64,000 nucleotides of DNA from Escherichia phage ECO4: sequence record NC_054911.1; one strand, written 5' to 3'. Both the position numbers and the translations under genes were made by a program. The notes under the pieces were generated by a model, which ran no database searches, was not told the origin of the DNA, and saw nothing but the letters and a program-made list of their open reading frames with translations. This document shows, piece after piece, positions 1 to 64,000 of the stretch; positions within the stretch are counted from its first letter, which is position 1; each line of letters begins with the position of its first letter.

Positions 1-1
1 A

Positions 2-1450
2 CAAGGAAAAGCTGTTTGGTCTTTAGGTACTGAAATTAATTCCGGGACTTTTGTTTTGCATCATTACAAAGAAGACGGGACCCAAGGTCATACATCAAGA
101 TTTAATGCTGATGGTACAGTCAATTTCCCGGATAACGTACAGGTCGGTGGTGGTGAAGCTACTATTGCCCGAAATGGTAATATCTTCTCTGATATTTGGA
201 AAACATTTACTTCGGCAGGCGATATAACTAACATTCGTGATGCGATAGCTACCCGTGTTTCTAAAGAAGGCGACACGATGACAGGCCGCTTAACTCTTAA
301 AACCAACTCGGATGCTGTTGTTATTGATTATCCAGCAGATGAAGCGGGCTATGTTAAGGGTAAAAAAGGTGGCGCTGATAACTGGTATGTCGGTAATGGT
401 GGTGCTGATAATGGACTTGCCTTCTGGAGTTTCCAATCCCAAGGCGGTATTAATATCAACCCGAACGGTGAAGTTATTCTATCTCCACAGGGCACTAGTA
501 TATTCAATATAAACCGTGACCGAATTCATATGAACGGTGCTCACTGGGTTGCGCGTAAATCTGGTGCGTGGGGCGACCAATGGGGCTTAGAAGCACCTTA
601 TTTCCTTGATTTTGGTAGCGTTGGCGAAGATAGTTATTATCCTATTATTAAAGGCCGTTCTGTAATTACTGGTCAAGGATATACTACTTCTGTTGACCTT
701 GGTATTAGACGTACACCACAAGCCTGGGGACAAGCGATAATTCGAGTAGGTAATGCCGAGCGTGGCGACGGGCCTGTGGGTGTTTTCGAATTCCACTCTA
801 GCGGTTTATTTTACGCCCCGTCTTTAGTCCAGACTCCTGCCATTGGTGTTGGTACTGTTAACGGATTAGGCTCTCCTAGTATTGCTATCGGTGATAATGA
901 CACAGGATTATCACACGGCGGTGATGGCCGAATCAATATGGTTGCCGATGGTATGCATATTGCATCTTGGTCTGGCTCTTACCATATCCATGAAGGTCTT
1001 TGGGATACCACTGGTGCCTTGTGGACTGAAACAGGAAGAGCTATTATTTCTTTTGGTCATTTAGTCCAACAACACGATGGCTATTCAACATTTGTTCGTG
1101 ACGTTTATGTTCGTTCTGATATTCGTGTTAAAAAAGACCTTGTTAAATTTGAAAATGCTTCACAAACACTTTCAAAAATTAACGGTTACACTTATATGCA
1201 GAAACGTGGCCTGGATGAAGAAGGTAATCAGAAATGGGAACCTAATGCTGGTTTAATTGCTCAAGAAGTTCAAGCTATTTTGCCTGAATTAGTTGAAGGT
1301 GACCCTGATGGCGAAGCTTTACTTCGTTTGAACTATAACGGTGTAATTGGTTTAAATACAGCTGCAATCAATGAGCATACTGCAGAAATTGCAGAACTTA
1401 AATCAGAAATCGAAGAACTTAAAGCATTAGTTAAATCATTGTTAAAATAA
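2..1450 (+). CDS. 37: Long tail fibre distal subunit gp37, 3' partial (reading frame open to window start; listed ORF begins at TTG 56)
   Basis: Frame is open from position 2; C-terminal sequence and position immediately upstream of gene 38 and holin t; ends ...[14 protein letters not shown]. Confidence 0.8.
1115..1447 (+). other. Intramolecular chaperone / auto-processing (peptidase S74-like) domain at gp37 C-terminus
   Basis: Motif [10 protein letters not shown] followed by about 110 aa ending in a coiled coil, as in auto-cleaving tail fibre and tailspike chaperone domains. Confidence 0.55.
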
Positions 1451-1452
1451 TA

Positions 1453-1476
1453 AGAGGGGCTTCGGCCCCTTGGAGG
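1453..1476 (+). other. GC hairpin (GAGGGGC-TTCG-GCCCCTT) between genes 37 and 38, directly abutting the gene 38 SD
   Basis: Perfect stem with UUCG loop; no T-run follows, so probably an RNA stability or processing element rather than a terminator. Confidence 0.4.
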
Positions 1477-1481
1477 TTTAT

Positions 1482-2258
1482 ATGGCAGTAGCAGGACCGT
1501 GGATAGGAATTTCTGCATTGGCACAGACTGGAGACCATTGGATGGCAGGAGCAGCCGCAAGATTAAGATTGGGTGTTCCTTGCTGGATGAGTCAATTTGC
1601 AGGTCGCTCACGAGAAATTATTCACACGCTTGGAGCAGACCATAACTTCAATGGTCAATGGTTCCGAGATAGATGTTTTGAGGCAGGTAGTGCACCTATA
1701 GTGTTTAATATTACAGGTGATTTAGTATCATATTCTAAAGATGTTCCTTTATTCTTCATGTACGGAGATACACCAAATGAATATGTTCAGTTAAATATAC
1801 ATGGCGTAACGATGTATGGACGTGGCGGTAATGGTGGTAGCAATAGTCCTGGCTCAGCTGGAGGTCATTGTATTCAAAACGATATTGGTGGGAGACTAAG
1901 AATTAATAATGGTGGAGCTATTGCTGGCGGTGGCGGTGGCGGTGGCGGCGGATATTATTCTCCTTTTTCACAAATGAGATTAACCTTTGGCGGTGGTGGT
2001 GGGCGTCCGTTTGGTGCACCTGGCGGATCTATTGATATGCAATCAGGCGCAACTGCTGGTACTATTTCTGCACCTGGCTCAGGATCCGTGAATGGTATCT
2101 ATAATGGTGGAAACGGTGGTGAAGTAGGTTCCGCGGGAGGTAGATGCAATATTCGCGGTCAAGGATCTGAATATAATGGCGGCGCTGCGGGTTATGCTGT
2201 CATAGGGTCTGCTCCAACGTGGCAAAATGTTGGAGCAATATATGGTCCAAGAGTATAA
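1482..2258 (+). CDS. 38: Tail fibre adhesin gp38 (T2-type, glycine-rich motifs)
   Basis: SD GGAGG 5 nt before ATG 1482; poly-Gly tracts (GGGGGGGGGG, GGGGG) between conserved segments; directly downstream of gene 37. Confidence 0.8.
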
Positions 2259-2288
2259 TGTGAATAAATACCCTTAAAAGGAGGGTCT

Positions 2289-2945
2289 ATGACAGCACCT
2301 AGAATATCATTTTCGCCCTCTGATATTCTGTTTGGTGTTCTAGATCGCTTGTTCAAAGATAACGCTACCGGGAAGGTTCTTGCTTCCCGAGTAGCTGTCG
2401 TAATTCTTTTATTTATGATGGCGATTGTTTGGTATAGGGGAGATAGTTTCTTTGAGTACTATAAGCAATCAAAGTATGAAACATACAGTGAAATTATTGA
2501 AAAGGAAAGAAATGCACGCTTTGAATCTGTCGCCCTGGAACAACTCCAGATAGTTCATATATCATCTGAGGCAGACTTTAGTGCGGTGTATTCTTTCCGC
2601 CCTAAAAACTTAAACTATTTTGTTGATATTATAGCATATGAAGGAAAATTACCTTCAACAATAAGTGAAAAATCACTTGGAGGATATCCTGTTGATAAAA
2701 CTATGGATGAATATACAGTTCATTTAAATGGACGTCATTATTATTCCGACTCAAAATTTGCTTTTTTACCAACTAAAAAGCCTACTCCCGAAATAAACTA
2801 CATGTACAGTTGTCCATATTTTAATTTGGATAATATCTATGCTGGAACGATAACCATGTACTGGTATAGAAATGATCATATAAGTAATGACCGCCTTGAA
2901 TCAATATGTGCTCAGGCGGCCAGAATATTAGGAAGGGCTAAATAA
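2289..2945 (+). CDS. t: Holin T
   Basis: 218 aa; sequence MTAPRISFSPSDILFGVLDRLFKDNATGKV... matches T4 holin; SD GGAGGG upstream. Confidence 0.95.
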   Translation: MTAPRISFSPSDILFGVLDRLFKDNATGKVLASRVAVVILLFMMAIVWYRGDSFFEYYKQSKYETYSEIIEKERNARFESVALEQLQIVHISSEADFSAVYSFRPKNLNYFVDIIAYEGKLPSTISEKSLGGYPVDKTMDEYTVHLNGRHYYSDSKFAFLPTKKPTPEINYMYSCPYFNLDNIYAGTITMYWYRNDHISNDRLESICAQAARILGRAK

Positions 2946-3218
2946 TTATTTGTTCGTATACATTTCTAGATATCGATATACACCCTCAAAACCCTCGTTG
3001 AATTCATCGATGAGGGTTTTCTTATCTTCTTGAGTTAATTCAGAAACAATTTTACGAAATGAATTCTGATTTAACTTTCTACCTTCATGCGTTACTCCAA
3101 TCTCATTAAGAAATGCAATAAAATTAGCACGATTCTCAACAATATCTTCTCTGGAAAATTTAATCAAAATAGATGCAACAGTAATAATTTCACGAACTGT
3201 ATCAATGTTTTTATTCAT
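2946..3218 (-). CDS. asiA: Anti-sigma-70 factor AsiA
   Basis: 90 aa, MNKNIDTVREIITVASILIKFSRED... matches T4 AsiA. Confidence 0.95.
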   Translation of the reverse strand: MNKNIDTVREIITVASILIKFSREDIVENRANFIAFLNEIGVTHEGRKLNQNSFRKIVSELTQEDKKTLIDEFNEGFEGVYRYLEMYTNK

Positions 3219-3230
3219 TAACTATACCAC

Positions 3231-3383
3231 TCAATTAGTTGACTTTGTTATAATATCATCAGACGCTTGATTTGTAAACTGGTCTGTGTTATTTTCTTCA
3301 AAAATTTTTTCTACGAATTCCTTGAACGACTCGCGTTCCTGAGCTACATTATGCTCGATTACCTTTTCAAGATTATGACTCAT
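3231..3383 (-). CDS. Small acidic ORF (50 aa), translationally coupled (ATGA) to arn stop
   Basis: ATG overlaps arn TGA; below the 60-aa cutoff of the ORF track; contains the asiA early promoter. Confidence 0.35.
   Translation of the reverse strand: MSHNLEKVIEHNVAQERESFKEFVEKIFEENNTDQFTNQASDDIITKSTN
3247..3279 (-). promoter_or_regulatory. Early promoter-like element upstream of asiA
   Basis: Minus strand GTTTACA, 15-nt spacer, GATATTATAAC. Confidence 0.45.
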
Positions 3384-3658
3384 TCGAAATAATCTTCAAT
3401 TTCGTAATCATGGACATAAATCATTATAGTTTTTAATACATCATCAATACTTTTTCCTGGAGCTGGAATTACGTAAAAATATCCTGCTTTTGAGAGGTCT
3501 TTATAAGTTCCAATCAAGAAATCATTATTCTCAAGATGTAACTCTTCAACTAATTCATTGACAATTGAATGGTATAGGTTTGGTAGAAACTTATATAGCT
3601 TTTCTAGAATATCAATTTTGATTGTGTATTGAACCACGGACTGAGAATCAATAATCAT
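3380..3658 (-). CDS. arn: Arn, anti-restriction (McrBC inhibitor, DNA mimic)
   Basis: 92 aa, acidic; position between asiA and motA as in T4. Confidence 0.75.
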   Translation of the reverse strand: MIIDSQSVVQYTIKIDILEKLYKFLPNLYHSIVNELVEELHLENNDFLIGTYKDLSKAGYFYVIPAPGKSIDDVLKTIMIYVHDYEIEDYFE

Positions 3659-3735
3659 AGACCTTCCCCTTATGTTTCTGTTTGCGATTAGATTCTTTAA
3701 ACGCTTTCTTCTTATCCTTATGGACAGAAGCTTTA

Positions 3736-3960
3736 TTAAAATTGTGTTTTGCGACTAAATTGTTCATAGTGCTGAATTACCTCTCTCAAACACTTGCATG
3801 TGAATGAAAACTTTTTAGCTACACCACATTCAAATATATGTTCTCTTAAATCACGTGTGTCAGTATATCCCATCTCAACAATAAAATGTCTTATTAGATT
3901 TTTATCTTTATCATTGAGAGAATTAAAATAATCGGATTTTGAATTAATTTCCCTGGCCAA
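3736..3960 (-). CDS. Hypothetical protein (74 aa), Cys-containing
   Basis: ORF in arn-motA early cluster. Confidence 0.55.
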   Translation of the reverse strand: MAREINSKSDYFNSLNDKDKNLIRHFIVEMGYTDTRDLREHIFECGVAKKFSFTCKCLREVIQHYEQFSRKTQF

Positions 3961-4240
3961 ATTGAATCACCTTCAGTTGACGTTTTAGTTCTTTTATCAT
4001 TTCTTCGTTCATCGCAATATAAAGATCGCGTAAAGCAGGTTTTAGCATTCCATTTACCGGAGAACTAAATGGGCATACATAATCTTTTCCTACAAGCTTT
4101 TTGGTAAATTCCATATCACAAAATTTAAATGCTGGCTCATTCGCATAAATTCCCCAATTAGTTGACATCATTTTATTGGCATATTCCAGTGCCTGAATTT
4201 GATTCATAATTCCATCGATTTGAAACTTTTTAATATTCAT
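3944..4240 (-). CDS. Hypothetical protein (98 aa)
   Basis: ORF in arn-motA early cluster; overlaps neighbours by a few nt. Confidence 0.6.
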   Translation of the reverse strand: MNIKKFQIDGIMNQIQALEYANKMMSTNWGIYANEPAFKFCDMEFTKKLVGKDYVCPFSSPVNGMLKPALRDLYIAMNEEMIKELKRQLKVIQFGQGN

Positions 4241-4701
4241 TAGTAAAGGTCCTCAGAGTAAAGTTCTTTTTCACTACCACCACGTTCAATACGTACTTGT
4301 CCAGCGTAAGTTGCAATAATCATTGCTTCTTCACGTGTCCAATAATTACTGTATTGGTCAATAAACCCTTGGTCATCATCACAAACTTGTTGAGTAACTA
4401 ATTGAGGTTTAACTACATCTAAAACTTCGGCCATATCTTTAGAATAATGACGAGCACCTGGAATAATAAGAGTTCGTCCATCTTTTAATTTAAAACGGTT
4501 GGCTGCACAGACAATTCGTCGTTGATACTTTTGATTTTCATCCCAATACGCAGTCTGCCAACAAATTTCAGGAACTTCTTTCAGAATATCTTCTTCTGTG
4601 CATTTATAACCATGCGCTTTAAATTTTTCAGCAAGACTTTCTGGAGTTTCACGAGATAAAGGAACATTCAGCATTTTTAAACGATTGATAAATGGGTTCA
4701 T
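4240..4701 (-). CDS. Hypothetical protein (153 aa)
   Basis: ORF, start/stop coupled with neighbours. Confidence 0.6.
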
Positions 4702-5027
4702 TTAAACCATCCTTTAATACGTTGCCACAAAGTTTTCTGTTGAGCTTTGTTAACACCAATTGAGCGAATAACTGGTTGAGATTCCTGGAATTCTTTATAA
4801 TCGGCAAGGTAAATTTCGTAAGCTGCATCTGTAAAGGAACTTATCGCTGCCATGAAATTATTGCGAATACCTACTGGAGCATCTTTACTTTCACGAATAA
4901 TCATGTATTTACCAGTCTTAATCTTTACAATAGTTCCAAGATAAGCTCCATGGTACCAAATATCCCAACCCTCTTGAGTAGGTTCTGCACAACGACGAAG
5001 TTCATTGATAATTTCTAACTTGTTCAT
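4698..5027 (-). CDS. Hypothetical protein (109 aa), motA-proximal
   Basis: ORF, ATGA-type overlap with upstream gene. Confidence 0.6.
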
Positions 5028-5037
5028 TATTTATTCC

Positions 5038-5673
5038 TCACAGTTCAGATGCTACAATGATTACTGCTTCAATGTTTTCTTCCGAGCGTTTAATGTCAAG
5101 ATACACATTACCGTTTTTAGCGATTTTACATGACATTCCGATATCAGTAAATTTCTGAATATGATGTTCCATCATTTTGTATCCAAAAATTCGCATATTT
5201 CCATTGTTGTTAATTTCAAAATTACGAATTCCGTGAGTGCGTTTTTCTAAAATAGCGAGATAGTTACTACGATAAGTTTCGACCTTTTTAAGAACAAATC
5301 CATTTTCATCTAAAAGTTTTAACATGAGGTCTTTATCTTCTTCCATATCAGAAGTAATCTCACGAGCTTTACGAGTTGCTCGTTTTTTCAGTAGTTCCGG
5401 AGCATTTTCCTGTGCGTATAAAGTTGCTGCATTTGAAATAATATCCTGAGCTTCACCAGTAATGATTAATCCATCACCTGATTTCTCCACCAGGCCTTTT
5501 TTAATCAACACCCCAATATTACTATTAACTACTGCGTTACCTAAATCTGGATGCACCTCACGAACTTCTACAGCTGTAATGAAATCTTTCTTAGCAATAG
5601 TAATTAAAATCGCAGCAGTTTTTTCATTCAGAACATCGTTAGAAGCTTTGATGATGTAAGTTACTTTAGACAT
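5038..5673 (-). CDS. motA: Middle transcription activator MotA
   Basis: 211 aa, MSKVTYIIKASNDVLNEKTAAILITIAKKDF... matches T4 MotA. Confidence 0.95.
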   Translation of the reverse strand: MSKVTYIIKASNDVLNEKTAAILITIAKKDFITAVEVREVHPDLGNAVVNSNIGVLIKKGLVEKSGDGLIITGEAQDIISNAATLYAQENAPELLKKRATRKAREITSDMEEDKDLMLKLLDENGFVLKKVETYRSNYLAILEKRTHGIRNFEINNNGNMRIFGYKMMEHHIQKFTDIGMSCKIAKNGNVYLDIKRSEENIEAVIIVASEL

Positions 5674-5712
5674 TTTCTAATCTCCGTAATTCTGTATCAG
5701 TAGTTGATAGTT

Positions 5713-5744
5713 GTATAGTACCACAGTATGCTTTGGTTGTAAAC
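5713..5744 (-). promoter_or_regulatory. T4-type early promoter upstream of motA
   Basis: Minus strand GTTTACA, 18 nt, TACTAT with TGG prefix (TGGTACTATAC); A/T-rich UP-like tract upstream. Confidence 0.55.
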
Positions 5745-5770
5745 CGTTTTGTGAAAAAATTTTTGAAATA

Positions 5771-5797
5771 AAAAAGGGAGAGCCTCGGCTCTCCCTA
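5771..5797 (-). terminator. Rho-independent terminator (GGGAGAGCC-GAGG-CTCTCCC then T-run on minus strand)
   Basis: Perfect stem followed by TTTTTT on the minus strand, downstream of gene 52 and the small ORF. Confidence 0.6.
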
Positions 5798-5800
5798 AAA

Positions 5801-5950
5801 TTACTGCATGACTGTGATAACTGTCATGATAACACGTTGAATTCCGAACGCAAGAAGACCTCCTGCTACGGCAGGAACAACACCTAAACCCGCCAGTAAA
5901 ATGCTACCAGATACTAATGCCGCGCTTGTAATACCAATGAATGGACTCAT
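5801..5950 (-). CDS. Small hydrophobic membrane protein (49 aa), coupled to gene 52 stop
   Basis: ATG overlaps gp52 TGA; MSPFIGITSAALVSGSILLAGLGVVPAVAGG... single TM segment. Confidence 0.45.
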   Translation of the reverse strand: MSPFIGITSAALVSGSILLAGLGVVPAVAGGLLAFGIQRVIMTVITVMQ

Positions 5951-7275
5951 TTGATTTCCTCTAAATCTTTGGTGTATTCTGTAACTACATCAGTAGTTTT
6001 CCAATATTCGTTTTCTTCTTTTTTGGCTTTAGCTTCTTCAGCAAGTTTCTTTGCTTCGTCGGAAGTCATATGAAAAATGTTCATTCCAACTAGTTTATCA
6101 ACATAAGAAGAATACATATCAATTTTAGAAAGTTCTTCGGTCAGTTCTTTGCGAGTTTTACCTTGTACAACAATTTCACCTGAAATTACTTTCTTAATGA
6201 AATGTGCCTTGGCAAAAGCTAAACGAAATGCTGATTCAGTTTCTTTGATTTTGTTATCAATTCGTTTTTGGACATAAGTTTTACGAACTTCAACGAAGTC
6301 TTTGATTAAATCAACTACATTATCGTAAACTTGCAGCTTTCCTTTCTCATTAATGACGGTAATATTCTGGGAACGACGCTCAATCAACCCGAAGTCTTTC
6401 ATAATTTTTGCATGGCGTTCTTCTTCATTATCGCTCAAAGAGTATTCTTTTCGGAATTTAACTTTGAAGCCAAAGCCATGCTCACCACAAGCATCATCCC
6501 ATGTAATGAAGCCTTTATCTTCAAGCGGGTCTAAGATTTTACTCACATAAGTTTCACGATCATACTTATATGGAATCTCAGTGATATGCATTTGAGTTCG
6601 TGAAGTAAACTTATATGTTCCACGAATTTCATATTGCCCATCAATTTCAACGACTTCACCACGAAATTCTGGGAATTCTACCTTCGGTTTAGTTACTTTC
6701 TTTCCTTGAAGAGCTTGCAGTACAGCTTTCTTGACAGAAGAAACACTATGAGGAAGAATGTAAGTTGCATAACCAGTTGCAATACCGGAAACGCCATTAA
6801 GAAGAACAGTAGGAATAATAGGCAAATAGAAAGCAGGCGGAATGTGTTCTTTATCTTGATGTACTGGAGCATATTCAGTATCTTTATATACGTTATAGAA
6901 ATTTTTACTTACACGAGCAAAAATATAACGACTTGCTGCTGCCTTTTGGACAGTACGAGAACCAAAGTTTCCTTGACCGTCTAACAGAGGAAAGTTATTA
7001 TTCCAAGTGTTAGCCATCAAAGCACCTGTGTCTTGCGCAGAGTTTTCACCATGATGATATCCAAGGTCCGCTACACCGCCTGCGATAGAAGCGAGTTTGT
7101 GAAACTTATCTTTATTTCCTCGTGCCAAATCAAGAGCTCGAGCAATAACAAATCGTTGAACTGGCTTAAATCCGTCAATCATATTTGGAATGGCACGATT
7201 TTCAACCGTGTACATAGCATAAGCCAATGCTTCATTATCAATGATACTTTTTAAATCACGATTATTCAGTTGCAT
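5947..7275 (-). CDS. 52: DNA topoisomerase II medium subunit gp52
   Basis: 442 aa, matches T4 gp52 in length and sequence. Confidence 0.95.
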   Translation of the reverse strand: MQLNNRDLKSIIDNEALAYAMYTVENRAIPNMIDGFKPVQRFVIARALDLARGNKDKFHKLASIAGGVADLGYHHGENSAQDTGALMANTWNNNFPLLDGQGNFGSRTVQKAAASRYIFARVSKNFYNVYKDTEYAPVHQDKEHIPPAFYLPIIPTVLLNGVSGIATGYATYILPHSVSSVKKAVLQALQGKKVTKPKVEFPEFRGEVVEIDGQYEIRGTYKFTSRTQMHITEIPYKYDRETYVSKILDPLEDKGFITWDDACGEHGFGFKVKFRKEYSLSDNEEERHAKIMKDFGLIERRSQNITVINEKGKLQVYDNVVDLIKDFVEVRKTYVQKRIDNKIKETESAFRLAFAKAHFIKKVISGEIVVQGKTRKELTEELSKIDMYSSYVDKLVGMNIFHMTSDEAKKLAEEAKAKKEENEYWKTTDVVTEYTKDLEEIK

Positions 7276-7279
7276 AAAT

Positions 7280-7420
7280 TTACCATACTAGTGAATGTAG
7301 TGCCATAATAACATCAGAAATGAAAAGCACGACTTGAATTAATCCGAACATTATTCCGTAATATAATGCTATCAATAAAATAGCAAGGGCTAATGAATAG
7401 CCCAAGATTTTCTTAATCAT
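7280..7420 (-). CDS. Small hydrophobic ORF (46 aa)
   Basis: ATG overlaps the stop of the upstream small ORF; TM-like sequence; position of T4 ac/stp small genes. Confidence 0.3.
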   Translation of the reverse strand: MIKKILGYSLALAILLIALYYGIMFGLIQVVLFISDVIMALHSLVW

Positions 7421-7571
7421 TAGTAGATAACAACACAAATGTTAAATATGCACACATACCCTGAGCTAAAGCTTGCGAAAACACACTGCTGGCATCAATA
7501 CAGATAGTTAAAACACATGCTACTATCCAACAAATAAATGAAATAACTCCTAATAATTTTGCGATATTCAT
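7413..7571 (-). CDS. Small hydrophobic ORF (52 aa)
   Basis: SD GAGGAAAAT before ATG 7571; MNIAKLLGVISFICWIVACVLTICID... membrane peptide. Confidence 0.4.
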   Translation of the reverse strand: MNIAKLLGVISFICWIVACVLTICIDASSVFSQALAQGMCAYLTFVLLSTND

Positions 7572-7581
7572 ATTTTCCTCA

Positions 7582-7599
7582 CTGGCGTCCGAAGACGCC
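7582..7599 (-). other. Hairpin GGCGTC-TTCG-GACGCC immediately upstream of an SD
   Basis: Perfect 6-bp stem with tetraloop; no U-run. Confidence 0.35.
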
Positions 7600-7658
7600 T
7601 TTAGTTTTAAGATTATTACGATAGAACTGCATCACGTGTTCGTTGTGGAAATTACTCA

Positions 7659-8117
7659 TTAATACGCCTGCAAAACGAATTTAAAATTATCAGCCAACAT
7701 ACGGTTCATTTCTTCAAGTGTTTGATACTCAGAATGATGATTACGAGTAAACGCTAAAGCTAACTGTCCTTTTCCAAATCCCGTCGTCAGAGGTTTCATC
7801 TTAGAAGCAGGCAGATAAAATATTGTGTATACCATATTGTTATTTGCAATAGTACGTGCAAGCTGAGACCGACGTTGACGAATATGACTTAGAACTGCAC
7901 TGAATCCTTGCTTAGAACGCTGATTACCTACATAAAATCGTGCAGACACACATGGATTACTAAATGGACGACCATCTAATTTACTTACTAAAAAATAAAA
8001 TCCAGGTTTAGATAAAATATCTTTATGCGGAGTTCCCAAAAACCACTCACCACCCTTGATTGTACCAATAACAGTAGCGCCTGCATTATTCAGATCAGTA
8101 ACAGTCATGTATTTCAT
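7659..8117 (-). CDS. ndd: Nucleoid disruption protein Ndd
   Basis: 151 aa from ATG 8117 ([19 protein letters not shown]...), SD GAGGAAA; the longer ORF-track form is an upstream extension. Confidence 0.9.
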
Positions 8118-8177
8118 ATTAATTTCCTCTAAATTATTTTCTACTCCAAGGCCGCATGAATACACGCGGCCATTAAA

Positions 8178-8393
8178 TTAATCGTCGCAGTCGACGCTCA
8201 ATTCCCAAAACTCTTCTACGGTATAAGTTTCAGTATCATTTTCAATACAGAAACGTTCATTACTGTTATTTGCTAAAGTAGCATTAACTGTCATTTTTTC
8301 GCTAGTGCTCTTAAGAGGTGAAATACGAATTAACTGATCACCGTTATCTAAACAAAAAATTTCACCAACTTTTACATCTTTAAAACTTTTCAT
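8178..8393 (-). CDS. Hypothetical protein (71 aa)
   Basis: ORF with SD (GAGGTGAA). Confidence 0.55.
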   Translation of the reverse strand: MKSFKDVKVGEIFCLDNGDQLIRISPLKSTSEKMTVNATLANNSNERFCIENDTETYTVEEFWELSVDCDD

Positions 8394-8517
8394 AATTCAC
8401 CTCAAGGAGTATAAAATCCAAACGCAGTTGTTGACCATCCCATCCAATATGGAAAATTTGCACCAATGCAATGTAAAACATAAGAATATAAAACCAACCG
8501 CTCAGCAAATTCATCAT
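8380..8517 (-). CDS. Small hydrophobic ORF (45 aa)
   Basis: ATG overlaps upstream stop (ATGATGA). Confidence 0.25.
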   Translation of the reverse strand: MMNLLSGWFYILMFYIALVQIFHIGWDGQQLRLDFILLEVNYEKF

Positions 8518-8732
8518 TTTACACCATTCCAAATTGTTTCAACCACAGATTTTAAGCCATTTTGATGAATGTCCATTCCGACTACCGCCATCAAATAGAT
8601 TCCAACTACAACTGAACCTAAGGCAAAAATCAGCATGAAAATGAATAAAGCCGGAAAAATATTATCGAAAAACCATTCAATAAATGTAAAAGCACTGCGT
8701 TTACGCTTCATATTTTCCTCACATAAATCCAA
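8514..8732 (-). CDS. Membrane protein (72 aa)
   Basis: ORF; hydrophobic segment LFIFMLIFALGSVVVGIYLMAVVG. Confidence 0.55.
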   Translation of the reverse strand: MDLCEENMKRKRSAFTFIEWFFDNIFPALFIFMLIFALGSVVVGIYLMAVVGMDIHQNGLKSVVETIWNGVK

Positions 8733-8832
8733 AGTAAGCGTTTAATACATCAATCATTAAAACGATTAGGAATATACTCAAAACTACTAGTATTATAACT
8801 ACATTCCATATAGCTTTAACAATCTTTTTCAT
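8719..8832 (-). CDS. Small membrane protein (37 aa)
   Basis: SD GGAGGAACAG before ATG 8832; the listed 82-aa ORF would run through the promoter. Confidence 0.4.
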   Translation of the reverse strand: MKKIVKAIWNVVIILVVLSIFLIVLMIDVLNAYFGFM

Positions 8833-8857
8833 TTTCTGTTCCTCCGTAGTTGATAGG

Positions 8858-8890
8858 GTAATAGTACCACAGAGGAACAGTCTTGTAAAC
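8858..8890 (-). promoter_or_regulatory. T4-type early promoter
   Basis: GTTTACA, about 18 nt, TACTAT; near-identical to the 62294-62325 element. Confidence 0.5.
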
Positions 8891-9075
8891 AACTTTTTTA
8901 AAAATATTCGTAATAAATGTGAATACCAACTACTACCGCTGAAACCTGTGCAACCCACCACGCACAAGCAATAAGTACAGAATTCAAAATTTTCATAATA
9001 ACCTCATCACAAAAGTAAATGTTAAACAAATTACTGGAATACTAATTAACCAAACAAAACACCACCATAATGAAC

Positions 9076-9339
9076 TCATAGTTCAATCTCAGCGATTTCC
9101 AAGTGTTTTTGTTTTATTGCCTTTTTAACACAATCATGGACTAAATATGACCATGAATCATTATATTCTCCATTAACTAATCGTTGGAGATCTTCGCGTG
9201 ATGATAAGTAAGGTTGATCTGATTCCCATTTTGATAAAAATACTGCAGTAAAAATATCTCCTTCACCTGTAGTTGAAGTCGTAAATGCAATAAATTCACC
9301 GGTAATTTTATGTTTAGCGTAATAAAATTTAAATTTCAT
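9076..9339 (-). CDS. Hypothetical protein (87 aa)
   Basis: SD GGAGGAGTAAAA before ATG 9339. Confidence 0.55.
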   Translation of the reverse strand: MKFKFYYAKHKITGEFIAFTTSTTGEGDIFTAVFLSKWESDQPYLSSREDLQRLVNGEYNDSWSYLVHDCVKKAIKQKHLEIAEIEL

Positions 9340-9364
9340 TTTTACTCCTCCGTAGCTGATAGTT

Positions 9365-9396
9365 GTATAGTACCACGGTCCTTGTGGCATGTAAAC
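9365..9396 (-). promoter_or_regulatory. T4-type early promoter
   Basis: GTTTAC ... TGGTACTATAC on minus strand. Confidence 0.5.
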
Positions 9397-9412
9397 CATT
9401 TTGTGAAATTTT

Positions 9413-9970
9413 TTAAATGGAAAGATACCATCCGTTGTAGTTGCTTTTTCTTACAACCTTACGAAGGTCTTCTCTGTCACCGATGAACTTCGGAGTGTAC
9501 TGGATGACACCTGGATGAATTTCTTTAGTGTTGAATATAATTATACAGTCAGCGACTTGATGATTTAGAATGGGCCCTAGATTTATTCCAGAACCGTATG
9601 GATACTCTCCGCGGCATCCTGTTGTTACAGAAATCCAACGTGAGTCAGTTTGGTGTGTCTTAACTTCTACACGAAGCCCACAGTATTTTGGATGTGCTAA
9701 AACATCCCATGCATATGTGTACGGATCATCGACATCTTCTTGGCCTTTATTGACATATCCGCTTAGCCAATCTGCTACAAAAAACTCTGCGTACACAGCG
9801 ATACGGCATCTTTCGATAACTTCTGCCTTATCCTGATTTGGATTTTGTTTTAAAGAGTATCTTGCTGTATCAGCAATTTTGACCTTCATTTCACTAGTCA
9901 AGTCACTGTTCGATAGGGTAAATGTCGGAATCTGAAATAGTCTCTGTAAACCCGGATTCGTTTTCTGCAT
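9413..9970 (-). CDS. denB: Endonuclease IV DenB
   Basis: 185 aa, matches T4 DenB in length and sequence. Confidence 0.9.
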   Translation of the reverse strand: MQKTNPGLQRLFQIPTFTLSNSDLTSEMKVKIADTARYSLKQNPNQDKAEVIERCRIAVYAEFFVADWLSGYVNKGQEDVDDPYTYAWDVLAHPKYCGLRVEVKTHQTDSRWISVTTGCRGEYPYGSGINLGPILNHQVADCIIIFNTKEIHPGVIQYTPKFIGDREDLRKVVRKSNYNGWYLSI

Positions 9971-10036
9971 TAAACTTTCCTTTTACGTCGGAATCACTGA
10001 TGTTAATATAATAAATCATAGTTTCCCTTAAAACAA

Positions 10037-10052
10037 AAGGGCCGAAGCCCTT
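10037..10052 (-). terminator. Hairpin AAGGGCCGAAGCCCTT flanked by A-run and T-run (bidirectional terminator-like)
   Basis: GNRA-tetraloop stem between the 64-aa ORF and denB. Confidence 0.5.
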
Positions 10053-10056
10053 TACT

Positions 10057-10251
10057 TTATTTGAATTGTGCAATTCTTTTCTCTAAACAATCTGCGTAAG
10101 ATTTCATTGAGATGAACTGTGAAAGCAGCAGTTCTTGCTCAACTGCACTAACCGTTAGAAACTTTGTGCTTTCTAAAAATTTGCTCAGTGCATTAATTTT
10201 GAGCATTAATTGATCGTATTCTTCTTTTACTCGTGCTTGATAACCTAACAT
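10057..10251 (-). CDS. Hypothetical protein (64 aa)
   Basis: ORF between rIIB and denB. Confidence 0.55.
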   Translation of the reverse strand: MLGYQARVKEEYDQLMLKINALSKFLESTKFLTVSAVEQELLLSQFISMKSYADCLEKRIAQFK

Positions 10252-10263
10252 AATTTTCCTTAG

Positions 10264-10280
10264 TTAAGGGCCGAAGCCCT
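10264..10280 (-). other. Hairpin AAGGGCCGAAGCCCTTA at rIIB stop
   Basis: Same GGGCCGAAGCCC core as four other sites. Confidence 0.4.
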
Positions 10281-11218
10281 TATTTAAATTGTTCAGTAAC
10301 GTCTTCAACTACTTCGTATTGGCAGGTACGCATTTTAGCATCGTTGTAATCAATCGGAATTGATACTACATCACGTGGATGTACTTTAACTTTTACAACT
10401 CGGCTGGTTGAACTGCCAAAGTGACGAATATAAGATTTAGAACACACATGTAGACCACGAGAACAAGTTTGTGTATCATCGTCATTCACACGAGTACGCG
10501 ACATTTTAACTACTTTACCAGGACTGTTATCAAAAGTATTTGAATGGCAGTCAAAGTAATTACTGCGAACTACTTTCCAAGCATAGAAGTAACCATCTTC
10601 TGTAATTTCAATATCGTTTGCTACCAAGAAATCAAAGAGTCGAGATACCGCTTTCTGGCTTGGGTTTTCCAGCAGATTTTCCAAGAACGGAAAATAAAAT
10701 TCAAAGTTTTCACCTTTTTCCATCGAATCGAGAATACGATCAACTAAACCAGACCGTAATTCGATATTTTGATAGAACAAGCTTCCGCCTTCAATTCGAA
10801 CATCGCCGGAAATATATTTTTCAACAGCGCGACGAACATTAATTTTTTGTGCCGCTTCTTCCAACTTATCTGCTACAAGCAGATTAAGAATTTCCTGGAA
10901 GTTTGAATGAGTATTAGGAGTTGCGTTATAAGTTACACCGTCAACAGTAATTGAAATGAATTTTTTAGATGCATTCCAAATAATGTCAGATTTAGCAACT
11001 GGAGCAATAACTGCATCGCTATTAACTTTAATTGTAATATCACCGCTAATAGTAACTTTAGAGCGTTTAGCTTCTTCAGCATTTTTCAAAACACGACGAA
11101 TTGTGTCAACCGATACACCTTGCCAATCAGCCAATTCCTGTTGGGTGTAATTACCGCTTGAATACAATTTAACAATTTCAGCTTGTTCGTTTTTGGTCAG
11201 GCATTTAATATTGTACAT
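10280..11218 (-). CDS. rIIB: rIIB protein
   Basis: 312 aa, position and length match. Confidence 0.95.
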   Translation of the reverse strand: MYNIKCLTKNEQAEIVKLYSSGNYTQQELADWQGVSVDTIRRVLKNAEEAKRSKVTISGDITIKVNSDAVIAPVAKSDIIWNASKKFISITVDGVTYNATPNTHSNFQEILNLLVADKLEEAAQKINVRRAVEKYISGDVRIEGGSLFYQNIELRSGLVDRILDSMEKGENFEFYFPFLENLLENPSQKAVSRLFDFLVANDIEITEDGYFYAWKVVRSNYFDCHSNTFDNSPGKVVKMSRTRVNDDDTQTCSRGLHVCSKSYIRHFGSSTSRVVKVKVHPRDVVSIPIDYNDAKMRTCQYEVVEDVTEQFK

Positions 11219-11229
11219 AATTTTCCTTA

Positions 11230-13407
11230 TTAGGCCGCAAGGGCCTTCATAGTTTTAGCGATTTGGGAAACTTCATCATCACTCAAAGAGTTACGATAAC
11301 CGATGAAGTCGGAAACAATACGGAATTTCTTGGTAAACTCAGCAACCATTTTATCACTATTTTTTGAAGCATTACGTGATAATTCATCAAAGAGATTAGT
11401 TACTGTCCAGATATCATGACCGATGGTATCTTTTCCACCATTGAAATATACACCGCGTAATGAACTAACCATATTAGCGAGTCGTGTATATTCTTCAGAA
11501 ACTTCATCTGTACTGAAGTACTTCATCATAAAATCAAGTTCAGGATACTTGATAATTTTATCAATATATCGCTGAGCTGAACTTGAATAACCTACATACT
11601 TATCATAATCTACATCATCAAAAGCATCTACATATAAATCACGCAAAGCTTCAAAAATACATTGGCACTGACCGAGTTCTTTTACCTTTTTCTGCAAAAG
11701 CGGACGAATAACATAAAACTCATTAATGCCAATAAGATTAGCCATACGAATCAAAATATTCATAGATGGATGACAAAGAGATGTAGTACCATCCATAGAG
11801 AAAATATCAGAACGATGCATATACGCTACATACCCAGTAATTTCATCTGCTTCTGATGTGAGCGTAAATAATTCCTCTTTTTCCCAGCGCCCGTCTTTAA
11901 TTTCAAACTTAAATGCTGTAGCAGCTTTAGGACGAGGAGCTTTACTTTTAACTACCTTTGGAATATAGCTTTTAACTAAAGCTTCAATTTCTGACAAATA
12001 ATGAATGTTAACTTCATCACTTTCAAACATTGCCATAATATCAGGTAGTAAATCAATCTGCGATTCTACTTCCGGATTAATAAACAGAAGACGCTCATTG
12101 TGATGAATATTTAAAGTGTTATTAAATTCACTATCATCTAGCGCATGTGCTAATCCACGGACAATATTAACACGATTTTTAATATTATCAATAACGATAT
12201 TAATTTTTGTTGTATTAATACCAAACAGACGATAACTTGATGCAACGGCTGAAGTTTCATGACTTTGCTTAATGCGTTTCAGTCGAGGGTCAAGATTTAC
12301 TTCATACACCACGCCTGCATTACATAACTTACTGTCAGGTTCAAACATGCTCTGCATCTTTTTATATGACAGATTTTTAGTCGTGAATTTGACTGAATTA
12401 CTAATCATATAATCTCGAGCAGAATACCCCATCTTCATCAATTCACGATATGTGTGACGGGGAGATGTAGATTCTTTAAATCGTTTTACATCTTCATTAA
12501 ATGCTTTCTCACTAAGCTCTTTAACTCGTTCAATAATATTTTTACGAGTACGATCATCCAATGAAAGAGCTTCACGTGATGGAGCAATATCAAGTGAACC
12601 CATTGGAAACTTAATGTAATTTACTTCATTGCGAATGCTTAGCCAGTTACGGTCTCTAATAACACCATCGATAGGATAAACAATACCGCCATAGATAGCA
12701 TATAATCCACCACGATCAGGCCAGTATCTTTCTGGATTTACACCGTAATAATCATCAAAATCCGGAAAATAATCAATTTCGCGGTCAAGACCATTAATAA
12801 TAGCCAAATCTTTGAACGGTCGCATGATATAAGAAACTTCATAAGCAAAGTTTCTAAAGTCTTTTTCTTCAACTGGAACTACGATTTCAATACCAGTTTT
12901 ATCATCTGGACCCATTTCTTTTACGAATGTAGGTTTAATCTGTGGGCCATCACCATCCATGTAAGCTACATAACCACGAATTTCACCTTTATGATACGAA
13001 GTAATACTAAACGTATCAGTATAACTAAACGGAGATTTAGAACCTAAACCAAATCCGCCAATGAAATCGTTAGATTCAGCCTTAGATGAACTGAAGTATG
13101 AATTATACAAACCAGGAGAATTATCATCACCCTGAATATCAAAATCACTCATACCCGGACCAAAATCTCGGCAAACAAATCGTGGATCTAAACGTCCAGG
13201 AACTTGAATGATAAATTTTTCAGGATTTCCATTGAGAGCATGGGCATCAATCATGTTGGTAATCAATTCACGAACAACTGCGCGAATTTTGTTTGTATAC
13301 AAATCAGATGACAGAATTTTAAATACTTTAGGAGATGCTGTGATGCTAAATGCTTTTGATTTAGAACCATTACCAAGAATTGTTTCTTTTTCAGTGGTGA
13401 TAATCAT
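11230..13407 (-). CDS. rIIA: rIIA protein
   Basis: 725 aa, GHKL ATPase-like N-terminus. Confidence 0.95.
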
Positions 13408-13417
13408 AATTTCCTCA

Positions 13418-13621
13418 TTAATTCATATTACGCTTAATAACTTCAGCAACTTCTAGTAGTTCATCTTTAGTTGCGGTGTCGGATTGAATTTTATCTCTAA
13501 TATCTTTAAAGCGGTTTTTAAATTCTTCGGCTTCTCCCATATCGAAAAAGCGTTGAATGATTCTATATTCTCGATGAACTGCTTTATCAAAAAGTTCTAA
13601 ATTTACTTTATATGATTTCAT
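13418..13621 (-). CDS. Hypothetical protein rIIA.1-like (67 aa)
   Basis: ORF directly upstream of rIIA. Confidence 0.65.
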
Positions 13622-13646
13622 TCCAATATCCTCATTTGCCCAATTA

Positions 13647-13676
13647 ATTATACCACATCCTTGTGGTAAAGTAAAC
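13647..13676 (-). promoter_or_regulatory. T4-type early promoter (GTTTAC, 18 nt, TATAAT with TGG prefix)
   Basis: Minus strand GTTTACTTTACCACAAGGATGTGGTATAAT. Confidence 0.6.
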
Positions 13677-15496
13677 TACTGGCTCATCCATTCTTTACGA
13701 AGGTCAGCATTATCTCCCATGAGCATTTCAAAAAGCTCTTTCCAGTTCTCAGGAAGTTTAACAACATCATATACTGGGTTTTGAATCATCTCACGATATT
13801 CAGATTTTTCCAAAGAGCCAAGTCCCTTAATATAACGGATGCTATGTTTAGGTAGAGCATCTTTGGCACTCTCATATTCAGCGACTGTATAAAACCATTC
13901 TTGTTTTTTACCGACCTGAGCGATGATTACAGGAGTTTTGACAAAGCGAATTCTTCCTTGTTCAAACAGTTCTGGCCAATTACTAAAAAATCCGAGCAGA
14001 GAAGGATAAATGCTTCCTAAACCATCATGGTCAGCATCGGTCATAATAGCAATATTATGATAATTCAAGTTTTCAGCTTTTTCACCAAGAACTAATCCAG
14101 TGATTGCGCAAATATCAAATAGTTCTTTGTTTTTAAGCATATCAGCATATGACATACCCCAACTGTTGAGAACTTTACCACGCAATGGATAACCACCATG
14201 AAGTTCTTTATCACGAACATCAATAAGATATCCGATAGCAGAATCACCCTCAGTCAAGAAAAGAGTAGTGTCAGCATCTTTACCGCAAAGATTCGCTTTG
14301 ATATGTTTATGAACTTTAGCTTTAGAAGCCTTTTTAGCTGCTTTAGTTTCTGCTGCTTTTTCTGCTGCTAATTTACGTGCTAAAGCAGCTTCAATAATCG
14401 GCATTAAAGTTGCTTCATTATTTAGAATAGCGCGTGAAATCTTTTTAGCATCAAGCTGAATATGACTACGAATTTCGCCAAATGGAGAAGTCAAACGCTC
14501 TTTAGTTTGAGAATCAAATCGCATGTTTTTCATATCACGGACAAACATAACGATAGTCAAACATTCTTTGACACGTGCTTTAGTGACATCAATTTTGAAC
14601 TTACGTTTGATTTGTGGAATAAGGTCTTCACAAATATCATCCATAACGCAGTCAATGTGATGGCCACCATTCTTAGTATGAATGTTATTGACGTATGTTA
14701 ATTGACGAAAACCATCCGGTGAACGACCAACCGCAATAGAACAATTTTCTTGTTCTTGAACAATAGCATGCTCATCATATTGGCGTGCATATTTCTTAAA
14801 ATTGCCCTGAACCTTTTTACCATTAAAGGTAAATTGAATATCAGGATAAACGACAGCAAGTGTCTGGAGACGATCCAGTGTAATGTCAAGATAAACCTGA
14901 GACAGCTCATTAGTTTCAAATGACATAAAATCAGGAATGAAAGTAACACGAGTTCCTTTCCATTTTCCAGGAATAGTTTCCCAGGATTTATTTTCCATAC
15001 CATTTGAACAACGAACTACAATATTATTTTGACCATCGCCAGTTTCACCGACAAACATCACAGAAAAAATGTTTGTCAAACTAGAACCAACACCATTCAT
15101 ACCACCGGTGACGCGTTCTTTATCATCACCGAAGTTACCACCTGCTTTTGGAATAGTCCAGGCAGCAACAGGACCAGGAATTTCTTCACCGGTAGGTGTT
15201 TTAACCATCGCTTGTGGAATACCGCGACCGTTATCTTCAACTGTTACCTGATTATTTTTAATGGTAACATTAATTTTATTCGCGAATTTAAACTTAGTAC
15301 GAATACCTTCATCTACTGAGTTATCGATAATTTCATCAATAAGCTTAACAAGACCAGGTACATACTGAACACTTTCCCATTTACCAAACAGAAAGCGCTC
15401 ATGCATTTCATTAGCAGAAGAGCCAATATACATGCCGCTACGCTTTTTGATATGTTCAATATCGCTCAGAATTTTAATTTCATTCTTAATCATCAC
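13676..15496 (-). CDS. 39: DNA topoisomerase II large subunit gp39, uninterrupted
   Basis: 606 aa GyrB-like ATPase plus toprim; one continuous ORF, no separate gene 60 or homing endonuclease. Confidence 0.95.
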   Translation of the reverse strand: MMIKNEIKILSDIEHIKKRSGMYIGSSANEMHERFLFGKWESVQYVPGLVKLIDEIIDNSVDEGIRTKFKFANKINVTIKNNQVTVEDNGRGIPQAMVKTPTGEEIPGPVAAWTIPKAGGNFGDDKERVTGGMNGVGSSLTNIFSVMFVGETGDGQNNIVVRCSNGMENKSWETIPGKWKGTRVTFIPDFMSFETNELSQVYLDITLDRLQTLAVVYPDIQFTFNGKKVQGNFKKYARQYDEHAIVQEQENCSIAVGRSPDGFRQLTYVNNIHTKNGGHHIDCVMDDICEDLIPQIKRKFKIDVTKARVKECLTIVMFVRDMKNMRFDSQTKERLTSPFGEIRSHIQLDAKKISRAILNNEATLMPIIEAALARKLAAEKAAETKAAKKASKAKVHKHIKANLCGKDADTTLFLTEGDSAIGYLIDVRDKELHGGYPLRGKVLNSWGMSYADMLKNKELFDICAITGLVLGEKAENLNYHNIAIMTDADHDGLGSIYPSLLGFFSNWPELFEQGRIRFVKTPVIIAQVGKKQEWFYTVAEYESAKDALPKHSIRYIKGLGSLEKSEYREMIQNPVYDVVKLPENWKELFEMLMGDNADLRKEWMSQ

Positions 15497-15547
15497 TTAT
15501 CCTCGTTTGGTTTCGGGAATATTATACTCCGGCAATCATAAAGCTAA

Positions 15548-15565
15548 AGGCCCGAAGGCCTTTTA
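15548..15565 (-). terminator. Hairpin AGGCC-CGAA-GGCCT flanked by A/T runs
   Basis: Stem-loop overlapping the stop of the 89-aa ORF. Confidence 0.4.
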
Positions 15566-15832
15566 TTTAAAACGAATAGTTGAATCCTTAAAGAACAGCC
15601 CAGAACATACTGTTCCTTCTACTTTCTGCCCAGTAGGTCCAATAGCACGAAATCCAGTATGTTGGAAATCATTTTCAGAGCAACCGAACCAGTTATATCC
15701 AGTGATTTCAATATTCGTAAAACCACTCGATGATAAAATTTTAGTTGCATTATCAGCATCAGTACATCCTACTAAAGATACTGCTAATACTAATGCTGCA
15801 ATAGAACGATTAATATATTTCATAGTTTTCAC
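15563..15832 (-). CDS. Putative lipoprotein (89 aa)
   Basis: Signal peptide with lipobox LVGC. Confidence 0.6.
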   Translation of the reverse strand: MKTMKYINRSIAALVLAVSLVGCTDADNATKILSSSGFTNIEITGYNWFGCSENDFQHTGFRAIGPTGQKVEGTVCSGLFFKDSTIRFK

Positions 15833-15856
15833 TTAAATTTAATGGCTTGAAGGAGA

Positions 15857-16204
15857 CTAATAATTCTCAAACGGCTTTCTTTCATCTTTAACTGTAAAAG
15901 AAAGAGGGTCGCCAGATTTCATAGTGATAGTGCATTCAAAATCAAAATCTTCAGGAACTTCTTCGAAGAAGTCAAATTCTTCATCATAAATTAGAACTTC
16001 ACTCCGCAGACTGTGAAGAATTTTTCCAGCATTTCTGCTAGTTGCTGTACTAATCATTGTAACATTATGACCTTTCATATCTTCAACGATAAATTCGCTT
16101 GTAGATATTACGGCATTAATAGAACCATTCCTATTACTAGCAGAAAGTAGATATTTCTTTTCTTCACCTTCGCGAACACGATATTTCTTACCGATTTTAA
16201 ACAT
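15857..16204 (-). CDS. Hypothetical protein (115 aa)
   Basis: ATG 16204; listed ORF start 16210 is GTG overlapping the upstream stop. Confidence 0.55.
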   Translation of the reverse strand: MFKIGKKYRVREGEEKKYLLSASNRNGSINAVISTSEFIVEDMKGHNVTMISTATSRNAGKILHSLRSEVLIYDEEFDFFEEVPEDFDFECTITMKSGDPLSFTVKDERKPFENY

Positions 16205-16206
16205 AA

Positions 16207-16383
16207 TCACCCTTTAAGTAAATCGTAAAAACCGCCATTCACATGCTTAGGAGCAGAAGGCCGACGAGTAGACAAACGATGACATTTAGGGCAAACATCA
16301 TTTTCTCGTTCAGAAATCTTTTTAATTTTTTCATATTCATGCCCGCAATCTTCGGATTGGCATTTATAATCATACATTGGCAT
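16207..16383 (-). CDS. Small zinc-ribbon protein (58 aa, CxxC...CxxC)
   Basis: MPMYDYKCQSEDCGHEYEKIKKISERENDVCPKCH...; stop overlaps next start. Confidence 0.45.
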   Translation of the reverse strand: MPMYDYKCQSEDCGHEYEKIKKISERENDVCPKCHRLSTRRPSAPKHVNGGFYDLLKG

Positions 16384-16385
16384 AA

Positions 16386-16799
16386 TTATTCCTTAAAGTG
16401 TGCTTTCAACATCTGATACAAAGACCATGCCTGTTCATTATTTTCAATAGTAACTTTCATGACGGGAAATTCTGTGAAATCTTCTATCTGTTCTTGCTCT
16501 TCCTGCTCTTCAGCAGCCTGATATGGATTTTCCACTTCATTGAAGAACTCGGCTTCGTTGGTAGAAAGCCAGATAAAGTTTTCGTCAATGACTGTACCTT
16601 GTGTTGAATATCCAACTATGCCAGTAGATGTCACAATTTTAGTAGGACGCCCGTAATAGTCAACATCTAAAATTTTAAAAGGTTCCATACCTAAACGCCG
16701 CGCATAGATTCCGTTATCAGTATGGTCTTTAATAAAAGATTCTTGAGCTTGTTTATTTTTAAATTGATACCATTTATTAACTTCAAATTTAATAGCCAT
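16386..16799 (-). CDS. Hypothetical protein (137 aa), goF-position
   Basis: ORF; acidic C-terminus. Confidence 0.6.
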
Positions 16800-17014
16800 T
16801 AATAAATTTCCTTCCAGTAAGTTGTACCGTCTTCAGTGATTTCACGGAATACACCATAAATCGGTTGTTTATCACCGACTTTCTCATACACATAAACCGA
16901 AGTCAAGTGAGTAAACTTAACGGTATGTTCCTTTTGAACCACTACCAAATCTGGATCAAATAATACATCTTCAAATTCGTCATTAGTGCAATTCTGAACA
17001 ATTTTACGTTTCAT
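16799..17014 (-). CDS. Hypothetical protein (71 aa), cef-position
   Basis: ORF; size matches T4 cef from memory, not verified. Confidence 0.55.
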
Positions 17015-17027
17015 TACAATTTCCTCA

Positions 17028-17297
17028 TTAATTAAACAGTGGAGCGATACGTTTCAGAAGAGTAGCAGCACCTTTGGCGAATTTTACATCATGAAAAACA
17101 GTTTCTTCTTCCGTTACAACACGAACTTTAATGTTTTCACAATCCCAATTTTTACGAACAATCTTCAAAAGCTGCAGTAAATCTTTACATTCAGCAATAT
17201 CGATAACACATCCACGAGAATCTTCCATTATAGCACGATAACCGTAAGCCATACCATAATCGTTGAAAGATTGCTCGATGATAATTAAGTTTTCCAT
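17028..17297 (-). CDS. Hypothetical protein (89 aa)
   Basis: SD GGAGAATAAA before ATG 17297. Confidence 0.55.
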   Translation of the reverse strand: MENLIIIEQSFNDYGMAYGYRAIMEDSRGCVIDIAECKDLLQLLKIVRKNWDCENIKVRVVTEEETVFHDVKFAKGAATLLKRIAPLFN

Positions 17298-17321
17298 TTT
17301 ATTCTCCAAGTTGTTTTCTGT

Positions 17322-17364
17322 ATCAGTAGTTGATATTGATATAGTACCATAATCAACTACTGAT
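17322..17364 (-). repeat. Perfect 13-bp inverted repeat (ATCAGTAGTTGAT / ATCAACTACTGAT) flanking a -10-like TGGTACTAT core
   Basis: Seen directly; 17-nt spacer; no GTTTAC -35 in this copy. Confidence 0.7.
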
Positions 17365-17374
17365 GTATATAGTT

Positions 17375-17872
17375 TTATGAAAAAATTTTAAACTTTATGC
17401 ATAGAGAGTGTTTAATCCAACTTTCAGGAATGACTTTGTATGTTCCTAAAAATACCACGTTGTACAACTTAACGCCATCTTCTACCCATTGATCGGTAAT
17501 GTATCCACACATAGCGCGAGTATAAACAGCCTTTCCATCATCTTTGATAAATTTAAATTCGCAAGGAGCAATGAACTTAATAGCTTGACCGAGTTTCCAC
17601 TTAAAGTCTACACCTACATGCGAAGTATCAATCGTTTCAATTCCTTTAGCGGGAACAGCTTTCAAAAACGCAGATTCAAGAAATTTCGCACGAACATAGC
17701 CAAACTGAGGTTTAGACTTTCCATCTTTAGGAATGATACGCACTTTTACTTCAGAATCTTCATCTTTAACACCATGCTTAAGCTGAATGCTTACAATTTC
17801 GACCAATTTTCCTGCTGCTTTAGAACGGGATTTATTAGATACACGAGCAATTTCACCAATATTAATAATCAT
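17375..17872 (-). CDS. Hypothetical protein (165 aa), motB-region paralog A
   Basis: Shares C-terminal motif TDQWVEDGVKLYNVVF with the next ORF. Confidence 0.65.
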   Translation of the reverse strand: MIINIGEIARVSNKSRSKAAGKLVEIVSIQLKHGVKDEDSEVKVRIIPKDGKSKPQFGYVRAKFLESAFLKAVPAKGIETIDTSHVGVDFKWKLGQAIKFIAPCEFKFIKDDGKAVYTRAMCGYITDQWVEDGVKLYNVVFLGTYKVIPESWIKHSLCIKFKIFS

Positions 17873-17914
17873 AGTTATCTCTCACTTGTTAAAAAGATTT
17901 TATACTCCACAGGA

Positions 17915-17946
17915 CCATTATACTCTGGTCCCAAGAGTTTGTAAAC
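17915..17946 (-). promoter_or_regulatory. T4-type early promoter (GTTTAC, 18 nt, TATAAT with GAG prefix)
   Basis: Minus strand GTTTACAAACTCTTGGGACCAGAGTATAATGG. Confidence 0.55.
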
Positions 17947-17948
17947 TA

Positions 17949-18488
17949 TTAATTCAAAATAGCTACCACTGCACTACGAGGTACTACACTAAAATCACCT
18001 GCATGAACAACGTTCAGAAGTTCAACACCATCTTCAATCCATTGGTCTGTTACCCATCCACAGACCGAAATAAATGGAGTCTTGATAGCTACCGCACGAG
18101 TTAGAAGGTCAGTAGGATCGCATTCTTGAAAGAGGATGAACTCTGCTTCAAAAACTATAGTTTTAATTACTTCATCATTATCTAAACGGCGTACTCGAAT
18201 CACGTAAGCTTTATTCTTATCATACCAGTTACTTTTTGAAAAGCTTTTAACCACAAACTCGCCTTCACCAAAAACATTAGTCAATGCTTTATAACCCAAA
18301 TTTAGTTCAGTAGTTTTAATTTCAGTTTCAACCAGTTTGTAGGTTTTGCCGATTTCAATAGCGGTAGTCATAGTAGGTTCCTTAATTTCCAGTGGTTTAA
18401 CAGGGCATACATAAGTGCTTACAACATCAAAATCAATCAGTTTAGCTACCGGATTTGGTATGTATTCAGGATCATAATTAAATTTCAT
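17949..18488 (-). CDS. Hypothetical protein (179 aa), motB-region paralog B
   Basis: C-terminal motif VTDQWIEDGVELLNVVHAG shared with 17375..17872. Confidence 0.65.
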   Translation of the reverse strand: MKFNYDPEYIPNPVAKLIDFDVVSTYVCPVKPLEIKEPTMTTAIEIGKTYKLVETEIKTTELNLGYKALTNVFGEGEFVVKSFSKSNWYDKNKAYVIRVRRLDNDEVIKTIVFEAEFILFQECDPTDLLTRAVAIKTPFISVCGWVTDQWIEDGVELLNVVHAGDFSVVPRSAVVAILN

Positions 18489-18490
18489 AA

Positions 18491-18991
18491 TTATCTCATT
18501 TCAATAAAATCTACGAGTTCAGCATGCGATTTGCGGAACATTACTTGATGCCCACCAATGATAACTTCATCTTCAGGAACTTCGTATACAGCGAGATAAA
18601 ATCCTTTAGAAGATAATTCTTCCCGCTCTTCTCGTGTGAACCATCTCATCATATCATATTCGCTAGCGAAAGCAAAATGATAAAGAGCTATAAACCATCC
18701 TGGAATATGATATTCTACTCCAACATAATCTTTCTTGAACTTAGTATTAATTACTATATTAGCGTTTTTAACTAATAGTTTATCTTCGTGTGGTAAAGGA
18801 ATTCTTTTATTATTATCGCTATGATGCATAAAATTAGGTCTGTCATAACCTACGTGTAATAGCCACTCTTCGCTACATGAATCTATTATACTCCTGTACG
18901 GCGTTATTTGAACACAAAGATTTCGACGTATTGTTATAGCATCTTCATAATCAAGAATACTAAACGATGATTCAACACGATAAATTTTCAT
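18491..18991 (-). CDS. Hypothetical protein (166 aa)
   Basis: ATG 18991 with SD GAGGATAATAAA; the longer listed form would overlap the promoter. Confidence 0.6.
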   Translation of the reverse strand: MKIYRVESSFSILDYEDAITIRRNLCVQITPYRSIIDSCSEEWLLHVGYDRPNFMHHSDNNKRIPLPHEDKLLVKNANIVINTKFKKDYVGVEYHIPGWFIALYHFAFASEYDMMRWFTREEREELSSKGFYLAVYEVPEDEVIIGGHQVMFRKSHAELVDFIEMR

Positions 18992-19014
18992 TTTATTATC
19001 CTCAGTAGCTATGG

Positions 19015-19048
19015 TGTTATAATACCACAACTAACCGAGGAAGTAAAC
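19015..19048 (-). promoter_or_regulatory. T4-type early promoter-like element
   Basis: GTTTAC ... GTGGTATTATAAC on minus strand. Confidence 0.45.
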
Positions 19049-19054
19049 AACTTT

Positions 19055-19738
19055 TTATCGTTTTGTTGGAAGAGACAGAGGATCGCAATCTTCCTCTGAC
19101 GGAGCATCTTCAAGACCCATAGCGTATCGCAAAGCATACTTCATCATCAGGATGTCTTTCGCACAGTCATGAATAGAATCATGTGCAACGAATCCATCTA
19201 AAGTTCCCTTTGGAAGAGGACACGCGGTCATATCACGAACAAGGAGAAGTGCTTCAATTCTGGTACGAATATCACGCTGATTCCAGAATTTACATGGTTC
19301 TAACTTAAATGTATCAAGCTCATTTTCGGAAACGCCGTTAAGACGTTGAATATCACGAATGAGATCGACTAAAATTGGAAAATCAAACGACATTCCACGG
19401 CACCAGCCTTGAGATTTCCAAGGATCGATATTATGTGCATTGATGTAATCATTAAATTTTGCAATACCATCGATGGTGCTTACATCTTCATCTGATGGTG
19501 CAATATTTTTTCGAGCTTCAGGGGATTGATTCTTCCACCATTCGATAGTACTTTTAGTAAAAAGACGATGTCCTTTTTGGCTTTTTAAATCAAATTTGAT
19601 TTTAATGCCACGTGAAACTAATTCATCAAATGTTTCAACGACTTCTGGATTAGGGTCAAAAGCAATTACAGCTAAATCAATAACAGCTGCCTTTTCGCCG
19701 CTTCCCATTGTTTCAAAATCTATAATAAAATCAAACAT
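19055..19738 (-). CDS. dexA: Exonuclease A (DnaQ-like 3'-5' exonuclease)
   Basis: 227 aa, matches T4 DexA. Confidence 0.9.
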   Translation of the reverse strand: MFDFIIDFETMGSGEKAAVIDLAVIAFDPNPEVVETFDELVSRGIKIKFDLKSQKGHRLFTKSTIEWWKNQSPEARKNIAPSDEDVSTIDGIAKFNDYINAHNIDPWKSQGWCRGMSFDFPILVDLIRDIQRLNGVSENELDTFKLEPCKFWNQRDIRTRIEALLLVRDMTACPLPKGTLDGFVAHDSIHDCAKDILMMKYALRYAMGLEDAPSEEDCDPLSLPTKR

Positions 19739-19980
19739 TAAATTTTCCTTGCTAAATCGCGAATTTGACCTACAGTATAGTCTTGAATATAAACTTTATT
19801 AATAGGCTCATCAATAAATTTTGCCATAGATTCAATGTCTTTTTGTATCTCTTCAAGACTGTATACTATCTTTGAAGCTTTTTCGCGAATAGTAATATTT
19901 TCAGGACCCGGATTTTCTTCAATGACAGCTTTAACATTTGTCATAAGAGATTTAAACTGGTACCAACTCAATTCAATCAT
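19738..19980 (-). CDS. Hypothetical protein (80 aa)
   Basis: ORF between dexA and dda. Confidence 0.55.
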   Translation of the reverse strand: MIELSWYQFKSLMTNVKAVIEENPGPENITIREKASKIVYSLEEIQKDIESMAKFIDEPINKVYIQDYTVGQIRDLARKI

Positions 19981-20233
19981 TAATAATCGCCTTATAAAGA
20001 TAGCTAATTTCGCCTAAAACATAATCACTGATTGTAACAGTTTTCACTTCACCACAAAAGAATTCTAACGCAATTAAATCTCGTTCAATTTCTTCTAATT
20101 GAAGCATTAACTTGCCTGATTCAGTTTTCACATTTTTGCGATTTTTGCTATAAGCTATTTCATAAATTTCGCTTACTTTATCTTGAAGAAGATAAAACTG
20201 ATCTTTAGTTATTTCCACGAATAGCTTCCTCAA
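19973..20233 (-). CDS. Hypothetical protein (86 aa)
   Basis: ORF between dexA and dda. Confidence 0.55.
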   Translation of the reverse strand: MRKLFVEITKDQFYLLQDKVSEIYEIAYSKNRKNVKTESGKLMLQLEEIERDLIALEFFCGEVKTVTISDYVLGEISYLYKAIIND

Positions 20234-20465
20234 ATTTAATTAATAATTTACAGACACTTTCATCTAGTGTAATTACCGTATCTGTATTACTGTGATATGA
20301 TTGTTTTTCAATTCGTTTAATTGCTAATATAGTATCACTTATAAGATAAAGCTTATGAAGGAGCTCAGCTCCTGTTACCATAACATCGAGATTATCTTGC
20401 TTATTAGTATGCTTCCTTATACCATCTATTAGACGATTTAAATATTTTGAATTGATGTTAATCAT
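20205..20465 (-). CDS. Hypothetical protein (86 aa)
   Basis: ORF; overlaps neighbour by 29 nt. Confidence 0.5.
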   Translation of the reverse strand: MININSKYLNRLIDGIRKHTNKQDNLDVMVTGAELLHKLYLISDTILAIKRIEKQSYHSNTDTVITLDESVCKLLIKFEEAIRGNN

Positions 20466-20471
20466 ATAGCC

Positions 20472-21791
20472 TCACACATAAAACACATCATAACGACCAC
20501 GTGTTACACCAACATAAAGAAGCTGCTGAGCTAGTTCAGCATCTGCATAATGAATACAAGGCGTATAAATGAAAGCACGGTCTACAGACATACCCTGAGC
20601 TTTATGGAATGTTGATGCAGGAAGTGCTTTCACTTTACTAAACTGTGATTTAGCATCCCAAAAATCACTCCACGGAGCTTTTCCGCCTTTATTCCAATTT
20701 TTATAAGTTTCTGCCGTTTTACCTAAAAACAGGTTAAACTTATATAGCTCTTCATCAGATGAAATTATTTTAATCTTTTCACGATAATATTCATCATCGC
20801 CGTAAGTTTCTACTGTTAAATCCCAATGACGAATTAAGTATTCTCCAGGAACACCACGAGCTTTAACAAACGTCGATGTATACTCTGCTTCTATAATACG
20901 AACTAATTGTCCGTTATTAAAAATAATTTCTGACACAGGCTTTCCATCAATTTTATATGTTTTAATTAATGGTTCCTGCATTACAATAATTTCACCGACA
21001 ATAAAATCTTTATCAGTTTCAAAAATCTTTTTACGAATAATGCTATTTAACTTGTCAACAGATTTATTCGTAAATGCCATTACGCGATTTTCAAACAAAT
21101 CATCTAGAGATTTGACAATTGAAAAATAATTCACCATAAAATCGCGTAAAGCGGTATCACCAGTAAATCCACGTACTCCATGCCCGTCAACAATTTTATC
21201 ATAAATCCACTTACCGTTACGAACGTCAGTAGCTACATCAATAATAGGAGCATTACTGCGTTTAACTTCAGTAAGTTCACACTGATAAAAATCTTTGTGT
21301 GTAAAGAATGGACTGATATAAGCAGTATTTTCTCCTGGATCAACAGGTCTAATTTGCTTATTATCCCCTATTCCAATTATAGTACACCAAGGTGGAATAG
21401 TTGAAAGCAGAATTTTAAATAGCTTTCTATCATACATTGACACTTCATCGCAGATTAATACCCTGCATTTAGCTAAATCTGGTACTTCCTTCTGTTCAAA
21501 AAGAACATTTTCTTCATATGTTACCGGGTTAATTTTAAGAATGCTGTGAATAGTACTCGCTTCTTTCCCCGACAGTTTTGAAAGAATCTTTTTAGCTGCA
21601 TGTGTAGGAGCTGCCAAAATGATACCAGTTTCACCCGTAGATATTAAAGCTTCAATGATGAACTTAGTAAGAGTAGTCTTACCAGTACCAGCAGGTCCAT
21701 TAATAGTTACATGATGTTTCTTTTCTTTAATAGCCCTCATAACGATGTTAAAGGCATTTTTCTGGCCTTCTGTCAAATCATCAAATGTCAT
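20472..21791 (-). CDS. dda: DNA helicase Dda (SF1B)
   Basis: 439 aa, Walker A GPAGTGKT, matches T4 Dda. Confidence 0.95.
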   Translation of the reverse strand: MTFDDLTEGQKNAFNIVMRAIKEKKHHVTINGPAGTGKTTLTKFIIEALISTGETGIILAAPTHAAKKILSKLSGKEASTIHSILKINPVTYEENVLFEQKEVPDLAKCRVLICDEVSMYDRKLFKILLSTIPPWCTIIGIGDNKQIRPVDPGENTAYISPFFTHKDFYQCELTEVKRSNAPIIDVATDVRNGKWIYDKIVDGHGVRGFTGDTALRDFMVNYFSIVKSLDDLFENRVMAFTNKSVDKLNSIIRKKIFETDKDFIVGEIIVMQEPLIKTYKIDGKPVSEIIFNNGQLVRIIEAEYTSTFVKARGVPGEYLIRHWDLTVETYGDDEYYREKIKIISSDEELYKFNLFLGKTAETYKNWNKGGKAPWSDFWDAKSQFSKVKALPASTFHKAQGMSVDRAFIYTPCIHYADAELAQQLLYVGVTRGRYDVFYV

Positions 21792-22099
21792 CGGAAAGTC
21801 CCTGCAATTGGAATACTAACAATACGCCCAGTATCTAGAATTCGTTGATATAATCTTTGTGTATCTACATCAGGCTTAACATGTTTAACTTCTATTTTAT
21901 TAAACCAAAACTTGCGTGGAGTCTCAACTAGTCTTGGAATTCCCATACCTAAAGCTAGTTTATATTGGTCTTTGAGAGTAGTAAAAACTCTATCAGCAAT
22001 CTCTCTTTCAAAAAACACAGCAGGACGATGTTCATCAAGTGGAACTGGCGCCGTAAATCCGTCTTTGTCTCGGTAAACTATCGCATATACATAAACCAT
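21788..22099 (-). CDS. Hypothetical protein (103 aa)
   Basis: ORF, ATGA coupling to dda. Confidence 0.6.
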   Translation of the reverse strand: MVYVYAIVYRDKDGFTAPVPLDEHRPAVFFEREIADRVFTTLKDQYKLALGMGIPRLVETPRKFWFNKIEVKHVKPDVDTQRLYQRILDTGRIVSIPIAGTFR

Positions 22100-22100
22100 A

Positions 22101-22856
22101 TTATCCTCGGATAAGTTTAAAAATTGAACAATTTAGCGGGTATCCTCTTTTCAGTTTAAGTTTATCAATAAAAGACAAGTTTTGATACCGCTCTACACCT
22201 TGAATAATTTTATCACACATATCATATTGCATTTCTGCTTCTGACAACTTTTTCACAATTTTCCAATCCGAGCCTTTAAGAAGAACGTTCAGTTTAACAA
22301 CTTCAGCGCCTTCTGCTATGCGAGAACCATCAATACGAGCTTTAAGTGCTATAATCCTTAGCTTAATGTCAGAGGTCTGTTTTGATTTAGAAAGCTGAGA
22401 AATGTGTTCAATTCGGTTTTCACGTTTTTTCTGTATAGCTTTAATTTGATTATAAGTCTTTTTGATTTTAGCCCATTTCTTTTCATCTAAATTTAGTTTA
22501 TGAACTTTTTTCGCAGATGAACGACCAATTCGCAAAGCAAATAAATCACGCTTTTCAATCAACTCTTCTAAAGTATAATCAGAACGAAATGTATTATACT
22601 TTTTCTTTACTGCAATAACATTCCCTTTAATGTATCCAATGTTATTATCAAAACGTTCTAATGATAATTTCTCTCCTTCAATACGATTATCAAAAGGTTC
22701 TCCCGAGTAAGCACAAACTTTTTGATCTAAAATGTTCTTAATGTAATTGAAGTCTAAGTTAAAATCTTTAGAACGTCTTTTTGCAGATGCCTGAGTATGC
22801 TCTAAACGACGTTTAATTTTACGAATTTGATTATTAGACATATTATGCAGTTTCAT
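22101..22856 (-). CDS. Hypothetical basic protein (251 aa), srd-position
   Basis: ORF upstream of dda; lysine/arginine-rich; name not verified. Confidence 0.55.
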   Translation of the reverse strand: MKLHNMSNNQIRKIKRRLEHTQASAKRRSKDFNLDFNYIKNILDQKVCAYSGEPFDNRIEGEKLSLERFDNNIGYIKGNVIAVKKKYNTFRSDYTLEELIEKRDLFALRIGRSSAKKVHKLNLDEKKWAKIKKTYNQIKAIQKKRENRIEHISQLSKSKQTSDIKLRIIALKARIDGSRIAEGAEVVKLNVLLKGSDWKIVKKLSEAEMQYDMCDKIIQGVERYQNLSFIDKLKLKRGYPLNCSIFKLIRG

Positions 22857-22887
22857 ATTTTTCTCACATCTTACGGACGATTGACTA

Positions 22888-22921
22888 CTATACTATAACA
22901 TTTTTACTTCAGATTGTAAAC
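22888..22921 (-). promoter_or_regulatory. Early promoter-like element
   Basis: GTTTACA, 17 nt, TTATAGTAT on minus strand. Confidence 0.4.
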
Positions 22922-22978
22922 AACTTTATGCAAAAATGCTTTAAAAATTTCATGGTATAATGAATCTAAGTCCTTCCA

Positions 22979-23581
22979 TTATAGATTAAATCCTTCAAAA
23001 TCAAGAGTATAGATAGTGTATGTTGAATACTTTTTGTACTCATATCTATCTGCAATTCTAAATACACTTCCAGCTGGTATCATTACTTCTTGTTCATCTG
23101 AAACTAATTCCATATTACGATAACGATGGCTATCCGGAAACTTAAAGTTTGGATTGTATTCTTTACAGCGTAGAGCTTTTATAGCATACTCCTGGAAATT
23201 GAATACCATAGGAGCTTTGAATTCAAAAATAACCTGTGTGTTATACTCTAAACCGGAAGCAAAATGTAGAGCTATATTTTTATCATATGAAGCTGATACG
23301 ACTTTATCAAATGTAATAATATCAATTCCTTGATTTAACGCTTGCTTAGTCTCAGCTGGAACACCTCTCCAAAGAGGTTTATCGTTTGGAACCAAACGAG
23401 ATTTGATTATTTCATTTAACCAAGTATGGTCATCTGGTTTGTTGGTAATACAATGAATTAAAAGTTCAATTTCAGATAAATTAAACCCTTCAGAAAGTAA
23501 TTCTTCACGAATAGAAGCACGCACCGATGCATCCATTGATTTTATTTTAAAATCTTTTAGTTGCATTACTGAGTATTTCAT
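22979..23581 (-). CDS. modA: ADP-ribosyltransferase ModA
   Basis: 200 aa; adjacent paralog of 207 aa; sizes match T4 ModA and ModB. Confidence 0.8.
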   Translation of the reverse strand: MKYSVMQLKDFKIKSMDASVRASIREELLSEGFNLSEIELLIHCITNKPDDHTWLNEIIKSRLVPNDKPLWRGVPAETKQALNQGIDIITFDKVVSASYDKNIALHFASGLEYNTQVIFEFKAPMVFNFQEYAIKALRCKEYNPNFKFPDSHRYRNMELVSDEQEVMIPAGSVFRIADRYEYKKYSTYTIYTLDFEGFNL

Positions 23582-24201
23582 TCAACTACCTCAATATCAT
23601 AAACTTTAAATGTTCCAAATGAATCGTGTAATTTTTCTTTTGAAATAGAAGTTATTTTATACTTTCCAATTGGAATCATCCATTCTTGTTCACGCACAAT
23701 CATCATTAAGTTATCAGTACGCTCTGAATCTAATCCATCAGTATCTTCATACGTGTACTTAAACTCAGTATTAGGAGAAGAAAGTATAATATCGCTGATA
23801 TGGTCAGAATAATTAAAAGCTTTATCAGTTTTTAAGCGAAATATTATTTCAGTGAAATACTCAACATAAGAAAAAGAACACGCTGTATGCAAACTAGTAG
23901 TAAATGAATCTACCCTGTTCGTTGAAAACACTTCTCCAACTTGTAAATCTTTAATGAGTTCTTTTGTCGATTTTGATATACCACGATATAATTGATAAGG
24001 CGATTTAGTTAAATGCTTTTTAATGATTTTATTCAACTGTCTGTGAAGAGCTTCATTCTTTTTGGCTTCCATACATTGCCAAAGAACAGACTGCTCAAAG
24101 TCAGTAAATTTTTCACAGACTTTTTTATACATATCATATTGAAAATCAACGCTTTCAGCTTTTATAGATAACTGTTCAACATCTGCAAGATTAATAATCA
24201 T
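23578..24201 (-). CDS. modB: ADP-ribosyltransferase ModB
   Basis: 207 aa, SD GGAGGCTATC. Confidence 0.8.
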   Translation of the reverse strand: MIINLADVEQLSIKAESVDFQYDMYKKVCEKFTDFEQSVLWQCMEAKKNEALHRQLNKIIKKHLTKSPYQLYRGISKSTKELIKDLQVGEVFSTNRVDSFTTSLHTACSFSYVEYFTEIIFRLKTDKAFNYSDHISDIILSSPNTEFKYTYEDTDGLDSERTDNLMMIVREQEWMIPIGKYKITSISKEKLHDSFGTFKVYDIEVVE

Positions 24202-24225
24202 GATAGCCTCCGTATACTTCAGAAG

Positions 24226-24257
24226 CTATCATATCATTGTTAGAAAGGAAAGTAAAC
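24226..24257 (-). promoter_or_regulatory. Early promoter-like element upstream of modB
   Basis: GTTTAC, 15 nt, TGATATGAT. Confidence 0.4.
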
Positions 24258-24268
24258 AACTTTTTGAA

Positions 24269-24451
24269 TTATTTTGCCCAGGGAGCCCAAGGCGGAGGGT
24301 CAAGATGGTATGAAGCTAGTTCTTCTAGAAGAGCATCTGGGGCTTCAATTCCATAATTCTGTAATACTATACGGTATTCTTTCTTATAATCACTAGAATC
24401 ATTCCGGATATTCGTAGAATGATTATCTTCTAACATCTCAAATAAATCCAT
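24269..24451 (-). CDS. Hypothetical protein (60 aa)
   Basis: ORF. Confidence 0.45.
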   Translation of the reverse strand: MDLFEMLEDNHSTNIRNDSSDYKKEYRIVLQNYGIEAPDALLEELASYHLDPPPWAPWAK

Positions 24452-24459
24452 ACTAATTC

Positions 24460-24930
24460 CTAGCGATAAAAACCAAATTGACGATTAGCTTCAATAATTT
24501 TTCTTTCTTCTTCGGACATTCTCCAGCGTAGTCCAACATCAAAATGAGCCCAGACCATCTTAACAAATGCATTTATATCTTTAATATCTTCAATAATGAA
24601 TGTTTTACTTTTAGAAGGTTGACTCGCTAATTTAACTTTATCGTCTTCAAACAGGTCAAAAAGACCATATTCACGAGCTCTTTTATAGCCTTTAATAGTT
24701 AAAGCTTCAGAAGAAGAAAATGGTGAATCAGTATTCTGCAAAATATCTTCAGTATGTTTTATAATTAGAATAACATTTTCTGGATATTTTCTTTCTTTTA
24801 TATCTTTAATTAAAATATCCGGATTTTCTGCTAAAGGAATAATTAATGAGCACTCTTTATCAAGTGTATTTACTGATTTACCTTCTTTAGACATAAATTC
24901 TATTGAATAATGTTTTGCTACTTCAATCAT
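24460..24930 (-). CDS. Hypothetical protein (156 aa)
   Basis: ORF. Confidence 0.6.
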
Positions 24931-25087
24931 TCGATTTCCTCTTGCCTACTAATGGACCGTCAAGAATTTTGTTTTCCTGGATATATTTCTCATTTTCTTC
25001 CATCATTTTACTGCCAATTTTAAGAAGCAAATCCAATGCTTCATTTGCTTTAGCCTTGGCCTCTTCTAACGTCATATCTCTGTTCAT
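24923..25087 (-). CDS. Small ORF (54 aa)
   Basis: Overlaps downstream start by 8 nt; weak SD. Confidence 0.3.
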
Positions 25088-25250
25088 GATTTATCCCCAT
25101 AGATGTCTCTCATCAATTTAAGCGCTGAGCGTTCTAATTTCTTTTCTTTCTCGGCACTAATCATTGATTTCATCCATTCTTCTGATTCGTTCTGCATTTC
25201 TTTATTTGCCTGTTCAACCCAACCATCATCAATATACTCTACTGAACCAT

Positions 25251-25736
25251 TCAAACATTTTCTTCAGAACTTTCATCTGTTTTACCTAAAACAACAGTAG
25301 GAGCATCATCAAATTCATGAATTTTTAGCAAATTTGGATGTAAACTATTCCATACAGAAGAAATAAAGTATGATAAAGCATCTTCACTCGCAATTATAAA
25401 TTTGTTTCCTTTATCTATTTTCCAGTTATATACTGAATCGTACGAATAAAAAGATAAGGGTTTATCATTATATTGTTCTGCGCTAACATTAATGTATTCG
25501 GATTTAGTAAATGCTTCAATTGCTCTAAACGGAATATTTGGTACAGTTTTAATAATACCAATCTTTTTAAGTTTTATTTCAGCATCTTCTGGAACTGGCA
25601 TTGAAACGAAATTTTCTACGAGATACATTGGGTCACAATAACCCTTATCAATCATTACTGCTACTGTAATTGGAACATCTTTAGCAAACGACATACTATT
25701 ACTGCTAATATACATTTCAAACAAAATCGCTTCCAT
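25251..25736 (-). CDS. Hypothetical protein (161 aa), possibly Mrh-like
   Basis: ATG 25736 with SD GAGGAAAATT; size matches my recollection of T4 mrh, not verified. Confidence 0.5.
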
Positions 25737-25744
25737 AATTTTCC

Positions 25745-26086
25745 TCAATCGCAAGATGTAGATGAACAACTAGAATCACAAGAACTTCCACACGAATCGC
25801 CCGTCCATACATGAACAGGAACATTAGTGTCATATGAATCAGAACTAGACTGTGTATTCTGTGCATTAGATGATGTAGTAGGTGTTGACCAGCGCCAAGG
25901 ATTTTTATAATATTCCTGGGCTTCTTCATAAGTCATAGTAACTGCTTCTACTGTTCCATCTCCCATATAAACATATTCAACTACAGTTAAAGGAAGGTAG
26001 TCGTTTGAAATAGGAACTACACCTTCTCCAGGAGCTGTAGAGAAAAAATCCGTAAAGAAATTTTTAAACCAGTTAAAGATAAACAT
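25745..26086 (-). CDS. Hypothetical protein (113 aa) with Cys/Ser-rich C-terminal tail
   Basis: Ends ...[18 protein letters not shown]. Confidence 0.5.
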
Positions 26087-26292
26087 TACAAAAAGCCTCT
26101 CTTGAATTCAACTTGCTTCTCACCATAATCATATCGAATCTCTGCATTAAATTCGACAGAACCATCTGCGTACATCATAAATGAATGCACAACAACTTCT
26201 GTAGACCATGGCTGTAGTTCATATTTCTTCATTACATGCCGTGAAATGATAATATCTAAATCTTCATTTGGTTTAATCCAACGATTTAACAT
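26086..26292 (-). CDS. Hypothetical protein (68 aa)
   Basis: ORF downstream of a canonical early promoter. Confidence 0.55.
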   Translation of the reverse strand: MLNRWIKPNEDLDIIISRHVMKKYELQPWSTEVVVHSFMMYADGSVEFNAEIRYDYGEKQVEFKRGFL

Positions 26293-26316
26293 AGTGCTCT
26301 CCTCTATAAGATAATT

Positions 26317-26348
26317 TTATTATACCATACTCATTTTGGAAAGTAAAC
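26317..26348 (-). promoter_or_regulatory. T4-type early promoter (GTTTAC, 18 nt, TATAAT with TGG prefix)
   Basis: GTTTACTTTCCAAAATGAGTATGGTATAAT. Confidence 0.6.
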
Positions 26349-26363
26349 CGGTAAAATGAAAAA

Positions 26364-26383
26364 GGACTCCCGAAGGAGTCCTT
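26364..26383 (-). terminator. Rho-independent terminator after soc (GGACTCC-TTCG-GGAGTCC then T5)
   Basis: Stem-loop followed by TTTTT on minus strand. Confidence 0.65.
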
Positions 26384-26387
26384 GAAA

Positions 26388-26633
26388 TTATTCACCAGTT
26401 ACTTTCCACAAATCTTCGTTTGCAGCAATCCACGCAGCACGTTGATTTTCTTCATATACAGTAGTATATGCTGCTTTTTCTGAAGGGAATGTCTGGTAAT
26501 GAGCACCAGAAATTTTGTGAACGTCAGAATAAAGAGGGAAAGCTACAGAAATTTCCTTTCCTTCAATTTTCTTATTTCCATCTAATTTCTGCTCAAATGT
26601 TTTGATATTAACATAACCGCGAGTACTAGCCAT
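26388..26633 (-). CDS. soc: Small outer capsid protein Soc
   Basis: 81 aa, MASTRGYVNIKTFEQKLDGNKKIEGKEISVAFPLY... matches T4 Soc. Confidence 0.9.
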   Translation of the reverse strand: MASTRGYVNIKTFEQKLDGNKKIEGKEISVAFPLYSDVHKISGAHYQTFPSEKAAYTTVYEENQRAAWIAANEDLWKVTGE

Positions 26634-26715
26634 GTAATTCTCCTTTTATTTAAATTACATGATTATTTATAATAATTCTCGCGGCTTTTAAGTCGTCGTT
26701 TAAATAAACGAGCTA

Positions 26716-27234
26716 TTAATAACCTCGGTCTTGACGAGCGAAGTTTTCAGCATTCTTCAGATAATAAAGTTTAAAGATTTCTTCAGCAGTAAGGCCGAGA
26801 CCTTGGAACATGTTCAGAACGAAATGAAGAATATCAATCATTTCGAATTTAATTTCCAACTGGTCTTGTGGAGACAAATCAGTAATCAGAGTTTCACGAC
26901 GTTCACCATGCTGCGACTTCCAAGGCTTCCATACAGCAGATGCATCTTTTTCGCCATTGCTCATACCACCAAGAGATGTCAGAAGTTCACGGAATTCATC
27001 GTCAATATAATCTTTCTGATTACGCAGCCAATCGACAACTTCACCTGCAGTAGCCAAATCATCAGGATGACGGTTATATTCAGGTTTATCTTTAGCTAAA
27101 CGAACCTGCAAAGATTTCTGCATATCAAGCATAACTTGCAGTGGGTCTTTTTCGTCACCGAGAATATCCCAATATTCATTTTGAGCTTTATCAGCGCCTT
27201 CGATCAGTTGCGAACATTCATTAAAGTAAGCCAT
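26716..27234 (-). CDS. 56: dCTP pyrophosphatase gp56
   Basis: 172 aa from ATG 27234 (MAYFNECSQLIEG...), SD AAAGGAAAAATA; the listed 203-aa form is an upstream extension. Confidence 0.9.
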   Translation of the reverse strand: MAYFNECSQLIEGADKAQNEYWDILGDEKDPLQVMLDMQKSLQVRLAKDKPEYNRHPDDLATAGEVVDWLRNQKDYIDDEFRELLTSLGGMSNGEKDASAVWKPWKSQHGERRETLITDLSPQDQLEIKFEMIDILHFVLNMFQGLGLTAEEIFKLYYLKNAENFARQDRGY

Positions 27235-27305
27235 TATTTTTCCTTTCAATTCATGGGTTAGTAGATTAATTATACAATAAATATATAAAGCAATAAGGAG
27301 GACAT

Positions 27306-27506
27306 ATGGTACAAAAATTAATGGCACTTGTTAATGCCATAAAAGGTAATAAAAAACGTATAGCTTTTACTATTTCTGCTATGATAGGAATTTTACTCTG
27401 GAATTTTGTTTTATCACCAATTGCTATTGCTCATGGCGTTAATATTCCAGTAATTACTCTCGATACATTCGTAGATTTAGCATTTGCTTTGGTTGGGTTA
27501 ATTTAA
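27306..27506 (+). CDS. Plus-strand small membrane protein (66 aa, two predicted TM helices)
   Basis: Strong SD AAGGAGG 5 nt before ATG; hydrophobic; lies in the gap between 56 and 61 on the opposite strand to all neighbours. Confidence 0.5.
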   Translation: MVQKLMALVNAIKGNKKRIAFTISAMIGILLWNFVLSPIAIAHGVNIPVITLDTFVDLAFALVGLI

Positions 27507-28531
27507 ATCTTAGCATATTTAGATAGCCGCATTTTAGCCATCAACCCTTGGGCAATATTATTTTTCATATATTCCATAATTTGTTCAGGGGTTGCACCTT
27601 CCTTTCTAATCATATCATTAACATCTTTTGATTTCCAGGGAGATTTGTCCCAAAACATAACCCTTTCTCCTGCATCAACCAATTTAGTCATTCGTTTAAT
27701 AGTGTCAGGATGACGAGGTTCATTATCTAAAACCCATACACGTCTATCTTTAAATGGAACAATTTCTAGGTCTAATTGACCACCCGTAATAGCTATACCG
27801 TTTTCAATAAAAAGTGAATCTATAGGTCCTTCTAGAACATATACATCACCATCTTTAACCCGTTCAACTCCATAGATTTTTGTTGCCTCAGGATAAGCTT
27901 TGATGGTGATATATTTTTGAGGAGCATCTTTCTTTAATGCACGTCCTTGAAAAGACTCAGCTTTTCCATTAGCATTATAAATTGGAATAACAAGACGAGG
28001 CTCAGATATTTCCTTTTTATATGTTCCCGGTGCTATACTATTAACTAATTTAGGCCATTCGGTTGTAAACCAAAGATATTTCCATTTATCCTTTGGAATA
28101 CAGCGAGCTTTTACGTATTTTATAATTGGATGGTCTTCCGCCAGTTTATCTAATCTAATACATGACGGAAGAGATTTAATTATTTTCTTCTCAGGTTGTT
28201 TAGAAAGTTCTTTAGGTTTTTCTACTGGACGACTTTTACCTTTTTCTTTTCTTATTTCAAAGATATACTCACGATATAAATCAGGTTCAAACTCCTTTAA
28301 ATATATTCCGATTGGTGCATGATAGTTACAGTTATAACAATGAATATTTCCTTCATTATTATCACCATAATACCATCCACGGGCTTTATTTTGGTCGGTT
28401 TTTGAATCTCCACAAACAGGGCATCTAAACCGCAATTTAAAAGTTGAACTATTATTTACTTGTGTGAATTTAGGTAAATGAGCTAATGCACGATATGCAA
28501 ACTCATTATCAATCCAAGGTATTGATGACAT
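27503..28531 (-). CDS. 61: DNA primase gp61
   Basis: 342 aa; zinc finger CPVCGDS...CYNC; matches T4 gp61. Confidence 0.95.
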   Translation of the reverse strand: MSSIPWIDNEFAYRALAHLPKFTQVNNSSTFKLRFRCPVCGDSKTDQNKARGWYYGDNNEGNIHCYNCNYHAPIGIYLKEFEPDLYREYIFEIRKEKGKSRPVEKPKELSKQPEKKIIKSLPSCIRLDKLAEDHPIIKYVKARCIPKDKWKYLWFTTEWPKLVNSIAPGTYKKEISEPRLVIPIYNANGKAESFQGRALKKDAPQKYITIKAYPEATKIYGVERVKDGDVYVLEGPIDSLFIENGIAITGGQLDLEIVPFKDRRVWVLDNEPRHPDTIKRMTKLVDAGERVMFWDKSPWKSKDVNDMIRKEGATPEQIMEYMKNNIAQGLMAKMRLSKYAKI

Positions 28532-28533
28532 TT

Positions 28534-28698
28534 TTACTCTTCTTTTTCTTTAGATTCCTCTTTTTTCTTTTTAGGAATCTGTTCAGGACCTTTATTTACT
28601 ACAGCGCCTGACGTTGTTCCAGTAGAGATATTTTCAGGATTACCACCTGAATCTCCAGCGACCATATCTTCTTTAATAAATTCTTTATATGTTTTCAT
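28534..28698 (-). CDS. Small hydrophilic ORF (54 aa)
   Basis: SD AGAGG before ATG 28698; stop 2 nt before gp61 ATG. Confidence 0.4.
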   Translation of the reverse strand: MKTYKEFIKEDMVAGDSGGNPENISTGTTSGAVVNKGPEQIPKKKKEESKEKEE

Positions 28699-28710
28699 AT
28701 TAACCTCTAT

Positions 28711-29325
28711 TCATAAAAGCATTAAAATTTGGTCATCAATAGAAACATTTACTTTAGACTGTTTTTCGGATGGTAATTCATATCCACATATTACAATTTT
28801 GTGATCAATATCAAAATACACAGAAGCAATATGATTAATGCTGTTTTCAGTAAAGTCTAAATCAACATCAATATCTTTTTGACCAAAGCCCAAAGGATAA
28901 ATAATGCGAGTAATTCGATTATCTTTAACAAAGATTCCACCGACATACTCTGTACTGCGTTTAAAGTCTACACGCCGACGAAATGAAAAATATTCAGGCT
29001 CTTTATGAGCTCGGCTCATAGGACACAACGAGTAACTAGAATAAGAGATGTCAAATCCTACACCTTCGATATGAGCCATAGCGTCATGATTAAACCAATT
29101 ATAATCGTACGCCAAATCCATTAGATTATAATATGTAAAAGGCACCGGATTAACATCATTAGTCACAAGCATGTAATTAGCAACTGCTATAATTTCATTG
29201 TTTTTAACGAATACAAACCGTGATTGATGCGAATGGCCTGGACCTGCGTTTTCACGATTAATGATATAACACTGGGCACCTTTATATTTGTATGTATCTT
29301 TGCACTTGTGCATTTGATAGAGCAT
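28711..29325 (-). CDS. Hypothetical protein (204 aa), 61.x position
   Basis: ORF between primase and sp; candidate accessory or anti-defence gene by position. Confidence 0.6.
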   Translation of the reverse strand: MLYQMHKCKDTYKYKGAQCYIINRENAGPGHSHQSRFVFVKNNEIIAVANYMLVTNDVNPVPFTYYNLMDLAYDYNWFNHDAMAHIEGVGFDISYSSYSLCPMSRAHKEPEYFSFRRRVDFKRSTEYVGGIFVKDNRITRIIYPLGFGQKDIDVDLDFTENSINHIASVYFDIDHKIVICGYELPSEKQSKVNVSIDDQILMLL

Positions 29326-29618
29326 TATTCACCTACCACTTCAGCGATGATATTTTTGTTATTAAAGTTTTTATCGCAATACAGAACATAATTATACTGC
29401 ATTACACCACCAGACTTAAGCTGTTTTTGTACTTCAGCTTTCATTTCAGGACGATCGCGCTCAACGATATTCATAATATCCGCTTCAATTTGAGTTTCAA
29501 CCTCAGTCTGATCAGCAGTCATAGACCATTCACACAAATCTTTATCATAACCTGCCATAGCAGGCTGAGCAGCACAAGAAGCCAAAGCAAAAATTGTAGC
29601 AAAAATAAATTTTTTCAT
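29325..29618 (-). CDS. sp: Spackle periplasmic protein (superinfection exclusion)
   Basis: 97 aa with cleavable signal peptide MKKFIFATIFALASCAAQPAMA; position between 61 and 41. Confidence 0.75.
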   Translation of the reverse strand: MKKFIFATIFALASCAAQPAMAGYDKDLCEWSMTADQTEVETQIEADIMNIVERDRPEMKAEVQKQLKSGGVMQYNYVLYCDKNFNNKNIIAEVVGE

Positions 29619-29644
29619 GATAATCTCCTCAGTAGTTTATGTTT

Positions 29645-29676
29645 ATATAGTATCTCAATTTCCAACAAAAGTAAAC
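29645..29676 (-). promoter_or_regulatory. Early promoter-like element upstream of sp
   Basis: GTTTAC, 18 nt, TACTATAT. Confidence 0.4.
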
Positions 29677-29678
29677 AG

Positions 29679-29978
29679 TTATTTTAAAACTTCTGTGTAA
29701 TCACATGTTACAAACTGTTTCTCTAGCTTGACGATTTTACGAAAGTATCTTTTACATTGACGAATCTGTCGCTTAGTAGGGCGCACAGCAAACTTAATAA
29801 ATTCCACTCGACCAAATGGAGGGCTTTCTTCTGATGGAATATCTAACACCAATTCCCACGTATCTGCAATAAGTGCTTTGAATTGAGTATTTTTCCTAAC
29901 GTTATACGGAGTAGGTTTAAATAAAACAATATGCATATTATCCTCGGCAATCCACTTCACATACTTTCTTGTCATCAA
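29679..29978 (-). CDS. Hypothetical basic protein (99 aa), 61.4-like position
   Basis: ORF adjacent to dmd. Confidence 0.55.
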   Translation of the reverse strand: MMTRKYVKWIAEDNMHIVLFKPTPYNVRKNTQFKALIADTWELVLDIPSEESPPFGRVEFIKFAVRPTKRQIRQCKRYFRKIVKLEKQFVTCDYTEVLK

Positions 29979-30120
29979 TGAAAGCTTTAACTAATGCTTT
30001 ATTAACTTCAGCATACTGAGTAGTAGCCCATTGAACGTCATCTTTCATCATTGTGGTTTCTTTAGTAAACATGCTTTCATTCTTAAACCACCCCATAAAA
30101 ACTACCTTTACCAATTCCAT
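29938..30120 (-). CDS. dmd: Dmd antitoxin-like protein (inhibitor of RnlA/LsoA)
   Basis: 60 aa, immediately next to gene 41 as T4 61.5. Confidence 0.7.
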   Translation of the reverse strand: MELVKVVFMGWFKNESMFTKETTMMKDDVQWATTQYAEVNKALVKAFIDDKKVCEVDCRG

Positions 30121-30147
30121 AACAATCTCCTCATTTAACCAACAAGA

Positions 30148-30179
30148 CTACTATACCATAGTCTTGTCAGCTTGTAAAC
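30148..30179 (-). promoter_or_regulatory. T4-type early promoter upstream of dmd
   Basis: GTTTACAAGCTGACAAGACTATGGTATAGTAG. Confidence 0.5.
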
Positions 30180-31606
30180 TAAAATTTTAATTCATTTGCC
30201 AAAGCATCTAACTGAGCTCGAGTCGATTCGTTTCTTTGATAGCGATTCTGCTCAGCTTGTATCTGTTGTGAACCTGCTACCTCACTCACTTCAGTTGGAG
30301 TAGAATCTTGTTCAATTTCTACCCATTTCTGATTTCCTTTTTGAACACCCATCAAAAACTTATTCCACTTGTTCTTATCACCATATCGTGATTTGATTTG
30401 CTTAATGAGTTGTTGTTCAGCAGCTGCTAACTCCTCGGTTTCAATGACTGCAAGCATAAAATCAGCTGTTGCTGGAAGACCGGCAGATTCTGCAATATCG
30501 CTCATGTTAACATCAGAAGAATCCCAAGCTTGTTTACCAACCTGTGCTGCAGTCCAAAGAACAGTTTCGGTTTCAACAGCCAGAGCACGCAATTCCTCTG
30601 CAATAGCTTTAACAGTTGTGTAACTATTTTCTGAATAAACTCGGATGCGACAAGATTTACAAATACCCAGATAGTCGACAATAATGATTGTTGGAACAAA
30701 ATTCTTCTTGAGCTTCAATTCGTTTAAAAGTGATCGAAATGTATTAGCATCTGCTCCACCGGTAGGATACTGTTTAACGATTAAACGACCGAGAGTAGAT
30801 TTCTCACACCATTTTTCCATTTTTCCTTTATACTCAGCGTAAGAAATATGCCCATCATCAATGTCATCAAGAGAAACATCAAGCATATTAGCATCAATAC
30901 GCTTAGCACAGACTTCTTCTGCCATTTCCATGGAGATGTAAAGAACATTATGTCCGAGCTGTAAATAATCTGCTGCCAATGAACACAGACCTAATGACTT
31001 ACCAACGTTAACGCCAGCCATTAAAACGTTCAGTGTTCCAGTCTCAGCTCCGCCTTTAGTAATTTTGTTTAGAATTCTGAGTTTAAATGGAACCTTACGA
31101 GCTTTATTCATATAAGATAGCCAACGTGCTTCGTAGTCATCCATCCAATCATGACCAACGTAACTATCAAATGAAATTGATAATGCTTGGCGCATGATGT
31201 CAGGAATAGCACCAACATCCGGCATTTTCTTATTTCGTTTTTCCGGAGGAAGCTCAGCATTAGTTTGAATTTCGATTATTTTAGACGTAGCATTAAACAT
31301 CGCCCTTTGCTGAACATATTTTTCTGTTTCTTTTACTAACCAACTGTGGTCTTCTGGAGAATCGGCTAGTTTTGAAATAAGTGTTTTTACACCAGAATAT
31401 TCTGTTTCAGTAAATGAACTATTTTCTAATGCAACATTTAACGCATTAATAGATGGAACGCTATGGTACTCATTAACATGAGATTTAATTAATTTGAATG
31501 TATTTTTAGCTGGACCACTTTCAAAATATTCTGAATCCATATACGGCCAAACTTTTGAAAAATAAGCTTGATCAAATATGAGATGAGAAAGAATAATTTC
31601 TACCAC
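30179..31606 (-). CDS. 41: Replicative DNA helicase gp41 (DnaB family)
   Basis: 475 aa, Walker A GVNVGKS, matches T4 gp41. Confidence 0.95.
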   Translation of the reverse strand: MVEIILSHLIFDQAYFSKVWPYMDSEYFESGPAKNTFKLIKSHVNEYHSVPSINALNVALENSSFTETEYSGVKTLISKLADSPEDHSWLVKETEKYVQQRAMFNATSKIIEIQTNAELPPEKRNKKMPDVGAIPDIMRQALSISFDSYVGHDWMDDYEARWLSYMNKARKVPFKLRILNKITKGGAETGTLNVLMAGVNVGKSLGLCSLAADYLQLGHNVLYISMEMAEEVCAKRIDANMLDVSLDDIDDGHISYAEYKGKMEKWCEKSTLGRLIVKQYPTGGADANTFRSLLNELKLKKNFVPTIIIVDYLGICKSCRIRVYSENSYTTVKAIAEELRALAVETETVLWTAAQVGKQAWDSSDVNMSDIAESAGLPATADFMLAVIETEELAAAEQQLIKQIKSRYGDKNKWNKFLMGVQKGNQKWVEIEQDSTPTEVSEVAGSQQIQAEQNRYQRNESTRAQLDALANELKF

Positions 31607-31615
31607 ACTTACTCC

Positions 31616-31978
31616 TTAAAAGAATTTAAATTTTTTCTTTGACCTTTTATTAAATGCATCTTGTAGTTGCATTGTAATACATTTTTCTACATGAGGAGCT
31701 AACTCAGCTTTTCTTTCTTGGTCAAGAACAGCAAAGTCCATTACGACTTTTCCATCAACCCAATCTAATTTTGTCACATACACAATGTGTGTAGAACCAT
31801 CTTCTAGTTTAATGACAATCTCCTGGATAACATTTTCCATAGCGGATTTAATTATCTTAAGAGACTCATTAAAAAGACGTTCTTTTCTTTCTTCTTCCCC
31901 CTCCGAAGAGGGGGATTCATCGATAATTTCTAGATCTAAGTCTAAATCATCTTTATTCATTAAATTCTTCCATATCAC
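31616..31978 (-). CDS. 40: Head vertex assembly chaperone gp40
   Basis: 120 aa ORF between uvsX and 41. Confidence 0.7.
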   Translation of the reverse strand: MIWKNLMNKDDLDLDLEIIDESPSSEGEEERKERLFNESLKIIKSAMENVIQEIVIKLEDGSTHIVYVTKLDWVDGKVVMDFAVLDQERKAELAPHVEKCITMQLQDAFNKRSKKKFKFF

Positions 31979-33134
31979 TTAACTGTTCGAGGTCAGTTTC
32001 TAAATCAGCAGCTGATTTACTTTTACTTTCTGGAGATTTAAATTTTTCAACCTTTGAGTTAATCAATTCATCAACTTCAGCTTCAACAATTTCATTACTA
32101 TCAATAGCACCTAACTGATAAGCACGTTTAATAGCATCACGGAATGGTTGATGCTTAAATAAAGGACCCCAGAATGTAGTGCAGTTGGTATCTTTTGCGC
32201 GCCAAGATTTTTCTTCGCGAATCATCTCACCAGTTTCTTCATCAAGAAATTCACGAGCATACCAACCATTTTTAGGTTTTACCACGAATCCTAATTCTAG
32301 AGCCATATCTAACAATCCAGAATAAGGATCGATACCGCCGTCAAATTTAACATCAATAAAGAATTTACTTTTTTCTTTAACGGTACGAGATTTTTCTACA
32401 TTTAGAACAAATTGATACCCTTGAAGATCAGAACCATCTTTAATCTGACGTTTACCGATAATAAATACGGTATCAGCCGAATACATTACGCCTGTACCAC
32501 CTGTCATCACGGTTTTACTAAACATTTCAATTGTTTCAATTGTATGGTTAACCGCAACACATGGAATATTTTTAATGCTAAAGTAAGGAGTAACAATACG
32601 GAATAATGACTTCAGTGATTTAGCACGAGTCATATCTGCCACAGATTTTTCATTCAAGGCATCTTCAGTTTCTTTCTTAGAAGCCATATTACCGATTGAG
32701 TCGATGAATACAATAACTTTTTCACCGCGCTCAATAGCTTCAAGCTGATTCACCATATCAATTTTTAGCTGTTCAACTGACTGAATCGGCGTATGAATTA
32801 CTCGTTCTGGGTCAACCCCCATGGATCGCAAATAAGCTGGAGTAATACCAAATTCGCTATCATAGAATAGACAAACCGCGTCAGGATATTTGTTCAAATA
32901 TGCCGCAACCATAGTCAAAGACATATTTGATTTAAAGTGTTTAGAAGGCCCTGCGAAAATAGTTAAACCAGACTGCATACCGCCATCAATCGCACCAGAA
33001 ATAGCAATATTAAGCATTGGAATTTTTGTACGGATTACATCCTTTTCATTAAAGAATTTAGATGTAGTCAGTTCAGCAGTCATTTTAGAAGTGGAAGCTT
33101 TAATCAAACGGGATTTTAAATCTGCAATAGACAT
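31953..33134 (-). CDS. uvsX: Recombinase UvsX (RecA-like)
   Basis: 393 aa, matches T4 UvsX; acidic C-terminal tail. Confidence 0.95.
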   Translation of the reverse strand: MSIADLKSRLIKASTSKMTAELTTSKFFNEKDVIRTKIPMLNIAISGAIDGGMQSGLTIFAGPSKHFKSNMSLTMVAAYLNKYPDAVCLFYDSEFGITPAYLRSMGVDPERVIHTPIQSVEQLKIDMVNQLEAIERGEKVIVFIDSIGNMASKKETEDALNEKSVADMTRAKSLKSLFRIVTPYFSIKNIPCVAVNHTIETIEMFSKTVMTGGTGVMYSADTVFIIGKRQIKDGSDLQGYQFVLNVEKSRTVKEKSKFFIDVKFDGGIDPYSGLLDMALELGFVVKPKNGWYAREFLDEETGEMIREEKSWRAKDTNCTTFWGPLFKHQPFRDAIKRAYQLGAIDSNEIVEAEVDELINSKVEKFKSPESKSKSAADLETDLEQLSDMEEFNE

Positions 33135-33211
33135 TCATTTTTTCCATAGGCATCATTATATTTTCCTCACTGGTTAAAGATAGGGTAATTATAACACAAT
33201 AAATTTAGGCA

Positions 33212-34060
33212 TTAATCAACTGCTATTGGATGAATAGCATTAAACTTATGAAATGCTTCTGATTTTTCTTTACGCGAAACACACATGCGAAGAACCTTTA
33301 ATGGTTCATCTTCTTCACCCAACGATTTTCGTTTTTCAATATTAGAAGTTTTCCAACGAGCTTGCTCTGGAAACTCTCTATTGATTTGCTCAAGCGCTCT
33401 ATTATGTTTAGAATTACTACGAATTGAACTGCACCCGCCAGGAGCTTGTGCTTTTCCGGATACAACCAGATATTTGAACAAGGCCAAATGTGGATAACCT
33501 TGATTAATTAAATTGAGAAATGCATACATATCTTCGCATAAATCAATTTTTCCATACCCAATTTGTTCTGTCGTAAGTTTTCCGAGGTCATACCATGTAT
33601 TCGTGAATCCATATGAATTTTCACGATAATTACCCCAAGATGAAGTAATTTTAAAAATAGGTAGACGAGCATGGCCATGATAATACCCACAATCCATGGC
33701 ATCCTCAACATATTGAATCAATTCATAGAACTGTTCACGAGTTAATTGATTGACTTTATCTACGCAGCGTCGATCATCTCTTTTTCGCATTGAACTCATA
33801 CGAATAGTAGTATCATCGTCAATCATCCAGATTCGTTGACCTGCATACATATCAGTAATTGCTTTACGAGTACCGGCAATTCCGTTTACATCATCAGGAA
33901 TAGTTATAATTTTAGCTTTAGACCCATAGGCATCATAATAAGCTTTTTCTTCATGTTCACGCACTACAATATGGGGTTCATAATCAGTCGGAAACATATC
34001 AAGGGCAGAAACTGCCCCGACACGCTGATAACTTGGAATTACGAATTGAATCATTTCCAC
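33212..34060 (-). CDS. Putative glucosyltransferase (282 aa, not T4 beta-gt type); candidate beta-1,6-glucosyl-alpha-glucose transferase
   Basis: Occupies the beta-gt locus between uvsX and 42; DDD motif (WMIDDDTT) typical of GT-A enzymes; T4 beta-gt is 351 aa. Confidence 0.55.
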   Translation of the reverse strand: MEMIQFVIPSYQRVGAVSALDMFPTDYEPHIVVREHEEKAYYDAYGSKAKIITIPDDVNGIAGTRKAITDMYAGQRIWMIDDDTTIRMSSMRKRDDRRCVDKVNQLTREQFYELIQYVEDAMDCGYYHGHARLPIFKITSSWGNYRENSYGFTNTWYDLGKLTTEQIGYGKIDLCEDMYAFLNLINQGYPHLALFKYLVVSGKAQAPGGCSSIRSNSKHNRALEQINREFPEQARWKTSNIEKRKSLGEEDEPLKVLRMCVSRKEKSEAFHKFNAIHPIAVD

Positions 34061-34791
34061 TCACCTTTATAGTCTTTTTTCACAATATGAGTTTCGCCAG
34101 TATTCCACCAATGATCAACCAAGTAAAAATGACGAGAATATACATGAAGACTTCCAACATTCCATATAATAGAACCTGCTTTATACTGACGAGTTGAATC
34201 GCCTGCATTCAAATCAGATACTAATTTATCTAATACGTATTTTTGCCATGCATAATCATTACGGAATCCGAAGACCACGTCATTTGAGCGCATGCTTACT
34301 ACTGCATTGACTTTCTTATCACGAATCAGGTACTGTACTGTATTAGTACACATGAAATCTGACATACCATCTTTATTGTAGTCAAATTGCATAGATGGAC
34401 GAGTATAAATCATGATACCACGTCGAGAATCAGGATTTTGACCAAGTTCAGCTAAACACATATCATACTGAGCATAGTTATCTTCTGACCAGATAGCCCA
34501 ACCATAATTCGAGTTAATTTCACCTTTAGAAGATGCTACTTGTTGCCAAATCTTCGGTGTTTCACCTGGAATATCTTTAACAAACAAGCTTTTAGATTTA
34601 TACCATTCAAGTTCACGCTGAATGTATTCATCATTAAGAGCGCCAAAAATAAACGGTTCATCTGCTACAAATGATGCGCCAATAATTTCAATAGTTTTAA
34701 CACCAGTTTTATCAACTACGAAATCTTTTTCTTTTAATGCAAGCCCCAAATGAAGACGGATTTCTTCAACTGTCATAGAGTCACTAATCAT
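34051..34791 (-). CDS. 42: dCMP hydroxymethylase gp42
   Basis: 246 aa, thymidylate-synthase fold, matches T4 gp42. Confidence 0.95.
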   Translation of the reverse strand: MISDSMTVEEIRLHLGLALKEKDFVVDKTGVKTIEIIGASFVADEPFIFGALNDEYIQRELEWYKSKSLFVKDIPGETPKIWQQVASSKGEINSNYGWAIWSEDNYAQYDMCLAELGQNPDSRRGIMIYTRPSMQFDYNKDGMSDFMCTNTVQYLIRDKKVNAVVSMRSNDVVFGFRNDYAWQKYVLDKLVSDLNAGDSTRQYKAGSIIWNVGSLHVYSRHFYLVDHWWNTGETHIVKKDYKGEWK

Positions 34792-34898
34792 TTAAACCTC
34801 AATTGATACATTCATATTTAACTTGTAACAGTAATAAACTCCAACCTAAAATAATAGTTGGAATCATAAGAGGAACCGTTACACTATAGTATATACTT

Positions 34899-34924
34899 AT
34901 TATAATCATCAAGATTAAAAGCAA
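34899..34924 (-). promoter_or_regulatory. MotA-dependent middle promoter for gene 42 (MotA box TTGCTTTTA, then TATAAT)
   Basis: Minus strand CATTGCTTTTAATCTTGATGATTATAAT. Confidence 0.5.
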
Positions 34925-34944
34925 TGCTGCTATAATTTTGCTTT

Positions 34945-35196
34945 TCATTCCTTCTCTCTGATGATAATTACCTGATTTGGCTGCGCAGACTTTTTAGTTT
35001 CACCAGCAATTGACCAAATAAATGTAATAAACCAACCAATAATTGACCAGTTAAACAGTAAAGATGTGAAAAAGATTCCTACTGTCGATTTTGACCCACG
35101 CATCAAGGCGATAAACCATGGAAGCATGTATATAATAATAGCCAACACGCCTGAAACTAAAACCATAAAAATTGAACCTGCTACTAAAGTTTCCAT
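34945..35196 (-). CDS. imm: Immunity to superinfection membrane protein Imm
   Basis: 83 aa, two TM helices; position between 43 and 42. Confidence 0.85.
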   Translation of the reverse strand: METLVAGSIFMVLVSGVLAIIIYMLPWFIALMRGSKSTVGIFFTSLLFNWSIIGWFITFIWSIAGETKKSAQPNQVIIIREKE

Positions 35197-35203
35197 GTTT
35201 TCC

Positions 35204-35584
35204 TCACTTAGTCAAATTTTTTACACATGAATTATAAGAATTCACTACATACTCCATCGGAGCATTTTTACCAGTACGCCATTGGTAATTATTAGCCCAA
35301 TTTGCCCAAAGCATGGCGCAGTAGTTTTCAATTTTTTCTTCGCGTGTAATTACATCTGAATTACGATATGCTTGAGCAGATTCATCTGGACGAATAGCTT
35401 CGTCAAAATTCGCCTGCATTTGTTCTACTGTTTGCTTTGGAGCTTCTTTATAACACTTGATATTAGGATTATAAAATTTGCTTGAACAGTTTACAATTTT
35501 TCCTGCATCAGACTGATTTACTACCGGTCCTTGAGCTACACAACCAGTAAGACCTAATGCAATAACCAAAATAGCGATTTTCAT
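35204..35584 (-). CDS. Putative lipoprotein (126 aa)
   Basis: Signal peptide with lipobox LTGC. Confidence 0.6.
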   Translation of the reverse strand: MKIAILVIALGLTGCVAQGPVVNQSDAGKIVNCSSKFYNPNIKCYKEAPKQTVEQMQANFDEAIRPDESAQAYRNSDVITREEKIENYCAMLWANWANNYQWRTGKNAPMEYVVNSYNSCVKNLTK

Positions 35585-35594
35585 AATAATTTCC

Positions 35595-35831
35595 TCAAAT
35601 GCAAGTAGTAATTACTCCAGTAGTGCTTATGCAGGTATTACCCATTTGCACACCTAAAGATCCATTTGTATTCACATGAAGATTATCGTCAATTTTAACT
35701 GATATTTTACCATTAGTGTGAATAACGGTGCTAGATTCAATCACAGGTTGAGTATCATTTTCAACACTAACAAATGGAACTGCTGCTAATGCAACTAAAC
35801 AAACTGCTAAGCATCCCATAACAATTTTCAT
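35595..35831 (-). CDS. Secreted small protein (78 aa)
   Basis: ATG 35831 with SD GGAG; signal peptide. Confidence 0.55.
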   Translation of the reverse strand: MKIVMGCLAVCLVALAAVPFVSVENDTQPVIESSTVIHTNGKISVKIDDNLHVNTNGSLGVQMGNTCISTTGVITTCI

Positions 35832-35865
35832 TTCATTCTCCAAATCCGTATCAGTAGTTGATAGT

Positions 35866-35898
35866 TGTATAGTACCATAGAAGAACAGGGATGTAAAC
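35866..35898 (-). promoter_or_regulatory. T4-type early promoter (one of three near-identical cassettes)
   Basis: GTTTACA ... TGGTACTATAC. Confidence 0.55.
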
Positions 35899-35977
35899 AG
35901 TTTTGTGAAAAAATTTTTAGGGAATCCAAAGGGTCCAGAATCATCTCTTTTTCATAAGTATAGATTTATATTACTTG

Positions 35978-36000
35978 TATGAAAAAGGGACCCGGAGGTC
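35978..36000 (-). terminator. Rho-independent terminator after gene 43 (GGGACC-TCCG-GGTCCC then T5)
   Basis: Stem-loop plus U-run on minus strand. Confidence 0.6.
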
Positions 36001-36015
36001 CCTAGATTTATTCTA

Positions 36016-38712
36016 TCAGCCAAACAGGAAGTCTAACGAAGCTTTTTCTTCATAGTCCATGCCAGCCGATTCACACATACCCGCAAGCGGTTTAACAAAC
36101 GATTTTTGGAACAAAGTTGAGTAGTCAATCCAAGACAGTACGTCAGAACGAATTTCTTTTGGAAGTTCTGTACCCGACGGCCAAGCAATGCATTTGTCAC
36201 CAAATGGATTTCCTTCACGCAATGGAAGAACCATTACTTTATTTCCATCCAAAATTGGAGCTACACCTAAACCGCTAACAGCTCGACGATAAGTTAGCAC
36301 ACCGCGAATATGGAACGGGCATTTAAATCCTGGCCAACCTTTATCATCATATTTCGCTATATCGTTCGCAGTTTTTACTTCAGCAATAACTTTATAGTCA
36401 AGTTGACGATATTCTTTCTCGAAGTTCTTGTAGTATTCTTGGACAGACTCTTCACCTTCTTGAAGAATACGACGAATACTTTCTTCGAGAGCTTCTTGCA
36501 CTGCTTTTGGTGTTGAACTCTGCTGAGTTTCCATACCCATGATTTTTAGATGCGGTTCAGCAAATCGTTTATCTTCCATATCATAAACGTTCAGAGCATA
36601 ACGCTTTTTCGCTTTCCAAAATCCACCAACACCCTTTGAACCAAGTGGAGGGCAAGAAATAGCTTCACGGTCCATATGCATCAGATGCTCGCGGTTATTC
36701 ATATAATCACATAACTCACGATATGCAACATCAATCATAGGTTCCATCTTTTTCTTACCGAACTGATTCATGAATTCAACTAAATCGTTCTGCTCTTTGA
36801 ATCGGTCAAGACCAACTTTTTCAATAACTTTATCTACACAAACATATACCGAATCAGTATCACCTGCTGCGATGAAATCTTCACCATTAGTTCCGCATAC
36901 TTTATTCAGATATTCATTAATTTTACGAGCAATCCACTGAATACCAACTTGGCCGAAAATTGTGATAGCAGTAGCATTTCGCAAATCATAGTAACGAAAA
37001 TGAATATTACCAAGAGCACCGTAAAGACTGTTAATAAGAATTTTACGGTTCAGCTGATTTGTGTTAGCAAGTGTAGCTGCTTTTTCACATTCTTCAATCA
37101 AACTATTGAGAACAGATTCGGTGTAATTCGATAGTTCATTTAAGAAATCATCACTGAACTTAACATATCGTTCAACTTCAGGTTTAGTTGAACAAGACCC
37201 TGCGCCTTTCATAATAATCTTTTTAATAGCTTCGGCATTCATTTCTTCAGCGAACATTTTCTTTTTCCAATCTTTACGCTGGAAAAATACTTTAGCGATT
37301 TCCTTTGGAATGATACCTTCTTGATGCTTATCATACATCCATCCATTCGGAGAACAAGAATATTCATCACTCGGTTTAGGAGCTGTTCCTGCAATATATT
37401 CATGAATTGGATGAACTTTAAACTGCCCACGAATAGTCTCAGGACTAATGTTAACCTGACGAATAATGCTCGGATACAGAGACGTCAAGTCAAAACTCAT
37501 AATATATCGACGAGCAATTGGTTTAGGTTCAAACACAAATGCACCCGGAAAACTCTGTTTAACGTGCGAACCCTGTTGAGGAATAACCTTATGTTCACCT
37601 TTCAATGAGTTAAAAATAATGGCATCCCAGGTTTTAATAGGACTCATTACACCAGAAAAAGGCATTTTAGCGTAATAAGACATACTTAAAACTAGATCGA
37701 TAAACCCGCGAATTTTATCAATTGCTTGAACTGATTCTACGTCAATGATGTTATAACTAATGTATCGTTGATGATTAGTCTCACGAAGTTTATTAATAGG
37801 ACCGTCGTATGGTAATTTACCTTTTTTGGTTTCATGCTGAGCAACTGATTCCAAAGAGAATGACGGCAAATTAGTAAATGCGAATTTCTTATACAAATCT
37901 AAATAATCAAGAATAGATACGCCATCAATAGAATAAATTTCTTTGCTACCGTACATATTTTGGATAAGTTTAGATTTTACTCGACCGATTGGAGAGAAGC
38001 GTTTCATACTACGTTCACCGAGAACCATTTTAACGCGATTCATGATATACGGAACGTCAAATCCCTCAATATTCCAACCAGTAAAAATAGCAGGTCGTTT
38101 CTGTTCCCAAAGATTAATATATTCCATGAGCATATCACGCTCATTATCGAATGGCATATAAATTACTCGGTCAAGAATTTCTTGAGGAACTTCATCACCA
38201 CCTTCACAGTCAAGCTTAGCAGCTAACTTTGCATCCCATTTTGATACTGAACCATACATTGAATTCAAAAGGTCGAAAACATAAAAACGATCGTCAATTG
38301 AATCATAATGAGTGATAGCATCAATTTCATATTCTGCTTTCATTGGGTCAGGAAATTTATCACCAGTAACCTCAATGTCACAGTTAGCTACACGAACAAA
38401 TTTTCGGTCATAAACAATTTCTGAACCATATGTATCACTGATATAAGCGAGTTTAAAATCGTTCATACCGAGAGCTTCGAGACCGATGTCTTCCATTCTC
38501 TTCATCCAATCTCGAGCATCTTTCATTGATGGAAATTTTTGAGGAGCGCAGTTTTTACCATAGATGTCTTTGTACTTTGACTCTTCCTTACAATGCCTAA
38601 ACATAGTTGGAAGATATTCTACTTCACGAGTACGTTCCTTTCCGTTTTCATCAATATAACGTTCAACAATGTTATTTCCGACTGTTTCGATAGAGATATA
38701 AAATTCTTTCAT
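36016..38712 (-). CDS. 43: DNA polymerase gp43 (family B)
   Basis: 898 aa, exonuclease and polymerase motifs (YGDTDS), matches T4 gp43. Confidence 0.95.
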   Translation of the reverse strand: MKEFYISIETVGNNIVERYIDENGKERTREVEYLPTMFRHCKEESKYKDIYGKNCAPQKFPSMKDARDWMKRMEDIGLEALGMNDFKLAYISDTYGSEIVYDRKFVRVANCDIEVTGDKFPDPMKAEYEIDAITHYDSIDDRFYVFDLLNSMYGSVSKWDAKLAAKLDCEGGDEVPQEILDRVIYMPFDNERDMLMEYINLWEQKRPAIFTGWNIEGFDVPYIMNRVKMVLGERSMKRFSPIGRVKSKLIQNMYGSKEIYSIDGVSILDYLDLYKKFAFTNLPSFSLESVAQHETKKGKLPYDGPINKLRETNHQRYISYNIIDVESVQAIDKIRGFIDLVLSMSYYAKMPFSGVMSPIKTWDAIIFNSLKGEHKVIPQQGSHVKQSFPGAFVFEPKPIARRYIMSFDLTSLYPSIIRQVNISPETIRGQFKVHPIHEYIAGTAPKPSDEYSCSPNGWMYDKHQEGIIPKEIAKVFFQRKDWKKKMFAEEMNAEAIKKIIMKGAGSCSTKPEVERYVKFSDDFLNELSNYTESVLNSLIEECEKAATLANTNQLNRKILINSLYGALGNIHFRYYDLRNATAITIFGQVGIQWIARKINEYLNKVCGTNGEDFIAAGDTDSVYVCVDKVIEKVGLDRFKEQNDLVEFMNQFGKKKMEPMIDVAYRELCDYMNNREHLMHMDREAISCPPLGSKGVGGFWKAKKRYALNVYDMEDKRFAEPHLKIMGMETQQSSTPKAVQEALEESIRRILQEGEESVQEYYKNFEKEYRQLDYKVIAEVKTANDIAKYDDKGWPGFKCPFHIRGVLTYRRAVSGLGVAPILDGNKVMVLPLREGNPFGDKCIAWPSGTELPKEIRSDVLSWIDYSTLFQKSFVKPLAGMCESAGMDYEEKASLDFLFG

Positions 38713-38771
38713 AGATATTCCTTAGTTTATAGCCCGAGTTATTAGGCTCTTGATATATTATACTCCAAATA

Positions 38772-38790
38772 AGGGGCCGAAGCCCCTTGC
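38772..38790 (-). terminator. Hairpin GGGGC-CGAAG-CCCC after regA
   Basis: GNRA-like loop hairpin immediately after regA stop. Confidence 0.45.
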
Positions 38791-39159
38791 TTAATTACCA
38801 ATCGTATATTTAGGAACGAGTTTCCATTCATGTTTTTGTTTAAAAGAAATAACTCGGAAGTTATTAGTTAAATCTTTCATAAAAGTTCTTTGACCAGGGA
38901 CGATTTCAATCAGTCCCCAATCTTCTAACAGCCATGCAATCGAATCACGACGAACTTCATCTTCTTCTGTCATTTCAACTTGACGGCCATCCATACGAAG
39001 CATTTCTTTAAAATGAACGATATAGTATAGTCCTTTTTTCTGAAGAATATGACAGGACTGATACAGAACTTTATCTTTATTATTAGCAATTCCCATACGA
39101 GTCAAAGTTTCTTTTACTTTCAGAAAATCTTCAGGTTTTTTAAGAGTAATTTCAATCAT
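38791..39159 (-). CDS. regA: Translational repressor RegA
   Basis: 122 aa, matches T4 RegA. Confidence 0.9.
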   Translation of the reverse strand: MIEITLKKPEDFLKVKETLTRMGIANNKDKVLYQSCHILQKKGLYYIVHFKEMLRMDGRQVEMTEEDEVRRDSIAWLLEDWGLIEIVPGQRTFMKDLTNNFRVISFKQKHEWKLVPKYTIGN

Positions 39160-39160
39160 T

Positions 39161-39724
39161 TTACCATTCCAATGCTAGTTTTTTGAGTTGTTTCTGTTCT
39201 TTTACGTTCTTAGTCACTTCTTTCAAAAAATCATCCGTGACTAATCCTTTAAGTTCTTTTAATACTAAAGGTAGTTTTCCATTTTTAGTAAGAATTGATT
39301 TATAGTTAATTGCATCATTTGTATTAACTTGATAACGCTTAGCAAGTAACTTAATAATCAATACTTCGGTGGAATCTTCAACTAGTTTTGCCCATTTACC
39401 ATATCTTTTACCACGAGGAACTGCAGCCATTAGATAATTAAAATGGGCTTCATCACTTAAGCCTGATCCAATTAAATTCATAGCATATACAGCCGGCATG
39501 CACTCTGGAAATTGTGATAATGCATTTTCAACCATGAATTTTGAATAATCTTTTTGAGCAATAGAGCATTTAGTTTTATTATTAATAGCTCCAATTATTT
39601 CAAAAAACTCATTTTCAGCTTTTTCTTTAAAAGAATCAGCAGCGGATTGGACAGCTGTCCAATCTTTTGAATACCAAGCAACTTGATGCTCGTTTAATTG
39701 AATATCATCTTCAAATAAGCTCAT
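39161..39724 (-). CDS. 62: Clamp loader small subunit gp62
   Basis: 187 aa from ATG 39724 ([22 protein letters not shown]...), ATGA-coupled to gene 44. Confidence 0.9.
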
Positions 39725-39725
39725 A

Positions 39726-40685
39726 TCACTTCCACTGCATTTCACATGCTAACTGAATGAAAAGATAAGCTAAATGCAATTCAGTATTAGCTGCAATACC
39801 ATGATACTGATTATTTTCACCAACAATTTCATACATACGAATAATACTTTGCGGAGTTACGCGTGTATAGATTTCTTCGGCAAGTTTACCTACGAACCAC
39901 GAATAATCAGCTGCATATTTTGGTGCTAAAGCTCTGAGCTGTTTAACATCTTTATTTTTGAGAGACTCAAGAACATCATCAATAGCACCACGATCGTTAG
40001 TAACCAGTGATAAAATACCAGCATCCAAAACACCTTTAGATGAATAACTATCGAGCTCGCCAATAGTTTTACGAAAATCAGGAAAATTCTTTTTAACCAA
40101 AGCTGCTACAACTTTCATATCAGCTATAGCAATTCCTTCATGCTTGCAGATTTCAGTCAATCGACGAATCATCTGCTTCATCATTTCAATTTTATCTTCA
40201 TCGGTCGGTTGACCGAATGTAATAACTCGGCAGCGTGACTGAAGTGGTTTAATAATACCATCAATATTGTTAGCAGTAATAATAATACTACAGTTTGAAC
40301 TATAAGCTTCCATAAAGGAACGAAGATGTCGCTGAGACTCTGCTAACCCTGAGCGGTCAAATTCATCAATAACGATTACTTTTTGACGACCATCAAATGA
40401 AGCGGCGCTGGCAAAATTAGTCAAAGGACCGCGAACGAAATCAATTTTACAATCTGATCCATTCACAAACATCATATCAGCATTTACATCATGACACAAT
40501 GCTTTTGCTACAGTTGTTTTACCTGTTCCTGGAGAAGGAGAATGAAGAATAATATGTGGAATCTTACCTTTACTTGTAATAGATTTAAAGGTTTCTTTAT
40601 CAAAGGCGGGAAGAATACATTCATCGATAGTAGATGGACGATATTTCTGTTCAAGAATGTGTTCTTTTTCATTTACGGTAATCAT
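39726..40685 (-). CDS. 44: Clamp loader large subunit gp44 (AAA+)
   Basis: 319 aa from ATG 40685, SD GAGGAAATT, Walker A GTGKTT. Confidence 0.9.
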
Positions 40686-40721
40686 AATTTCCTCATTCAA
40701 GTTTTAGTGTAAATTATAAAG

Positions 40722-40735
40722 GGCCGAAGCCCTCT
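40722..40735 (-). terminator. Hairpin AGGGCCGAAGCCCT between genes 45 and 44
   Basis: Exact GGGCCGAAGCCC core. Confidence 0.45.
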
Positions 40736-40736
40736 A

Positions 40737-41423
40737 TTAAAAATCGTGGGTAGAATCAGCTTCAAGAGCTACTACATAATTCGCGTGTTCACCTTCAAAT
40801 TTAGCAGCACCTTGTTTACCTTTTGCCCAGAGCAGAAGTTTATAATTTCCTGGTTGCATTTTCATATTTGCCATATTGATAATAAAATTAAATGTATTTT
40901 CACCATCATAATCACCAAGAGTCAAAGAATATTTAACACGGGTCAGAGCAGAATCTTCTACTTTATTAAAACCGTTAATTACGATTTTACCTTCTTTTAC
41001 CGTGATAGCAATTGTATCAATTTGCAGACCACGAGATACACGCAACAGTTGTTGAAGGTCTTCAGCTTTAATTTCAGTAACAACAGATGCTACCGGGAAT
41101 GGAATTGGTTTATTAGGAGCAACTACTGTACTCGGATCGGCTGCTGGCCAAAAAATTGTTGAACGAGCATCAGCAATTTTAATATTACCATCTTCTGACT
41201 GGGAAATTTCTGCATCATCATTAACTAGAGACAGAATACCGAGAAAACCGTTCAAATCGTAAATTGCTACATCAAAATCAATAACGTCAGAAATATTCGC
41301 TTCTGCATAAGTTGTACCATTAACCGCACGAGTCATAATAAATTGACCGGATTTAAGCATAATACCAGAGTTAATAGTAGCGAAATTTTTCAGCAGAGCA
41401 GTAGTATCTTTAGACAGTTTCAT
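40737..41423 (-). CDS. 45: Sliding clamp gp45
   Basis: 228 aa, matches T4 gp45. Confidence 0.95.
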   Translation of the reverse strand: MKLSKDTTALLKNFATINSGIMLKSGQFIMTRAVNGTTYAEANISDVIDFDVAIYDLNGFLGILSLVNDDAEISQSEDGNIKIADARSTIFWPAADPSTVVAPNKPIPFPVASVVTEIKAEDLQQLLRVSRGLQIDTIAITVKEGKIVINGFNKVEDSALTRVKYSLTLGDYDGENTFNFIINMANMKMQPGNYKLLLWAKGKQGAAKFEGEHANYVVALEADSTHDF

Positions 41424-41454
41424 GTAATTTCCTTCAATTCAAATGAGATTTAAT

Positions 41455-41478
41455 TTTATAACTAATTTAATAAAGCAA
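41455..41478 (-). promoter_or_regulatory. MotA-dependent middle promoter for gene 45 (MotA box TTGCTTTA, then TATAAA)
   Basis: Minus strand AATTGCTTTATTAAATTAGTTATAAAATT. Confidence 0.55.
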
Positions 41479-41868
41479 TTAACGATTAAAATCAGCCGCA
41501 ATTGTTTCCGCAACAATTTGTGCAGCAACAATTAGACGTTCATCTGCATTACCACAATAATCGTCTTCAAGGCGTTCACCACATGAAGTCATAATAAATT
41601 TAGCACCGGCGTTTAGGGATTCTGCAGTATGTTTGCGCATTAGTTCAATCCATTTATCACTCACTTCGCGATCGATGGCTTCATAATACGCATGGCGAGC
41701 AGGTGCAGATTTAATTTTGCTCTGAATAACTTCCATTGCGTTATCAGAAAGAGACAAAACCCATGCTCGACGAATTTTATTTTGGTTTTGTGGATTTGAT
41801 TCAGAACGCACGTGTTTTGGCTGAATATCTTTTACATCAACAGTATAATTCACAGTAATTTTAGTCAT
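41479..41868 (-). CDS. rpbA: RNA polymerase binding protein RpbA
   Basis: 129 aa, position upstream of 45. Confidence 0.8.
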
Positions 41869-41877
41869 AATACACCT

Positions 41878-42066
41878 TTAGTCATAATAATCAGTAACAG
41901 TCCAAGCTTCATTTCTATTGGACATTATTTTTGTATATTCTGCTTTAAATGCATTCCTAAGCATAGATTCAGTAACTATATGCTCTTCATTAGAAAAATT
42001 ATTTCTCAGAATATATCGTTTTATTTCAGGAAAAGTTAATAAATGCTGTCCAGTTGAATATTCCAT
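41878..42066 (-). CDS. Hypothetical protein (62 aa)
   Basis: ORF between 46 and rpbA. Confidence 0.5.
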   Translation of the reverse strand: MEYSTGQHLLTFPEIKRYILRNNFSNEEHIVTESMLRNAFKAEYTKIMSNRNEAWTVTDYYD

Positions 42067-42121
42067 GTTTTTCCTCCATAGAGATTATACTCTAATAAAT
42101 TAAAGCATAATCTCTTATAAA

Positions 42122-43804
42122 TTAAACCATTACAGTAAATCGACCAACTTTCTTCATTTGAAGATGCTGACCATATTCTTGCGGGTCATGGTCTTTATGC
42201 GAAATTATAAAAACATTAGTGTTTTTCATTGAATTTATAATATTAGCTACACCTTTAATACCTTCGGCATCAAATGACCCATCAAACACTTCATCAAGAA
42301 TTAATGTATTAATACTAACACCAGATACGATAGAAGCAATATCACGCCAAGTAAATAAAAGAGCAATATCAATTCGTGCCTTTTCACCTTCACTAAATGA
42401 AGCATAACTAAAATCTTCACGACCACGGGATTTAATTGTCTCATTAAATTCTTCATCTAATGTAAACACATAATCCGCTTCCATTATTTTAAGATAATGG
42501 TTAATCTGCTTATTAAATAATGGAATGTACTTTTTAATAATAGCACCTTTAATACCAGAATCTTTGAGCATATCAGTCAAAATTCCTCGGTGGTATTTTT
42601 CCATTACTAAATTAGTTTTTGTCTTAACAATTTTATCAAGTTCTTCTTGAAGCAATGCTATTTCATCAGCATGGTCAATAAACTCGGATGATGCTTTTTC
42701 TATAGCTGCTTTAACTTTTTTAGCTTTATCTACTGTCGTGATTAGAGATTGCTTTTTATTGCGAATATCATTTGCCAACGACTGCTGGGTTTTAATATTA
42801 TCTCGGTATTCATCAACAAGAACTTTTAAATTATCACGGTGCGTTGAAAGCTGTTCAAACGAATGCGTACATTCAGAAACTTTATCTTTAATTTTAGAAA
42901 CAACTTTATCACCGGAACTTAATTGTGACAAACAGGTTGGACATAATCCACCTTCGTGATACATATTAATGACTTTATTATACGAGTCAATTTTTGATTT
43001 AATTAAAAATGCTTCTTGACCGATTTTATTAAATGCATCAGTCGGGTCTTCATCCAAAACAATATTAACTAATCTTTCATTAGCTTCTTCTATTTCCGAT
43101 TTTAACGTTCTAGCTTCTTTTGCCAAATCATCATACATATTTTGCAGACGAGTAAGGTTGTCACCCGTTAATTTTTTCTGGCGTTCAACGTTATCATTAT
43201 ATATTTTAATTTGTTGGATAATACTATCTTTTTTAACATCAAGCACTTGGTTTTGTGAATTTAATTCACGTATTAGTGCTTTATTAAGCTTATCCATTTC
43301 AGCTAATGTTCCTACCTCAAGCAGGTCTTCCACAAGCTTTCTTCGCGCAGGGGTCGACAAACCCATGAAAGGGGTATACCCTGCTGTACCAAGGACAACA
43401 ATCTGCTTGAAACTGGCATATGACATTCCGATAAGCTGTTCAAATTCTGCTTGGAAATCTTTACTGCTGGCAGATTCATTAAGACGTGTACCGTTAACGG
43501 TGATTTCGAAAACGTTTGGTTTTTGTCCTCTTTTGATATAGTACTTTTTCTCATCATATTCCATCCACAGTTCAACTAAAAGTTCTTTCTTATTTGTGCT
43601 GTTTATTAATTGACCTTTCTTTACATCACGGAATGGCTTGCCAAAAAGCCCAAATGTGATGGCTTCTAACATAGTAGACTTACCACCGCCATTTCGGCCA
43701 GTAATAAGAGTTTTTTGAACCTTATCTAATTGAATGTCAATAGGATTTCCACCTACTGACATTATATTTTGATACCTAACTCGGTTTAGTTTAAAATTCT
43801 TCAC
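42122..43804 (-). CDS. 46: Recombination endonuclease subunit gp46 (Rad50/SbcC-like)
   Basis: 560 aa, Walker A GRNGGGKST, coiled coil, CPTC zinc hook. Confidence 0.95.
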   Translation of the reverse strand: MKNFKLNRVRYQNIMSVGGNPIDIQLDKVQKTLITGRNGGGKSTMLEAITFGLFGKPFRDVKKGQLINSTNKKELLVELWMEYDEKKYYIKRGQKPNVFEITVNGTRLNESASSKDFQAEFEQLIGMSYASFKQIVVLGTAGYTPFMGLSTPARRKLVEDLLEVGTLAEMDKLNKALIRELNSQNQVLDVKKDSIIQQIKIYNDNVERQKKLTGDNLTRLQNMYDDLAKEARTLKSEIEEANERLVNIVLDEDPTDAFNKIGQEAFLIKSKIDSYNKVINMYHEGGLCPTCLSQLSSGDKVVSKIKDKVSECTHSFEQLSTHRDNLKVLVDEYRDNIKTQQSLANDIRNKKQSLITTVDKAKKVKAAIEKASSEFIDHADEIALLQEELDKIVKTKTNLVMEKYHRGILTDMLKDSGIKGAIIKKYIPLFNKQINHYLKIMEADYVFTLDEEFNETIKSRGREDFSYASFSEGEKARIDIALLFTWRDIASIVSGVSINTLILDEVFDGSFDAEGIKGVANIINSMKNTNVFIISHKDHDPQEYGQHLQMKKVGRFTVMV

Positions 43805-44064
43805 AAAAGATTCCTTTTAATGTATCTTTTAGACCATTCTATCATATCATCATAATCTAAAAAGTATTCATCAAATTCAGCCATGCAAACAACGCCTTGT
43901 GCTGTTTTTGATGTAATATAAATTATTCCAACATATCTAGAATCTTCTTCGGTATAATCAATGTTTGCTATGAATTCATCATTAATGTCAAATGTCGAAA
44001 ACTTCACAGTATGCATCCTTAATACAAGATACGGCCATATCTCGCAATGATTTAGGTGTGTCAT
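43801..44064 (-). CDS. Hypothetical protein (87 aa)
   Basis: ORF between 47 and 46. Confidence 0.55.
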   Translation of the reverse strand: MTHLNHCEIWPYLVLRMHTVKFSTFDINDEFIANIDYTEEDSRYVGIIYITSKTAQGVVCMAEFDEYFLDYDDMIEWSKRYIKRNLL

Positions 44065-44251
44065 TATCTAAAATGTTGAAGTTAAAAGATACAGCCCAGT
44101 CAGTGCAGACCGTGACCTTTTTAATACAATTATCTTCAACCTCTAGCGGTTCAAACCAATATTCAATAATTTCTTTATGCCCAATATCATCTTTTACTTC
44201 GCATTCAAAATGCTGACTCATCATAACATTTTTAAATTCATCAAAAGTCAT
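43988..44251 (-). CDS. Hypothetical protein (87 aa)
   Basis: ORF; overlaps neighbour by 77 nt in another frame. Confidence 0.55.
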   Translation of the reverse strand: MTFDEFKNVMMSQHFECEVKDDIGHKEIIEYWFEPLEVEDNCIKKVTVCTDWAVSFNFNILDNDTPKSLRDMAVSCIKDAYCEVFDI

Positions 44252-45267
44252 TGTGTTGCCTCTACATATAACTGATTTGCATATTGAATAAGTGCTTCAC
44301 GGTCAGAATCAGTGATGTCTGGAATTGCATTAATGTATTCTTCCATCAACGTCTGAAGAGATTGAACTTCAACTTCTTCACTGTCATCTGACTCGACAGA
44401 GTTATCAATCTTTGACACAACTCGTAATGAATGCACAACTTTTTCTAGTTCAGATTCGAACTTCGTTAGATTTTTGTCTACTTCAGTTACTATAACACGT
44501 ACTGATAGATTTGTAAAATCTTTATAGTCAATTTTTCCTTTAAATGGATAATGAATTCTACGATGCCAGGTAGTGTTGTTTGGAATAAATTCCATTCGTT
44601 CTGTTTCTGTATCAAACATCCAGAACCCACGAGGGTCATTCTCGTCACCTGCAGTTAGTGTCCATGGTGTCCCAATATATCTGACGTTAGCAGCCTCAGA
44701 GATAGTATGGAAGTGACCAGACCACACCTCTTTATAAGTCTTAAGGAAATCAGGTTCAAGACCGTGAGATTTCATTCCTTTATAAAAATAAAATCCATTC
44801 AGTTCCCAGTGACCAACACAAAAAGAAGCAGATGAAGTTTTGATGTGCTCAAGAATTTCACCAGTATTTTCTTCGCACATCCAAGGAATTAAATCAATCA
44901 AACATCCGTCAAAATCTACTGTAGTAGGCTTATCATATACTTTAACATTAGGATATTTAGCCAAAAGCTCAGTAGAGGCATTTGGATGCATTACATTTTT
45001 GTAGTGGAGATCGTGATTTCCTACAATAGTATGTAATGTGATTCCAGCGTCATCAAGCATTTGAACTATTTCACGGGCAAACTCCATAGTTTTATGTGTG
45101 ATTGCTTTTCGCACATCAAAAATATCACCATATTGAATCCATACAGTAATTCCATTTTTCTTAGAATATTCTATCGCTTGCTTAATTCCATCAATTTGAA
45201 TACCGCGAATCCACTCATCATCAGCTTTAACGCCTAAATGCCAATCACCCAAGTTTAGTATTTTCAT
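44248..45267 (-). CDS. 47: Recombination endonuclease subunit gp47 (Mre11/SbcD-like)
   Basis: 339 aa, metallophosphatase motifs (GDWH, GNHD). Confidence 0.95.
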   Translation of the reverse strand: MKILNLGDWHLGVKADDEWIRGIQIDGIKQAIEYSKKNGITVWIQYGDIFDVRKAITHKTMEFAREIVQMLDDAGITLHTIVGNHDLHYKNVMHPNASTELLAKYPNVKVYDKPTTVDFDGCLIDLIPWMCEENTGEILEHIKTSSASFCVGHWELNGFYFYKGMKSHGLEPDFLKTYKEVWSGHFHTISEAANVRYIGTPWTLTAGDENDPRGFWMFDTETERMEFIPNNTTWHRRIHYPFKGKIDYKDFTNLSVRVIVTEVDKNLTKFESELEKVVHSLRVVSKIDNSVESDDSEEVEVQSLQTLMEEYINAIPDITDSDREALIQYANQLYVEATQ

Positions 45268-45868
45268 GGTGTCTTTTCCATCCTAATTTAGCTGCTTTTG
45301 AAACCAGTTCTTTAATTTTTCCTTTTGTCCATTCAGGACCAGGAGGTTCATGACATAACATTTGCTTAACTCCGTTATTATACCATTTTTTACCTTTATT
45401 ATGTGATGAAGCTTTAAATTTATTTGACCTTCCTTTTACATAACCTTCTGGAATATAAGGCAAAAAGGCAGATTTTCCTGTTAATGGATCATGTGAATGT
45501 ATATTTCCTTTACAATTATGAGAACCATATAATGGATGATTTTGTCCTTTATTATCTCTTCCAAATGAACCTTTTGGAGCAGCATATGACATATTAAAGA
45601 ATAATGGATTTTTAACTGCATCATGCAATCGTTGATAATATAACTCGCATTTAATAGCTTCTTCACGCGTATCAAATTCAGCTAAAATGCATGAATCAAA
45701 TAAGTGAGGATTATCTGAAAGCTCTTTATTATAAATTTTCTTATACTTTTTAGATAAAACTGAACCATGATATCCAGCTAAATGCCTATCTAAAGACGTA
45801 GATCCAATATAAAAAGGAGGAAGTTTATCTCCACTATATATTGTTAAATAAGTTATATATTTTTTCAT
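45245..45868 (-). CDS. GIY-YIG-like (Seg-type) homing endonuclease candidate, 207 aa
   Basis: N-terminal YITYLTIYSG...PFYIGST resembles GIY-YIG; basic NUMOD-like repeats (NPLYGSHN, GKKWYNNG); overlaps gene 47 start by 23 nt. Confidence 0.5.
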   Translation of the reverse strand: MKKYITYLTIYSGDKLPPFYIGSTSLDRHLAGYHGSVLSKKYKKIYNKELSDNPHLFDSCILAEFDTREEAIKCELYYQRLHDAVKNPLFFNMSYAAPKGSFGRDNKGQNHPLYGSHNCKGNIHSHDPLTGKSAFLPYIPEGYVKGRSNKFKASSHNKGKKWYNNGVKQMLCHEPPGPEWTKGKIKELVSKAAKLGWKRHHENTKLG

Positions 45869-46030
45869 ATATCAAGAACCGTCATTGAAATGCAAAATAA
45901 AATTATTGAAATAAACCCATCTGGTGTGCTAAAGAAACCAATCCAGCATGCTCTAGTGAATAGATAAAATGCAAGAAAAAGTATCACATATCCAAGAAAT
46001 ATCATTATATCAAACTCCGTATAAAGCTAA

Positions 46031-46050
46031 AGGGCCGAAGCCCTTTATTT
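46031..46050 (-). other. Hairpin AAAGGGCCGAAGCCCTTT overlapping the alpha-gt stop codon
   Basis: Exact GGGCCGAAGCCC core. Confidence 0.4.
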
Positions 46051-47247
46051 TGTAATAATGTCAAACTGTTCTTTAAAGCAGAAGCTTGAATCTTGATGCT
46101 GATACAAAAATTCATATGCTTTTTCTCGCTCACGGTCATAAAGAGCTCGGTCAGATGACAGTTCTTTAATACGTTCAAACGTTGATTCCATATCATTTTC
46201 ATCAAACCAAATGATACCGCTATCATGCGAGGTCAAAGGAGTATTATCAACACGGAATTTTAAATTTTCGCCAGTAGATTTCCAAAATACCGGAATTGTT
46301 CCACATGCACCAAGCTCGAGATGAGTATATTCTAAAGAACGTTGTAGATATTTTTTATCCAACTTACTCAGCTGATAACCAAATCCGGATTTACTCATGC
46401 GTTCAAGCATTTCGCTATTTACATAACGGTCAAGAATTTGCGTTGGCAAATTAGGAGCAATTTTAATTTGGTCTACTTGATGAAGACGATAATACTCGTA
46501 TGGAATTCCTTTTTCTTTAATAGGAATGAACGCTGGAGAACGTTCCAGACCTTCCATAATAGTACTTAGTCCTGCAGGTTTAAGATGTTTTTCATGAAAA
46601 TCAAACATCTGATAAAAACCTTTCCATGTAGTCGTACGACCAATCCAACGGTTGATATTCATGTTAATTTCAGAAACATCTTTCCAGTAGGTTGATCTAA
46701 CCTTCGCAATATCCATAGGAGGCTGAAAGTTATATACTGTCGGTGCTTCTTCAATATCATCAAACAGAGAAACTGTTTCAGGATACCATTCTTTCATCAG
46801 AACTTTATTAAAATCACCATTATCAGAATGGCTAAAAATAACATCAGCTCGACGAACAGTTTCTTCTAATCCCAAATTTCGACGCAAAGAAAGAGAAGAA
46901 TGGTCATGTTGATAAACTACAACACGAACAGAAGGTTTAATGTTATCAATAATTTTTTTATAGTTATTAATAGTGTCTTCTTCAACCGAAGTAGCAGGAA
47001 CTGAATTAATAATTAGAATATCACAATCATTTACCAGCTTAAGTGTTTTATCATATTCTTTTGCCAATAAAACCGGAATTGAAAATGATTTATAATCATG
47101 CGCGCAATTACGAGTAAATGATTTATCTTTAGCATAAACCAAAGTTACTTCATGACCATTTTTAATAAACCAATCACGCTGCTCAAGAGAAAATTTAGTT
47201 ACACCGCAACCTTCAAGACCCCGAGCCAGAAAAATGCATACTTTCAT
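46045..47247 (-). CDS. a-gt: Alpha-glucosyltransferase
   Basis: 400 aa, matches T4 alpha-gt. Confidence 0.9.
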   Translation of the reverse strand: MKVCIFLARGLEGCGVTKFSLEQRDWFIKNGHEVTLVYAKDKSFTRNCAHDYKSFSIPVLLAKEYDKTLKLVNDCDILIINSVPATSVEEDTINNYKKIIDNIKPSVRVVVYQHDHSSLSLRRNLGLEETVRRADVIFSHSDNGDFNKVLMKEWYPETVSLFDDIEEAPTVYNFQPPMDIAKVRSTYWKDVSEINMNINRWIGRTTTWKGFYQMFDFHEKHLKPAGLSTIMEGLERSPAFIPIKEKGIPYEYYRLHQVDQIKIAPNLPTQILDRYVNSEMLERMSKSGFGYQLSKLDKKYLQRSLEYTHLELGACGTIPVFWKSTGENLKFRVDNTPLTSHDSGIIWFDENDMESTFERIKELSSDRALYDREREKAYEFLYQHQDSSFCFKEQFDIITK

Positions 47248-47490
47248 TTAATATCCTCATTGTTTTGGTTTATTTTACCAAAAATTTATAAAGCAATATA
47301 GGAGCCGAAGCTCCTATCCACATAATACGCCATACAAAGGCTCATTAGAGCTTCTAAATTTTCTGCGCCTATATGTTATAGTTCCTTCTGCTTTAGCTTT
47401 ATCGTAAGACTCTTTAAAGCGTCTCATCATTTCTACTTTAGAGGAACGAATTTTATTATAATCTATTTCAGAAGTCTGGGTGTTCATCTT

Positions 47491-47697
47491 TCATAACTGC
47501 CACCATTTTTTGACTTGATAAGAATCAACCCACACTTTCATATTAGGGTCTGCTCTTACAATAGGAGGATTAACTTCTTTAATTGAACTATCATGGTATT
47601 CTTTTTCAGAAATTTTCACACAAAGATGACCATTCAAAGATTCAGTAAATCCTGCATTAATTTTAAGACGCTTGAATTTTACGTGTGTAAGCATCAA
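47491..47697 (-). CDS. Hypothetical protein (68 aa)
   Basis: ORF. Confidence 0.45.
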   Translation of the reverse strand: MMLTHVKFKRLKINAGFTESLNGHLCVKISEKEYHDSSIKEVNPPIVRADPNMKVWVDSYQVKKWWQL

Positions 47698-47980
47698 TCA
47701 TATCCTCAATCTGCGATCTAGTAGTCTTCCAAAGAATACTGATGAGTTCATCGTTATATGGCTGTTTCAGAATATCCCGACTTTTCTTGATAGCATATTC
47801 GTATTGAGCAAAATTATTGTTTTCAGCTGCGATCTGAGCGTGCTTATAAAGACGATTCAGTTCGCGTTTGTTTTTAGACAATAACTTATTTGCTTTTCTT
47901 TCTGCTTCAAGACGGTTCTTTTCTTCAATAGAAGAAATAAGCTTTTCCACTTCATCATTAATTTCGGGTTTATCAGTCAT
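47663..47980 (-). CDS. Hypothetical protein (105 aa)
   Basis: ORF, coiled-coil-like. Confidence 0.55.
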   Translation of the reverse strand: MTDKPEINDEVEKLISSIEEKNRLEAERKANKLLSKNKRELNRLYKHAQIAAENNNFAQYEYAIKKSRDILKQPYNDELISILWKTTRSQIEDMIDAYTRKIQAS

Positions 47981-47981
47981 A

Positions 47982-48200
47982 TTATTTCTCTAATATAAAA
48001 TAAAAATCATCATCTGTTAAATGATACCTGTAATTTAATTCTACACCATTAGATTTAAAAGCGGTATCATACGGATTTTCTGGATCAATATCAATGTCAA
48101 GAGCTAAAACTTCCCTGAGATACATTTTAAGTAAATAGGGAATAGCTTCAACTTCAGGTATTTCTTCCAAGAATCCGGAGAGGTTAATCGTTAGCCTCAT
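47982..48200 (-). CDS. Hypothetical protein (72 aa)
   Basis: ORF. Confidence 0.5.
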
Positions 48201-48741
48201 ATAAAAAATCCAAACTAGGAGAATCGTCTACAACACTTTTCTTTTCAGCCCCCGGTGTTCTATAGGTTGATTCTTCGTAATGCGTCATTTTATCGTAGAT
48301 GTCTTGAATAAAAGTTTCATCTACTAACGCAACCATATCGTCGTCACGACTGTCATAGACATTGTGAACGAAGTAACTGTATTTCTTTGCAACTTCCTTA
48401 CGTTCTTTTTTAATACGTTGGACGAATGCATTAAAACAAGCTTGAGTTATATATGCATGTGGGTTTTTATATTTCGTTTCATCAAAATTATGAAGCCCCT
48501 TAATAGAAGCTTCTATACCATCTGCAATCATTTCTTGTTTCCAGGACTGGGTGTATCCTGAAAAGTTGAAACGCTTAGATAAGCCTTCTGCAATAAGCAT
48601 AATGGCTAATCCGATAGTATCATTCTGACGAACTACTTTATTTGGGTCTTTATTATTTGCTAATTCTGTTTTCCAATCAATAATAGCTTGTAAAAGCTCT
48701 TTATTGTTTACGTAATTATATTTAGGCTTAGTTTCTGACAT
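48184..48741 (-). CDS. 55: Late sigma factor gp55
   Basis: 185 aa from ATG 48741 ([24 protein letters not shown]...), SD AAGAGG. Confidence 0.9.
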
Positions 48742-48819
48742 TTTCACCTCTTAGCTCAATTCATAGATCTATTATATCATAATATTTGAAGATCTATCTT
48801 AAAGCATAGAGGATATCAG

Positions 48820-49089
48820 TTATCTAAGTAAGCAGTATGCTTGGAATACTTTCTCCATCATCTTTTTAAATTCATGAATATCTATATAATGACTAGTTAG
48901 ATCAGCATGATATAAAAAGTCTAAAAACTTTTCATGTGTGCTAACATATTCGCTTTCATTTAATTCAGAAACATGGCTTTCCCAATATCCAACACCAGTC
49001 TTATTTGGGAAAAATGAAATTTTCATGTATTGGTCAACATAGAAAATGCCATAATTTTCAATAGTAATAGAAATATTAATAAATTTCAT
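48820..49089 (-). CDS. Hypothetical protein (89 aa)
   Basis: ORF in the 55-nrdH cluster. Confidence 0.5.
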   Translation of the reverse strand: MKFINISITIENYGIFYVDQYMKISFFPNKTGVGYWESHVSELNESEYVSTHEKFLDFLYHADLTSHYIDIHEFKKMMEKVFQAYCLLR

Positions 49090-49301
49090 ACATTCATCAA
49101 CTTAGCCGCTTCAAGAGCTGCATCTAGTGAATCAAATTGGTCAACATATTCAATCAATTCGCCGTAATTGGCATATAACCACCATTGGCTAAATTCATAC
49201 TCAAGGATGAATCCGTTTCCTTCAATTTGAGTTAAACCAATGCCATTTATATTTACTTCATATCCAGCAAGACGCAAATCGTTAATAAGAGCTTCGTTCA
49301 T
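49086..49301 (-). CDS. Hypothetical protein (71 aa)
   Basis: ORF, ATGA coupling. Confidence 0.5.
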   Translation of the reverse strand: MNEALINDLRLAGYEVNINGIGLTQIEGNGFILEYEFSQWWLYANYGELIEYVDQFDSLDAALEAAKLMNV

Positions 49302-49303
49302 AA

Positions 49304-49630
49304 TTATACCTTAGTAATTTTCAGGTCTGCAAATTTTTTCTTGCGTTGATTTTTCATACGACGAATAGTTTTATCGGAAATTTCATGCTTTTGATAAGCT
49401 TTAGATTCTACACCAAAAGCTTTAACATCAAATTCTGACAAGATATATTGAACCAGCAATTCACGGACAGTATTGCGTCCAATCTTCTGATCATTCTGTT
49501 TCATCATCTGATGAAGCTCTTTTTCCCATTTATCCAAAATTTGAGGAGTTACAATATCGCCTTTTTCTAGCAAAGAAACTACTTTATCATATGCGTAAGA
49601 ATTAATGACGTTTTTAATTTGAATAGTCAT
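49304..49630 (-). CDS. Hypothetical protein (108 aa)
   Basis: ORF. Confidence 0.55.
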   Translation of the reverse strand: MTIQIKNVINSYAYDKVVSLLEKGDIVTPQILDKWEKELHQMMKQNDQKIGRNTVRELLVQYILSEFDVKAFGVESKAYQKHEISDKTIRRMKNQRKKKFADLKITKV

Positions 49631-49660
49631 ACATTATCCTCAATTACGTTAAAATTTTAT

Positions 49661-49682
49661 TATCCAAAAAGGGCCGAAGCCC
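49661..49682 (-). terminator. Rho-independent terminator (AAGGGCCGAAGCCCTT with A/T run)
   Basis: Hairpin followed by U-run on minus strand. Confidence 0.55.
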
Positions 49683-49883
49683 TTAGCTAAACTTTTTGGC
49701 ACCCTTCCAGCCTTCGTACATCATTGCGACTGACAATGACAAAGCTCCTTCACATGCTGCATACTTATTATTCCAGAACCAATTTAGAAAAACTTCATCC
49801 TCAATACCATTGTGTTTCATGTTCTGGAAAAAATTGGCGCGTTCTTCACGAAGCTTTTGCGATAATTTAGATTCAGGATTCAT
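49683..49883 (-). CDS. Hypothetical protein (66 aa)
   Basis: ORF. Confidence 0.5.
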   Translation of the reverse strand: MNPESKLSQKLREERANFFQNMKHNGIEDEVFLNWFWNNKYAACEGALSLSVAMMYEGWKGAKKFS

Positions 49884-50099
49884 TTAAATTTCCCAATTAC
49901 CATTTTCATCAATAAATTTAATCCAGTCATTTACTGACCACTTGGTCGTATCGCCTTTTGGAGCAACATTTAAAGTGTATAATCCTTGTTTAAAAAGCAT
50001 TCGTTTGATATTCATATTTTCCTCAGCTGTAACGATAGCACTCGTTTGATTTGCGCTTAGCAACTCGTTGAGAAGTATTGTAATCAAAATCATCGTCAA
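49884..50099 (-). CDS. Hypothetical protein (71 aa)
   Basis: ORF. Confidence 0.5.
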   Translation of the reverse strand: MTMILITILLNELLSANQTSAIVTAEENMNIKRMLFKQGLYTLNVAPKGDTTKWSVNDWIKFIDENGNWEI

Positions 50100-50128
50100 T
50101 GTAAACTGATTTTTTCAACTTTCTTACT

Positions 50129-50356
50129 TCACCACGTAATTGGCGGATTTAGCTCATCTTTAACTTCTGAATCAATACCTTTCATTCTACGCCATTTATC
50201 AGAGCGAAAAATGTTTTCAACCATATCTTTATGACTTACACCATCAGGAGCTTTACGCTTTCCGAAATAGTCATAATCACGCACTTTTAAGTCTTTACGA
50301 CGATACGTTTTACCCATGGAGTTTAATTTCCTTAGCAACTGAACTAAATACAGCAC
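50129..50356 (-). CDS. Hypothetical basic protein (75 aa)
   Basis: ORF. Confidence 0.5.
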   Translation of the reverse strand: MLYLVQLLRKLNSMGKTYRRKDLKVRDYDYFGKRKAPDGVSHKDMVENIFRSDKWRRMKGIDSEVKDELNPPITW

Positions 50357-50492
50357 GATCGCAAATCATGCGTTTATGTAACTTGAGTATAATATAGCAA
50401 ACTTCAAAACTATTTACATGAGTAACACGAACAGCATTACCATTAATGAGATAATACTGTCCCTTTTTAATTTCTTTATCAACCATAACCAT
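50310..50492 (-). CDS. Hypothetical protein (60 aa)
   Basis: ORF downstream of an early promoter. Confidence 0.45.
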   Translation of the reverse strand: MVMVDKEIKKGQYYLINGNAVRVTHVNSFEVCYIILKLHKRMICDRAVFSSVAKEIKLHG

Positions 50493-50519
50493 ATCAATTC
50501 CTCAAAGGCAATTCATATG

Positions 50520-50552
50520 TTAATAATACCACAGTTTGAGCTTGTTGTAAAC
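50520..50552 (-). promoter_or_regulatory. T4-type early promoter-like element
   Basis: GTTTACA ... TGGTATTATTA. Confidence 0.45.
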
Positions 50553-50625
50553 AACTTTGTGAAAATTATTTTAGGGAATGATAAGAAGGGAACGATAGCT
50601 TAGAATGGTAATATACAGAATGTGA

Positions 50626-50650
50626 GAAAGAAAGGCCCAGAGGGCCCGTC
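50626..50650 (-). terminator. Rho-independent terminator (GGGCCC-TCTG-GGCC with flanking T-rich run)
   Basis: Hairpin immediately after the nrdH-like stop. Confidence 0.5.
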
Positions 50651-50974
50651 TTAGTCTTCTATGATATCTCTATCATATCCAAGTGAAATGAGAGTTTCTT
50701 TGAAGTGTTTAATGTTCTTTTGTCTAGAATCATTAATGAAAATGACTGGATAACGAATGTTAAGAGATGTGAATCCAGCGCGTTTAGCAAGAGATACAAT
50801 CAGCGGACGATCATACTCAATCTTACCGTTATTTGTAAGAACTTTATAGAAAGTAAAAGGAGCATTAAGCTCCTTTAGAAGTTTTGTAACTGATTGACAT
50901 CCAGGACAACGACCTACTTCTTCGGGGATGCCATAGATTTCAATCTTATTCTTTAAATTCGAGTTTTGTTCCAC
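50651..50974 (-). CDS. nrdH: Glutaredoxin-like protein NrdH-type (CPGC active site)
   Basis: Redox motif CPGC; probable GTG start 50974 with SD AAGGA; the listed 150-aa form overlaps the upstream ORF. Confidence 0.6.
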   Translation of the reverse strand: MEQNSNLKNKIEIYGIPEEVGRCPGCQSVTKLLKELNAPFTFYKVLTNNGKIEYDRPLIVSLAKRAGFTSLNIRYPVIFINDSRQKNIKHFKETLISLGYDRDIIED

Positions 50975-51257
50975 GAGAAATAATTCCTTGATAAGCCCAG
51001 TATGGCGGGTTAACAGAATCCTCACCAGAGTTTTCTTCAGGAAAATAAACCTGGATAACGAAGCCGGATTCATCAAAGGTGAAATAAGTAGTAGGCAGTT
51101 CACCTAACAAATCGGCACGAGCGTTGATTTCTTCGAGGTCTTGTTCACGTCCAGCCCAGAAGCTTGGGTTCAGACTACATTCATAGAAATAATAGTCATT
51201 ACCGAACATATCAAAACCATTCCAACTCTCTACTACATACCGCTCAAAACTAATCAT
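50946..51257 (-). CDS. Hypothetical acidic protein (103 aa)
   Basis: ORF. Confidence 0.5.
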   Translation of the reverse strand: MISFERYVVESWNGFDMFGNDYYFYECSLNPSFWAGREQDLEEINARADLLGELPTTYFTFDESGFVIQVYFPEENSGEDSVNPPYWAYQGIISRGTKLEFKE

Positions 51258-51259
51258 AA

Positions 51260-51475
51260 TTAAGCCTTTTTATCAAGAACAGCATTCAGCTTGTTAGTAA
51301 TTTTATCCAGACGCTCATTGAACTCGCTAGAAGATAAGCCTTTTTCTGGAGAAATTAAGCTAATCACGAAAAATATAGCAATAAAAGGAATAAGAAAAAT
51401 AGCACCAACTGCCATAAACAGAAAGAATGTTACAGTTGTAAGAAAATCAGCTAAACCTTTACGAAATTTATACAT
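51260..51475 (-). CDS. Membrane protein (71 aa)
   Basis: TM helix FFLFMAVGAIFLIPFIAIFFVISLI. Confidence 0.55.
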   Translation of the reverse strand: MYKFRKGLADFLTTVTFFLFMAVGAIFLIPFIAIFFVISLISPEKGLSSSEFNERLDKITNKLNAVLDKKA

Positions 51476-51590
51476 ATTTTACCCTTAATTGATTAACCAA
51501 GCATTGATAAGCACTAAACTATATTGGGAATAAAATTCTGGACCAAAATGAAAAATCATATCATTTATAGTATCCATAATGTAATTCAAT

Positions 51591-52061
51591 TTAATCATGT
51601 TTCCACACCCCATCGGTATTTGACCAAAGTCGCTGATTATCTGATCCTCGCCACAGCTTTTTGGTCGGAAGATTTTTCTCATACTTCCCATCAATAATAA
51701 CATCAACATATTTAAGCATTTCTAGTTGTTTAATATCTTCAAACTTATATCCTGTCCACAACCAAATGCTTTTATTGGGATAAAGATTTTTAACTGTTTG
51801 AACGATGCAATGAATCACGTCTCTGTTATCAGGATAAAGAGGGTCACCTCCGGTTATAGTTAATCCTTCTATATAATCATTATTCAAACATTCAATTAAT
51901 TGTTCTAGTGTTTCACCAGTGAATGGAATACCATTTCTAGCATTCCATGTTGATTTATTATAACACCCTTCGCATTTATGCAAACAACCTGTAACGAAAA
52001 GAACGACCCTGCATCCAGGGCCATTAACAAAGCAGCACGGGTATATTCTGTCATAATTCAT
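51591..52061 (-). CDS. nrdG: Anaerobic ribonucleotide reductase activating protein NrdG (radical SAM)
   Basis: 156 aa from ATG 52061; CLHKCEGC iron-sulfur motif; ATG overlaps stop of upstream endonuclease ORF. Confidence 0.9.
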   Translation of the reverse strand: MNYDRIYPCCFVNGPGCRVVLFVTGCLHKCEGCYNKSTWNARNGIPFTGETLEQLIECLNNDYIEGLTITGGDPLYPDNRDVIHCIVQTVKNLYPNKSIWLWTGYKFEDIKQLEMLKYVDVIIDGKYEKNLPTKKLWRGSDNQRLWSNTDGVWKHD

Positions 52062-52888
52062 AATAATATCCAATTTTTCCAAGCTTCATCAGTAGAATTA
52101 CAGCGTTTTAGTATAAGATGTCTAGAAACTTTTATGGCATTTGAGCACTTTTTAATTGAATCATATTTAATACCGTCAACTGAAACGGTTTTGCTAATTG
52201 GAGAAATTTTTCCATACATTGGATTTTTTGAACCAACTTGAAGTCCTTTTAAAGCTTTTGAAAGCTTTTGTCTAGATTCCAATGACATGGGAGAATTCTT
52301 TTTACCTTCAATAATTCGCTTGCGATGAAGTTCGCGTTCTTCTTCACTCAAAGAATTGTAATATTTTTTAACACCGTTTGATATAGATAATTTATCTTTC
52401 TCAGACCGCTCTCCAGCTAATTTACTTCTAACATCTTTTCGCTTCATAGCTATGCTTACGGCTTTATTTAAATTTGCTTGATGCTCTGGCGTACGTTTAT
52501 ATTTCTTTAAAGCACGTGAAATAGCTATTTTAGTTTCTTCTGTTCTCTTTTTACCTTTATTTGCTAAACTATTTTTGCGGCGATGTTCAAGTGTCTGTTC
52601 ATAGGCAGTTCCACCTTTTCCACCAGGTTTAATATTATATGTATTTTCTTTTAGACAATACTCTTCGGTTACAAGTTCAGCTTCTTTATCATACATCTGT
52701 TTTTCATTATCAAAAACATGTAAAATTTCTTTATTAAAATTTTTTCTACCATATTTTAATAAAGCGGCACGAATCAATGTTCCTGACCCCATATAACCGT
52801 CATTTATGTTATCGGTGCTATGCGCACCGATATATTCCTTTGAATTAATTATATTTGTTATTTTATAAATTATATAATACCTATGCAT
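52058..52888 (-). mobile_element. Free-standing GIY-YIG homing endonuclease (276 aa) between nrdD and nrdG
   Basis: N-terminus YIIYKITNIINSKEYIGAH (GIY-YIG), NUMOD3-like repeats, C-terminal HTH-like VDGIKYDSIKKCSNAIKVSRHLILKRCNS resembling I-TevI architecture. Confidence 0.75.
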
Positions 52889-54698
52889 GTTTTACTCGTT
52901 TTACCATTTCTTTCATTTTACCTAAATTCCATGGAACAACGCTAGGAGTTCCAAGATATCCGCATGTTCTTCTTATTGTATTCATCTTTTTAGGATCAGT
53001 TTCTCCACAAATAGAACAAATAAATCCGCTTTCAGTAGGAGTCATTTCATGGGTGCTTCCGCATGTAAAACATTTATCTACTGGCATATTAACACCAAAA
53101 TAATCTAAATGTTGTGCAGCATAATCCCATACGGCCTCAAGACCCTTTAAGTTATTTTTCATATCAGGAAGTTCAACATAAGAAATGTGACCACCTGTCG
53201 CAATGAAATGATATGGTGCTTCTCGAGAAATCTTTTCAAACGGAGTAATATTTTCTTCTACTGAAACATGGAAACTGTTAGTGTACCAGCCTTTATCAGT
53301 AACATCCTTTACACTTCCATATTTTTCTGTATCAAGTTTACAGAAGCGATAACAAAGGTTTTCAGCAGGAGTCGAATATAAACTAAAAGCAAATCCAGTT
53401 CTTTCAGTCCACTGTTTAAGATGAGCATTCATTTTAGTTAAAATTTCTTGCCCGATATCACGTCCAACAAGAATATTCAATTCATGAATACCAATGTATC
53501 CTAGGGACACTGAACTTCTACCGTTTTTAAATAACTCAATTATGTCGTCATCAGGTTTAAGACGAACCCCGAATGCACCTTCTTGGTAAAGAATAGGAGC
53601 AACAGTCGCTTTAACTCCTTTTAAGGAACTAATTCTACACATCAAAGCTTCAAAACACAAATCCATACGTTCATTGAATAATTCAACAAATTTCTGTTCG
53701 TTAAATTGTGTTCCAATATAAGAATCTAATGCAATGCGAGGAAGATTCAGTGTTACAACACCAAGATTATTACGTCCATCAAGAATTTCATTACCAGTCG
53801 AATCTTTCCATACGCTCAAGAAACTACGGCAACCCATTGGAGAAACAGGAATAGATGAACCGGTGATAGCTTTATTATTCTTAACTGAAATAATATCAGG
53901 ATACATCCTTTTGCTTGCACACTCTAGAGCAAGCTGCTTAATATCATAGTTCGGATCGTCTTTATAAAGATTAACGCCTTCTTCAACGAACATAACAAGT
54001 TTAGGAAAAATAGGAGTTATCCCATCACGACCAAGACCTTTAATACGATTTTTCAGAATTGCTTTCTGAATCATTCGTTCAGTCCAGTCAGTTCCCGTAC
54101 CAAATGTAATTGTTACAAAGGGAGTCTGTCCGTTTGAACTAAAGAGAGTATTTACTTCATATTCATAAGCTTGGAATGCATCGTATACGTCTTTTTCTGT
54201 TTTAGATTGGGCATAATTCAGTGCATCGGCGATTTGCCATTTTTCTGCGTCCTCGATATGTTTTGCATAGGTGCGTTTAACATAAGGAGAAAGTACTTTA
54301 TCTACATTAGCAAAAGTCGTTCCGCCATATTGATGGGAAGCAACTTGCGCAGTAATTTGTGCCATAATTGCAGTAGCAACGCCAATTGATTTAGGAGTTT
54401 CAATCTGTGCATTACCAAGCTTAAATCCGTTTTCAAGCATTCCTTTTAAATCTACTAAACAACAATTAGTAAATGGAAGAGCAGGGGAATAATCAATATC
54501 ATGGAAATGAATAATTCCGCTTTCATGCGCTTTCATAATAAAAGACGGGACCATATTTTTGGCAATGTGTTTAGACACAATACCAGCCATAAGGTCCCGT
54601 TGAGTTGGAAAAACACGAGAATCTTTATTAGCATTCTCGTTTAAAAGGTCTTTATTAGTTTTATGAATCAATCCTTCAATTTCTTTTTCAATTGTCAT
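52881..54698 (-). CDS. nrdD: Anaerobic ribonucleoside-triphosphate reductase NrdD (class III), intronless
   Basis: 605 aa continuous ORF; C-terminal glycyl-radical motif RRTCGYLG. Confidence 0.95.
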   Translation of the reverse strand: MTIEKEIEGLIHKTNKDLLNENANKDSRVFPTQRDLMAGIVSKHIAKNMVPSFIMKAHESGIIHFHDIDYSPALPFTNCCLVDLKGMLENGFKLGNAQIETPKSIGVATAIMAQITAQVASHQYGGTTFANVDKVLSPYVKRTYAKHIEDAEKWQIADALNYAQSKTEKDVYDAFQAYEYEVNTLFSSNGQTPFVTITFGTGTDWTERMIQKAILKNRIKGLGRDGITPIFPKLVMFVEEGVNLYKDDPNYDIKQLALECASKRMYPDIISVKNNKAITGSSIPVSPMGCRSFLSVWKDSTGNEILDGRNNLGVVTLNLPRIALDSYIGTQFNEQKFVELFNERMDLCFEALMCRISSLKGVKATVAPILYQEGAFGVRLKPDDDIIELFKNGRSSVSLGYIGIHELNILVGRDIGQEILTKMNAHLKQWTERTGFAFSLYSTPAENLCYRFCKLDTEKYGSVKDVTDKGWYTNSFHVSVEENITPFEKISREAPYHFIATGGHISYVELPDMKNNLKGLEAVWDYAAQHLDYFGVNMPVDKCFTCGSTHEMTPTESGFICSICGETDPKKMNTIRRTCGYLGTPSVVPWNLGKMKEMVKRVKHA

Positions 54699-55168
54699 TT
54701 TAAACTCTTTCTAAGCTGCTTCTTAAATGAAGCTATTAATTGTGTTTTGGTGTCAAATTCATTATATTCAAATCCTCTTTGAAGCATCTCAGCCATCATT
54801 TCCTCTTTTCCTAAACGAGAAAATTCCTTTGATTTATCTCCAACGAAGTTAGGGTGAATATTATTTTGGGTGTAATCGGATTTTAAATAAGTAAGTAAAT
54901 TTTCTAACCATTCAAGATAATCAACACCCTGTCCCTTTAATCCAGAACGATTAAATTTATGCTTCATTTGACCTTCTGCAGCATTGCAGAGATTACAGAG
55001 CAATCCACGTACCTTTCCTGCTTTTGGTCCATTTAATTCATGGTCATGGTCAAGGTGATTAGCTTGAACATCAGGATTTAATTCTCGTTGGCAAATTAAG
55101 CATTTACCGTTTTGTGCATTATAAAATTTCTGTTTTTCTTCTTTATATAATTTGCCAGTCAATAACAT
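54695..55168 (-). CDS. 49: Endonuclease VII (Holliday junction resolvase) gp49
   Basis: 157 aa, zinc-binding CLICQ...CNLC, matches T4 endo VII. Confidence 0.9.
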   Translation of the reverse strand: MLLTGKLYKEEKQKFYNAQNGKCLICQRELNPDVQANHLDHDHELNGPKAGKVRGLLCNLCNAAEGQMKHKFNRSGLKGQGVDYLEWLENLLTYLKSDYTQNNIHPNFVGDKSKEFSRLGKEEMMAEMLQRGFEYNEFDTKTQLIASFKKQLRKSLK

Positions 55169-55175
55169 AATAAAA

Positions 55176-55198
55176 CCCTTACCTTAAATAGATAAGGG
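55176..55198 (-). promoter_or_regulatory. Hairpin (CCCTTA / TAAGGG) immediately upstream of the gene 49 start, embedding the SD
   Basis: Seen directly; T4 gene 49 translation is known to be modulated by an upstream hairpin. Confidence 0.4.
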
Positions 55199-55208
55199 TA
55201 TTTATTAT

Positions 55209-55256
55209 TTTCAAGTATTGTAAAACATTCGATGCAATCGCTTATATTGTCGAATC
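55209..55256 (-). repeat. Direct repeat copy A (48 bp)
   Basis: 45/48 identical to 55422..55469; covers the 3' end of the 58-aa ORF. Confidence 0.85.
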
Positions 55257-55387
55257 ATCTTTTTAGTAGGACGAGAATAGGTTCCTACGCAAGTGGTCAT
55301 ATGAGGGTCCGTAGAATGTCCTTTAATAAAAAGTTTCCAAACCTTACCGCCATTTAACTTTTCAGTATAAACCAATTCGGTTTTCAT
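55211..55387 (-). CDS. Small ORF (58 aa) whose last 13 aa duplicate the C-terminus of the downstream 161-aa protein
   Basis: Ends ...QYKRLHRMFYNT versus ...QYKRLNQMFYNT in the neighbour. Confidence 0.4.
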   Translation of the reverse strand: MKTELVYTEKLNGGKVWKLFIKGHSTDPHMTTCVGTYSRPTKKMIRQYKRLHRMFYNT

Positions 55388-55421
55388 TAAAATGTCCTGT
55401 CAGAAAAAGAATTTTGAGTTT

Positions 55422-55469
55422 TTTCAAGTATTGTAAAACATTTGATTCAATCGCTTATATTGCCGAATC
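55422..55469 (-). repeat. Direct repeat copy B (48 bp)
   Basis: Covers the 3' end of ORF 55424..55909. Confidence 0.85.
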
Positions 55470-55909
55470 TTTTGGTCAGAAAAAGAAATTTGAGTTTCAA
55501 GCCATTCAATGTACTCTGCGGCAGCTTGCATTAAATTTCCTTCATAACCATCGTTATTTTCTTGTGCAGCTAATTTAGCTAATGCGTATGAAATACGTTC
55601 ACCTTGAAAATCGGCTTTAGGCTTCTGAACAACTTGATTAGTTCGCTCTACAACTTCTTCAATTTCGCCATTTTCGACTGATTCAGTATTCCACAAGCAC
55701 CAATACGTAATTGGCTTATCATAGATGTTAATAATCTTTCCGTCGGAAAGTTCAATTTCAATAATTCCAGTATCAGGCTCTATATCATCTTCACATTCTT
55801 TTGCAAGTTCACGAACTTTAAAGACAGTACCTGCACTAAGTTCCGGCCAGTAATTACATAGCCCTGTATCAACACGATTAATTCTAAACCACTTATCTAC
55901 TGTAATCAT
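55424..55909 (-). CDS. Hypothetical protein (161 aa), possibly Pin (protease inhibitor)-like by position and size
   Basis: ATG 55909 with SD GGAG; located between 49 and nrdC; identity not verified. Confidence 0.5.
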   Translation of the reverse strand: MITVDKWFRINRVDTGLCNYWPELSAGTVFKVRELAKECEDDIEPDTGIIEIELSDGKIINIYDKPITYWCLWNTESVENGEIEEVVERTNQVVQKPKADFQGERISYALAKLAAQENNDGYEGNLMQAAAEYIEWLETQISFSDQKIRQYKRLNQMFYNT

Positions 55910-56031
55910 GTCCCATCTCCATATCAATTAAGTCATTTATTGTAGGTTCATTATATACTGTTTCTTCATCAGTGTAAACCGGTTCTTCCGGCTCTGGCTC
56001 TACAGTTTCCCATCTAACCGCCCACCAAGGT

Positions 56032-56241
56032 TTAACCCCGAAGCTTATTAAGTTCTTCATAATCAATCCAGGATTCTAATCCTGATGGCAAATCAGATTC
56101 AATTTCCCAAAGAAGCTCTTCAATTTTCTGAAGACGATCTAGTTCTTCGGCTGGAATAGTAACCATTGACGGAGTTCTTGATACACTAATATCGTAAATC
56201 ATATTTACCCCAGTTTGACCATGCAATCGCCGTATTTCCAC
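56032..56241 (-). CDS. Hypothetical protein (69 aa)
   Basis: ORF. Confidence 0.45.
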   Translation of the reverse strand: MEIRRLHGQTGVNMIYDISVSRTPSMVTIPAEELDRLQKIEELLWEIESDLPSGLESWIDYEELNKLRG

Positions 56242-56420
56242 TTAGAAATAGACTTTTCGCCATTAGAATAATAAACTTCGAGTTTAGCACGATTATTTTT
56301 AATTTGAATAACCTTGGCTGTCATCAAAGTTCCATACCCATAATAAACTGCAACCTCATCACCTACATATACCGCGCTTCCGCGGTAGTCATGGATATAA
56401 TCAGTTCCTTCGAGCATCAT
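56205..56420 (-). CDS. Hypothetical protein (71 aa)
   Basis: ORF. Confidence 0.45.
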   Translation of the reverse strand: MMLEGTDYIHDYRGSAVYVGDEVAVYYGYGTLMTAKVIQIKNNRAKLEVYYSNGEKSISKWKYGDCMVKLG

Positions 56421-56680
56421 TTAAAGTATTCCCGCAATTGGTCAAATCCACCAATATGACTTCCATCAGGAGCAAATACCTGGGGCATTGTCAATCCAAT
56501 TTGAGTATCACGACCTAGTTTAGTCAGAAGCTCAGCGATTTTCTCATCATCAAAAACACCTTTTTCCGGCATAATGTTAATAAATTCAAACGGCTGTTTC
56601 TTCACGGTCAAAAGACGTTTTGCATTATCGCAATACACACATTTATGAATGTTGCTATCATAACCATATACTTTAAACAT
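56417..56680 (-). CDS. nrdC: Thioredoxin/glutaredoxin NrdC
   Basis: 87 aa, CVYC active site, matches T4 NrdC. Confidence 0.85.
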   Translation of the reverse strand: MFKVYGYDSNIHKCVYCDNAKRLLTVKKQPFEFINIMPEKGVFDDEKIAELLTKLGRDTQIGLTMPQVFAPDGSHIGGFDQLREYFK

Positions 56681-56681
56681 A

Positions 56682-56924
56682 TTATTCCTTAATTCCTAGT
56701 ACTTGTTTAAAAGTCTCGTCGTAATCAAGACTTTGGCCTGTTTGTTCTTTATGTTTGTATATAATATCACTTACTTCTGATAGCATATTTTTATATGAAC
56801 GAGTTAAAGCAGATTTAAGTACGCTGTACCTATCAGGAAATTTACCATGTTCATTATAATAAGCTATTGCTAATTCACGGACTGCCTTTTCAGCAGCCTC
56901 CATATATTCTTTACGCTTGGTCAT
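56682..56924 (-). CDS. Hypothetical protein (80 aa)
   Basis: ORF. Confidence 0.5.
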
Positions 56925-56926
56925 TT

Positions 56927-57316
56927 TTAATCCAAAATATTATTAGGCATTGGTTGAACACTCACAAGTTCTTTAAAGAACTCAGTAGAGTCAGGCAATT
57001 TAACCATTTCCGGAGCATGCTTACTGAATTTATGTTTACATTGACGGCATTTATATTCAAGCTCTGGTTTACGCCAGTTAATCAACTGAACTTGTTCAGT
57101 ACCGCATTCAGGGCAATTAGGAACGTTTTTAGAAGCTCTTTCACGTCGTTCAACCATAGCCATAATAGCATCCCATGCTGGAGGTTTAAAATCTAAATCA
57201 TCGCAGCCGTGAATCTTTCCACGCATTTCCATATCATCTTCCTCACCAGCCATAATAATTTTAATTAGACTAGAATTACTTGAAGCTGCAATGTCTTCTA
57301 ATAAACGCTTTTTCAT
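56927..57316 (-). CDS. Zinc-ribbon protein (129 aa; CPECG...CRQCKH)
   Basis: Two CxxC pairs; ATGA coupling to upstream gene. Confidence 0.55.
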
Positions 57317-58242
57317 TTCAATACCTCAATAGCATTACGTAAACCATTTGCTTTGGCGGTTAAAGCCTTAAGAACTTTAGTATGCTCTTCAATTTGTTTT
57401 TCAACTTCAGTCAAACGGGCATTGAGATATTCACGTTCTTCACCCAGATTATCAACCTTTTCTACTTTAGGCTCTTTTACAACTGTCTTATATGTATTAG
57501 GGTTCTTCAGTTTAATTAGAATGCGTGAACTGTATAACATTGAACCATTATCTTCGGTTTCGTCATACATTTCCACTACGTCCATAATTTTTAACATCAT
57601 GCGGAGTTTATAAGACAACGAACGAATAGTTTTGTTGTGCTTATTAATTTCTTTAGCTGTCATGGTGCCGAGATTACGTGAGTAATAATAAGGAACCTGG
57701 ATATTAATTAATACTGATGAACCACCTGGCTTGTGTGTTACTTCATCAGCAATAACCCAATCCTTAACATGAACTGTATTTGTACGGTCATCGCCCGCGG
57801 TAAATAGTTTGCGAGCATGCTTAAAAAGCATATTCACTTGGTCATTGAATTGACAAGCAAATTTATCAGCAAATTTAGTTTCAGGAATGGTAGATAACCA
57901 ATCAGCCAAATGGGTCTTTTTAACATCGTTAACAATAGTAAATTCAACCAAATCGGTTATAGATGTCGCAGATTTAATGAAGCTCGGCTTCATAAAGTTT
58001 TTAATGTTATCGCGAGCTACGGTAGAAGATAACATACGAGAACGTTTAAACCATTCAAGCAAATTGCCTAACGAATGAGAATAAGCGTTTTGAGTATCTT
58101 TACAGATATGATTTTCCTGGCCAACATATTGAAGGAAATCACGAAGAATATTATTGATTACTGCTCTGTGCCCGATCTGATAATTACGGTGTTTAGTAAT
58201 AAGACTGTCAAAATAATCAATATAATGTTTACGAGTTTTCAT
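57313..58242 (-). CDS. Paralog family member 1 (309 aa) with C-terminal coiled coil
   Basis: N-terminus MKTRKHYIDYF..., C-terminal heptad-rich ...[31 protein letters not shown]. Confidence 0.65.
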   Translation of the reverse strand: MKTRKHYIDYFDSLITKHRNYQIGHRAVINNILRDFLQYVGQENHICKDTQNAYSHSLGNLLEWFKRSRMLSSTVARDNIKNFMKPSFIKSATSITDLVEFTIVNDVKKTHLADWLSTIPETKFADKFACQFNDQVNMLFKHARKLFTAGDDRTNTVHVKDWVIADEVTHKPGGSSVLINIQVPYYYSRNLGTMTAKEINKHNKTIRSLSYKLRMMLKIMDVVEMYDETEDNGSMLYSSRILIKLKNPNTYKTVVKEPKVEKVDNLGEEREYLNARLTEVEKQIEEHTKVLKALTAKANGLRNAIEVLK

Positions 58243-58294
58243 GTTCTTCTCACTTGGTTAATGATTTATACTCCGAGCCATCCTTGGCTTTAAA

Positions 58295-59296
58295 TTACTT
58301 AATTAACTGTAAAGCTTGTTCAAGACGATCCAAGCGATTAACAGATTCTTCCCAAATCTTTTTAGCCTTCTCATATTCTTTCTGCGCTTTATTAGAAATT
58401 TCTAGAACTTCTTTATAAGCTTTTTCTAGTGCAACAACTTCTGGACGAATTTCTACCGGTTCAGGTGAATCATCAAGATTATCCATTAGTTCCTCAAGGG
58501 TAGTTTCTTCTTTAGGAGTATTCACAATTTCATCACATTTTTGTTGATAAATTTCTTTATCAGTAGGTGAGTACGCGCACTTTACTTCACGAAGACTAAT
58601 TACAATTTTATATCCTTCCCAACCGCATATATTCTTAAAAGGATATGTATGAATATTTTCTACTGTTTCCATACAAAGTAATGCGGTCTCTAATTGACGA
58701 GTTATAGTGCTAGCAATTGAGAAAAATTTATTAATATTCTTTTGGTTAGTTTCTGGTGTAAAAAATCCATAATTCACAAAAATAGATACTTTATTTTTAT
58801 CAAGTTCATATTCTTTTATGATAATCATATCAGAAGCCAAAGGATGAATTTGACGATAATCGCCATAACATAATTTAGAAGCTGATTTTAGAATCTGTCC
58901 TTTGAAAAGTCTGAAATTACTAATCCAACGACGAGTAAAAATATTCTCAGGGTCTTCTTTATTATTAAGATGATAAGAATTAACATCACCGAACCAATTA
59001 TATCCTACTACATCTTTGGTTCGTTTAATTTCTTTCCCAAAATTACCAAGAATATCCCGATTAACCAAATATGAAAGAAGACGAGACTCTTTAAAGGTTT
59101 TCTTGATAACATCTTTATCTACACGGCTAGAAATTTTACGAATTTCATGAATAAATTTAGTAGAAGAAACAATACTTGCATCAACACTATTGAGCCATTG
59201 ATTGATAATAGAAAGAACGCTATTCTGACTAGACACAGGTTTAACTTTATCATCAATAACGCTATTGAATGATTTGATATATTCGTTACGAGTCAT
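58295..59296 (-). CDS. Paralog family member 2 (333 aa) with C-terminal coiled coil
   Basis: ATG 59296 (MTRNEYIKSF...) with SD GGAG; shared internal motif W..F.LF.GQILKSASKL. Confidence 0.65.
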   Translation of the reverse strand: MTRNEYIKSFNSVIDDKVKPVSSQNSVLSIINQWLNSVDASIVSSTKFIHEIRKISSRVDKDVIKKTFKESRLLSYLVNRDILGNFGKEIKRTKDVVGYNWFGDVNSYHLNNKEDPENIFTRRWISNFRLFKGQILKSASKLCYGDYRQIHPLASDMIIIKEYELDKNKVSIFVNYGFFTPETNQKNINKFFSIASTITRQLETALLCMETVENIHTYPFKNICGWEGYKIVISLREVKCAYSPTDKEIYQQKCDEIVNTPKEETTLEELMDNLDDSPEPVEIRPEVVALEKAYKEVLEISNKAQKEYEKAKKIWEESVNRLDRLEQALQLIK

Positions 59297-59324
59297 AATA
59301 ATCTCCTCAGTAGAAAGTAAGAAC

Positions 59325-59354
59325 ATTATACCACATCCTTGTGGCAAAGTAAAC
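59325..59354 (-). promoter_or_regulatory. T4-type early promoter (GTTTAC, 18 nt, TATAAT with TGG prefix)
   Basis: Near-identical to the 13647..13676 element. Confidence 0.6.
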
Positions 59355-60376
59355 TAGTTCAGTGCATTTAGTGCATTGTTCAGTTTAGAACGTTGCTTCG
59401 TAAGATTTTTGACTTTTTCTTGAGCTTTTTCTAGCATCTTTTCAGCTTCTAGCACTTCATTGGTCACTTTAACGAGTTCATCATCTACTGCCTTAAGAGA
59501 CTTCTCAATCGCATCGGCGTGCCATTTTTCTACAGGTTTAAAATTTGAATTTTCAGTAGGAAGAAAACTCACTTTATTAAGTTTACATGCATCTATATTG
59601 CTTGAGCTATACATCCAAAATTTAGGATCGTTTGATGAGTAATTGGATAAATTTAAGATATCTTGCACTTCCTGCTTTTTCTCTTGCGGGACTTCGTCCT
59701 TTCTCAAAAAATCGTATTTAAATGAAACGATCATATCAAGTTCATATGTTGTTGTGTCTAATTTAAATCGCTCAAAACGAGGTAAAATCTTAGACTGAAC
59801 AGCGGCAACAACATCCATATACTTAAATGCTTCTGTCAACTGCGATTTAAGGCATTCGCAAATTGAAAGAGAATTTTTTGTATTAGGTTTAAAGCTAATT
59901 CGCGCAGTTCTGTTATTTTCTTTTAATGGTCTTACTTCCATCTGAAGAGTATAACCATCAAATTTCAGGTTCTTTAAGTTAATGTCAGAACCTTTTAATC
60001 GACTAGCAGTCGACAAAATTTGCTTTAATTGTCTACGGAACAGAGCAATAAATCTCCATTCAATACGATAATGATTTGGATTGAAAAATCCAGATGATAA
60101 ATCGACCTTACTTTGACCAACGCCTTGAACAAATAGAGGATTTTTATAATCAATAGTTTTACAGAAATCTGTGAGCTGCTCACGAGCAGTCATTTGTGTA
60201 ATATACCCCGCTTTACTAAAATTACTCACCCATTCACTGCTATTTAGATATTTAAAGTGATGAATAGCATGATTAACTTTATCAGGGTCTAAATTATTTT
60301 CACACAAAAATGTCATAACATTACGAGTATCGCTGGCAGTACGAACCATATCTTCAATTTGAGAACGAGTTTTCAT
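59354..60376 (-). CDS. Paralog family member 3 (340 aa) with C-terminal coiled coil
   Basis: N-terminus MKTRSQIEDMV...; motif WRFIALFRRQLKQILSTASRL; SD AAGGA. Confidence 0.65.
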   Translation of the reverse strand: MKTRSQIEDMVRTASDTRNVMTFLCENNLDPDKVNHAIHHFKYLNSSEWVSNFSKAGYITQMTAREQLTDFCKTIDYKNPLFVQGVGQSKVDLSSGFFNPNHYRIEWRFIALFRRQLKQILSTASRLKGSDINLKNLKFDGYTLQMEVRPLKENNRTARISFKPNTKNSLSICECLKSQLTEAFKYMDVVAAVQSKILPRFERFKLDTTTYELDMIVSFKYDFLRKDEVPQEKKQEVQDILNLSNYSSNDPKFWMYSSSNIDACKLNKVSFLPTENSNFKPVEKWHADAIEKSLKAVDDELVKVTNEVLEAEKMLEKAQEKVKNLTKQRSKLNNALNALN

Positions 60377-60384
60377 GGTATTCC

Positions 60385-61275
60385 TTAAGATTTAAGTAAA
60401 TCGACAATTTTAATTAACTTTTCACGCTCAGATTTAGCTTTACTACTCAATCCAGATAGTCTGAAAATTTCATCATCATATTGTTGAATAGAAACATTCA
60501 GCTCTTCAATCTGTTTATTAAAATAATCAATTTGTTCAAAATGTTTTTCGTTACTATGAACTGGTACAGGTTTTGTAGGCAATGTAGTTGAACTGGATTC
60601 ATCCGGGCGATAAATTAAAATACAACTTGAACCAATAGGGCATTTTGCACCAGATGAATATTCTAATGTTCCAGATTCTTTTAAAACTTCAAAAGCTAAA
60701 CAGAGATGATGCCCCATATTAACATAATCTGTAGAGTGAGCTCTGATGTAATAATCATCGCCACGAGTACTAAATTTAAAGCATTTAAGGTCTTCTGTAT
60801 TATTAGTCTTAAAAATCATTTGTTTATCTAGACCTTTAGCTAATCGAGCGCCTAATGCTAATAATCGTCTTTGATTTTCCCACAAATCCGCAATCATTTG
60901 ATCGAATGATAATTTTGGCATTAGTCGACCATAAAGGTCATATCCTTTATTATAATTACGAAGGATTTCACTCGCGTTAATACGAGACAATGCTCCAATT
61001 TTATTAAGGGCTTTCATAATGCGATTAGATAAACTCATTCCAGACCCATTTGTTCGCTGCAAATGTTTTTCTAATCCAAATCCAATATCAACTTTAAACT
61101 TATCTAAAATTTCTGCATGAACATCTCTGTCAATAACATTCAAATCCAAAGTTGGGTTAAATCTATGAAAAAATTTATCCGGCTCTCCACGGCGAAATAC
61201 AGTCCATTCATTCATCATTTTTTTATTAACTAAAGATTTAATTACTGCATTGACATTATTAATTACTACTGACAT
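60385..61275 (-). CDS. Paralog family member 4 (296 aa) with C-terminal coiled coil
   Basis: ATG 61275 with SD GAGGAAAAT; motif LWENQRRLLALGARLAKGL. Confidence 0.6.
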   Translation of the reverse strand: MSVVINNVNAVIKSLVNKKMMNEWTVFRRGEPDKFFHRFNPTLDLNVIDRDVHAEILDKFKVDIGFGLEKHLQRTNGSGMSLSNRIMKALNKIGALSRINASEILRNYNKGYDLYGRLMPKLSFDQMIADLWENQRRLLALGARLAKGLDKQMIFKTNNTEDLKCFKFSTRGDDYYIRAHSTDYVNMGHHLCLAFEVLKESGTLEYSSGAKCPIGSSCILIYRPDESSSTTLPTKPVPVHSNEKHFEQIDYFNKQIEELNVSIQQYDDEIFRLSGLSSKAKSEREKLIKIVDLLKS

Positions 61276-61282
61276 ATTTTCC

Positions 61283-61684
61283 TCACTCAATTTTACTAAT
61301 TACGCGAAATAAGATTGAACAGACTATATAAGTACCGCATATAGACTGAACTAATGCCATTCCAAAGAACCAAATAATATTATCAAACCATGTCTGTTTT
61401 ACGTCGAAAGGACGTAAACTTACAGTAATATTATCACCTTTTTCTATTGAAGAATACATCTCTGGGGAAATATATTCACTAAATCTATAACCGTCTTTGA
61501 GTTCATATACGGCAATAAACGATAAACTAGACCCTTTTCCTTGTGTTCCTGTAATGGTATTAACTACAGTAACATCATAATCTTTATAATGCATATAATC
61601 ATTAATTGCGTAATAACCATATGCAATTACTACACATAAACAACATATCAATAAATTCAATCTTTTAATTATCAACTGTTTCAT
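61283..61684 (-). CDS. Membrane protein (133 aa, N- and C-terminal TM segments)
   Basis: Hydrophobic LNLLICCLCVVIAYGYY and IIWFFGMALVQSICGTYIVCSILF. Confidence 0.6.
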   Translation of the reverse strand: MKQLIIKRLNLLICCLCVVIAYGYYAINDYMHYKDYDVTVVNTITGTQGKGSSLSFIAVYELKDGYRFSEYISPEMYSSIEKGDNITVSLRPFDVKQTWFDNIIWFFGMALVQSICGTYIVCSILFRVISKIE

Positions 61685-61739
61685 AATAATCTCAATTAAA
61701 AGGGCTTAGAACCATTATACCATCCTTGGTATAAAGCGG

Positions 61740-62267
61740 TTATGCGAGTACCGTCTTTAACCGTTCTTCAAACTTCCGAAGAGTATTTTGGCGTTCAGCT
61801 CTTTGCTTTTTGTAAGTTTCAATACGCTCTGAAATGAGAGTGTATCGTTCATTTACTGATTCTTTCATAAAATCAGGAATTTGACGAGAAGCTTTAATCT
61901 CGTCAAATTTATCAATAACAGCTTGCTCTTCAGCAATTAAGTTATCATACATTAAAATATCTTTCTTGATGAACTCAATATCTTCTTGAGTTACACGAGA
62001 TAATTTAGATGCTTTATCCTTTTTGTACTGTTCGTTAGTATCACGAGACCAGTGTAATGTACGATTTTTATTCGTATTCTTATAAATTTCTACAATACCA
62101 ATCTCATCAATAATAACGATCCAATTCCAACGGGATTTGTAAATTTGTCCTCCATCAACAGTGATTTCACCTCCGATTGAGATGTCATTAAAGAACTTGC
62201 TTTGTGCTTCAGATTTAAATTTACCATCGTTGTAATTTACCAAGTTGAAAATATCTTTAGCGTTCAT
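61740..62267 (-). CDS. Hypothetical protein (175 aa), coiled-coil C-terminus
   Basis: SD GGAGGAACAG before ATG; downstream of an early promoter. Confidence 0.6.
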   Translation of the reverse strand: MNAKDIFNLVNYNDGKFKSEAQSKFFNDISIGGEITVDGGQIYKSRWNWIVIIDEIGIVEIYKNTNKNRTLHWSRDTNEQYKKDKASKLSRVTQEDIEFIKKDILMYDNLIAEEQAVIDKFDEIKASRQIPDFMKESVNERYTLISERIETYKKQRAERQNTLRKFEERLKTVLA

Positions 62268-62293
62268 TTTCTGTTCCTCCGTAGTTGATAGTT

Positions 62294-62325
62294 GTATAGT
62301 ACCACAGAGGAACAGTCTTGTAAAC
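62294..62325 (-). promoter_or_regulatory. T4-type early promoter
   Basis: GTTTACA ... TGGTACTATAC; near-identical to 8858..8890. Confidence 0.55.
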
Positions 62326-62327
62326 CA

Positions 62328-62642
62328 CTAAAAGAAACTTCTTTCACAATTTTTTCCACTGAACCAGGCGCTCACTGCTTTCTTGGTCTCAGGAGCAGTG
62401 TTATCCATAAACCATTCAAAGGCAGCCTTTTTATGATTCTGGAGGGCTTCTCGGGCTTTAATCTGCTCACGGTCTATTAACACTAACATATGAGCCTTTC
62501 TTGTCACCATGGGCTTCTTATGATTTTTTGAATACTCCCAGTCATTTGTCCATCGCATTGTTGTTGCGAACTGAAATACTGCTTCTTTAATTTTAGTTTC
62601 GTAAATTTCACGAGCCTTTGAGTATAACATCACTACCTCCAT
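62328..62642 (-). CDS. Hypothetical protein (104 aa)
   Basis: ORF. Confidence 0.55.
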   Translation of the reverse strand: MEVVMLYSKAREIYETKIKEAVFQFATTMRWTNDWEYSKNHKKPMVTRKAHMLVLIDREQIKAREALQNHKKAAFEWFMDNTAPETKKAVSAWFSGKNCERSFF

Positions 62643-62731
62643 TCATCAGTTTAATTCTAGTCATCTTTTTAATGGCAGTCCATATAATCTATTTCTGAAC
62701 TGCCTTTTTGTCATAGAAGTCCTCTTATGAA

Positions 62732-63700
62732 TTATTTCAAAAGAGTAACCTCAGCAATTTCTTCCCAACCGTTTTTGTCGGTCATAATAAAGTCAGCAAG
62801 ATAAAGAGCAGTACGCAGTGAAACATTGCGTAAACGATTAACATTAACTTTCATCCATGATAATGCTTTATAAGTTTCTTCATCAGAAAGACCGCGCTTT
62901 TGCATCATGTCAGTTGAAAGAATAACATCTTCAACCCTGACCATAATTTCTTCATTAGTGTGAACACCCAAATCTAAATAAACCGAGCGGGACACTAATG
63001 CTTGTAAATGTGGAGCAAGTTTAGTACCACGGTCTAATTCGCGGTCAATGTCAACGTTTGTGATAAAAACAATCGTTCCTTTAAATTCAAACTCACGCTC
63101 AATGCCTTTTTCTTCTAAGTAAGAAGACGCAGTGCTCCAGCAGACTTTACGGGTCTCTCCAGTGTCCAGAGCGGCTTTTAGAAGATTAAGAATGTCCATA
63201 TCAGAGAAAACATCTACATCATCAATCAAAAGGACAGAATTCTCTTCACGATTATTCCAAAGCTGCTCATAAAGACCAATACCAGAGATTTTACCATTAA
63301 TGCTTTTATATTCAATGTATCCAATATCATTTGCTTTATTTAAAGCTTTATCTAAAGAATACGTTTTACCAATACCTGCTGCGCCAGAGATAATTAATGA
63401 ACGAATATTTCCGTTAATAATACCATTCGTCATCATTCCCATAACATTAAATCTTTTATTAATGCGGGTTTTCATATCTTCATATGATTCTTTAACTTCT
63501 TCAACTTTTACACCATCATATGAAATATCTGATTTGTAAACCCAAACACCGCGACGTTTACCGTCAATTTCAACAAAAACTTTACCATCTCCTTGTGCAT
63601 CTACCGGAGCATTATCTGGGAACCATTCGCCTAAGAGCTCAAAAGTTCCAGAGATTTCTTTACCGAAGTAGATACCCTTATTGATAGTTACAGTTTTCAT
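62732..63700 (-). CDS. P-loop NTPase (322 aa)
   Basis: Walker A GAAGIGKT and Walker B-like LLIDDVD; ATG 63700 with SD GGAG. Confidence 0.65.
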   Translation of the reverse strand: MKTVTINKGIYFGKEISGTFELLGEWFPDNAPVDAQGDGKVFVEIDGKRRGVWVYKSDISYDGVKVEEVKESYEDMKTRINKRFNVMGMMTNGIINGNIRSLIISGAAGIGKTYSLDKALNKANDIGYIEYKSINGKISGIGLYEQLWNNREENSVLLIDDVDVFSDMDILNLLKAALDTGETRKVCWSTASSYLEEKGIEREFEFKGTIVFITNVDIDRELDRGTKLAPHLQALVSRSVYLDLGVHTNEEIMVRVEDVILSTDMMQKRGLSDEETYKALSWMKVNVNRLRNVSLRTALYLADFIMTDKNGWEEIAEVTLLK

Positions 63701-63732
63701 TTTATTCTCCAAATCCGTATCAGTTGATAGTT

Positions 63733-63764
63733 GTATAGTACCATAAAGCTTTATGCTTGTAAAC
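63733..63764 (-). promoter_or_regulatory. T4-type early promoter (third copy of the cassette)
   Basis: GTTTACA ... TGGTACTATAC with UP-like A/T tract. Confidence 0.55.
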
Positions 63765-63794
63765 CGTTTTGTGAAAAAATTTTGAAATAAAAAA

Positions 63795-63813
63795 GGGAGC
63801 CCGAAGGCTCCCT
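63795..63813 (-). terminator. Rho-independent terminator (GGGAGCC-TTCG-GGCTCCC then T6)
   Basis: Stem-loop plus U-run on minus strand. Confidence 0.6.
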
Positions 63814-63814
63814 A

Positions 63815-63997
63815 TCATTTATAATAACTTCGATGGTTTTCAAGATAAACCCTCTCAAGGAAGTCATCCCAGAAACCCATGTCTACTTTTTGCTGCATAC
63901 CGTTCTTAGAAGCTTCAATGGATGCTGCTTCTACTTGATCGACCACATCTTCCAAAAACTCTTGAACAGTTTTAAATGGATGTTTACCCAACTTCAC
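63815..63997 (-). CDS. Hypothetical acidic protein (60 aa)
   Basis: ORF at right edge of window. Confidence 0.45.
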   Translation of the reverse strand: MKLGKHPFKTVQEFLEDVVDQVEAASIEASKNGMQQKVDMGFWDDFLERVYLENHRSYYK

Positions 63998-64000
63998 GTC

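Follow-up and report, generated by a model that had tools for sequence, protein, structure and literature searches.

In the T-even phages T2 and T6, the distal fibre subunit gp37 is reported to be cleaved, and the gp38 cap is added afterwards (PMC3157838). The chaperone domain of S16 gp37 is reported to be lost through autoproteolysis (PMC7289586), and the role of Trp prongs in the attachment of gp38 has been described for the same phage (PMC6851490). Tsx is the receptor of T6-like adhesins (PMC3157838, PMC12032242). Their host range is altered by changes in HVS2 and HVS3, where a few residue changes redirect the adhesin towards OmpA or Yersinia receptors (PMC3157838).

Here we analyzed a 64,000-nucleotide stretch of Escherichia phage ECO4 (NC_054911.1; hereafter the window), which opens on the genes for these two proteins. 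The locus is the long-tail-fibre tip of a Tequatrovirus, and the tip is of the already known, ordinary T2/T6-like kind. Briefly, a C-terminal chaperone domain of the Peptidase_S74 (S74) type would be cut off gp37, a gp38 cap would set the host range, and the glycine core of gp38 would be rigid. The identities of the domains, the aligned motifs, the fold, the conserved lengths and the T6-type loops are observed here, and cleavage, capping and receptor are inferred; we give this account as a whole a probability of about 0.92. The features are collected in Table 1.

Table 1 Features of the fibre-tip locus in the window, with the evidence for each.
Feature	Position	Strand	Evidence or variation
Gene 37, 3' part (long tail fibre distal subunit)	2..1450	+	ORF, Pfam, annotated relatives
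Intramolecular chaperone domain (Peptidase_S74), gp37 C-terminus	1115..1447	+	Pfam PF13884, profile matches
SDIRVK: putative nucleophile Ser (1115-1117) and general-base Lys (1130-1132), spacing +5	1115..1132	+	Alignment
Heptad-repeat (coiled-coil-like) tail of the chaperone domain, with 21-nt tandem duplication	1383..1446	+	Tandem Repeats Finder, translation
C(UUCG)G hairpin between genes 37 and 38, GAGGGGC-UUCG-GCCCCUU	1454..1471	+	RNA fold
Gene 38, T2/T6-type receptor-recognising adhesin, 258 aa	1482..2258	+	Pfam, PDB, AF2
gp38 N-terminal attachment domain for the gp37 tip; Trp prongs W7, W20, W35	1482..1601	+	Gp38_N, alignment
Variable segment 1 (SNSPGS)	1839..1856	+	6-11 residues, 29 versions
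Poly-Gly tract G149-G157, codons (GGC GGT)x3 GGC GGC GGA	1926..1952	+	Translation, 6f45_D alignment
Variable segment 2, 12 residues, T6-like	1953..1988	+	7-15 residues, 48 versions
Second long glycine motif GGGGGRPFG (G170-G178), with (GGT)3 codon run	1989..2015	+	Alignment
Variable segment 3, 14 residues	2028..2069	+	11-17 residues, 45 versions
Variable segment 4 (VNGIYN)	2088..2105	+	2-10 residues, 42 versions
Variable segment 5, 12 residues	2142..2177	+	9-14 residues, 47 versions

Organization of the locus

Genes 37 and 38 are followed by the holin gene t (2289-2945) and then by asiA on the minus strand, an order that agrees with that of relatives. Directly upstream of gene 38, gene 37 ends in its S74 domain. 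The tandem stops TAATAA (1448-1453) precede the intergenic hairpin, and the Shine-Dalgarno sequence of gene 38, GGAGG (1472-1476), adjoins its 3' end. Placed behind GGAGG, the start of gene 38 is the ATG at 1482, not the mechanically listed TTG at 1470. The hairpin region (1436-1495) folds with -17.8 kcal/mol (z -2.0). A role as intrinsic terminator of rightward transcription was rejected, as no T-run follows the hairpin on the plus strand. No exact late-promoter box TATAAATA was found near genes 37 and 38, and Rfam and tRNA scans over the whole window found nothing. Three minus-strand ORFs (1333-1611, 2079-2225 and 2192-2356) are without support.

The C-terminal chaperone domain of gp37

The gene 37 ORF is truncated by the 5' end of the window, leaving 482 visible codons, and is annotated in relatives as the long tail fiber distal subunit. 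Pfam gave a weak match to gp37_trimer and a clear one to Peptidase_S74 (PF13884; E 3.8e-12, 46.7 bits with the cut-off at 22), the latter far above chance. Profile positions 1-57 of 58 correspond to ORF residues 372-431, and the match begins at the Ser of SDIRVK. The domain, the last 111 residues (12.3 kDa), lies at the extreme C-terminus of the fibre protein, and its length falls within the family's range of about 110-135 residues. In a PDB sequence search, the C-terminal 133 residues of gp37 matched S16 gp37 (6F45_A) with E 4e-36. Profile matches include the MYRF ICA (7dc3), a tail fibre (8jov), the GA-1 CIMCD (3gud) and a T5-like fibre (8hqz); the GA-1 and T5-like entries were reached by a broader profile to which the S16, MYRF and 8jov sequences had been added, and the matches of these three with that profile arise by construction. 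K1F (3GW6) and T5 (4UW8) are absent from the PDB matches of the single-sequence and profile searches with the gp37 tail.

The earlier note had read an SDIRVKKDL-type intramolecular chaperone signature at the gp37 C-terminus, and the Pfam match bears this out, the motif lying at 1115-1141 and in frame with the ORF ending at 1450. The Ser/Lys dyad, whose absence from an alignment that note had named as a refutation, was found by alignment as well. SDIRVK aligns with SDRRIK of S16, SDERHK of GA-1, SDERLK of 8jov and ADLRAK of the MYRF chain 7dc3, in which Ala stands where the others have Ser. In the released GA-1 domain (the 3gud chain), SDERHK begins at residue 1, and the Ser1264/Lys1269 pair of T5 pb1 has the same spacing as the pair in SDIRVK (PMC4690869). 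The D, R and K of the motif are invariant in both gp37 chaperone types. Five to six residues upstream of the predicted cut lies an R-D pair (VRDVYVR|S here, CRDLNVS|S in S16), a possible counterpart of the folding-sensor Arg and Asp that the adjacent subunit contributes in the K1F/T5 mechanism (Arg1250/Asp1239 in T5); to judge the equivalence would take a trimer structure. The profile matches and the aligned Ser/Lys pair support an S74-type auto-processing chaperone domain with a putative catalytic Ser/Lys pair at the gp37 C-terminus. The tail of the domain, in which Tandem Repeats Finder detected 2.0 copies of period 21 at 1383-1423, probably forms a coiled coil, as judged from its heptads and the S74 structures in PMC4690869.

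The gp37 domain shares the S-D-x-R-x-K start, the G-[LIVF]-IAQE core and the helical tail with K1F endosialidase, T5 pb1, the GA-1/phi29 appendages and the MYRF ICA. It differs from these systems in its client, the tip of a T-even gp37 fibre, for which cleavage and later capping by a separate adhesin are predicted. In the proposed mechanism, the domain would aid the folding of the gp37 trimer. With the trimer properly formed, the Lys at +5 would activate the SDIRVK Ser, which would sever the chain directly on its own N-terminal side and so set the 12-kDa domain free. By analogy, release directly before this Ser is most likely, and the domain is most likely discarded after helping assembly and sets no specificity, since relatives lack it in their mature fibres (PMC3157838, PMC7289586). 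Hence the suggestion that the gp37 chaperone and gp38 jointly determine host specificity holds for gp38, given its adhesin family and the work on relatives (PMC3157838, PMC12032242), and is not supported for the chaperone domain.

Identity and fold of gp38

The 258-residue product of gene 38 shows 100% identity to gp38 as annotated in ECO4 (ASZ77105.1). It matches Pfam GP38 (PF05268; E 3e-72, 243 bits) and Gp38_N (PF21721; E 5e-18, 65 bits), each against a cut-off of 25, and its PDB sequence matches are 9v85 (E 4e-79) and 6f45_D (E 1.5e-50). We compared it with gp38 of T6, M1, Ac3, wV7, JSE, RB14, S16 and PP01, and a related-locus search with the non-repetitive N-terminal half of the gp38 alignment gave 14 loci. 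The AF2 model (pLDDT 87.5) superimposes on 9v85_C with a target-normalised TM score of 0.88 (rmsd 2.1 Å, E 2e-26) and on 6f45_D with TM 0.72-0.74 (E 4.5e-23) in Foldseek, and fits a three-domain fold of helical attachment domain, beta-helix and polyglycine-II sandwich. The best structural match is thus the receptor-binding domain of PP01 gp38 (9V85; 67% identity); the PP01 loops bind O157 OmpC (PMC12892980), whereas the loops here are of T6 type. The S16 tip (6F45) shares the S74 domain, with 57% identity between the gp37 chaperones, as well as the three-domain plan and the Trp prongs of gp38. Its gp38 is 43% identical over the structural alignment and its loops differ from those here, because S16 binds Salmonella OmpC.

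The Gp38_N match spans residues 1-40. W7, W20 and W35 align with Trp residues of S16 gp38; W7 is invariant and W20 nearly invariant among 110 sequences, and W35 is nearly invariant among 10. A single gp38 monomer would cap the bared gp37 tip via this helical domain and its three Trp prongs. The family matches and the modelled fold, together with published work (PMC3157838, PMC12032242), support gp38 as the glycine-rich adhesin that determines host range. By analogy with S16, T2, T6 and the FL phages (PMC6851490, PMC3157838, PMC12032242), we infer a monomer on the virion fibre tip that would bind an outer-membrane protein.

The homologues in T6, wV7 and JSE are named 'distal long tail fiber assembly catalyst', a label that would make gp38 an assembly chaperone of the T4 type acting outside the virion. 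We regard this as having almost no chance of being right and rejected it on family and fold: gp38 matches GP38, Gp38_N and the solved S16 and PP01 adhesins, T4 gp38 is described as unrelated in sequence (PMC3157838, PMC6851490), and gp37 has a chaperone domain of its own.

The glycine core

The glycine run G149-G157 of gp38 is encoded largely by a regular repeat. Tandem Repeats Finder detected a perfect (TGGCGG)x4 at 1925-1948 (score 48), and the 24-mer GGTGGCGGTGGCGGTGGCGGCGGA quoted by the earlier note sits at 1929-1952, so that the description of a glycine-rich adhesin with a GGY repeat stands. When nine Gly codons were drawn at random from the codon usage of the gene, a 24-nt window of period 6 or 3 appeared in about 0.4% of trials. 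Such a (GGY)n tract could be a contingency-type repeat, in which slippage alters the Gly-codon count at a rate sufficient to drive host-range variation. Apart from the perfect hexamer repeat itself, a few length changes point this way. Among close relatives, length differences outside the N-terminus were found solely in Gly-codon runs: D5505 is one GGT short in the (GGT)3 run of the second glycine motif, and Yersinia phage PYps32T has three additional codons in the poly-Gly tract. Shorter runs of six and four Gly occur in the cluster representatives P0069 and P0115, respectively.

The bulk of the comparison argues against such a repeat. The poly-Gly tract keeps its length in 108 of 110 homologue clusters and its span in 38 of 39 sampled close relatives, and the length is identical in 58 of the 60 best tblastn matches when an N-terminal 2-aa indel is set aside. 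A copy number that differs between close genomes, by which a contingency locus is recognised, was not found for the Gly repeat beyond the in-frame indels of D5505 and PYps32T. Relatives do not keep the repeat register; their Gly codons differ synonymously at constant count, and the longest G homopolymer in gene 38 is 3. The tract aligns with G151-G158 of S16 gp38 (6f45_D), with nine Gly here and eight in S16, and this stretch is helix 3 of the S16 gp38 structure, where it forms the central polyglycine-II helix in a hydrogen-bonded lattice (PMC6851490). G150-G156 are at least 90% conserved among 110 sequences, and the tract has a pLDDT of 92-97 in the AF2 model. The second glycine motif behaves alike: G170-G174 are invariant (110 sequences), and the 13-residue segment at this place has a single length in 110/110. 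In T6, deletion of individual glycine motifs or hypervariable segments abolishes adhesin function (PMC3157838), and published host-range changes are located in the hypervariable loops. Frequent slippage as a driver of host range is thus very improbable, and the proposal that the repeat is prone to length variation finds largely no support, the loops varying instead.

The alignment with S16 helix 3, the conserved length and the synonymous codon changes indicate that the Gly run is largely a fixed structural element rather than a variable repeat. In the structural reading that we prefer, the C-terminal half of gp38 would be a polyglycine-II sandwich, with the glycine motifs, including the nine-Gly run, as its rigid core. 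A weaker form of slippage, rare and in frame, might be a minor but real source of new receptor-loop geometry, as the runs of PYps32T, P0069 and P0115 hint; we hold this unlikely too, if slightly less so than the frequent form. If true, a change of three residues in either direction would correspond to one polyglycine-II turn, making the adjoining loop longer or shorter with the lattice intact, and may aid host shifts, for example to Yersinia.

Mosaic structure and possible recombination

The gp38 proteins of T6 (about 90%) and of RB14 and T4_ev151 (93-96%) are close to that of ECO4, and the T6-like group (RB14, RB5, PST, FL23/FL44, ECO4) has the same glycine motifs, nearly the same loops and the same 37-38-t order. 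The first ~30 residues here nevertheless belong to another lineage than those of T6/RB14 (MAVVGVPGW...), and gp38 has 258 residues compared with 260-261. This N-terminus accompanies a gp37 chaperone of the type SDIRVK...KSLLK, whereas T6/RB14 have SDSRLK...KYFKF. Sliding identity places the mosaic junction at about 1550-1600, inside the N-terminal attachment domain.

It has been proposed by Tetart et al. (as cited in PMC3157838 and PMC12032242) that glycine-motif DNA provides homology patches for the recombination of divergent gene 38 alleles. This might be the main role of the DNA, shuffling the loops in addition to the structural role of the motifs. The clearly mosaic 37-38 locus is in keeping with the idea, and the database ORF P0068 changes from gp38 to a gp37-like tip with S74 domain exactly within the poly-Gly run. 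The one mappable junction here, however, lies in the attachment domain and not in a glycine motif, and P0068, which stands alone and comes from a draft assembly, is possibly an artefact. We therefore consider such a main role possible but doubtful.

Variable segments and receptor

In gp38, glycine motifs of fixed length (one length in 108-110 of 110 homologues) alternate with segments of variable length. The boundaries of the five segments are our own, and the versions and lengths in Table 1 were counted among the 110 homologues. The segments between the glycine motifs would form the distal receptor-binding loops. Residues 113-258 differ from T6 at 5 positions, and variable segment 2 at one residue. 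Since the loops are of T6 type, the receptor is most likely the nucleoside channel Tsx, a prediction only, given the receptor shifts that a few changes in HVS2 and HVS3 cause in T6-like adhesins (PMC3157838). FL23 and FL44, which fall into the 90% cluster of this gp38, both require tsx experimentally. Against Tsx, fPS-65, with a gp38 94.6% identical, yielded LPS-core mutants only on Yersinia.

Implications

The value of the locus is mostly one of annotation: it shows that the host-range protein is gp38, acting through its loops, which are probably directed at Tsx. The poly-Gly run is better handled as structural and fixed than as a tunable repeat. For host-range engineering, the variable segments are the parts to swap or mutate, while the glycine motifs are to be left intact and the first ~30 residues chosen to fit the gp37 tip.

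Organization of the host-recognition locus

The left end of the window is a standard T2/T6-type host-recognition module, whose parts are already described in the literature and have solved structures in close relatives; the earlier note had correctly recognized it as a gp37 chaperone domain coupled to a gp38 adhesin. Three successive plus-strand ORFs occupy positions 1-3000, followed on the minus strand, downstream of the holin ORF, by asiA and, farther along, gene 52. Comparison with relatives showed that this order matches that of annotated T-even genomes, and many Tequatrovirus genomes share the window's core replication genes at ~97% identity. Every residue of the 258-aa gp38 is that of the annotated Escherichia phage ECO4 gp38 (ASZ77105.1 / YP_010068215.1), and the best phage-collection matches to gene 38 are 89-96% identical over the locus. 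The hairpin between genes 37 and 38 lacks a T-run on the plus strand; on the minus strand its score is that of a terminator-like element. A scan of the whole 64 kb returned neither tRNA genes nor Rfam families above threshold.

Features of the gene 37-gene 38-holin locus and other sites in the window
Feature	Position	Strand	Description
Gene 37 ORF	enters at left edge, ends 1450	+	Pfam: gp37-type fibre ending in Peptidase_S74
SDIRVKKDL motif	1115-1141	+	encoded in gene 37 frame
Tandem duplication	1383-1423		21 nt; encodes two heptads of the chaperone domain's helical tail, AEIAELK and SEIEELK
Tandem stops	1448-1453	+	TAATAA, end of gene 37
Hairpin	1454-1471		C(UUCG)G tetraloop, GAGGGGC-UUCG-GCCCCUU, between TAATAA and the gene 38 Shine-Dalgarno
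Gene 38 ORF	1482-2258	+	Pfam GP38 (E 3e-72) and Gp38_N (E 5e-18)
(TGGCGG)x4	1925-1948		perfect repeat (Tandem Repeats Finder)
Glycine codons G149-G157	1926-1952	+	GGC GGT GGC GGT GGC GGT GGC GGC GGA
T holin ORF	2289-2945	+	Pfam T holin (E 2e-117)
T4 late-promoter box TATAAATA	26664-26671	-	sole occurrence in whole window; 10.4 expected from shuffles

The gp37 C-terminus carries a chaperone domain with a Ser/Lys dyad

The Pfam Peptidase_S74 match on gp37 (E 3.8e-12; score 46.7 bits, cut-off 22) begins exactly at the Ser of SDIRVKKDL, and a search with the final 133 residues finds the C-terminal end of gp37 from Salmonella phage S16 (6F45_A, E 4e-36). Searching with a profile of gp37 tails from related loci retrieves the intramolecular chaperone domain of MYRF (7dc3, E 1.4e-9) along with 8jov, a tail fibre (E 8e-7). 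A broader profile retrieves 3gud, the released chaperone domain from the neck appendage of GA-1 (E 1e-5), as well as 8hqz, an L-shaped fibre of T5-like type (E 6e-6). In all alignments made, the Ser of SDIRVK is domain residue 1 and a Lys follows at +5, and therefore the S74-like dyad is present; the GA-1 chain likewise starts SDERHK at its residue 1, whereas Ala occupies the Ser column in MYRF (ADLRAK). The same spacing is found in T5 pb1, where Ser1264 is both scissile and catalytic, is activated by Lys1269, and the cut falls before the Ser (PMC4690869). The S16 fibre is reported as one of those that lose the chaperone domain by autoproteolysis (PMC7289586). By analogy, gp37 would cleave itself before the Ser of SDIRVK, and the computed fragment would be 111 residues (12.3 kDa).

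Two gp37 chaperone types adjoin gp38 genes, SDIRVK...KSLLK and SDSRLK...KYFKF, and both keep the motif's D, R, and K without exception. At one related locus (L012 102-2405, IMGVR_UViG_2974741249_000001), the gene 37 ORF upstream of gp38 stops early (...NFISTRCCDVQ) and lacks the SDxRxK motif, which may reflect a frameshift or a truncated gp37. No support was found for a role of the chaperone domain itself in host specificity.

Fold, probable docking, and predicted receptor of gp38

By sequence, gp38 matches the receptor-binding domain of PP01 gp38 (9v85, E 4e-79) and S16 gp38 (6f45_D, E 1.5e-50). An AlphaFold2 model with 110 homologues as input (mean pLDDT 87.5) superimposes on 9v85 with a target-normalised TM of 0.88 (rmsd 2.1 Å) and on 6f45_D with a TM of 0.72-0.74; a PDB structure search with the model gave no scoring match beyond these two. 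Three Trp prongs fix S16 gp38 to gp37 (PMC6851490), and W7, W20, and W35 occupy the aligned positions in ECO4 gp38. Glycine makes up 24% of gp38 overall and 36% of residues 113-240.

Across the specificity domain (residues 113-258), T6 gp38 differs from that of ECO4 at five positions, and Tsx is the receptor of T6-like adhesins (PMC3157838). The gp38 proteins of phages FL23 and FL44, whose infectivity is lost on tsx deletion, fall in the same 90% cluster as that of ECO4. Tsx is therefore the best prediction for the ECO4 receptor, to be taken with caution, as a few changes in hypervariable segments HVS2 and HVS3 are known to move T6-like adhesins towards OmpA or Yersinia.

A mosaic junction in the attachment domain

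[quoted passage not shown] One lineage thus accounts for the gp37 chaperone domain together with the opening ~30 codons of gene 38, and a T6-like lineage for the rest of gene 38. In the loci examined, two gp38 N-termini pair with two gp37 tail types, which fits a report that PP01 gp38 is compatible with T2 gp37 only if its N-terminus is matched (PMC12892980). Glycine motifs have been proposed in the literature as recombination hot spots; the sole junction mappable at the ECO4 locus is not at a glycine motif.

A 303-aa ORF (P0068; L019 4001-4912, GCA_031535085.1, contig ABMKHH010000064.1) consists of gp38 residues 1-155, breaks within the poly-Gly run, and continues as a gp37-like tip that has an S74 domain of its own. 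Downstream, small unknown ORFs take the place of the holin. The ORF represents a genuine recombinant adhesin or else an artefact of assembly.

The poly-Gly run is constant in length

The two sequence observations of the earlier note, the SDIRVKKDL motif and the glycine-codon repeat, are accurate to a base or two, with the quoted 24-mer at 1929-1952, but its emphasis on a slippage-prone repeat is not borne out. An alignment of the query and 109 full-length cluster representatives was split into glycine motifs and intervening segments. The ten-column segment with the run has a single length in 108 of the 110 sequences, as do the remaining glycine motifs in 109-110; the intervening segments occur in 29-48 distinct versions each, with lengths of 6-11, 7-15, 11-17, 2-10, and 9-14 residues. 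Among evenly spaced megablast matches to 1860-2040, the span exactly equals the query length in 38 of 39 full-length matches. The relatives keep the codon count and interchange GGC, GGT, and GGA, and therefore the hexamer register of the ECO4 run is not conserved.

The two residues separating the 258-aa ECO4 gp38 from the 260 aa of its commonest close relatives are an N-terminal gap outside the run (MAVAG--PW versus MAVVGVPGW). This one aside, length differences among close relatives were found only in Gly-codon runs. Escherichia phage D5505 (L017, MK327929, 601-1380) has one GGT fewer in the (GGT)3 run at window 1989-2003, changing GGGGGRPF to GGGGRPF; Yersinia phage PYps32T (L018, MT515753, 601-1392) carries three additional in-frame codons in the long run; and the run is shorter in two cluster representatives of metagenomic origin. 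Slippage-type events in the Gly runs of gene 38 are rare but evidently occur, and isolates that carry them can still form plaques; slippage is an improbable route to host-range change.

The run aligns with G151-G158 of S16 gp38, in helix 3, described as the central polyglycine-II helix, whose backbone hydrogen-bond network is saturated (PMC6851490), and the model has a pLDDT of 92-97 in the run against 76 in the loop after it. Deletion analysis of T6 gp38 found individual glycine motifs and hypervariable segments essential for adhesin function (PMC3157838). From the constant run length, the variable loops, the alignment with helix 3, and the T6 deletions, we conclude that strong selection keeps the Gly run at a constant length and that the variation that matters is in the loops.

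Follow-up and report, generated by a model that had tools for sequence, protein, structure and literature searches.

Repeated early promoter-terminator cassettes in a T4-like phage genome and the small-gene modules at their sites

Three segments of the Escherichia phage ECO4 genome, at 5691..5797, 35846..36003 and 63711..63813 of the 64,000-nt stretch analysed here (NC_054911.1; called the window below), have a long block of sequence in common. What are these segments, why are they alike, and do they serve recombination? A sequence-only reading had taken them for near-identical early promoter-terminator cassettes of about 100 bp, and had regarded such long dispersed direct repeats as substrates for homologous recombination leading to deletions or duplications.

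The window is part of a Tequatrovirus (T4-like) genome with about 95-97% identity to T4. Several hundred Tequatrovirus genomes match segments of it at 95-99% identity, and phage Ec_MI-02 (OP856590.1) shows 100% identity to positions 61700-64000. Positions 2264-64000 are collinear with T4 (AF158101) from 160,197 through the record end/start to 55,620. The prereplicative (early) genes of the region lie on the minus strand as in T4, so the cassettes have to be read as reverse complements. The repeats had been described as dispersed on one strand, and all of them do lie on a single strand, but that strand is the minus strand when the elements are read 5' to 3'. The strict pattern GTTTAC..TGGTAnnnT had 13 matches in the 64 kb, all on the minus strand and each directly 5' of an ORF, and a profile built from these 13 found about five further, weaker sites, also on the minus strand. 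The strict and weaker copies sit in the ndd, motB-cef, imm and nrdC.x regions.

Anatomy of the three cassettes

The long common block was present in all three segments, far above chance. On the minus strand each segment has the same order: a GC-rich hairpin, a T-run with an A/T block, and GTTTACA, followed by a variable stretch of 14 nt, TGGTACTATACAACTATCAACT(ACT)GATAC(A/G)G, a GGAG Shine-Dalgarno (SD) sequence and ATG. The start region and leader common to the three is ATCAACTACTGATAC. Allowing one mismatch, the 25-nt block AAATTTTTTCACAAAACGGTTTACA is found at three places (5738-5762, 35892-35916 and 63758-63782), whereas zero copies were expected from 100 shuffles. With up to three mismatches allowed, there are six copies of the 24-nt block TGGTACTATACAACTATCAACTAC, all on the minus strand, with zero expected from shuffles.

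A 32-mer that had been quoted for the shared block is exact in copy 2 only; it has one mismatch in copy 1 (GATACAGA) and is 3 nt shorter in copy 3. Likewise, the description "near-identical" is correct for the blocks but not for the whole of about 100 bp: compared in pairs over 95 nt, the three main copies are 77-80% identical, against 48-72% identity between them and the window's other early promoters. Each cassette consists of near-perfect blocks of 25 nt and 24-32 nt, which flank unrelated 14-nt spacers between -35 and -10, and it is because of these spacers that near-identity does not extend over the full 100 bp. The distance from hairpin to -35 also differs, with 31 nt in copies 1 and 3 and 89 nt in copy 2; these 58 additional nucleotides account for the longer interval first reported for copy 2.

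Cassette 1 precedes motA. Its terminator hairpin, AGGGAGAGCC-GAGG-CTCTCCCT (5775..5796, minus strand; -18.5 kcal/mol on folding, z = -4.2), follows the stop codon of a motA.1-like ORF adjoining gene 52, as placed with the T4 gene map. The T-tract (5765-5774) continues into the UP element, and the UP-like A/T block with the -35 element covers 5738..5762, with TTTACA at 5743-5738. TGn, the -10 element and the leader start, ATCAACTAC, are at 5700..5723 (TACTAT 5720-5715). The discriminator ACAACT leads to a predicted +1 at 5708, placed by analogy with T4 27,044. The SD with a RegB-type site, GGAGATTAGAA, and the motA start codon (5673-5671) occupy 5671..5685.

Cassette 2, on the same strand, has the hairpin GGGACC-TCCG-GGTCCC at 35987..36002 (-13.9 kcal/mol, z = -2.9), after gene 43, with its T-tract at about 35980-35986. 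Its UP block, -35, spacer, TGn/-10 and leader cover 35854..35916, with the -35 element at 35897-35892, TGn/-10 at 35877-35869 (TACTAT 35874-35869) and the predicted +1 at 35862. The RegB-type SD GGAGAATGAAA and the start codon (35831-35829) are at 35829..35841. The ORF behind it (35595-35831, minus strand) encodes 78 aa with a signal-peptide-like N-terminus (MKIVMGCLAVCLVALAA...) and has no T4 counterpart; imm.1 follows it at 35204-35584 (minus strand).

Cassette 3, again on the minus strand, begins after nrdC.11 with the hairpin GGGAGCC-TTCG-GGCTCCC (63795..63812; -17.3 kcal/mol, z = -3.9), from which a T-tract (about 63785-63794) leads into the UP element. The UP block, -35, palindromic spacer CATAAAGCTTTATG, TGn/-10 and leader are found at 63720..63782: -35 at 63763-63758, TGn/-10 at 63743-63735 (TACTAT 63740-63735) and predicted +1 at 63728. 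The leader carries a 3-nt deletion. The SD, GGAGAATAAAA, is an exact match with the T4 RegB/S1 consensus and lies with the nrdC.10 start codon at 63698..63710.

The terminator hairpins claimed from the raw sequence were thus found in all three segments. They have GC-rich stems of 7-9 bp, tetraloops GAGG, UCCG and UUCG, and T5-T6 directly afterwards, and the stop codons of the preceding genes lie 4-9 nt 5' of them. By these sequence features they are predicted intrinsic (Rho-independent) terminators.

All three copies have TTTACA, a spacing of 17 nt and TG-G-TACTAT, which is the -35/extended -10 arrangement of the T4 early promoter (Pe). Immediately 5' of the -35 element is AAAAATTTTTTCACAAAAC, which agreed with the UP consensus when compared by eye, and the stretch AAAAATTTTTT-CAC-AAAA resembles the full UP-element consensus in our own comparison. 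In copies 1 and 3 the terminator T-tract continues into the UP element, so one A/T tract may be used for both termination and alpha-CTD binding. The predicted +1 in each copy is the A of ATCAAC, 7 nt past the -10 element. The leaders measure 28-35 nt and have essentially no structure (0 to -0.8 kcal/mol). Their 3' ends are GGAGAATAAAA, which is the exact RegB/S1 consensus, and GGAGAATGAAA and GGAGATTAGAA, each with one deviation, and the three SD regions are therefore predicted RegB/S1 target sites.

T4 orthologs and published cassettes

T4 early promoter elements have been described since the late 1980s, and lists of these promoters are reportedly given in Miller et al. 2003 and Liebig & Rueger 1989. 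T4 has cassettes at the same three sites, with -35 anchors at 163673 (motA), 27080 (imm.1) and 55384 (nrdC.10). They differ from the window cassettes at 0-1 positions except in the imm.1 spacer, with 0-5% substitutions, and cassette 3 is identical to T4 around 55384. The three copies are orthologs of T4 Pe and have the orientation of the early genes. T4 early promoters consist of UP, -35, TGn and -10 elements plus additional regions of consensus (Hinton 2010, PMC2988021); the window cassettes have the same architecture at the same positions, and we found no difference from T4 Pe beyond these substitutions and the imm.1 spacer.

The T4 transcription unit downstream of Pe26.4 has its boundary/start at 27,044 (PMC6024815). 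Counted from the sequence, this is exactly the predicted +1 A, 7 nt past the -10 element, of the copy 2 ortholog. In the record of phage fPS-2 (Tequatrovirus) the motA copy is annotated as 'predicted early promoter', with a 'terminator' just upstream. A literature search found no genome-wide map of T4 transcription starts. The proposed promoter identity is supported by the presence of every sequence feature of T4 early promoters, by the T4 orthologs, and by the coincidence of 27,044 and the predicted start.

The RegB/S1 consensus is a single-stranded 11-mer, GGAGRAYARAA / GGAGAAUAAAA (Durand et al. 2006, PMC1702504; PMC3014915), and motA RNA was reported as a good RegB substrate (PMC1702504). 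The candidate sites of the window, GGAGAATAAAA (nrdC.10 and cef), GGAGAATGAAA and GGAGATTAGAA (motA), are exact or near matches to this consensus in leaders predicted to be unstructured. Such a site is only the 3'-most part of the window repeat.

The whole composite is known as PeSL (promoter-early stem-loop). It comprises stem-loop, AT-rich tract, early promoter, SD and start codon, and was first described in phages RB49/phi1, where reporters gave evidence of promoter and terminator activity and PCR gave evidence of excised mini-circles (Arbiol 2010, PMC2839356). For the pair T4/PST, PeSLs with the consensus TTTACW-N17-TAYWAT and an exchange at ndd.4/.5 were reported (Comeau, Arbiol & Krisch 2014, PMC4122927); this is the locus of the window copies at 8836-9423. 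The window cassettes are intergenic and have all five parts in the same composite. They recur in many copies before small non-essential ORFs in hyperplastic regions, and several indel states with cassette-flanked modules exist at the three sites. The stem-loop of each main copy has the form of a canonical terminator and precedes the UP element, whereas in RB49/phi1 it lies most often between or over -35 and -10, an arrangement whose counterpart in the window is at ndd.4, nrdC.8 and cef. Nothing essential differs otherwise; ECO4 is another Tequatrovirus with the same elements. We take the repeats to be T4 early promoter-terminator cassettes (PeSLs), which were already published, including for this phage group. 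The sequence-only reading recognised the regulatory cassettes correctly from raw sequence, and the biology itself had already been described. What we add is a small population view: alternative small-gene modules are present at each site in hundreds of sequenced Tequatroviruses.

Gene modules at the sites and descent of the copies

All three sites are indel-polymorphic among Tequatroviruses, with modules present, absent or replaced; module junctions were read at two of them, motA and nrdC.11|nrdC.10. Of 43 full-length relatives sampled for the motA site, about 12 have two cassettes there that enclose a module of 341 bp with a 228-bp ORF. The junction in the alignment is within TACTATACAACTATCAA, and both flanking cassettes have the 23-nt module-specific leader CTATCAAATAAATGAACTGAAAC. 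At the nrdC.11/nrdC.10 site the relatives show states of 0, +263, +484, +621 and +1099 bp, each module being bracketed by cassette copies. The +621 state contains a 486-bp gene, annotated as ADP-ribosylase in T2, and the +1099 state is two modules in tandem. The cassette copies around the T2 module have the terminator-proximal UP/-35 block in common, and those around the ASO78A module the -10/CTATCAA block. In a spread sample of 46 relatives compared at the imm.1 site, about 29 have the 78-aa ORF, about 13 lack it (T4, T6) and about 4 have a replacement for it (T2), with the junction within the SD/ATGAAAAT block. Because the junctions lie in differing parts of the homology, general homologous recombination fits better than a site-specific mechanism. 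The 'repeat_region' annotations at the motA locus of phages teqhal and teqdroes were considered too, but they are inside gene 52 and not at the cassette.

The earlier proposal that the repeats are recombination substrates is supported by the indel states at three sites and the cassette-bounded modules at two, but it does not hold between the copies that were named. The intervals between them are 30.2 and 27.9 kb, and we rejected viable deletion or duplication there on gene content: the first includes genes 41, 42, 56 and 61 and the second genes 43, 44, 45 and 62. These replication genes are essential in T4. Deletions between the named copies would be lethal, and duplications would go beyond the spare headful capacity. 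With essential genes within intervals of 28-30 kb, only local or inter-genome exchange is realistic. Realistic events are short-range deletion between neighbours (62325/63764, 1439 bp; 8890/9396, 506 bp), ectopic conversion between cassettes, and module exchange between co-infecting genomes.

Taking anatomy and population data together, we consider it very probable that the repeats are sigma-70-dependent T4-like early promoters, combined with the terminator of the upstream gene and a leader, which are homologous and act as portable homology. We infer promoter and terminator activity in ECO4, RegB cleavage and the recombination mechanism as follows. The GC-rich hairpin with its U-tract would stop transcription from upstream, and the T-run would extend into a near-consensus UP element for the alpha-CTDs. 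GTTTACA (-35), the 17-nt spacer, TGn and TACTAT (-10) would then recruit host RNA polymerase right upon infection, and transcription would begin at the A of ATCAAC. The leader of 28-35 nt would end in an SD of GGAGAAUAAAA type, which may double as a RegB/S1 site for later shut-off of early mRNA. Since blocks of 25-60 nt recur before many small non-essential genes, they may act as portable homology, and gene modules would be inserted, lost or replaced at cassette sites according to the published PeSL model. The cassette-bracketed modules at the two junction-read sites are consistent with plug-in sites for accessory genes. Such sites are natural, self-contained and promoter-equipped insertion sites of use in phage engineering, and the cassettes also help in the annotation of early transcription units of T4-like genomes.

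Could the copies be alike by convergence, that is, early promoters selected to one optimum, with neither common descent nor a special role in recombination? The best-conserved blocks coincide with the known contact sites of RNA polymerase, ribosome and RegB, and the three main copies have unrelated spacers. Selection for function acts directly on UP, -35, TGn/-10 and SD, so convergence could indeed account for some of the likeness. Breakpoint enrichment against T4 was also not significant: in the single comparison of the window with T4, 3 of 19 structural gaps were within 80 nt of a cassette (1.6 expected, P ~0.2), 4 of 19 were within 120 nt (P ~0.2), and one of 19 had an edge inside the predefined cassette span (1.1 expected).

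Yet the discriminator and initial transcribed block ACAACTATCAACTACTGATAC, for which no contact requirement is known, is identical or nearly so in 5-6 cassettes, and the non-orthologous pairs ndd.4/nrdC.8 and rIIA.1/nrdC.4 have whole 15-nt spacers in common. Modules of relatives are flanked by copies with module-specific leaders, as at the motA site. Upstream halves, spacers and leaders also occur in mosaic combinations across loci and genomes, including IMG/VR; for example, an imm.1-type upstream half is joined to a cef-type leader before a different gene in other phages, and in T4 the leader of imm.1, with the first codons, is also found in the ndd.6 cassette. These features point to homologous copies and not merely convergent ones, and we regard pure convergence as unlikely. 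A related candidate, concerted evolution of the three copies, was rejected: the paralogs differ by 20-23% and the orthologs by 0-5%, which gives no sign of rapid ongoing homogenisation, and there is only patchy mosaicism, such as the imm.1 spacer in T4 and ECO4.

Homologous cassettes might also move actively, by dedicated site-specific movement via excised mini-circles instead of passive UvsX-type homology. The homology in several module junctions does stop at the heptamer CTATCAA; however, this heptamer is simply the promoter +1 region too, no recombinase is associated with the cassettes, and the junctions are scattered over UP/-35 (T2), -10/CTATCAA (ASO78A) and SD/ATGAAAAT (imm.1), as general homologous recombination predicts, so we give active mobility very little credence. 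Least probable of all is that the shared transcribed block is a functional RNA element (5' stabiliser hairpin, riboregulator or small RNA): conservation does extend past -10 and a UAUCA/UGAUA stem is predicted in longer RNA, but from the predicted +1 only 4 A-U-rich pairs of -0.6 kcal/mol can form, whole leaders reach only 0 to -0.8 kcal/mol, and natural 3-nt deletion variants (CTGATAC, CTAATAC) abolish the stem, which led us to reject a 5'-terminal stabiliser hairpin in the shared leader, and Rfam gave zero matches at gathering thresholds over the whole window.

Related cassettes, promoter-spanning hairpins and other repeats

Two further pairs had been called nearly identical, and both are. 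The copies at 8836 and 62271 have 93% identity over 67 nt (8828-8894 and 62263-62329), and those at 13640 and 59320 have 97% over 32 nt (13647-13678 and 59325-59356). Two further members, 9340-9416 and 17314-17390, belong to the same sub-family. All are on the minus strand. The first pair comprises the cassette before ndd.4 (8836..8914), which has no upstream terminator, and the one before nrdC.8 (62271..62349), which has the same spacer. The second pair comprises an early promoter of TGGTATAAT type before rIIA.1 (13638..13703) and the early promoter before nrdC.4 (59317..59377). A cassette after denB (9354..9423) precedes an 88-aa ORF (9076-9339, MKFKFYYAKH...) without T4 counterpart, behind which come the orthologs of ndd.6 and ndd.5, and another related cassette lies before cef (17322..17393).

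The first pair can fold into 15-bp hairpins over the promoter. At ndd.4, spacer/TGn 8880-8866 pairs with leader/SD 8850-8836 (-23.4 kcal/mol, z = -4.6), and at nrdC.8, 62315-62301 pairs with 62285-62271 (-29.6 kcal/mol, z = -5.0). The hairpins have no U-tract and are thus not intrinsic terminators. The predicted start is in the loop, so the SD might be masked only in read-through RNA. In our own reading, the T4 ndd.4 copy has three differences at stem positions and keeps the pairing at all three. At cef (17322-17364, minus strand) the spacer ATCAGTAGTTGAT repeats the shared leader ATCAACTACTGAT perfectly over 13 nt in inverted orientation, which gives a 13-bp stem around -10 (-23.6 kcal/mol, z = -6.1); T4 is arranged likewise.

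Hairpins of this kind are known from T4 e, soc, 49 and I-TevI, where they mask the ribosome binding site and contain late promoters, and where unmasking depends on the promoter (PMC3014915). The ndd.4 and nrdC.8 hairpins likewise pair the SD with pre-start sequence, but they hold an early promoter, and the likeness applies to this secondary pair and not to the three main cassettes. One part of the repeat, the +1 block (C)TATCAACTACTGATAC, is left unaccounted for by the contacts of polymerase and ribosome. It has inverted copies in the cef, ndd.4 and nrdC.8 spacers, and there is a slim chance that it is a functional module itself. In one version it could be an insulator, by which each small early gene is translated from its own promoter only, with the SD folded in read-through RNA; in another, CTATCAA could be a preferred crossover point for cassette exchange. 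If the module reading is true, it would extend the unmasking known for late promoters to early promoters, and PeSL stem-loops would gain a translational rather than a terminator function. We treat the promoter-spanning hairpins at ndd.4, nrdC.8 and cef as leads, not results.

In IMGVR_UViG_2974787500_000001 the cassettes of the motA site and the nrdC.11 site both lack about 50 nt (T-tract, UP element and -35), and the terminator hairpin is fused straight to the spacer and -10. These losses may be true deletions that inactivate the promoter, or they may stem from the assembly.

Gaps in the alignment of the window with T4 were found at 14011-14076, 26671-27295, 33122-34069, 47238-47263, 52061-52945 and 54160-54163, and many differences from T4 appear to be homing-endonuclease or replaced genes. 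T4 homing-endonuclease segments missing or replaced in the window are the mobA region, segF-56-dam, segA/b-gt, mobB, mobC and the nrdD I-TevII intron, as judged solely from alignment coordinates and T4 annotation.

Between pin and gene 49 (within 55194-55469) a 58-aa ORF without T4 counterpart (55211-55387, minus strand) is flanked by 63-nt direct repeats of 86% identity, and the end of its product (KMIRQYKRLHRMFYNT) repeats the C-terminus of Pin. The ORF has the appearance of a module that entered by gene-end homology and not by a promoter cassette. In another repeat family, a hairpin with the plus-strand sequence GGGCC-GAAG-GCCC recurs in six near-identical copies, at 10029-10058, 15539-15568, 38764-38793, 40711-40740, 46022-46051 and 49661-49690; on the minus strand these have the form of UUCG-tetraloop terminators, AAAGGGCUUCGGCCCUUU.

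Follow-up and report, generated by a model that had tools for sequence, protein, structure and literature searches.

The window analysed here, that is, the whole stretch of 64,000 nucleotides from Escherichia phage ECO4 (NC_054911.1), belongs to a T4-like phage (Tequatrovirus) and represents its early region, with genes on the minus strand in the order topoisomerase gene 39, cef, an ORF of 89 amino acids, motB and dexA. Between motB and the 89-aa ORF two complementary arms enclose the -10 element of an early promoter. The parts of the site and its neighbours are the following, in the direction of transcription:

17375..17872, minus strand: motB (Pfam PF17613), the upstream gene
17375-17377, minus strand: stop codon of motB, inside an A/T-rich tract
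17370..17393, minus strand: A/T-rich, UP-element-like tract, GTTTAAAATTTTTTCATAAAACTA
17364..17369, minus strand: -35-like hexamer TATACA, 17 bp upstream of the -10
17352..17364, minus strand: 5' arm as read on the gene strand, ATCAGTAGTTGAT, at promoter positions of about -30 to -18
17335..17351, minus strand: hairpin interior of 17 nt, made of an inner helix and a triloop
17341..17349, minus strand: extended -10, TGG (17347-17349) plus TACTAT (17341-17346)
17345-17349 with 17337-17341, minus strand: inner helix of 5 bp, UGGUA paired with UAUCA
17342-17344, minus strand: triloop CUA
17322..17334, minus strand: 3' arm as read on the gene strand, ATCAACTACTGAT, the conserved early leader, predicted +1 to +13
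17304-17307, minus strand: Shine-Dalgarno (SD) sequence GGAG of the 89-aa ORF, 14 nt past the stem and outside it
17295-17297, minus strand: ATG of the 89-aa ORF
17028..17297, minus strand: 89-aa ORF downstream of the promoter (PHROG 3720, function unknown)
16799..17014, minus strand: cef (Pfam PF24050), the conserved downstream gene

The transcription start was placed at the seventh nucleotide after the -10 hexamer, a position inferred from spacing.

On the plus strand the arms are found at 17322-17334 (ATCAGTAGTTGAT) and 17352-17364 (ATCAACTACTGAT), 17 nt apart. The initial annotation had described them as a perfect 13-bp inverted repeat with a 17-nt spacer, and on rechecking, which could have contradicted that description, they proved exact reverse complements at the same coordinates; the TGGTACTAT core that it placed between them lies on the gene (minus) strand, at 17349-17341. 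With loops of up to 40 nt allowed, all other perfect inverted repeats of the window are shorter. When the window was shuffled 200 times by dinucleotides, 12 of the shuffles (6%) had perfect repeats of at least 13 bp, and as a window-wide statistic the repeat is thus marginal, barely exceeding chance. Since the shuffle test is only marginal, the case rests on comparative data.

The 3' arm belongs to a family of early leaders. Its 13-mer, ATCAACTACTGAT, recurs behind the -10 of two canonical early promoters (5696-5708 and 35850-35862), in agreement with the original description of one arm as a conserved early-leader segment. When the three promoters are aligned, an A/T-rich tract (AAAATTTTTTCATAAAAC) is followed at the site by a hexamer in the -35 position, a spacer of 17 bp, TGG plus TACTAT, and the leader; the site's UP-like tract, TGn and -10 align base for base with the canonical early promoters and with T4. 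In this alignment the 5' arm consists of the last base of the -35 hexamer and 12 of the 17 spacer bases. The site had been thought to lack a -35, the upstream arm having replaced the usual GTTTAC, but TATACA occupies 17364-17369, its distance from the -10 being exactly 17 bp, and the arm sits in the spacer, overlapping only the last -35 base. TATACA matches TTGACA at 4/6 positions and the T4-type TTTACA, which is what the canonical promoters read, at 5/6. Compared with the T4/PST consensus, it fits five of the six positions of TTTACW, and TACTAT fits TAYWAT, with the 17-bp spacer and TGn both present. Moreover, in the 22 nt that precede the -35 the A+T content is 91%, the highest among the 14 early promoters listed.

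T4 early promoters combine UP, -35, TGn and -10 elements (PMC2988021), and from its sequence the site is predicted to be a complete T4-type early promoter lying inside a stem-loop. The arms are located in the -35/-10 spacer and at the transcript start, and these are the two promoter segments least constrained by RNA polymerase. A simple sigma-70 consensus scan leaves the promoter uncalled (8/12 hexamer matches, the threshold being 9), and the T4 GenBank and RefSeq records annotate no promoter between motB and cef; a literature search retrieved neither a mapped transcription start or 3' end for T4 motB/cef nor experiments on the promoter or the hairpin.

RNA folding had been suggested as a check on the repeat, and hairpin formation is supported as its relevant property. 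In the sense RNA the 13-bp outer stem, which is A/U-rich (4 of the 13 outer pairs are G-C), is extended imperfectly by the inner 5-bp helix to 18 pairs. The hairpin alone reaches -19.4 kcal/mol (13 + 5 bp), the 96-nt region around it folds at -23.6 kcal/mol (z = -5.6), and the pair probability of the stem is 0.98 in contexts of both 411 and 701 nt. In the paralogous promoters with the same leader, the corresponding span yields no more than -1.4 and -3.9 kcal/mol. The site differs from them in the spacer and also at positions -6..-1, which read ATCAAT here and ACAACT in the paralogues; it is the latter difference that creates the inner helix. As DNA, both strands fold to about -11 kcal/mol (z about -5.1). 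A search of Rfam gave no covariance-model match within 17150-17550 at E-values up to 1.

The comparison with T4, which had also been proposed, showed that in that phage, too, motB and cef are separated by this promoter and repeat, identical in sequence, at 6582-6594 and 6612-6624 of NC_000866.4 (complement). In T4 the 89-aa ORF is cut to a remnant, and as a consequence the same promoter is placed directly upstream of cef. Of 532 related genomes, 362, that of T4 among them, carry the 67-nt segment that comprises promoter and repeat with 100% identity, and the surrounding 1.2 kb and the flanking genes are mostly 90-95% identical. The Tequatrovirus loci retrieved from IMG/VR are invariant and show no covariation. 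As for the ORF itself, the full 89-aa version is kept in many Tequatroviruses; the T4 remnant (2484-2653 of locus L002, ATGGAAAA followed by TTCGCTAAAGG...) appears to be due to an internal deletion between short A-rich repeats.

The rare variants of this segment within the genus are informative. ERS-1 differs from the window at only 2 of the 67 positions, and these two are pairing partners, 17361 and 17325, where A-T has become G-C. In 4 genomes only the 5' arm has changed, to G, which leaves a G.U pair in the sense RNA, and the double, compensated variant is found in 1, whereas the single variant that would leave A.C in the sense RNA occurs in 0 genomes of the Tequatrovirus set. The sense hairpin is weakened by 0.7 kcal/mol with G.U and by 4.7 kcal/mol with A.C; in the antisense hairpin the order is reversed, with 4.7 kcal/mol lost for G.U. 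A path from A-U through G.U to G-C is what would be expected for a structure selected in the sense-strand RNA, the within-genus covariation comprising few mutational events, possibly two. The G.U variant is also carried by the stem of phage SA21RB (OL960580.1, locus L062, 722-772), where the same hairpin has been labelled 'rho-independent terminator' through WebGeSTer, a prediction program.

We extended the comparison to the cef-upstream regions of other Tevenvirinae genera and of related T4-like phages. In other genera it is the promoter upstream of cef that bears the stem-loop: nearly all regions have a T4-type early promoter there, with the extended -10 (TATGATACTATA) in or over the stem-loop. 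The arms are unlike between genera yet still complementary (5' arm / 3' arm):

RB69 (Mosigvirus): GGTCTATG / TATAGACC
Karamvirus: AGGGCTATG / TATAGCCCT
Gelderlandvirus: AGGGTTATG / TATAACCCT
Marfavirus: GGTAGGAGCATG / TATGTTCCTACC
Winklervirus: TTGGTGTAGGAG / CTCCTACACCAA
Dhakavirus: GGTAGGGTAGTG / TATTACCCTATC

The Dhakavirus orthologues have the same GTATACA -35 as the window. Orthologous hairpins elsewhere have 9-14 bp, their 3' arm ends near +3 and the SD lies outside the stem; the distance from arm to arm varies between genera from 3-4 to 17 nt. The T4-group hairpin has a register of its own, centred on the -10 hexamer, with the arms further apart.

Covariation was tested on an ungapped alignment, anchored on the -10, of 16 distinct but phylogenetically related lineages from several other genera. 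One pairing register stands out: 75% of its cells are paired, and sliding the partners by 1-3 columns lowers this share to 35-46%. Both sides have changed in seven pairs, columns 28/39, for example, showing CG, UA and AU, and the observed covariation score was reached by none of 500 shuffles. Within the stems of these other genera, sense-strand G.U outnumbers A.C by 8 to 1, a count that excludes one G.T pair fixed by the promoter sequence, and the sense fold is more stable than the antisense fold in 15 of the 16 lineages.

The hairpin can also be kept in shifted registers (loci L028, L017 and L010). The first of these, from a Dhakavirus-like phage (IMG/VR 2974497520), has a 12-bp hairpin over the -10 with the register moved by 5 nt (GGGTAGTAGTGT/ACTATTACCC); its structure is rebuilt, not inherited pair for pair. 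In Jiaodavirus-like phages the hairpin lies inside the spacer. VR25-like phages (L009, L051-L053) carry a hairpin, TGATAGGGTA-ATTT-TGCCCTATCA, between motB and cef without a recognisable T4-type -35/extended -10, and there the stem-loop appears to have outlived the promoter.

These data are strong comparative evidence that the inverted repeat is the T4-group version of a conserved, predicted RNA hairpin around the motB/cef early promoter. The pairing is selected on the sense strand, as G.U is kept and A.C is absent in Tequatrovirus and rare elsewhere, and most likely in read-through RNA coming from motB; in this kind of evidence the sense RNA and the non-template DNA strand, identical in sequence, count alike. 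The best explanation, to which we assign a probability of about 0.62, is that the motB/cef junction harbours a composite cassette of the PeSL kind, whose hairpin acts on read-through transcripts by attenuation or stabilisation and whose embedded promoter starts transcription anew. Read-through RNA from motB would hold both arms and fold the 13 + 5 bp hairpin (about -19 kcal/mol), whose tip would carry the -10 sequence; RNA started at the promoter, with a 5' end that would coincide with that of the 3' arm, could not form it. In the read-through mRNA the hairpin may act as punctuation that slows or attenuates the polymerase; in addition or instead, it may provide the motB message with an exonuclease-resistant 3' end, or serve as the protective 5' end of a processed downstream message. 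The embedded promoter would meanwhile re-initiate transcription of the downstream genes.

PeSLs combine an early promoter with a stem-loop that mostly lies in the -35/-10 spacer or overlaps the -10 (Arbiol et al. 2010, PMC2839356). The stem-loop has been read by the authors as an attenuator of upstream transcription (PMC2839356; PMC4122927), and one phi1 PeSL stem-loop cut downstream lacZ as much as rrnB T1 did (PMC2839356). In the PeSLs of T4 and PST the stem-loop is found just upstream of the promoter and has short AGNA/TCNT stems (Comeau et al. 2014, PMC4122927). The motB/cef element resembles PeSLs in several respects. It occupies an intergenic place from stop codon to SD/ATG, limited by the motB stop upstream and by the SD and start codon of the 89-aa ORF downstream; it has an A/T-rich tract and a putative sigma-70-type promoter, with -35 and -10 spaced by 17 bp and the latter in accord with TAYWAT; and promoter and stable stem-loop overlap, as in one of the positions described, 'overlapping the -10 box'. 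Moreover, it is repeated along the early region, with 14 gene-strand promoters in the window, next to variable ORFs; halves of the cassette have recombined in two phages described below, and the downstream ORF is deleted in T4. The differences concern the 13-bp arms, which here lie in the spacer and at +1..+13 and enclose the whole extended -10, whereas the T4/PST stem-loops are just upstream; the -35, which is TATACA and not TTTACW; and the stem, which has no polyG/polyC and is followed by no U-tract. Terminator activity, in addition, is known for one phi1 stem-loop only, while the motB/cef hairpin is known from sequence.

The element belongs to the known PeSL kind, unchanged in T4, and is no new kind of system. 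The seemingly odd promoter of the best-studied phage group would be an intact early promoter with a built-in RNA structure, and the comparative evidence, which is unusually clean, indicates that the stem-loop half of a PeSL cassette is under selection as a sense-strand structure. The function of PeSL stem-loops has so far been tested for one stem-loop of one distant T4 relative; with the motB/cef element, the effect of a stem-loop on polycistronic early mRNA becomes testable in T4 itself, at a well-defined site (NC_000866.4 6582-6624, complement).

Other known systems fit the element in part. Like an intrinsic terminator, it has a stable hairpin, starting 10 nt after the motB stop; unlike one, its stem is A/U-rich and is followed by no U-run (tail ACAGAAAAC), and a terminator scan calls nothing at 17322-17364 on either strand. 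Given the absence of a U-tract, an efficient intrinsic terminator is improbable, and the hairpin is probably not one. RNase III sites between the early genes of phage T7 consist of a lower stem, an internal loop and an upper stem. Like them, the motB/cef element is an intergenic hairpin, about 20 bp in length and interrupted by a symmetric internal loop, within an early transcript that is polycistronic, but the orthologous hairpins of other genera, at 9-14 bp, are too short for RNase III, and a site for this enzyme was rejected on that misfit. The hairpins of T4 genes e, soc, 49 and I-TevI (PMC3014915) likewise contain an internal promoter whose transcripts lack the 5' arm, as is predicted here, the expected +1 being the first base of the 3' arm; those promoters, however, are late ones, and the 3' arm there lies over the SD/start codon, whereas the motB/cef promoter is early, its SD lies 14 nt outside the stem and its 3' arm sequesters neither SD nor start codon.

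The alternative that survives best is one of translational discrimination: the hairpin, with pairing between the upstream U-tract and GGAG, would mask the downstream ribosome-binding site in read-through RNA and leave the promoter-initiated RNA open. We regard it as unlikely for the site as a whole. It draws on the position of the promoter inside the hairpin, as a result of which only long transcripts fold it, on the minimum free energy structure of the 96-nt region, which pairs UUUUUCA with UUGGAGA around the hairpin, and on the T4 precedent of late promoters inside hairpins at e, soc, 49 and I-TevI (PMC3014915). The 3' arm nevertheless ends 14 nt before the SD, and in other genera too, with a 3' arm ending near +3, the SD is outside the stem; the predicted accessibility of the SD is 0.13 in read-through and 0.29 in initiated RNA, and from SD through AUG 0.42 and 0.46. 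The change being so small, masking was largely rejected for the motB/cef site, and it is plausible for sibling promoters. In fact, a spacer strongly complementary to its own leader is found in 4 of the 14 gene-strand early promoters (62301, 8866, 19024 and the motB/cef site; permutation p about 0.013); at the first three, of which 62301 and 8866 are paralogous copies, the 3' arm covers the SD and the spacer arm pairs with it at -19.6 to -20.8 kcal/mol. More generally, SD-to-AUG accessibility is predicted to be clearly lower in read-through RNA, by at least 0.14, at 8 of 13 minus-strand early promoters, a comparison that was made without a control for the effect of RNA length and is only a lead.

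A second alternative places the function in the DNA, either as a palindromic operator centred on the -10 and bound by a dimeric protein, or as a cruciform or non-template hairpin that alters promoter opening. Both the dimeric protein site and the cruciform had been raised in the initial annotation. The centre of symmetry falls on the -10 hexamer, both DNA strands can fold, as given above, and the neighbouring gene motB encodes a DNA-binding protein. An operator, though, should keep its half-site and spacing and show duplex symmetry, a combination that was not found: the arms differ completely in sequence between genera and their spacing ranges over 3-4 to 17 nt, which does not suit contacts with a conserved protein. 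Natural variants keep the pairing on the sense strand only (G.U in 4 genomes and A.C in 0; 8 against 1 elsewhere), whereas a cruciform needs both strands paired and its antisense hairpin would lose 4.7 kcal/mol in the G.U variant; the VR25-like phages, moreover, keep the hairpin without a recognisable promoter. With arms and spacing so variable and pairing maintained on one strand, we hold a DNA-level element to be very unlikely.

It had also been proposed that the promoter is remodelled or silenced, an inverted copy of the leader having destroyed the -35 so that the site no longer fires. The departure of the -35 from GTTTAC and the failure of the consensus scan to call the site would agree with this; on the other hand, the arm lies in the spacer, TATACA matches TTTACA at 5/6 positions with the right spacing, TGn and the UP-like tract are intact, and T4 early promoters combine several recognition elements (PMC2988021). 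The Dhakavirus orthologues share the GTATACA -35, and a 67-nt segment identical in 362/532 genomes, more conserved than the neighbouring genes at 90-95%, is hardly that of a dead promoter, which makes silencing highly improbable. That the repeat is a chance or historical one without selected function, for example a by-product of promoter-cassette recombination, is barely credible: shuffled windows hold perfect repeats of this length at the rate given above and promoter halves do recombine (L056 and L057 join the leader to another spacer and an unrelated ORF), but the compensatory change of ERS-1 with its wobble intermediate, the covariation of the orthologous stem across genera, the additional -6..-1 changes that supply five more pairs and a spacer near-invariant in over 360 genomes all speak against it.

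The siblings of the preferred PeSL-type cassette deserve a description of their own. At about 62260-62330 and 8825-8895 (minus strand) the spacer, CTGTTCCTC, is the exact reverse complement of the SD region of the same promoter, GAGGAACAG, with -20.8 kcal/mol. The predicted SD accessibility at these two promoters is 0.00 in read-through RNA, against 0.26 (62301) and 0.83 (8866) in initiated RNA; according to these folding models, read-through RNA would bury the SD at both. The promoter with its -10 at 19024 (about 18985-19050, minus strand), upstream of ORF 18491-19030, has a spacer, CUUCCUCGGUUAGUUGUG, that pairs with its own leader and SD (..AGCUACUGAGGA) at -19.6 kcal/mol; it ranks best of the 14 for pairing with its own leader and is conserved in T4 and in IMG/VR relatives.

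On a wider scale it is possible, if on balance rather unlikely, that promoter-embedded hairpins are a general, selected device of the Tevenvirinae early region that marks where a transcript started. If this were true, read-through RNA would carry one hairpin for each internal promoter, often over the next ribosome-binding site, and locally initiated RNA would carry none; the phage could then separate the two RNA populations in translation, in processing by RegB/RNase or in decay, and the motB/cef hairpin would be the best-conserved example. In the T4 group the 5' arm has, besides, the character of an 'anti-leader': several other early transcripts have the ATCAACUACUGAU leader in common, and the arm is complementary to their 5' ends; that it might pair with them in trans is only an idea.

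Other hairpins are associated with early promoters of the window. The hairpin CCACAAGGATGTGG lies inside the -35/-10 spacer of two promoters (-10 at 59330 and at 13652, minus strand), and a variant, CCACAAGGACCGTGG, is found at 9372. The identical 14-mer CCACAAGGATGTGG occurs in the cef promoter of Jiaodavirus-like phages (L048-L050), which suggests, at the level of sequence, a spacer-hairpin cassette common to several genera. At 5740-5800 (minus strand) a terminator-like hairpin, GGGAGAGCCGAGGCTCTCCC, followed by a T-run, stands immediately upstream of a canonical early promoter, and this is the layout of the T4/PST PeSLs, with the stem-loop just upstream.

Finally, exchange between cassettes can be followed in Mosigvirus VIPECOMC06 (L056) and in EC.W5-4 (L057), where, at 125-240, the leader and SD of the motB/cef site (ATATCAATATCAACTACTGATACAG..GGAGAATAAAATG) are joined to a canonical GTTTAC half. 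This promoter half has the spacer of the window's 35874 promoter. The ORF that follows is unrelated to the 89-aa ORF of the window, and the VIPECOMC06 ORF was accordingly rejected as its homologue. The junction falls in the shared TATGGTACTAT, which points to recombination between promoter cassettes within the conserved -10, as has been proposed for the shuffling of PeSLs.

Follow-up and report, generated by a model that had tools for sequence, protein, structure and literature searches.

The interval between genes 56 and 61 of Escherichia phage ECO4 is probably an empty cargo site in which a conserved, probably late gene for a membrane protein persists. The analysis covered 64,000 nucleotides of record NC_054911.1 (the window; all positions without an accession or sequence name refer to it). 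The window is from a Tequatrovirus, and its positions 26700–28000 match Escherichia phage 132 at 99.9% identity; over 24 kb of the window, the best match in the phage collection reaches 97%. A preliminary description, made from the sequence alone, had pointed out a gap of 268 bp between genes 56 and 61 and a 66-aa ORF on the opposite strand within it. Both were confirmed: the gap spans 27235–27502 and the ORF (hereafter the small ORF) 27306–27506 on the plus strand. The features of the interval, and the evidence on which each was assigned, are as follows.

26716–27234, minus strand: gene 56 (dCTPase/dUTPase), 172 aa; ORF list, Pfam dUTPase_2 match (E 1.3e-6), and dCTP pyrophosphatase annotation in phage 132 and T4.
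27269–27294, minus strand: putative MotA-dependent middle promoter of gene 56; read from the sequence, with a counterpart in X01416 and a prediction in phage fPS-90.
27276–27283, plus strand: late-promoter-like element AATAAATA, the A at −13 variant of TATAAATA; core conserved in six of seven lineages, and depletion of the motif.
27294–27301, plus strand: Shine-Dalgarno sequence TAAGGAGG of the small ORF; read from the sequence, with GGAG(G) before the ATG in all homologues.
27306–27506, plus strand: small ORF, a 66-aa membrane-protein gene (PHROG 2024); ORF list, homologue search, HMM, AlphaFold, hydropathy, dN/dS and family alignment.
27311–27340, minus strand: terminator-like hairpin downstream of gene 61, with an 8-bp stem and a 4-nt loop followed by a T-run; consensus scan.
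27503–28531, minus strand: gene 61 (DNA primase), 342 aa; ORF list, Pfam, and annotation in phage 132 and T4.

Gene 56 starts with the ATG at 27234 (minus strand), and the stop codon of gene 61 occupies 27503–27505 of the same strand. The small ORF is convergent with gene 61, and its TAA overlaps the gene 61 stop, the two reading frames sharing 4 nt at their stop codons. Its Shine-Dalgarno sequence, previously described as near-perfect with a spacing of 5 nt, is in fact perfect and is separated from the ATG by 4 nt (ACAT); the 8-mer TAAGGAGG occurs only once in the 64 kb. The 71-bp spacer between the gene 56 start and the small ORF (27235–27305) contains two overlapping divergent promoters, the late box lying within the spacer of the gene 56 middle promoter.

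This layout was compared with the T4 interval (NC_000866, 16,270–18,963; X01416). The T4 record carries the dam methyltransferase gene between 56 and 61, as the preliminary description had stated. The two phages share the flanks, the oriA/gene 56 middle promoter and the small ORF convergent with gene 61. The T4 interval is about 880 bp longer, and it contains in addition dam with its own promoter region, located between the MotA box of the gene 56 promoter and the late box of the small ORF. The T4 copy of the small ORF (92% amino acid identity) is located at approximately 17,738–17,938 of NC_000866, flanked by the start of dam and the stop of gene 61. Neither NC_000866 nor X01416 annotates it; another T4 record has a hypothetical protein there. 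It had been suggested that a small antisense membrane gene has taken over the dam site. This does not hold, as T4 itself has the ORF between dam and gene 61. A dam gene elsewhere together with the same ORF in T4 had been named as findings that would speak against the suggestion, and of these two the ORF in T4 was found. Because the same ORF adjoins dam in T4, it is to be regarded as a constant resident of the interval and not as a substitute for dam. The variable element is dam and not the small ORF. The variable stretch is the one comprised between the gene 56 promoter and the small ORF, empty in the window and occupied by dam in T4. The interval analysed here would thus be a variable cargo site in its empty form, where the small ORF stays in place whatever the cargo. 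We also considered whether dam was simply deleted between repeats of the promoter −10 region, both T4 junctions sharing AATTATA(C), but make no such claim. As the sequences between the boxes differ, we propose neither a mechanism nor a direction (gain or loss) for the change.

We then looked for dam in the remainder of the DNA. A tblastn search of the window with T4 Dam gave a best E value of 2, and the motif IV pattern [DNS]PP[YFWH] is absent from all stop-to-stop segments of at least 120 aa in the window; the T4 positive control was detected. The earlier statement that the window has no dam-like ORF is therefore correct. For the part of the genome beyond the window, we used positions 50,001–157,000 of phage 132, the closest complete relative. 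No Dam homologue was found there by tblastn with the T4 Dam query, and the three matches to [DNS]PP[YFWH] lie in a neck protein, in endonuclease II and in an antisense segment. The preliminary description had left the choice between a dam gene located elsewhere and none at all; absence from the interval and from the window is established and, with none in the rest of phage 132, dam is very probably absent from the genome of this phage as a whole.

Such an absence is common. T4-type Dam (at least 90% identical to that of T4) is present in about 182 records of the phage collection, and the Tequatrovirus-type small ORF in about 499. The same empty junction, searched for with a 126-nt probe joining the gene 56 start to the ORF start (coverage of at least 80%), is found in 269 records, RB32 and RB14 included, and the RefSeq record of T6 likewise has no dam at the 56–61 site. 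By these counts, dam is optional: about two thirds of T4's close relatives lack it. Its absence is accordingly the majority state and no anomaly.

Other fillings of the site were encountered. One, of the type of Yersinia phage ZN18, combines dam with a 186-aa ORF that shows a weak DpnII-like match. In the IMG/VR copy of this Tequatrovirus type (L012), the ORF (1341–1901, minus strand) lies directly upstream of dam (562–1341), its stop overlaps the dam start, and its match to the Pfam DpnII (GATC) restriction endonuclease family is below threshold (E 0.0045). A 'putative restriction endonuclease' is annotated next to dam in phage Shinka as well. Taking into account the DpnII-like ORF and the Shinka annotation beside dam, the site may hold a full GATC restriction-modification pair in some Tequatroviruses. 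In phages LH2, fPS-90, WL-3 and others, a 216-aa homing endonuclease is located between gene 56 and its middle promoter, and constitutes a third filling:

L020, 837–1487, and L021, 545–1195, minus strand: HNH/NUMOD3 homing endonuclease.

The gene that persists beside these cargoes belongs to a narrow family. A homologue of the small ORF was detected by tblastn in 691 phage records, about 500 of them at 90–100% identity and about 190 at around 50%, and in almost all of the matches sampled it adjoins the primase gene. The protein is 100% identical to QWY90397.1 of phage 132, with the same length, position and orientation. It matches PHROG 2024 over its full length (E 8.2e-31, residues 2–66 on positions 1–65 of the 65-position profile); members from Kanagawavirus, Jiaodavirus and Mosigvirus and the Gaprivervirus paralogue match the same profile at E values of 1e-15 to 1e-27. 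Its location between genes 56 and 61, convergent with the latter, is that expected of the family, and it does not differ from the PHROG 2024 hypothetical proteins encoded by the primase gene in phage 132 (QWY90397.1) and elsewhere (RB32ORF030w, VR7ORF033w). The order gene 56, small ORF and convergent gene 61 is maintained in at least six Tevenvirinae lineages, T4 included; the same arrangement is seen in Mosigvirus ST0, Gaprivervirus VR25, an unassigned metagenomic lineage, Kanagawavirus PEi20 and Jiaodavirus. At least five Tevenvirinae lineages other than that of T4 have the small ORF beside the primase gene, without dam there. An exhaustive HMM search among 1.8 billion representative proteins recovered only six clusters, all from this same narrow family, and IMG/VR contributed only five close loci.

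Several individual records deserve a comment. Gaprivervirus VR25 carries a divergent tandem second copy between the first copy and the primase gene (L008, 2001–2201, plus strand), which has 23% identity, retains the W-N...P...G...P motif and matches PHROG 2024 at E 3e-27. The PHROG 2024 homologue of Edwardsiella phage PEi20, a Kanagawavirus (L022, 1474–1659, plus strand), is unannotated, as in the T4 RefSeq record; from these two cases it follows that the family is under-annotated. In the T6 RefSeq record (NC_054907), ATT replaces the ATG of the small ORF (L006, 1801–1803), and the annotated CDS begins at Met6, far from the Shine-Dalgarno sequence. The gene may therefore be dispensable in the laboratory; to judge from this record, it may be weakly expressed or dispensable in the T6 stock. 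Two Logan contigs, L018 and L019 (SRR27475519 and SRR27475520), were left out of the analysis because their sequences look C-to-T converted. The changes of their homologue (P0036) with respect to the T4-type protein are almost only of the C-to-T kind (A>V, T>I, S>L, P>L, H>Y), and few genes were called on them; they look like assembled bisulfite- or deaminase-treated phage DNA and not like a natural variant.

The small ORF shares its DNA with signals of the minus strand. The putative middle promoter of gene 56 consists of a MotA box, ATTGCTTTA, read from 27294 to 27286, an 11-nt spacer and a −10 element, TATAAT, from 27274 to 27269. Its T4 counterpart is the oriA promoter P(M)16.53, and X01416 shows the mot-box and −10 directly after dam. 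In fPS-90, a middle promoter at the corresponding position was predicted independently by the annotators, who also placed a terminator at the site homologous to the hairpin. The terminator-like hairpin of gene 61 has a folding energy of −9 to −14 kcal/mol in sequences from Tequatrovirus and is not conserved in other genera. It is encoded within codons 6–12 (M-A-L-V-N-A-I) of the small ORF. This palindrome, conserved in Tequatrovirus only, would give a hairpin 15 nt into the coding region of the late mRNA.

Late transcription of T4 depends on gp55, gp33 and gp45 and on replication; its promoters lack a −35 element and consist of a box of the TATAAATA type located about 6–7 nt ahead of the start site. 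In the window, AATAAATA lies 22 nt upstream of the ATG of the small ORF and matches TATAAATA at seven of eight positions, with a predicted start at about 27289–27291. The ATAAATA core is found 15–24 nt before the ATG in six of the seven lineages, in flanks that are otherwise unalignable, and both in the dam-containing context of T4 and in the empty context. The exception is lineage L015, with no ATAAATA in its intergenic spacer. At the first position of the element, A, G or C is found, versus T in the consensus. The window has about five-fold fewer copies of ATAAATA than expected, 8 versus about 40; they lie at 2264(+), 2416(−), 5034(−), 26670(−), 27277(+), 28897(+), 32461(+) and 55205(−); for TATAAATA itself the figures are 1 versus about 10. 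Other copies of the core are located upstream of t, soc and 49. That of soc is annotated as P(L) in X01416, and those of t and 49 we take to be late promoters. No ORF follows the copies at 28897(+) and 32461(+), which could initiate late antisense RNAs or be due to chance. The A(−13) variant is the most frequent one and accounts for 9 of the 50 T4 late promoters listed (PMC2988020). Early and middle transcripts of T4 all have one polarity, and late transcripts may have either (PMC2988020). Being antisense to genes 56 and 61, and thus opposite to the early and middle polarity, the small ORF would have to be a late gene; we infer that it is transcribed only late.

Transcription would be driven by the A(−13) variant AATAAATA, which precedes a perfect Shine-Dalgarno sequence, the same layout as that of the holin gene t. 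That gene (ATG at 2289) shares with the small ORF the plus strand, the AATAAATA variant, an AAGGAGG Shine-Dalgarno sequence with a 4-nt spacer and a membrane product. There is no sequence similarity between the two, and T has about 218 aa and a large periplasmic domain, versus 66 aa and about 20 predicted periplasmic residues. The consensus scan revealed no plus-strand terminator after the small ORF, which makes it probable that the transcript runs on, in antisense, into gene 61. The late transcript would therefore comprise a short leader, the 66-codon ORF and an antisense run into the primase gene. In the literature searched we found no transcription, translation or proteomic evidence for the small ORF, and nothing usable on ribosome profiling, start-site mapping or a name for it. 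Few tryptic peptides are expected from the 66-aa protein, IAFTISAMIGILLWNFVLSPIAIAHGVNIPVITLDTFVDLAFALVGLI being an example.

The AlphaFold model of the protein (pLDDT 80) contains helices at residues 2–12, 16–42 and 52–63. The first is basic and amphipathic; the transmembrane helix, approximately residues 16–42, includes the invariant W32, N33 and P38; a loop with G44 and P48 then leads to a short C-terminal helix of 12 residues. The preliminary description had proposed two transmembrane segments. The first is a strong one, residues 19–42, with a Wimley-White octanol sum of about −11 kcal/mol over 19 residues. The second is marginal: segment 47–66 passes the Kyte-Doolittle cut-off (1.87), but it scores only −2 on the octanol scale and includes two Asp, and the family alignment shows that in distant homologues it is not hydrophobic. 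Five basic residues precede the transmembrane helix and acidic residues follow it. We favour a single-pass, N-in inner-membrane protein as the product; for the Tequatrovirus version, two transmembrane segments are possible. It would insert with its N-terminus, carrying the five basic residues, in the cytoplasm and about 20 residues in the periplasm. The invariant Trp-Asn pair in the middle of the membrane segment, together with the Pro/Gly/Pro residues at its periplasmic end, suggests helix-helix association, either with itself or with another membrane protein. Neither the protein nor the family had a match in sequence searches of Pfam, NCBIfam and PDB, and a fold search against viral models returned, at E <0.3, only the own family.

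Two explanations that would undo all or part of the proposed reading had to be weighed, and we consider both highly improbable. The somewhat less improbable one is that dam has been relocated in this genome and not lost. The window covers only 64 kb of approximately 167 kb, which leaves space for it; however, Dam is missing from the other 107 kb of phage 132, the empty junction is common to the 269 records mentioned, and among records starting at rIIA the T4-type Dam matches listed fall at about 16–17 kb, consistent with the 56–61 locus. The other is that the small ORF is not a gene, and that its conservation reflects signals of the minus strand, such as the 3′ UTR and terminator of gene 61 or the promoters of dam or gene 56. 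The hairpin within codons 6–12, the overlap of the gene 56 middle promoter with the Shine-Dalgarno sequence, and the lack of annotation in the T4 RefSeq and original X01416 records are in line with it. Nevertheless, the hairpin is confined to Tequatrovirus and the ORF is more widespread. Moreover, changes concentrate at synonymous sites, with a dN/dS of 0.12–0.18 within Tequatrovirus (pairwise Nei-Gojobori). Between genera, synonymous sites are saturated, and yet the frame, the Shine-Dalgarno sequence, the length (61–66 codons) and residues W32, N33, P38, G44, P48 and G64 are retained (family alignment). By this pattern of substitution, the small ORF is a genuine and conserved gene of T4-type phages, under purifying selection.

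Regarding the function of this gene, we found no literature in the searches made, and PHROG 2024 bears the label 'unknown function'. That the protein is a second, small holin or pinholin-like lysis protein with two transmembrane segments appears unlikely. It is small, hydrophobic and probably expressed late, its promoter variant and Shine-Dalgarno sequence are those of gene t, its C-terminal segment passes the Kyte-Doolittle threshold, and its homologue in OE5505 is named 'Holin' in UniRef/BFVD. Against this, neither Pfam, NCBIfam nor PHROGs gives a match to a holin family, the second segment is of marginal hydrophobicity in this protein and is not hydrophobic in distant homologues, and a charged C-terminal tail is missing: the charges are at the N-terminus, and the last residues, ...AFALVGLI, are hydrophobic. 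Besides, t, e, rI, rIII and the spanins already explain the lysis of T4. No holin features back the UniProt label 'Holin', which looks automatic. A modulator of a late envelope event, be it lysis timing, lysis inhibition or membrane-associated assembly, that acts through association of its transmembrane helix is a tentative possibility. Somewhat more doubtful is the broader proposal of an overlooked, family-wide late gene whose single-pass product takes part in a late envelope process, for example lysis timing or inhibition or the assembly of membrane-bound proheads, and whose antisense transcript might help to shut down primase. T4 Imm and RI are small proteins of the inner membrane; they act on envelope events and are encoded on the early strand. 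The likeness lies in the kind of protein, the role of the small-ORF product being a guess; no homology is implied, and the small ORF is on the opposite strand.

The feature is already catalogued as PHROG 2024, and the dam polymorphism is ordinary. The interest of the small ORF is modest: in the best-studied family of phages, it appears to encode a conserved membrane protein, probably expressed late, that is absent from the T4 RefSeq annotation. The comparison also corrects a tempting misreading of the locus, as the dam-less form is the commoner one among T4's close relatives and the small ORF is the permanent neighbour of the primase gene. The 56–61 interval of these phages is a clear example of a small cargo hotspot, framed by overlapping divergent promoters, that can be empty or contain either dam, alone or together with a restriction-enzyme-like ORF, or a homing endonuclease.
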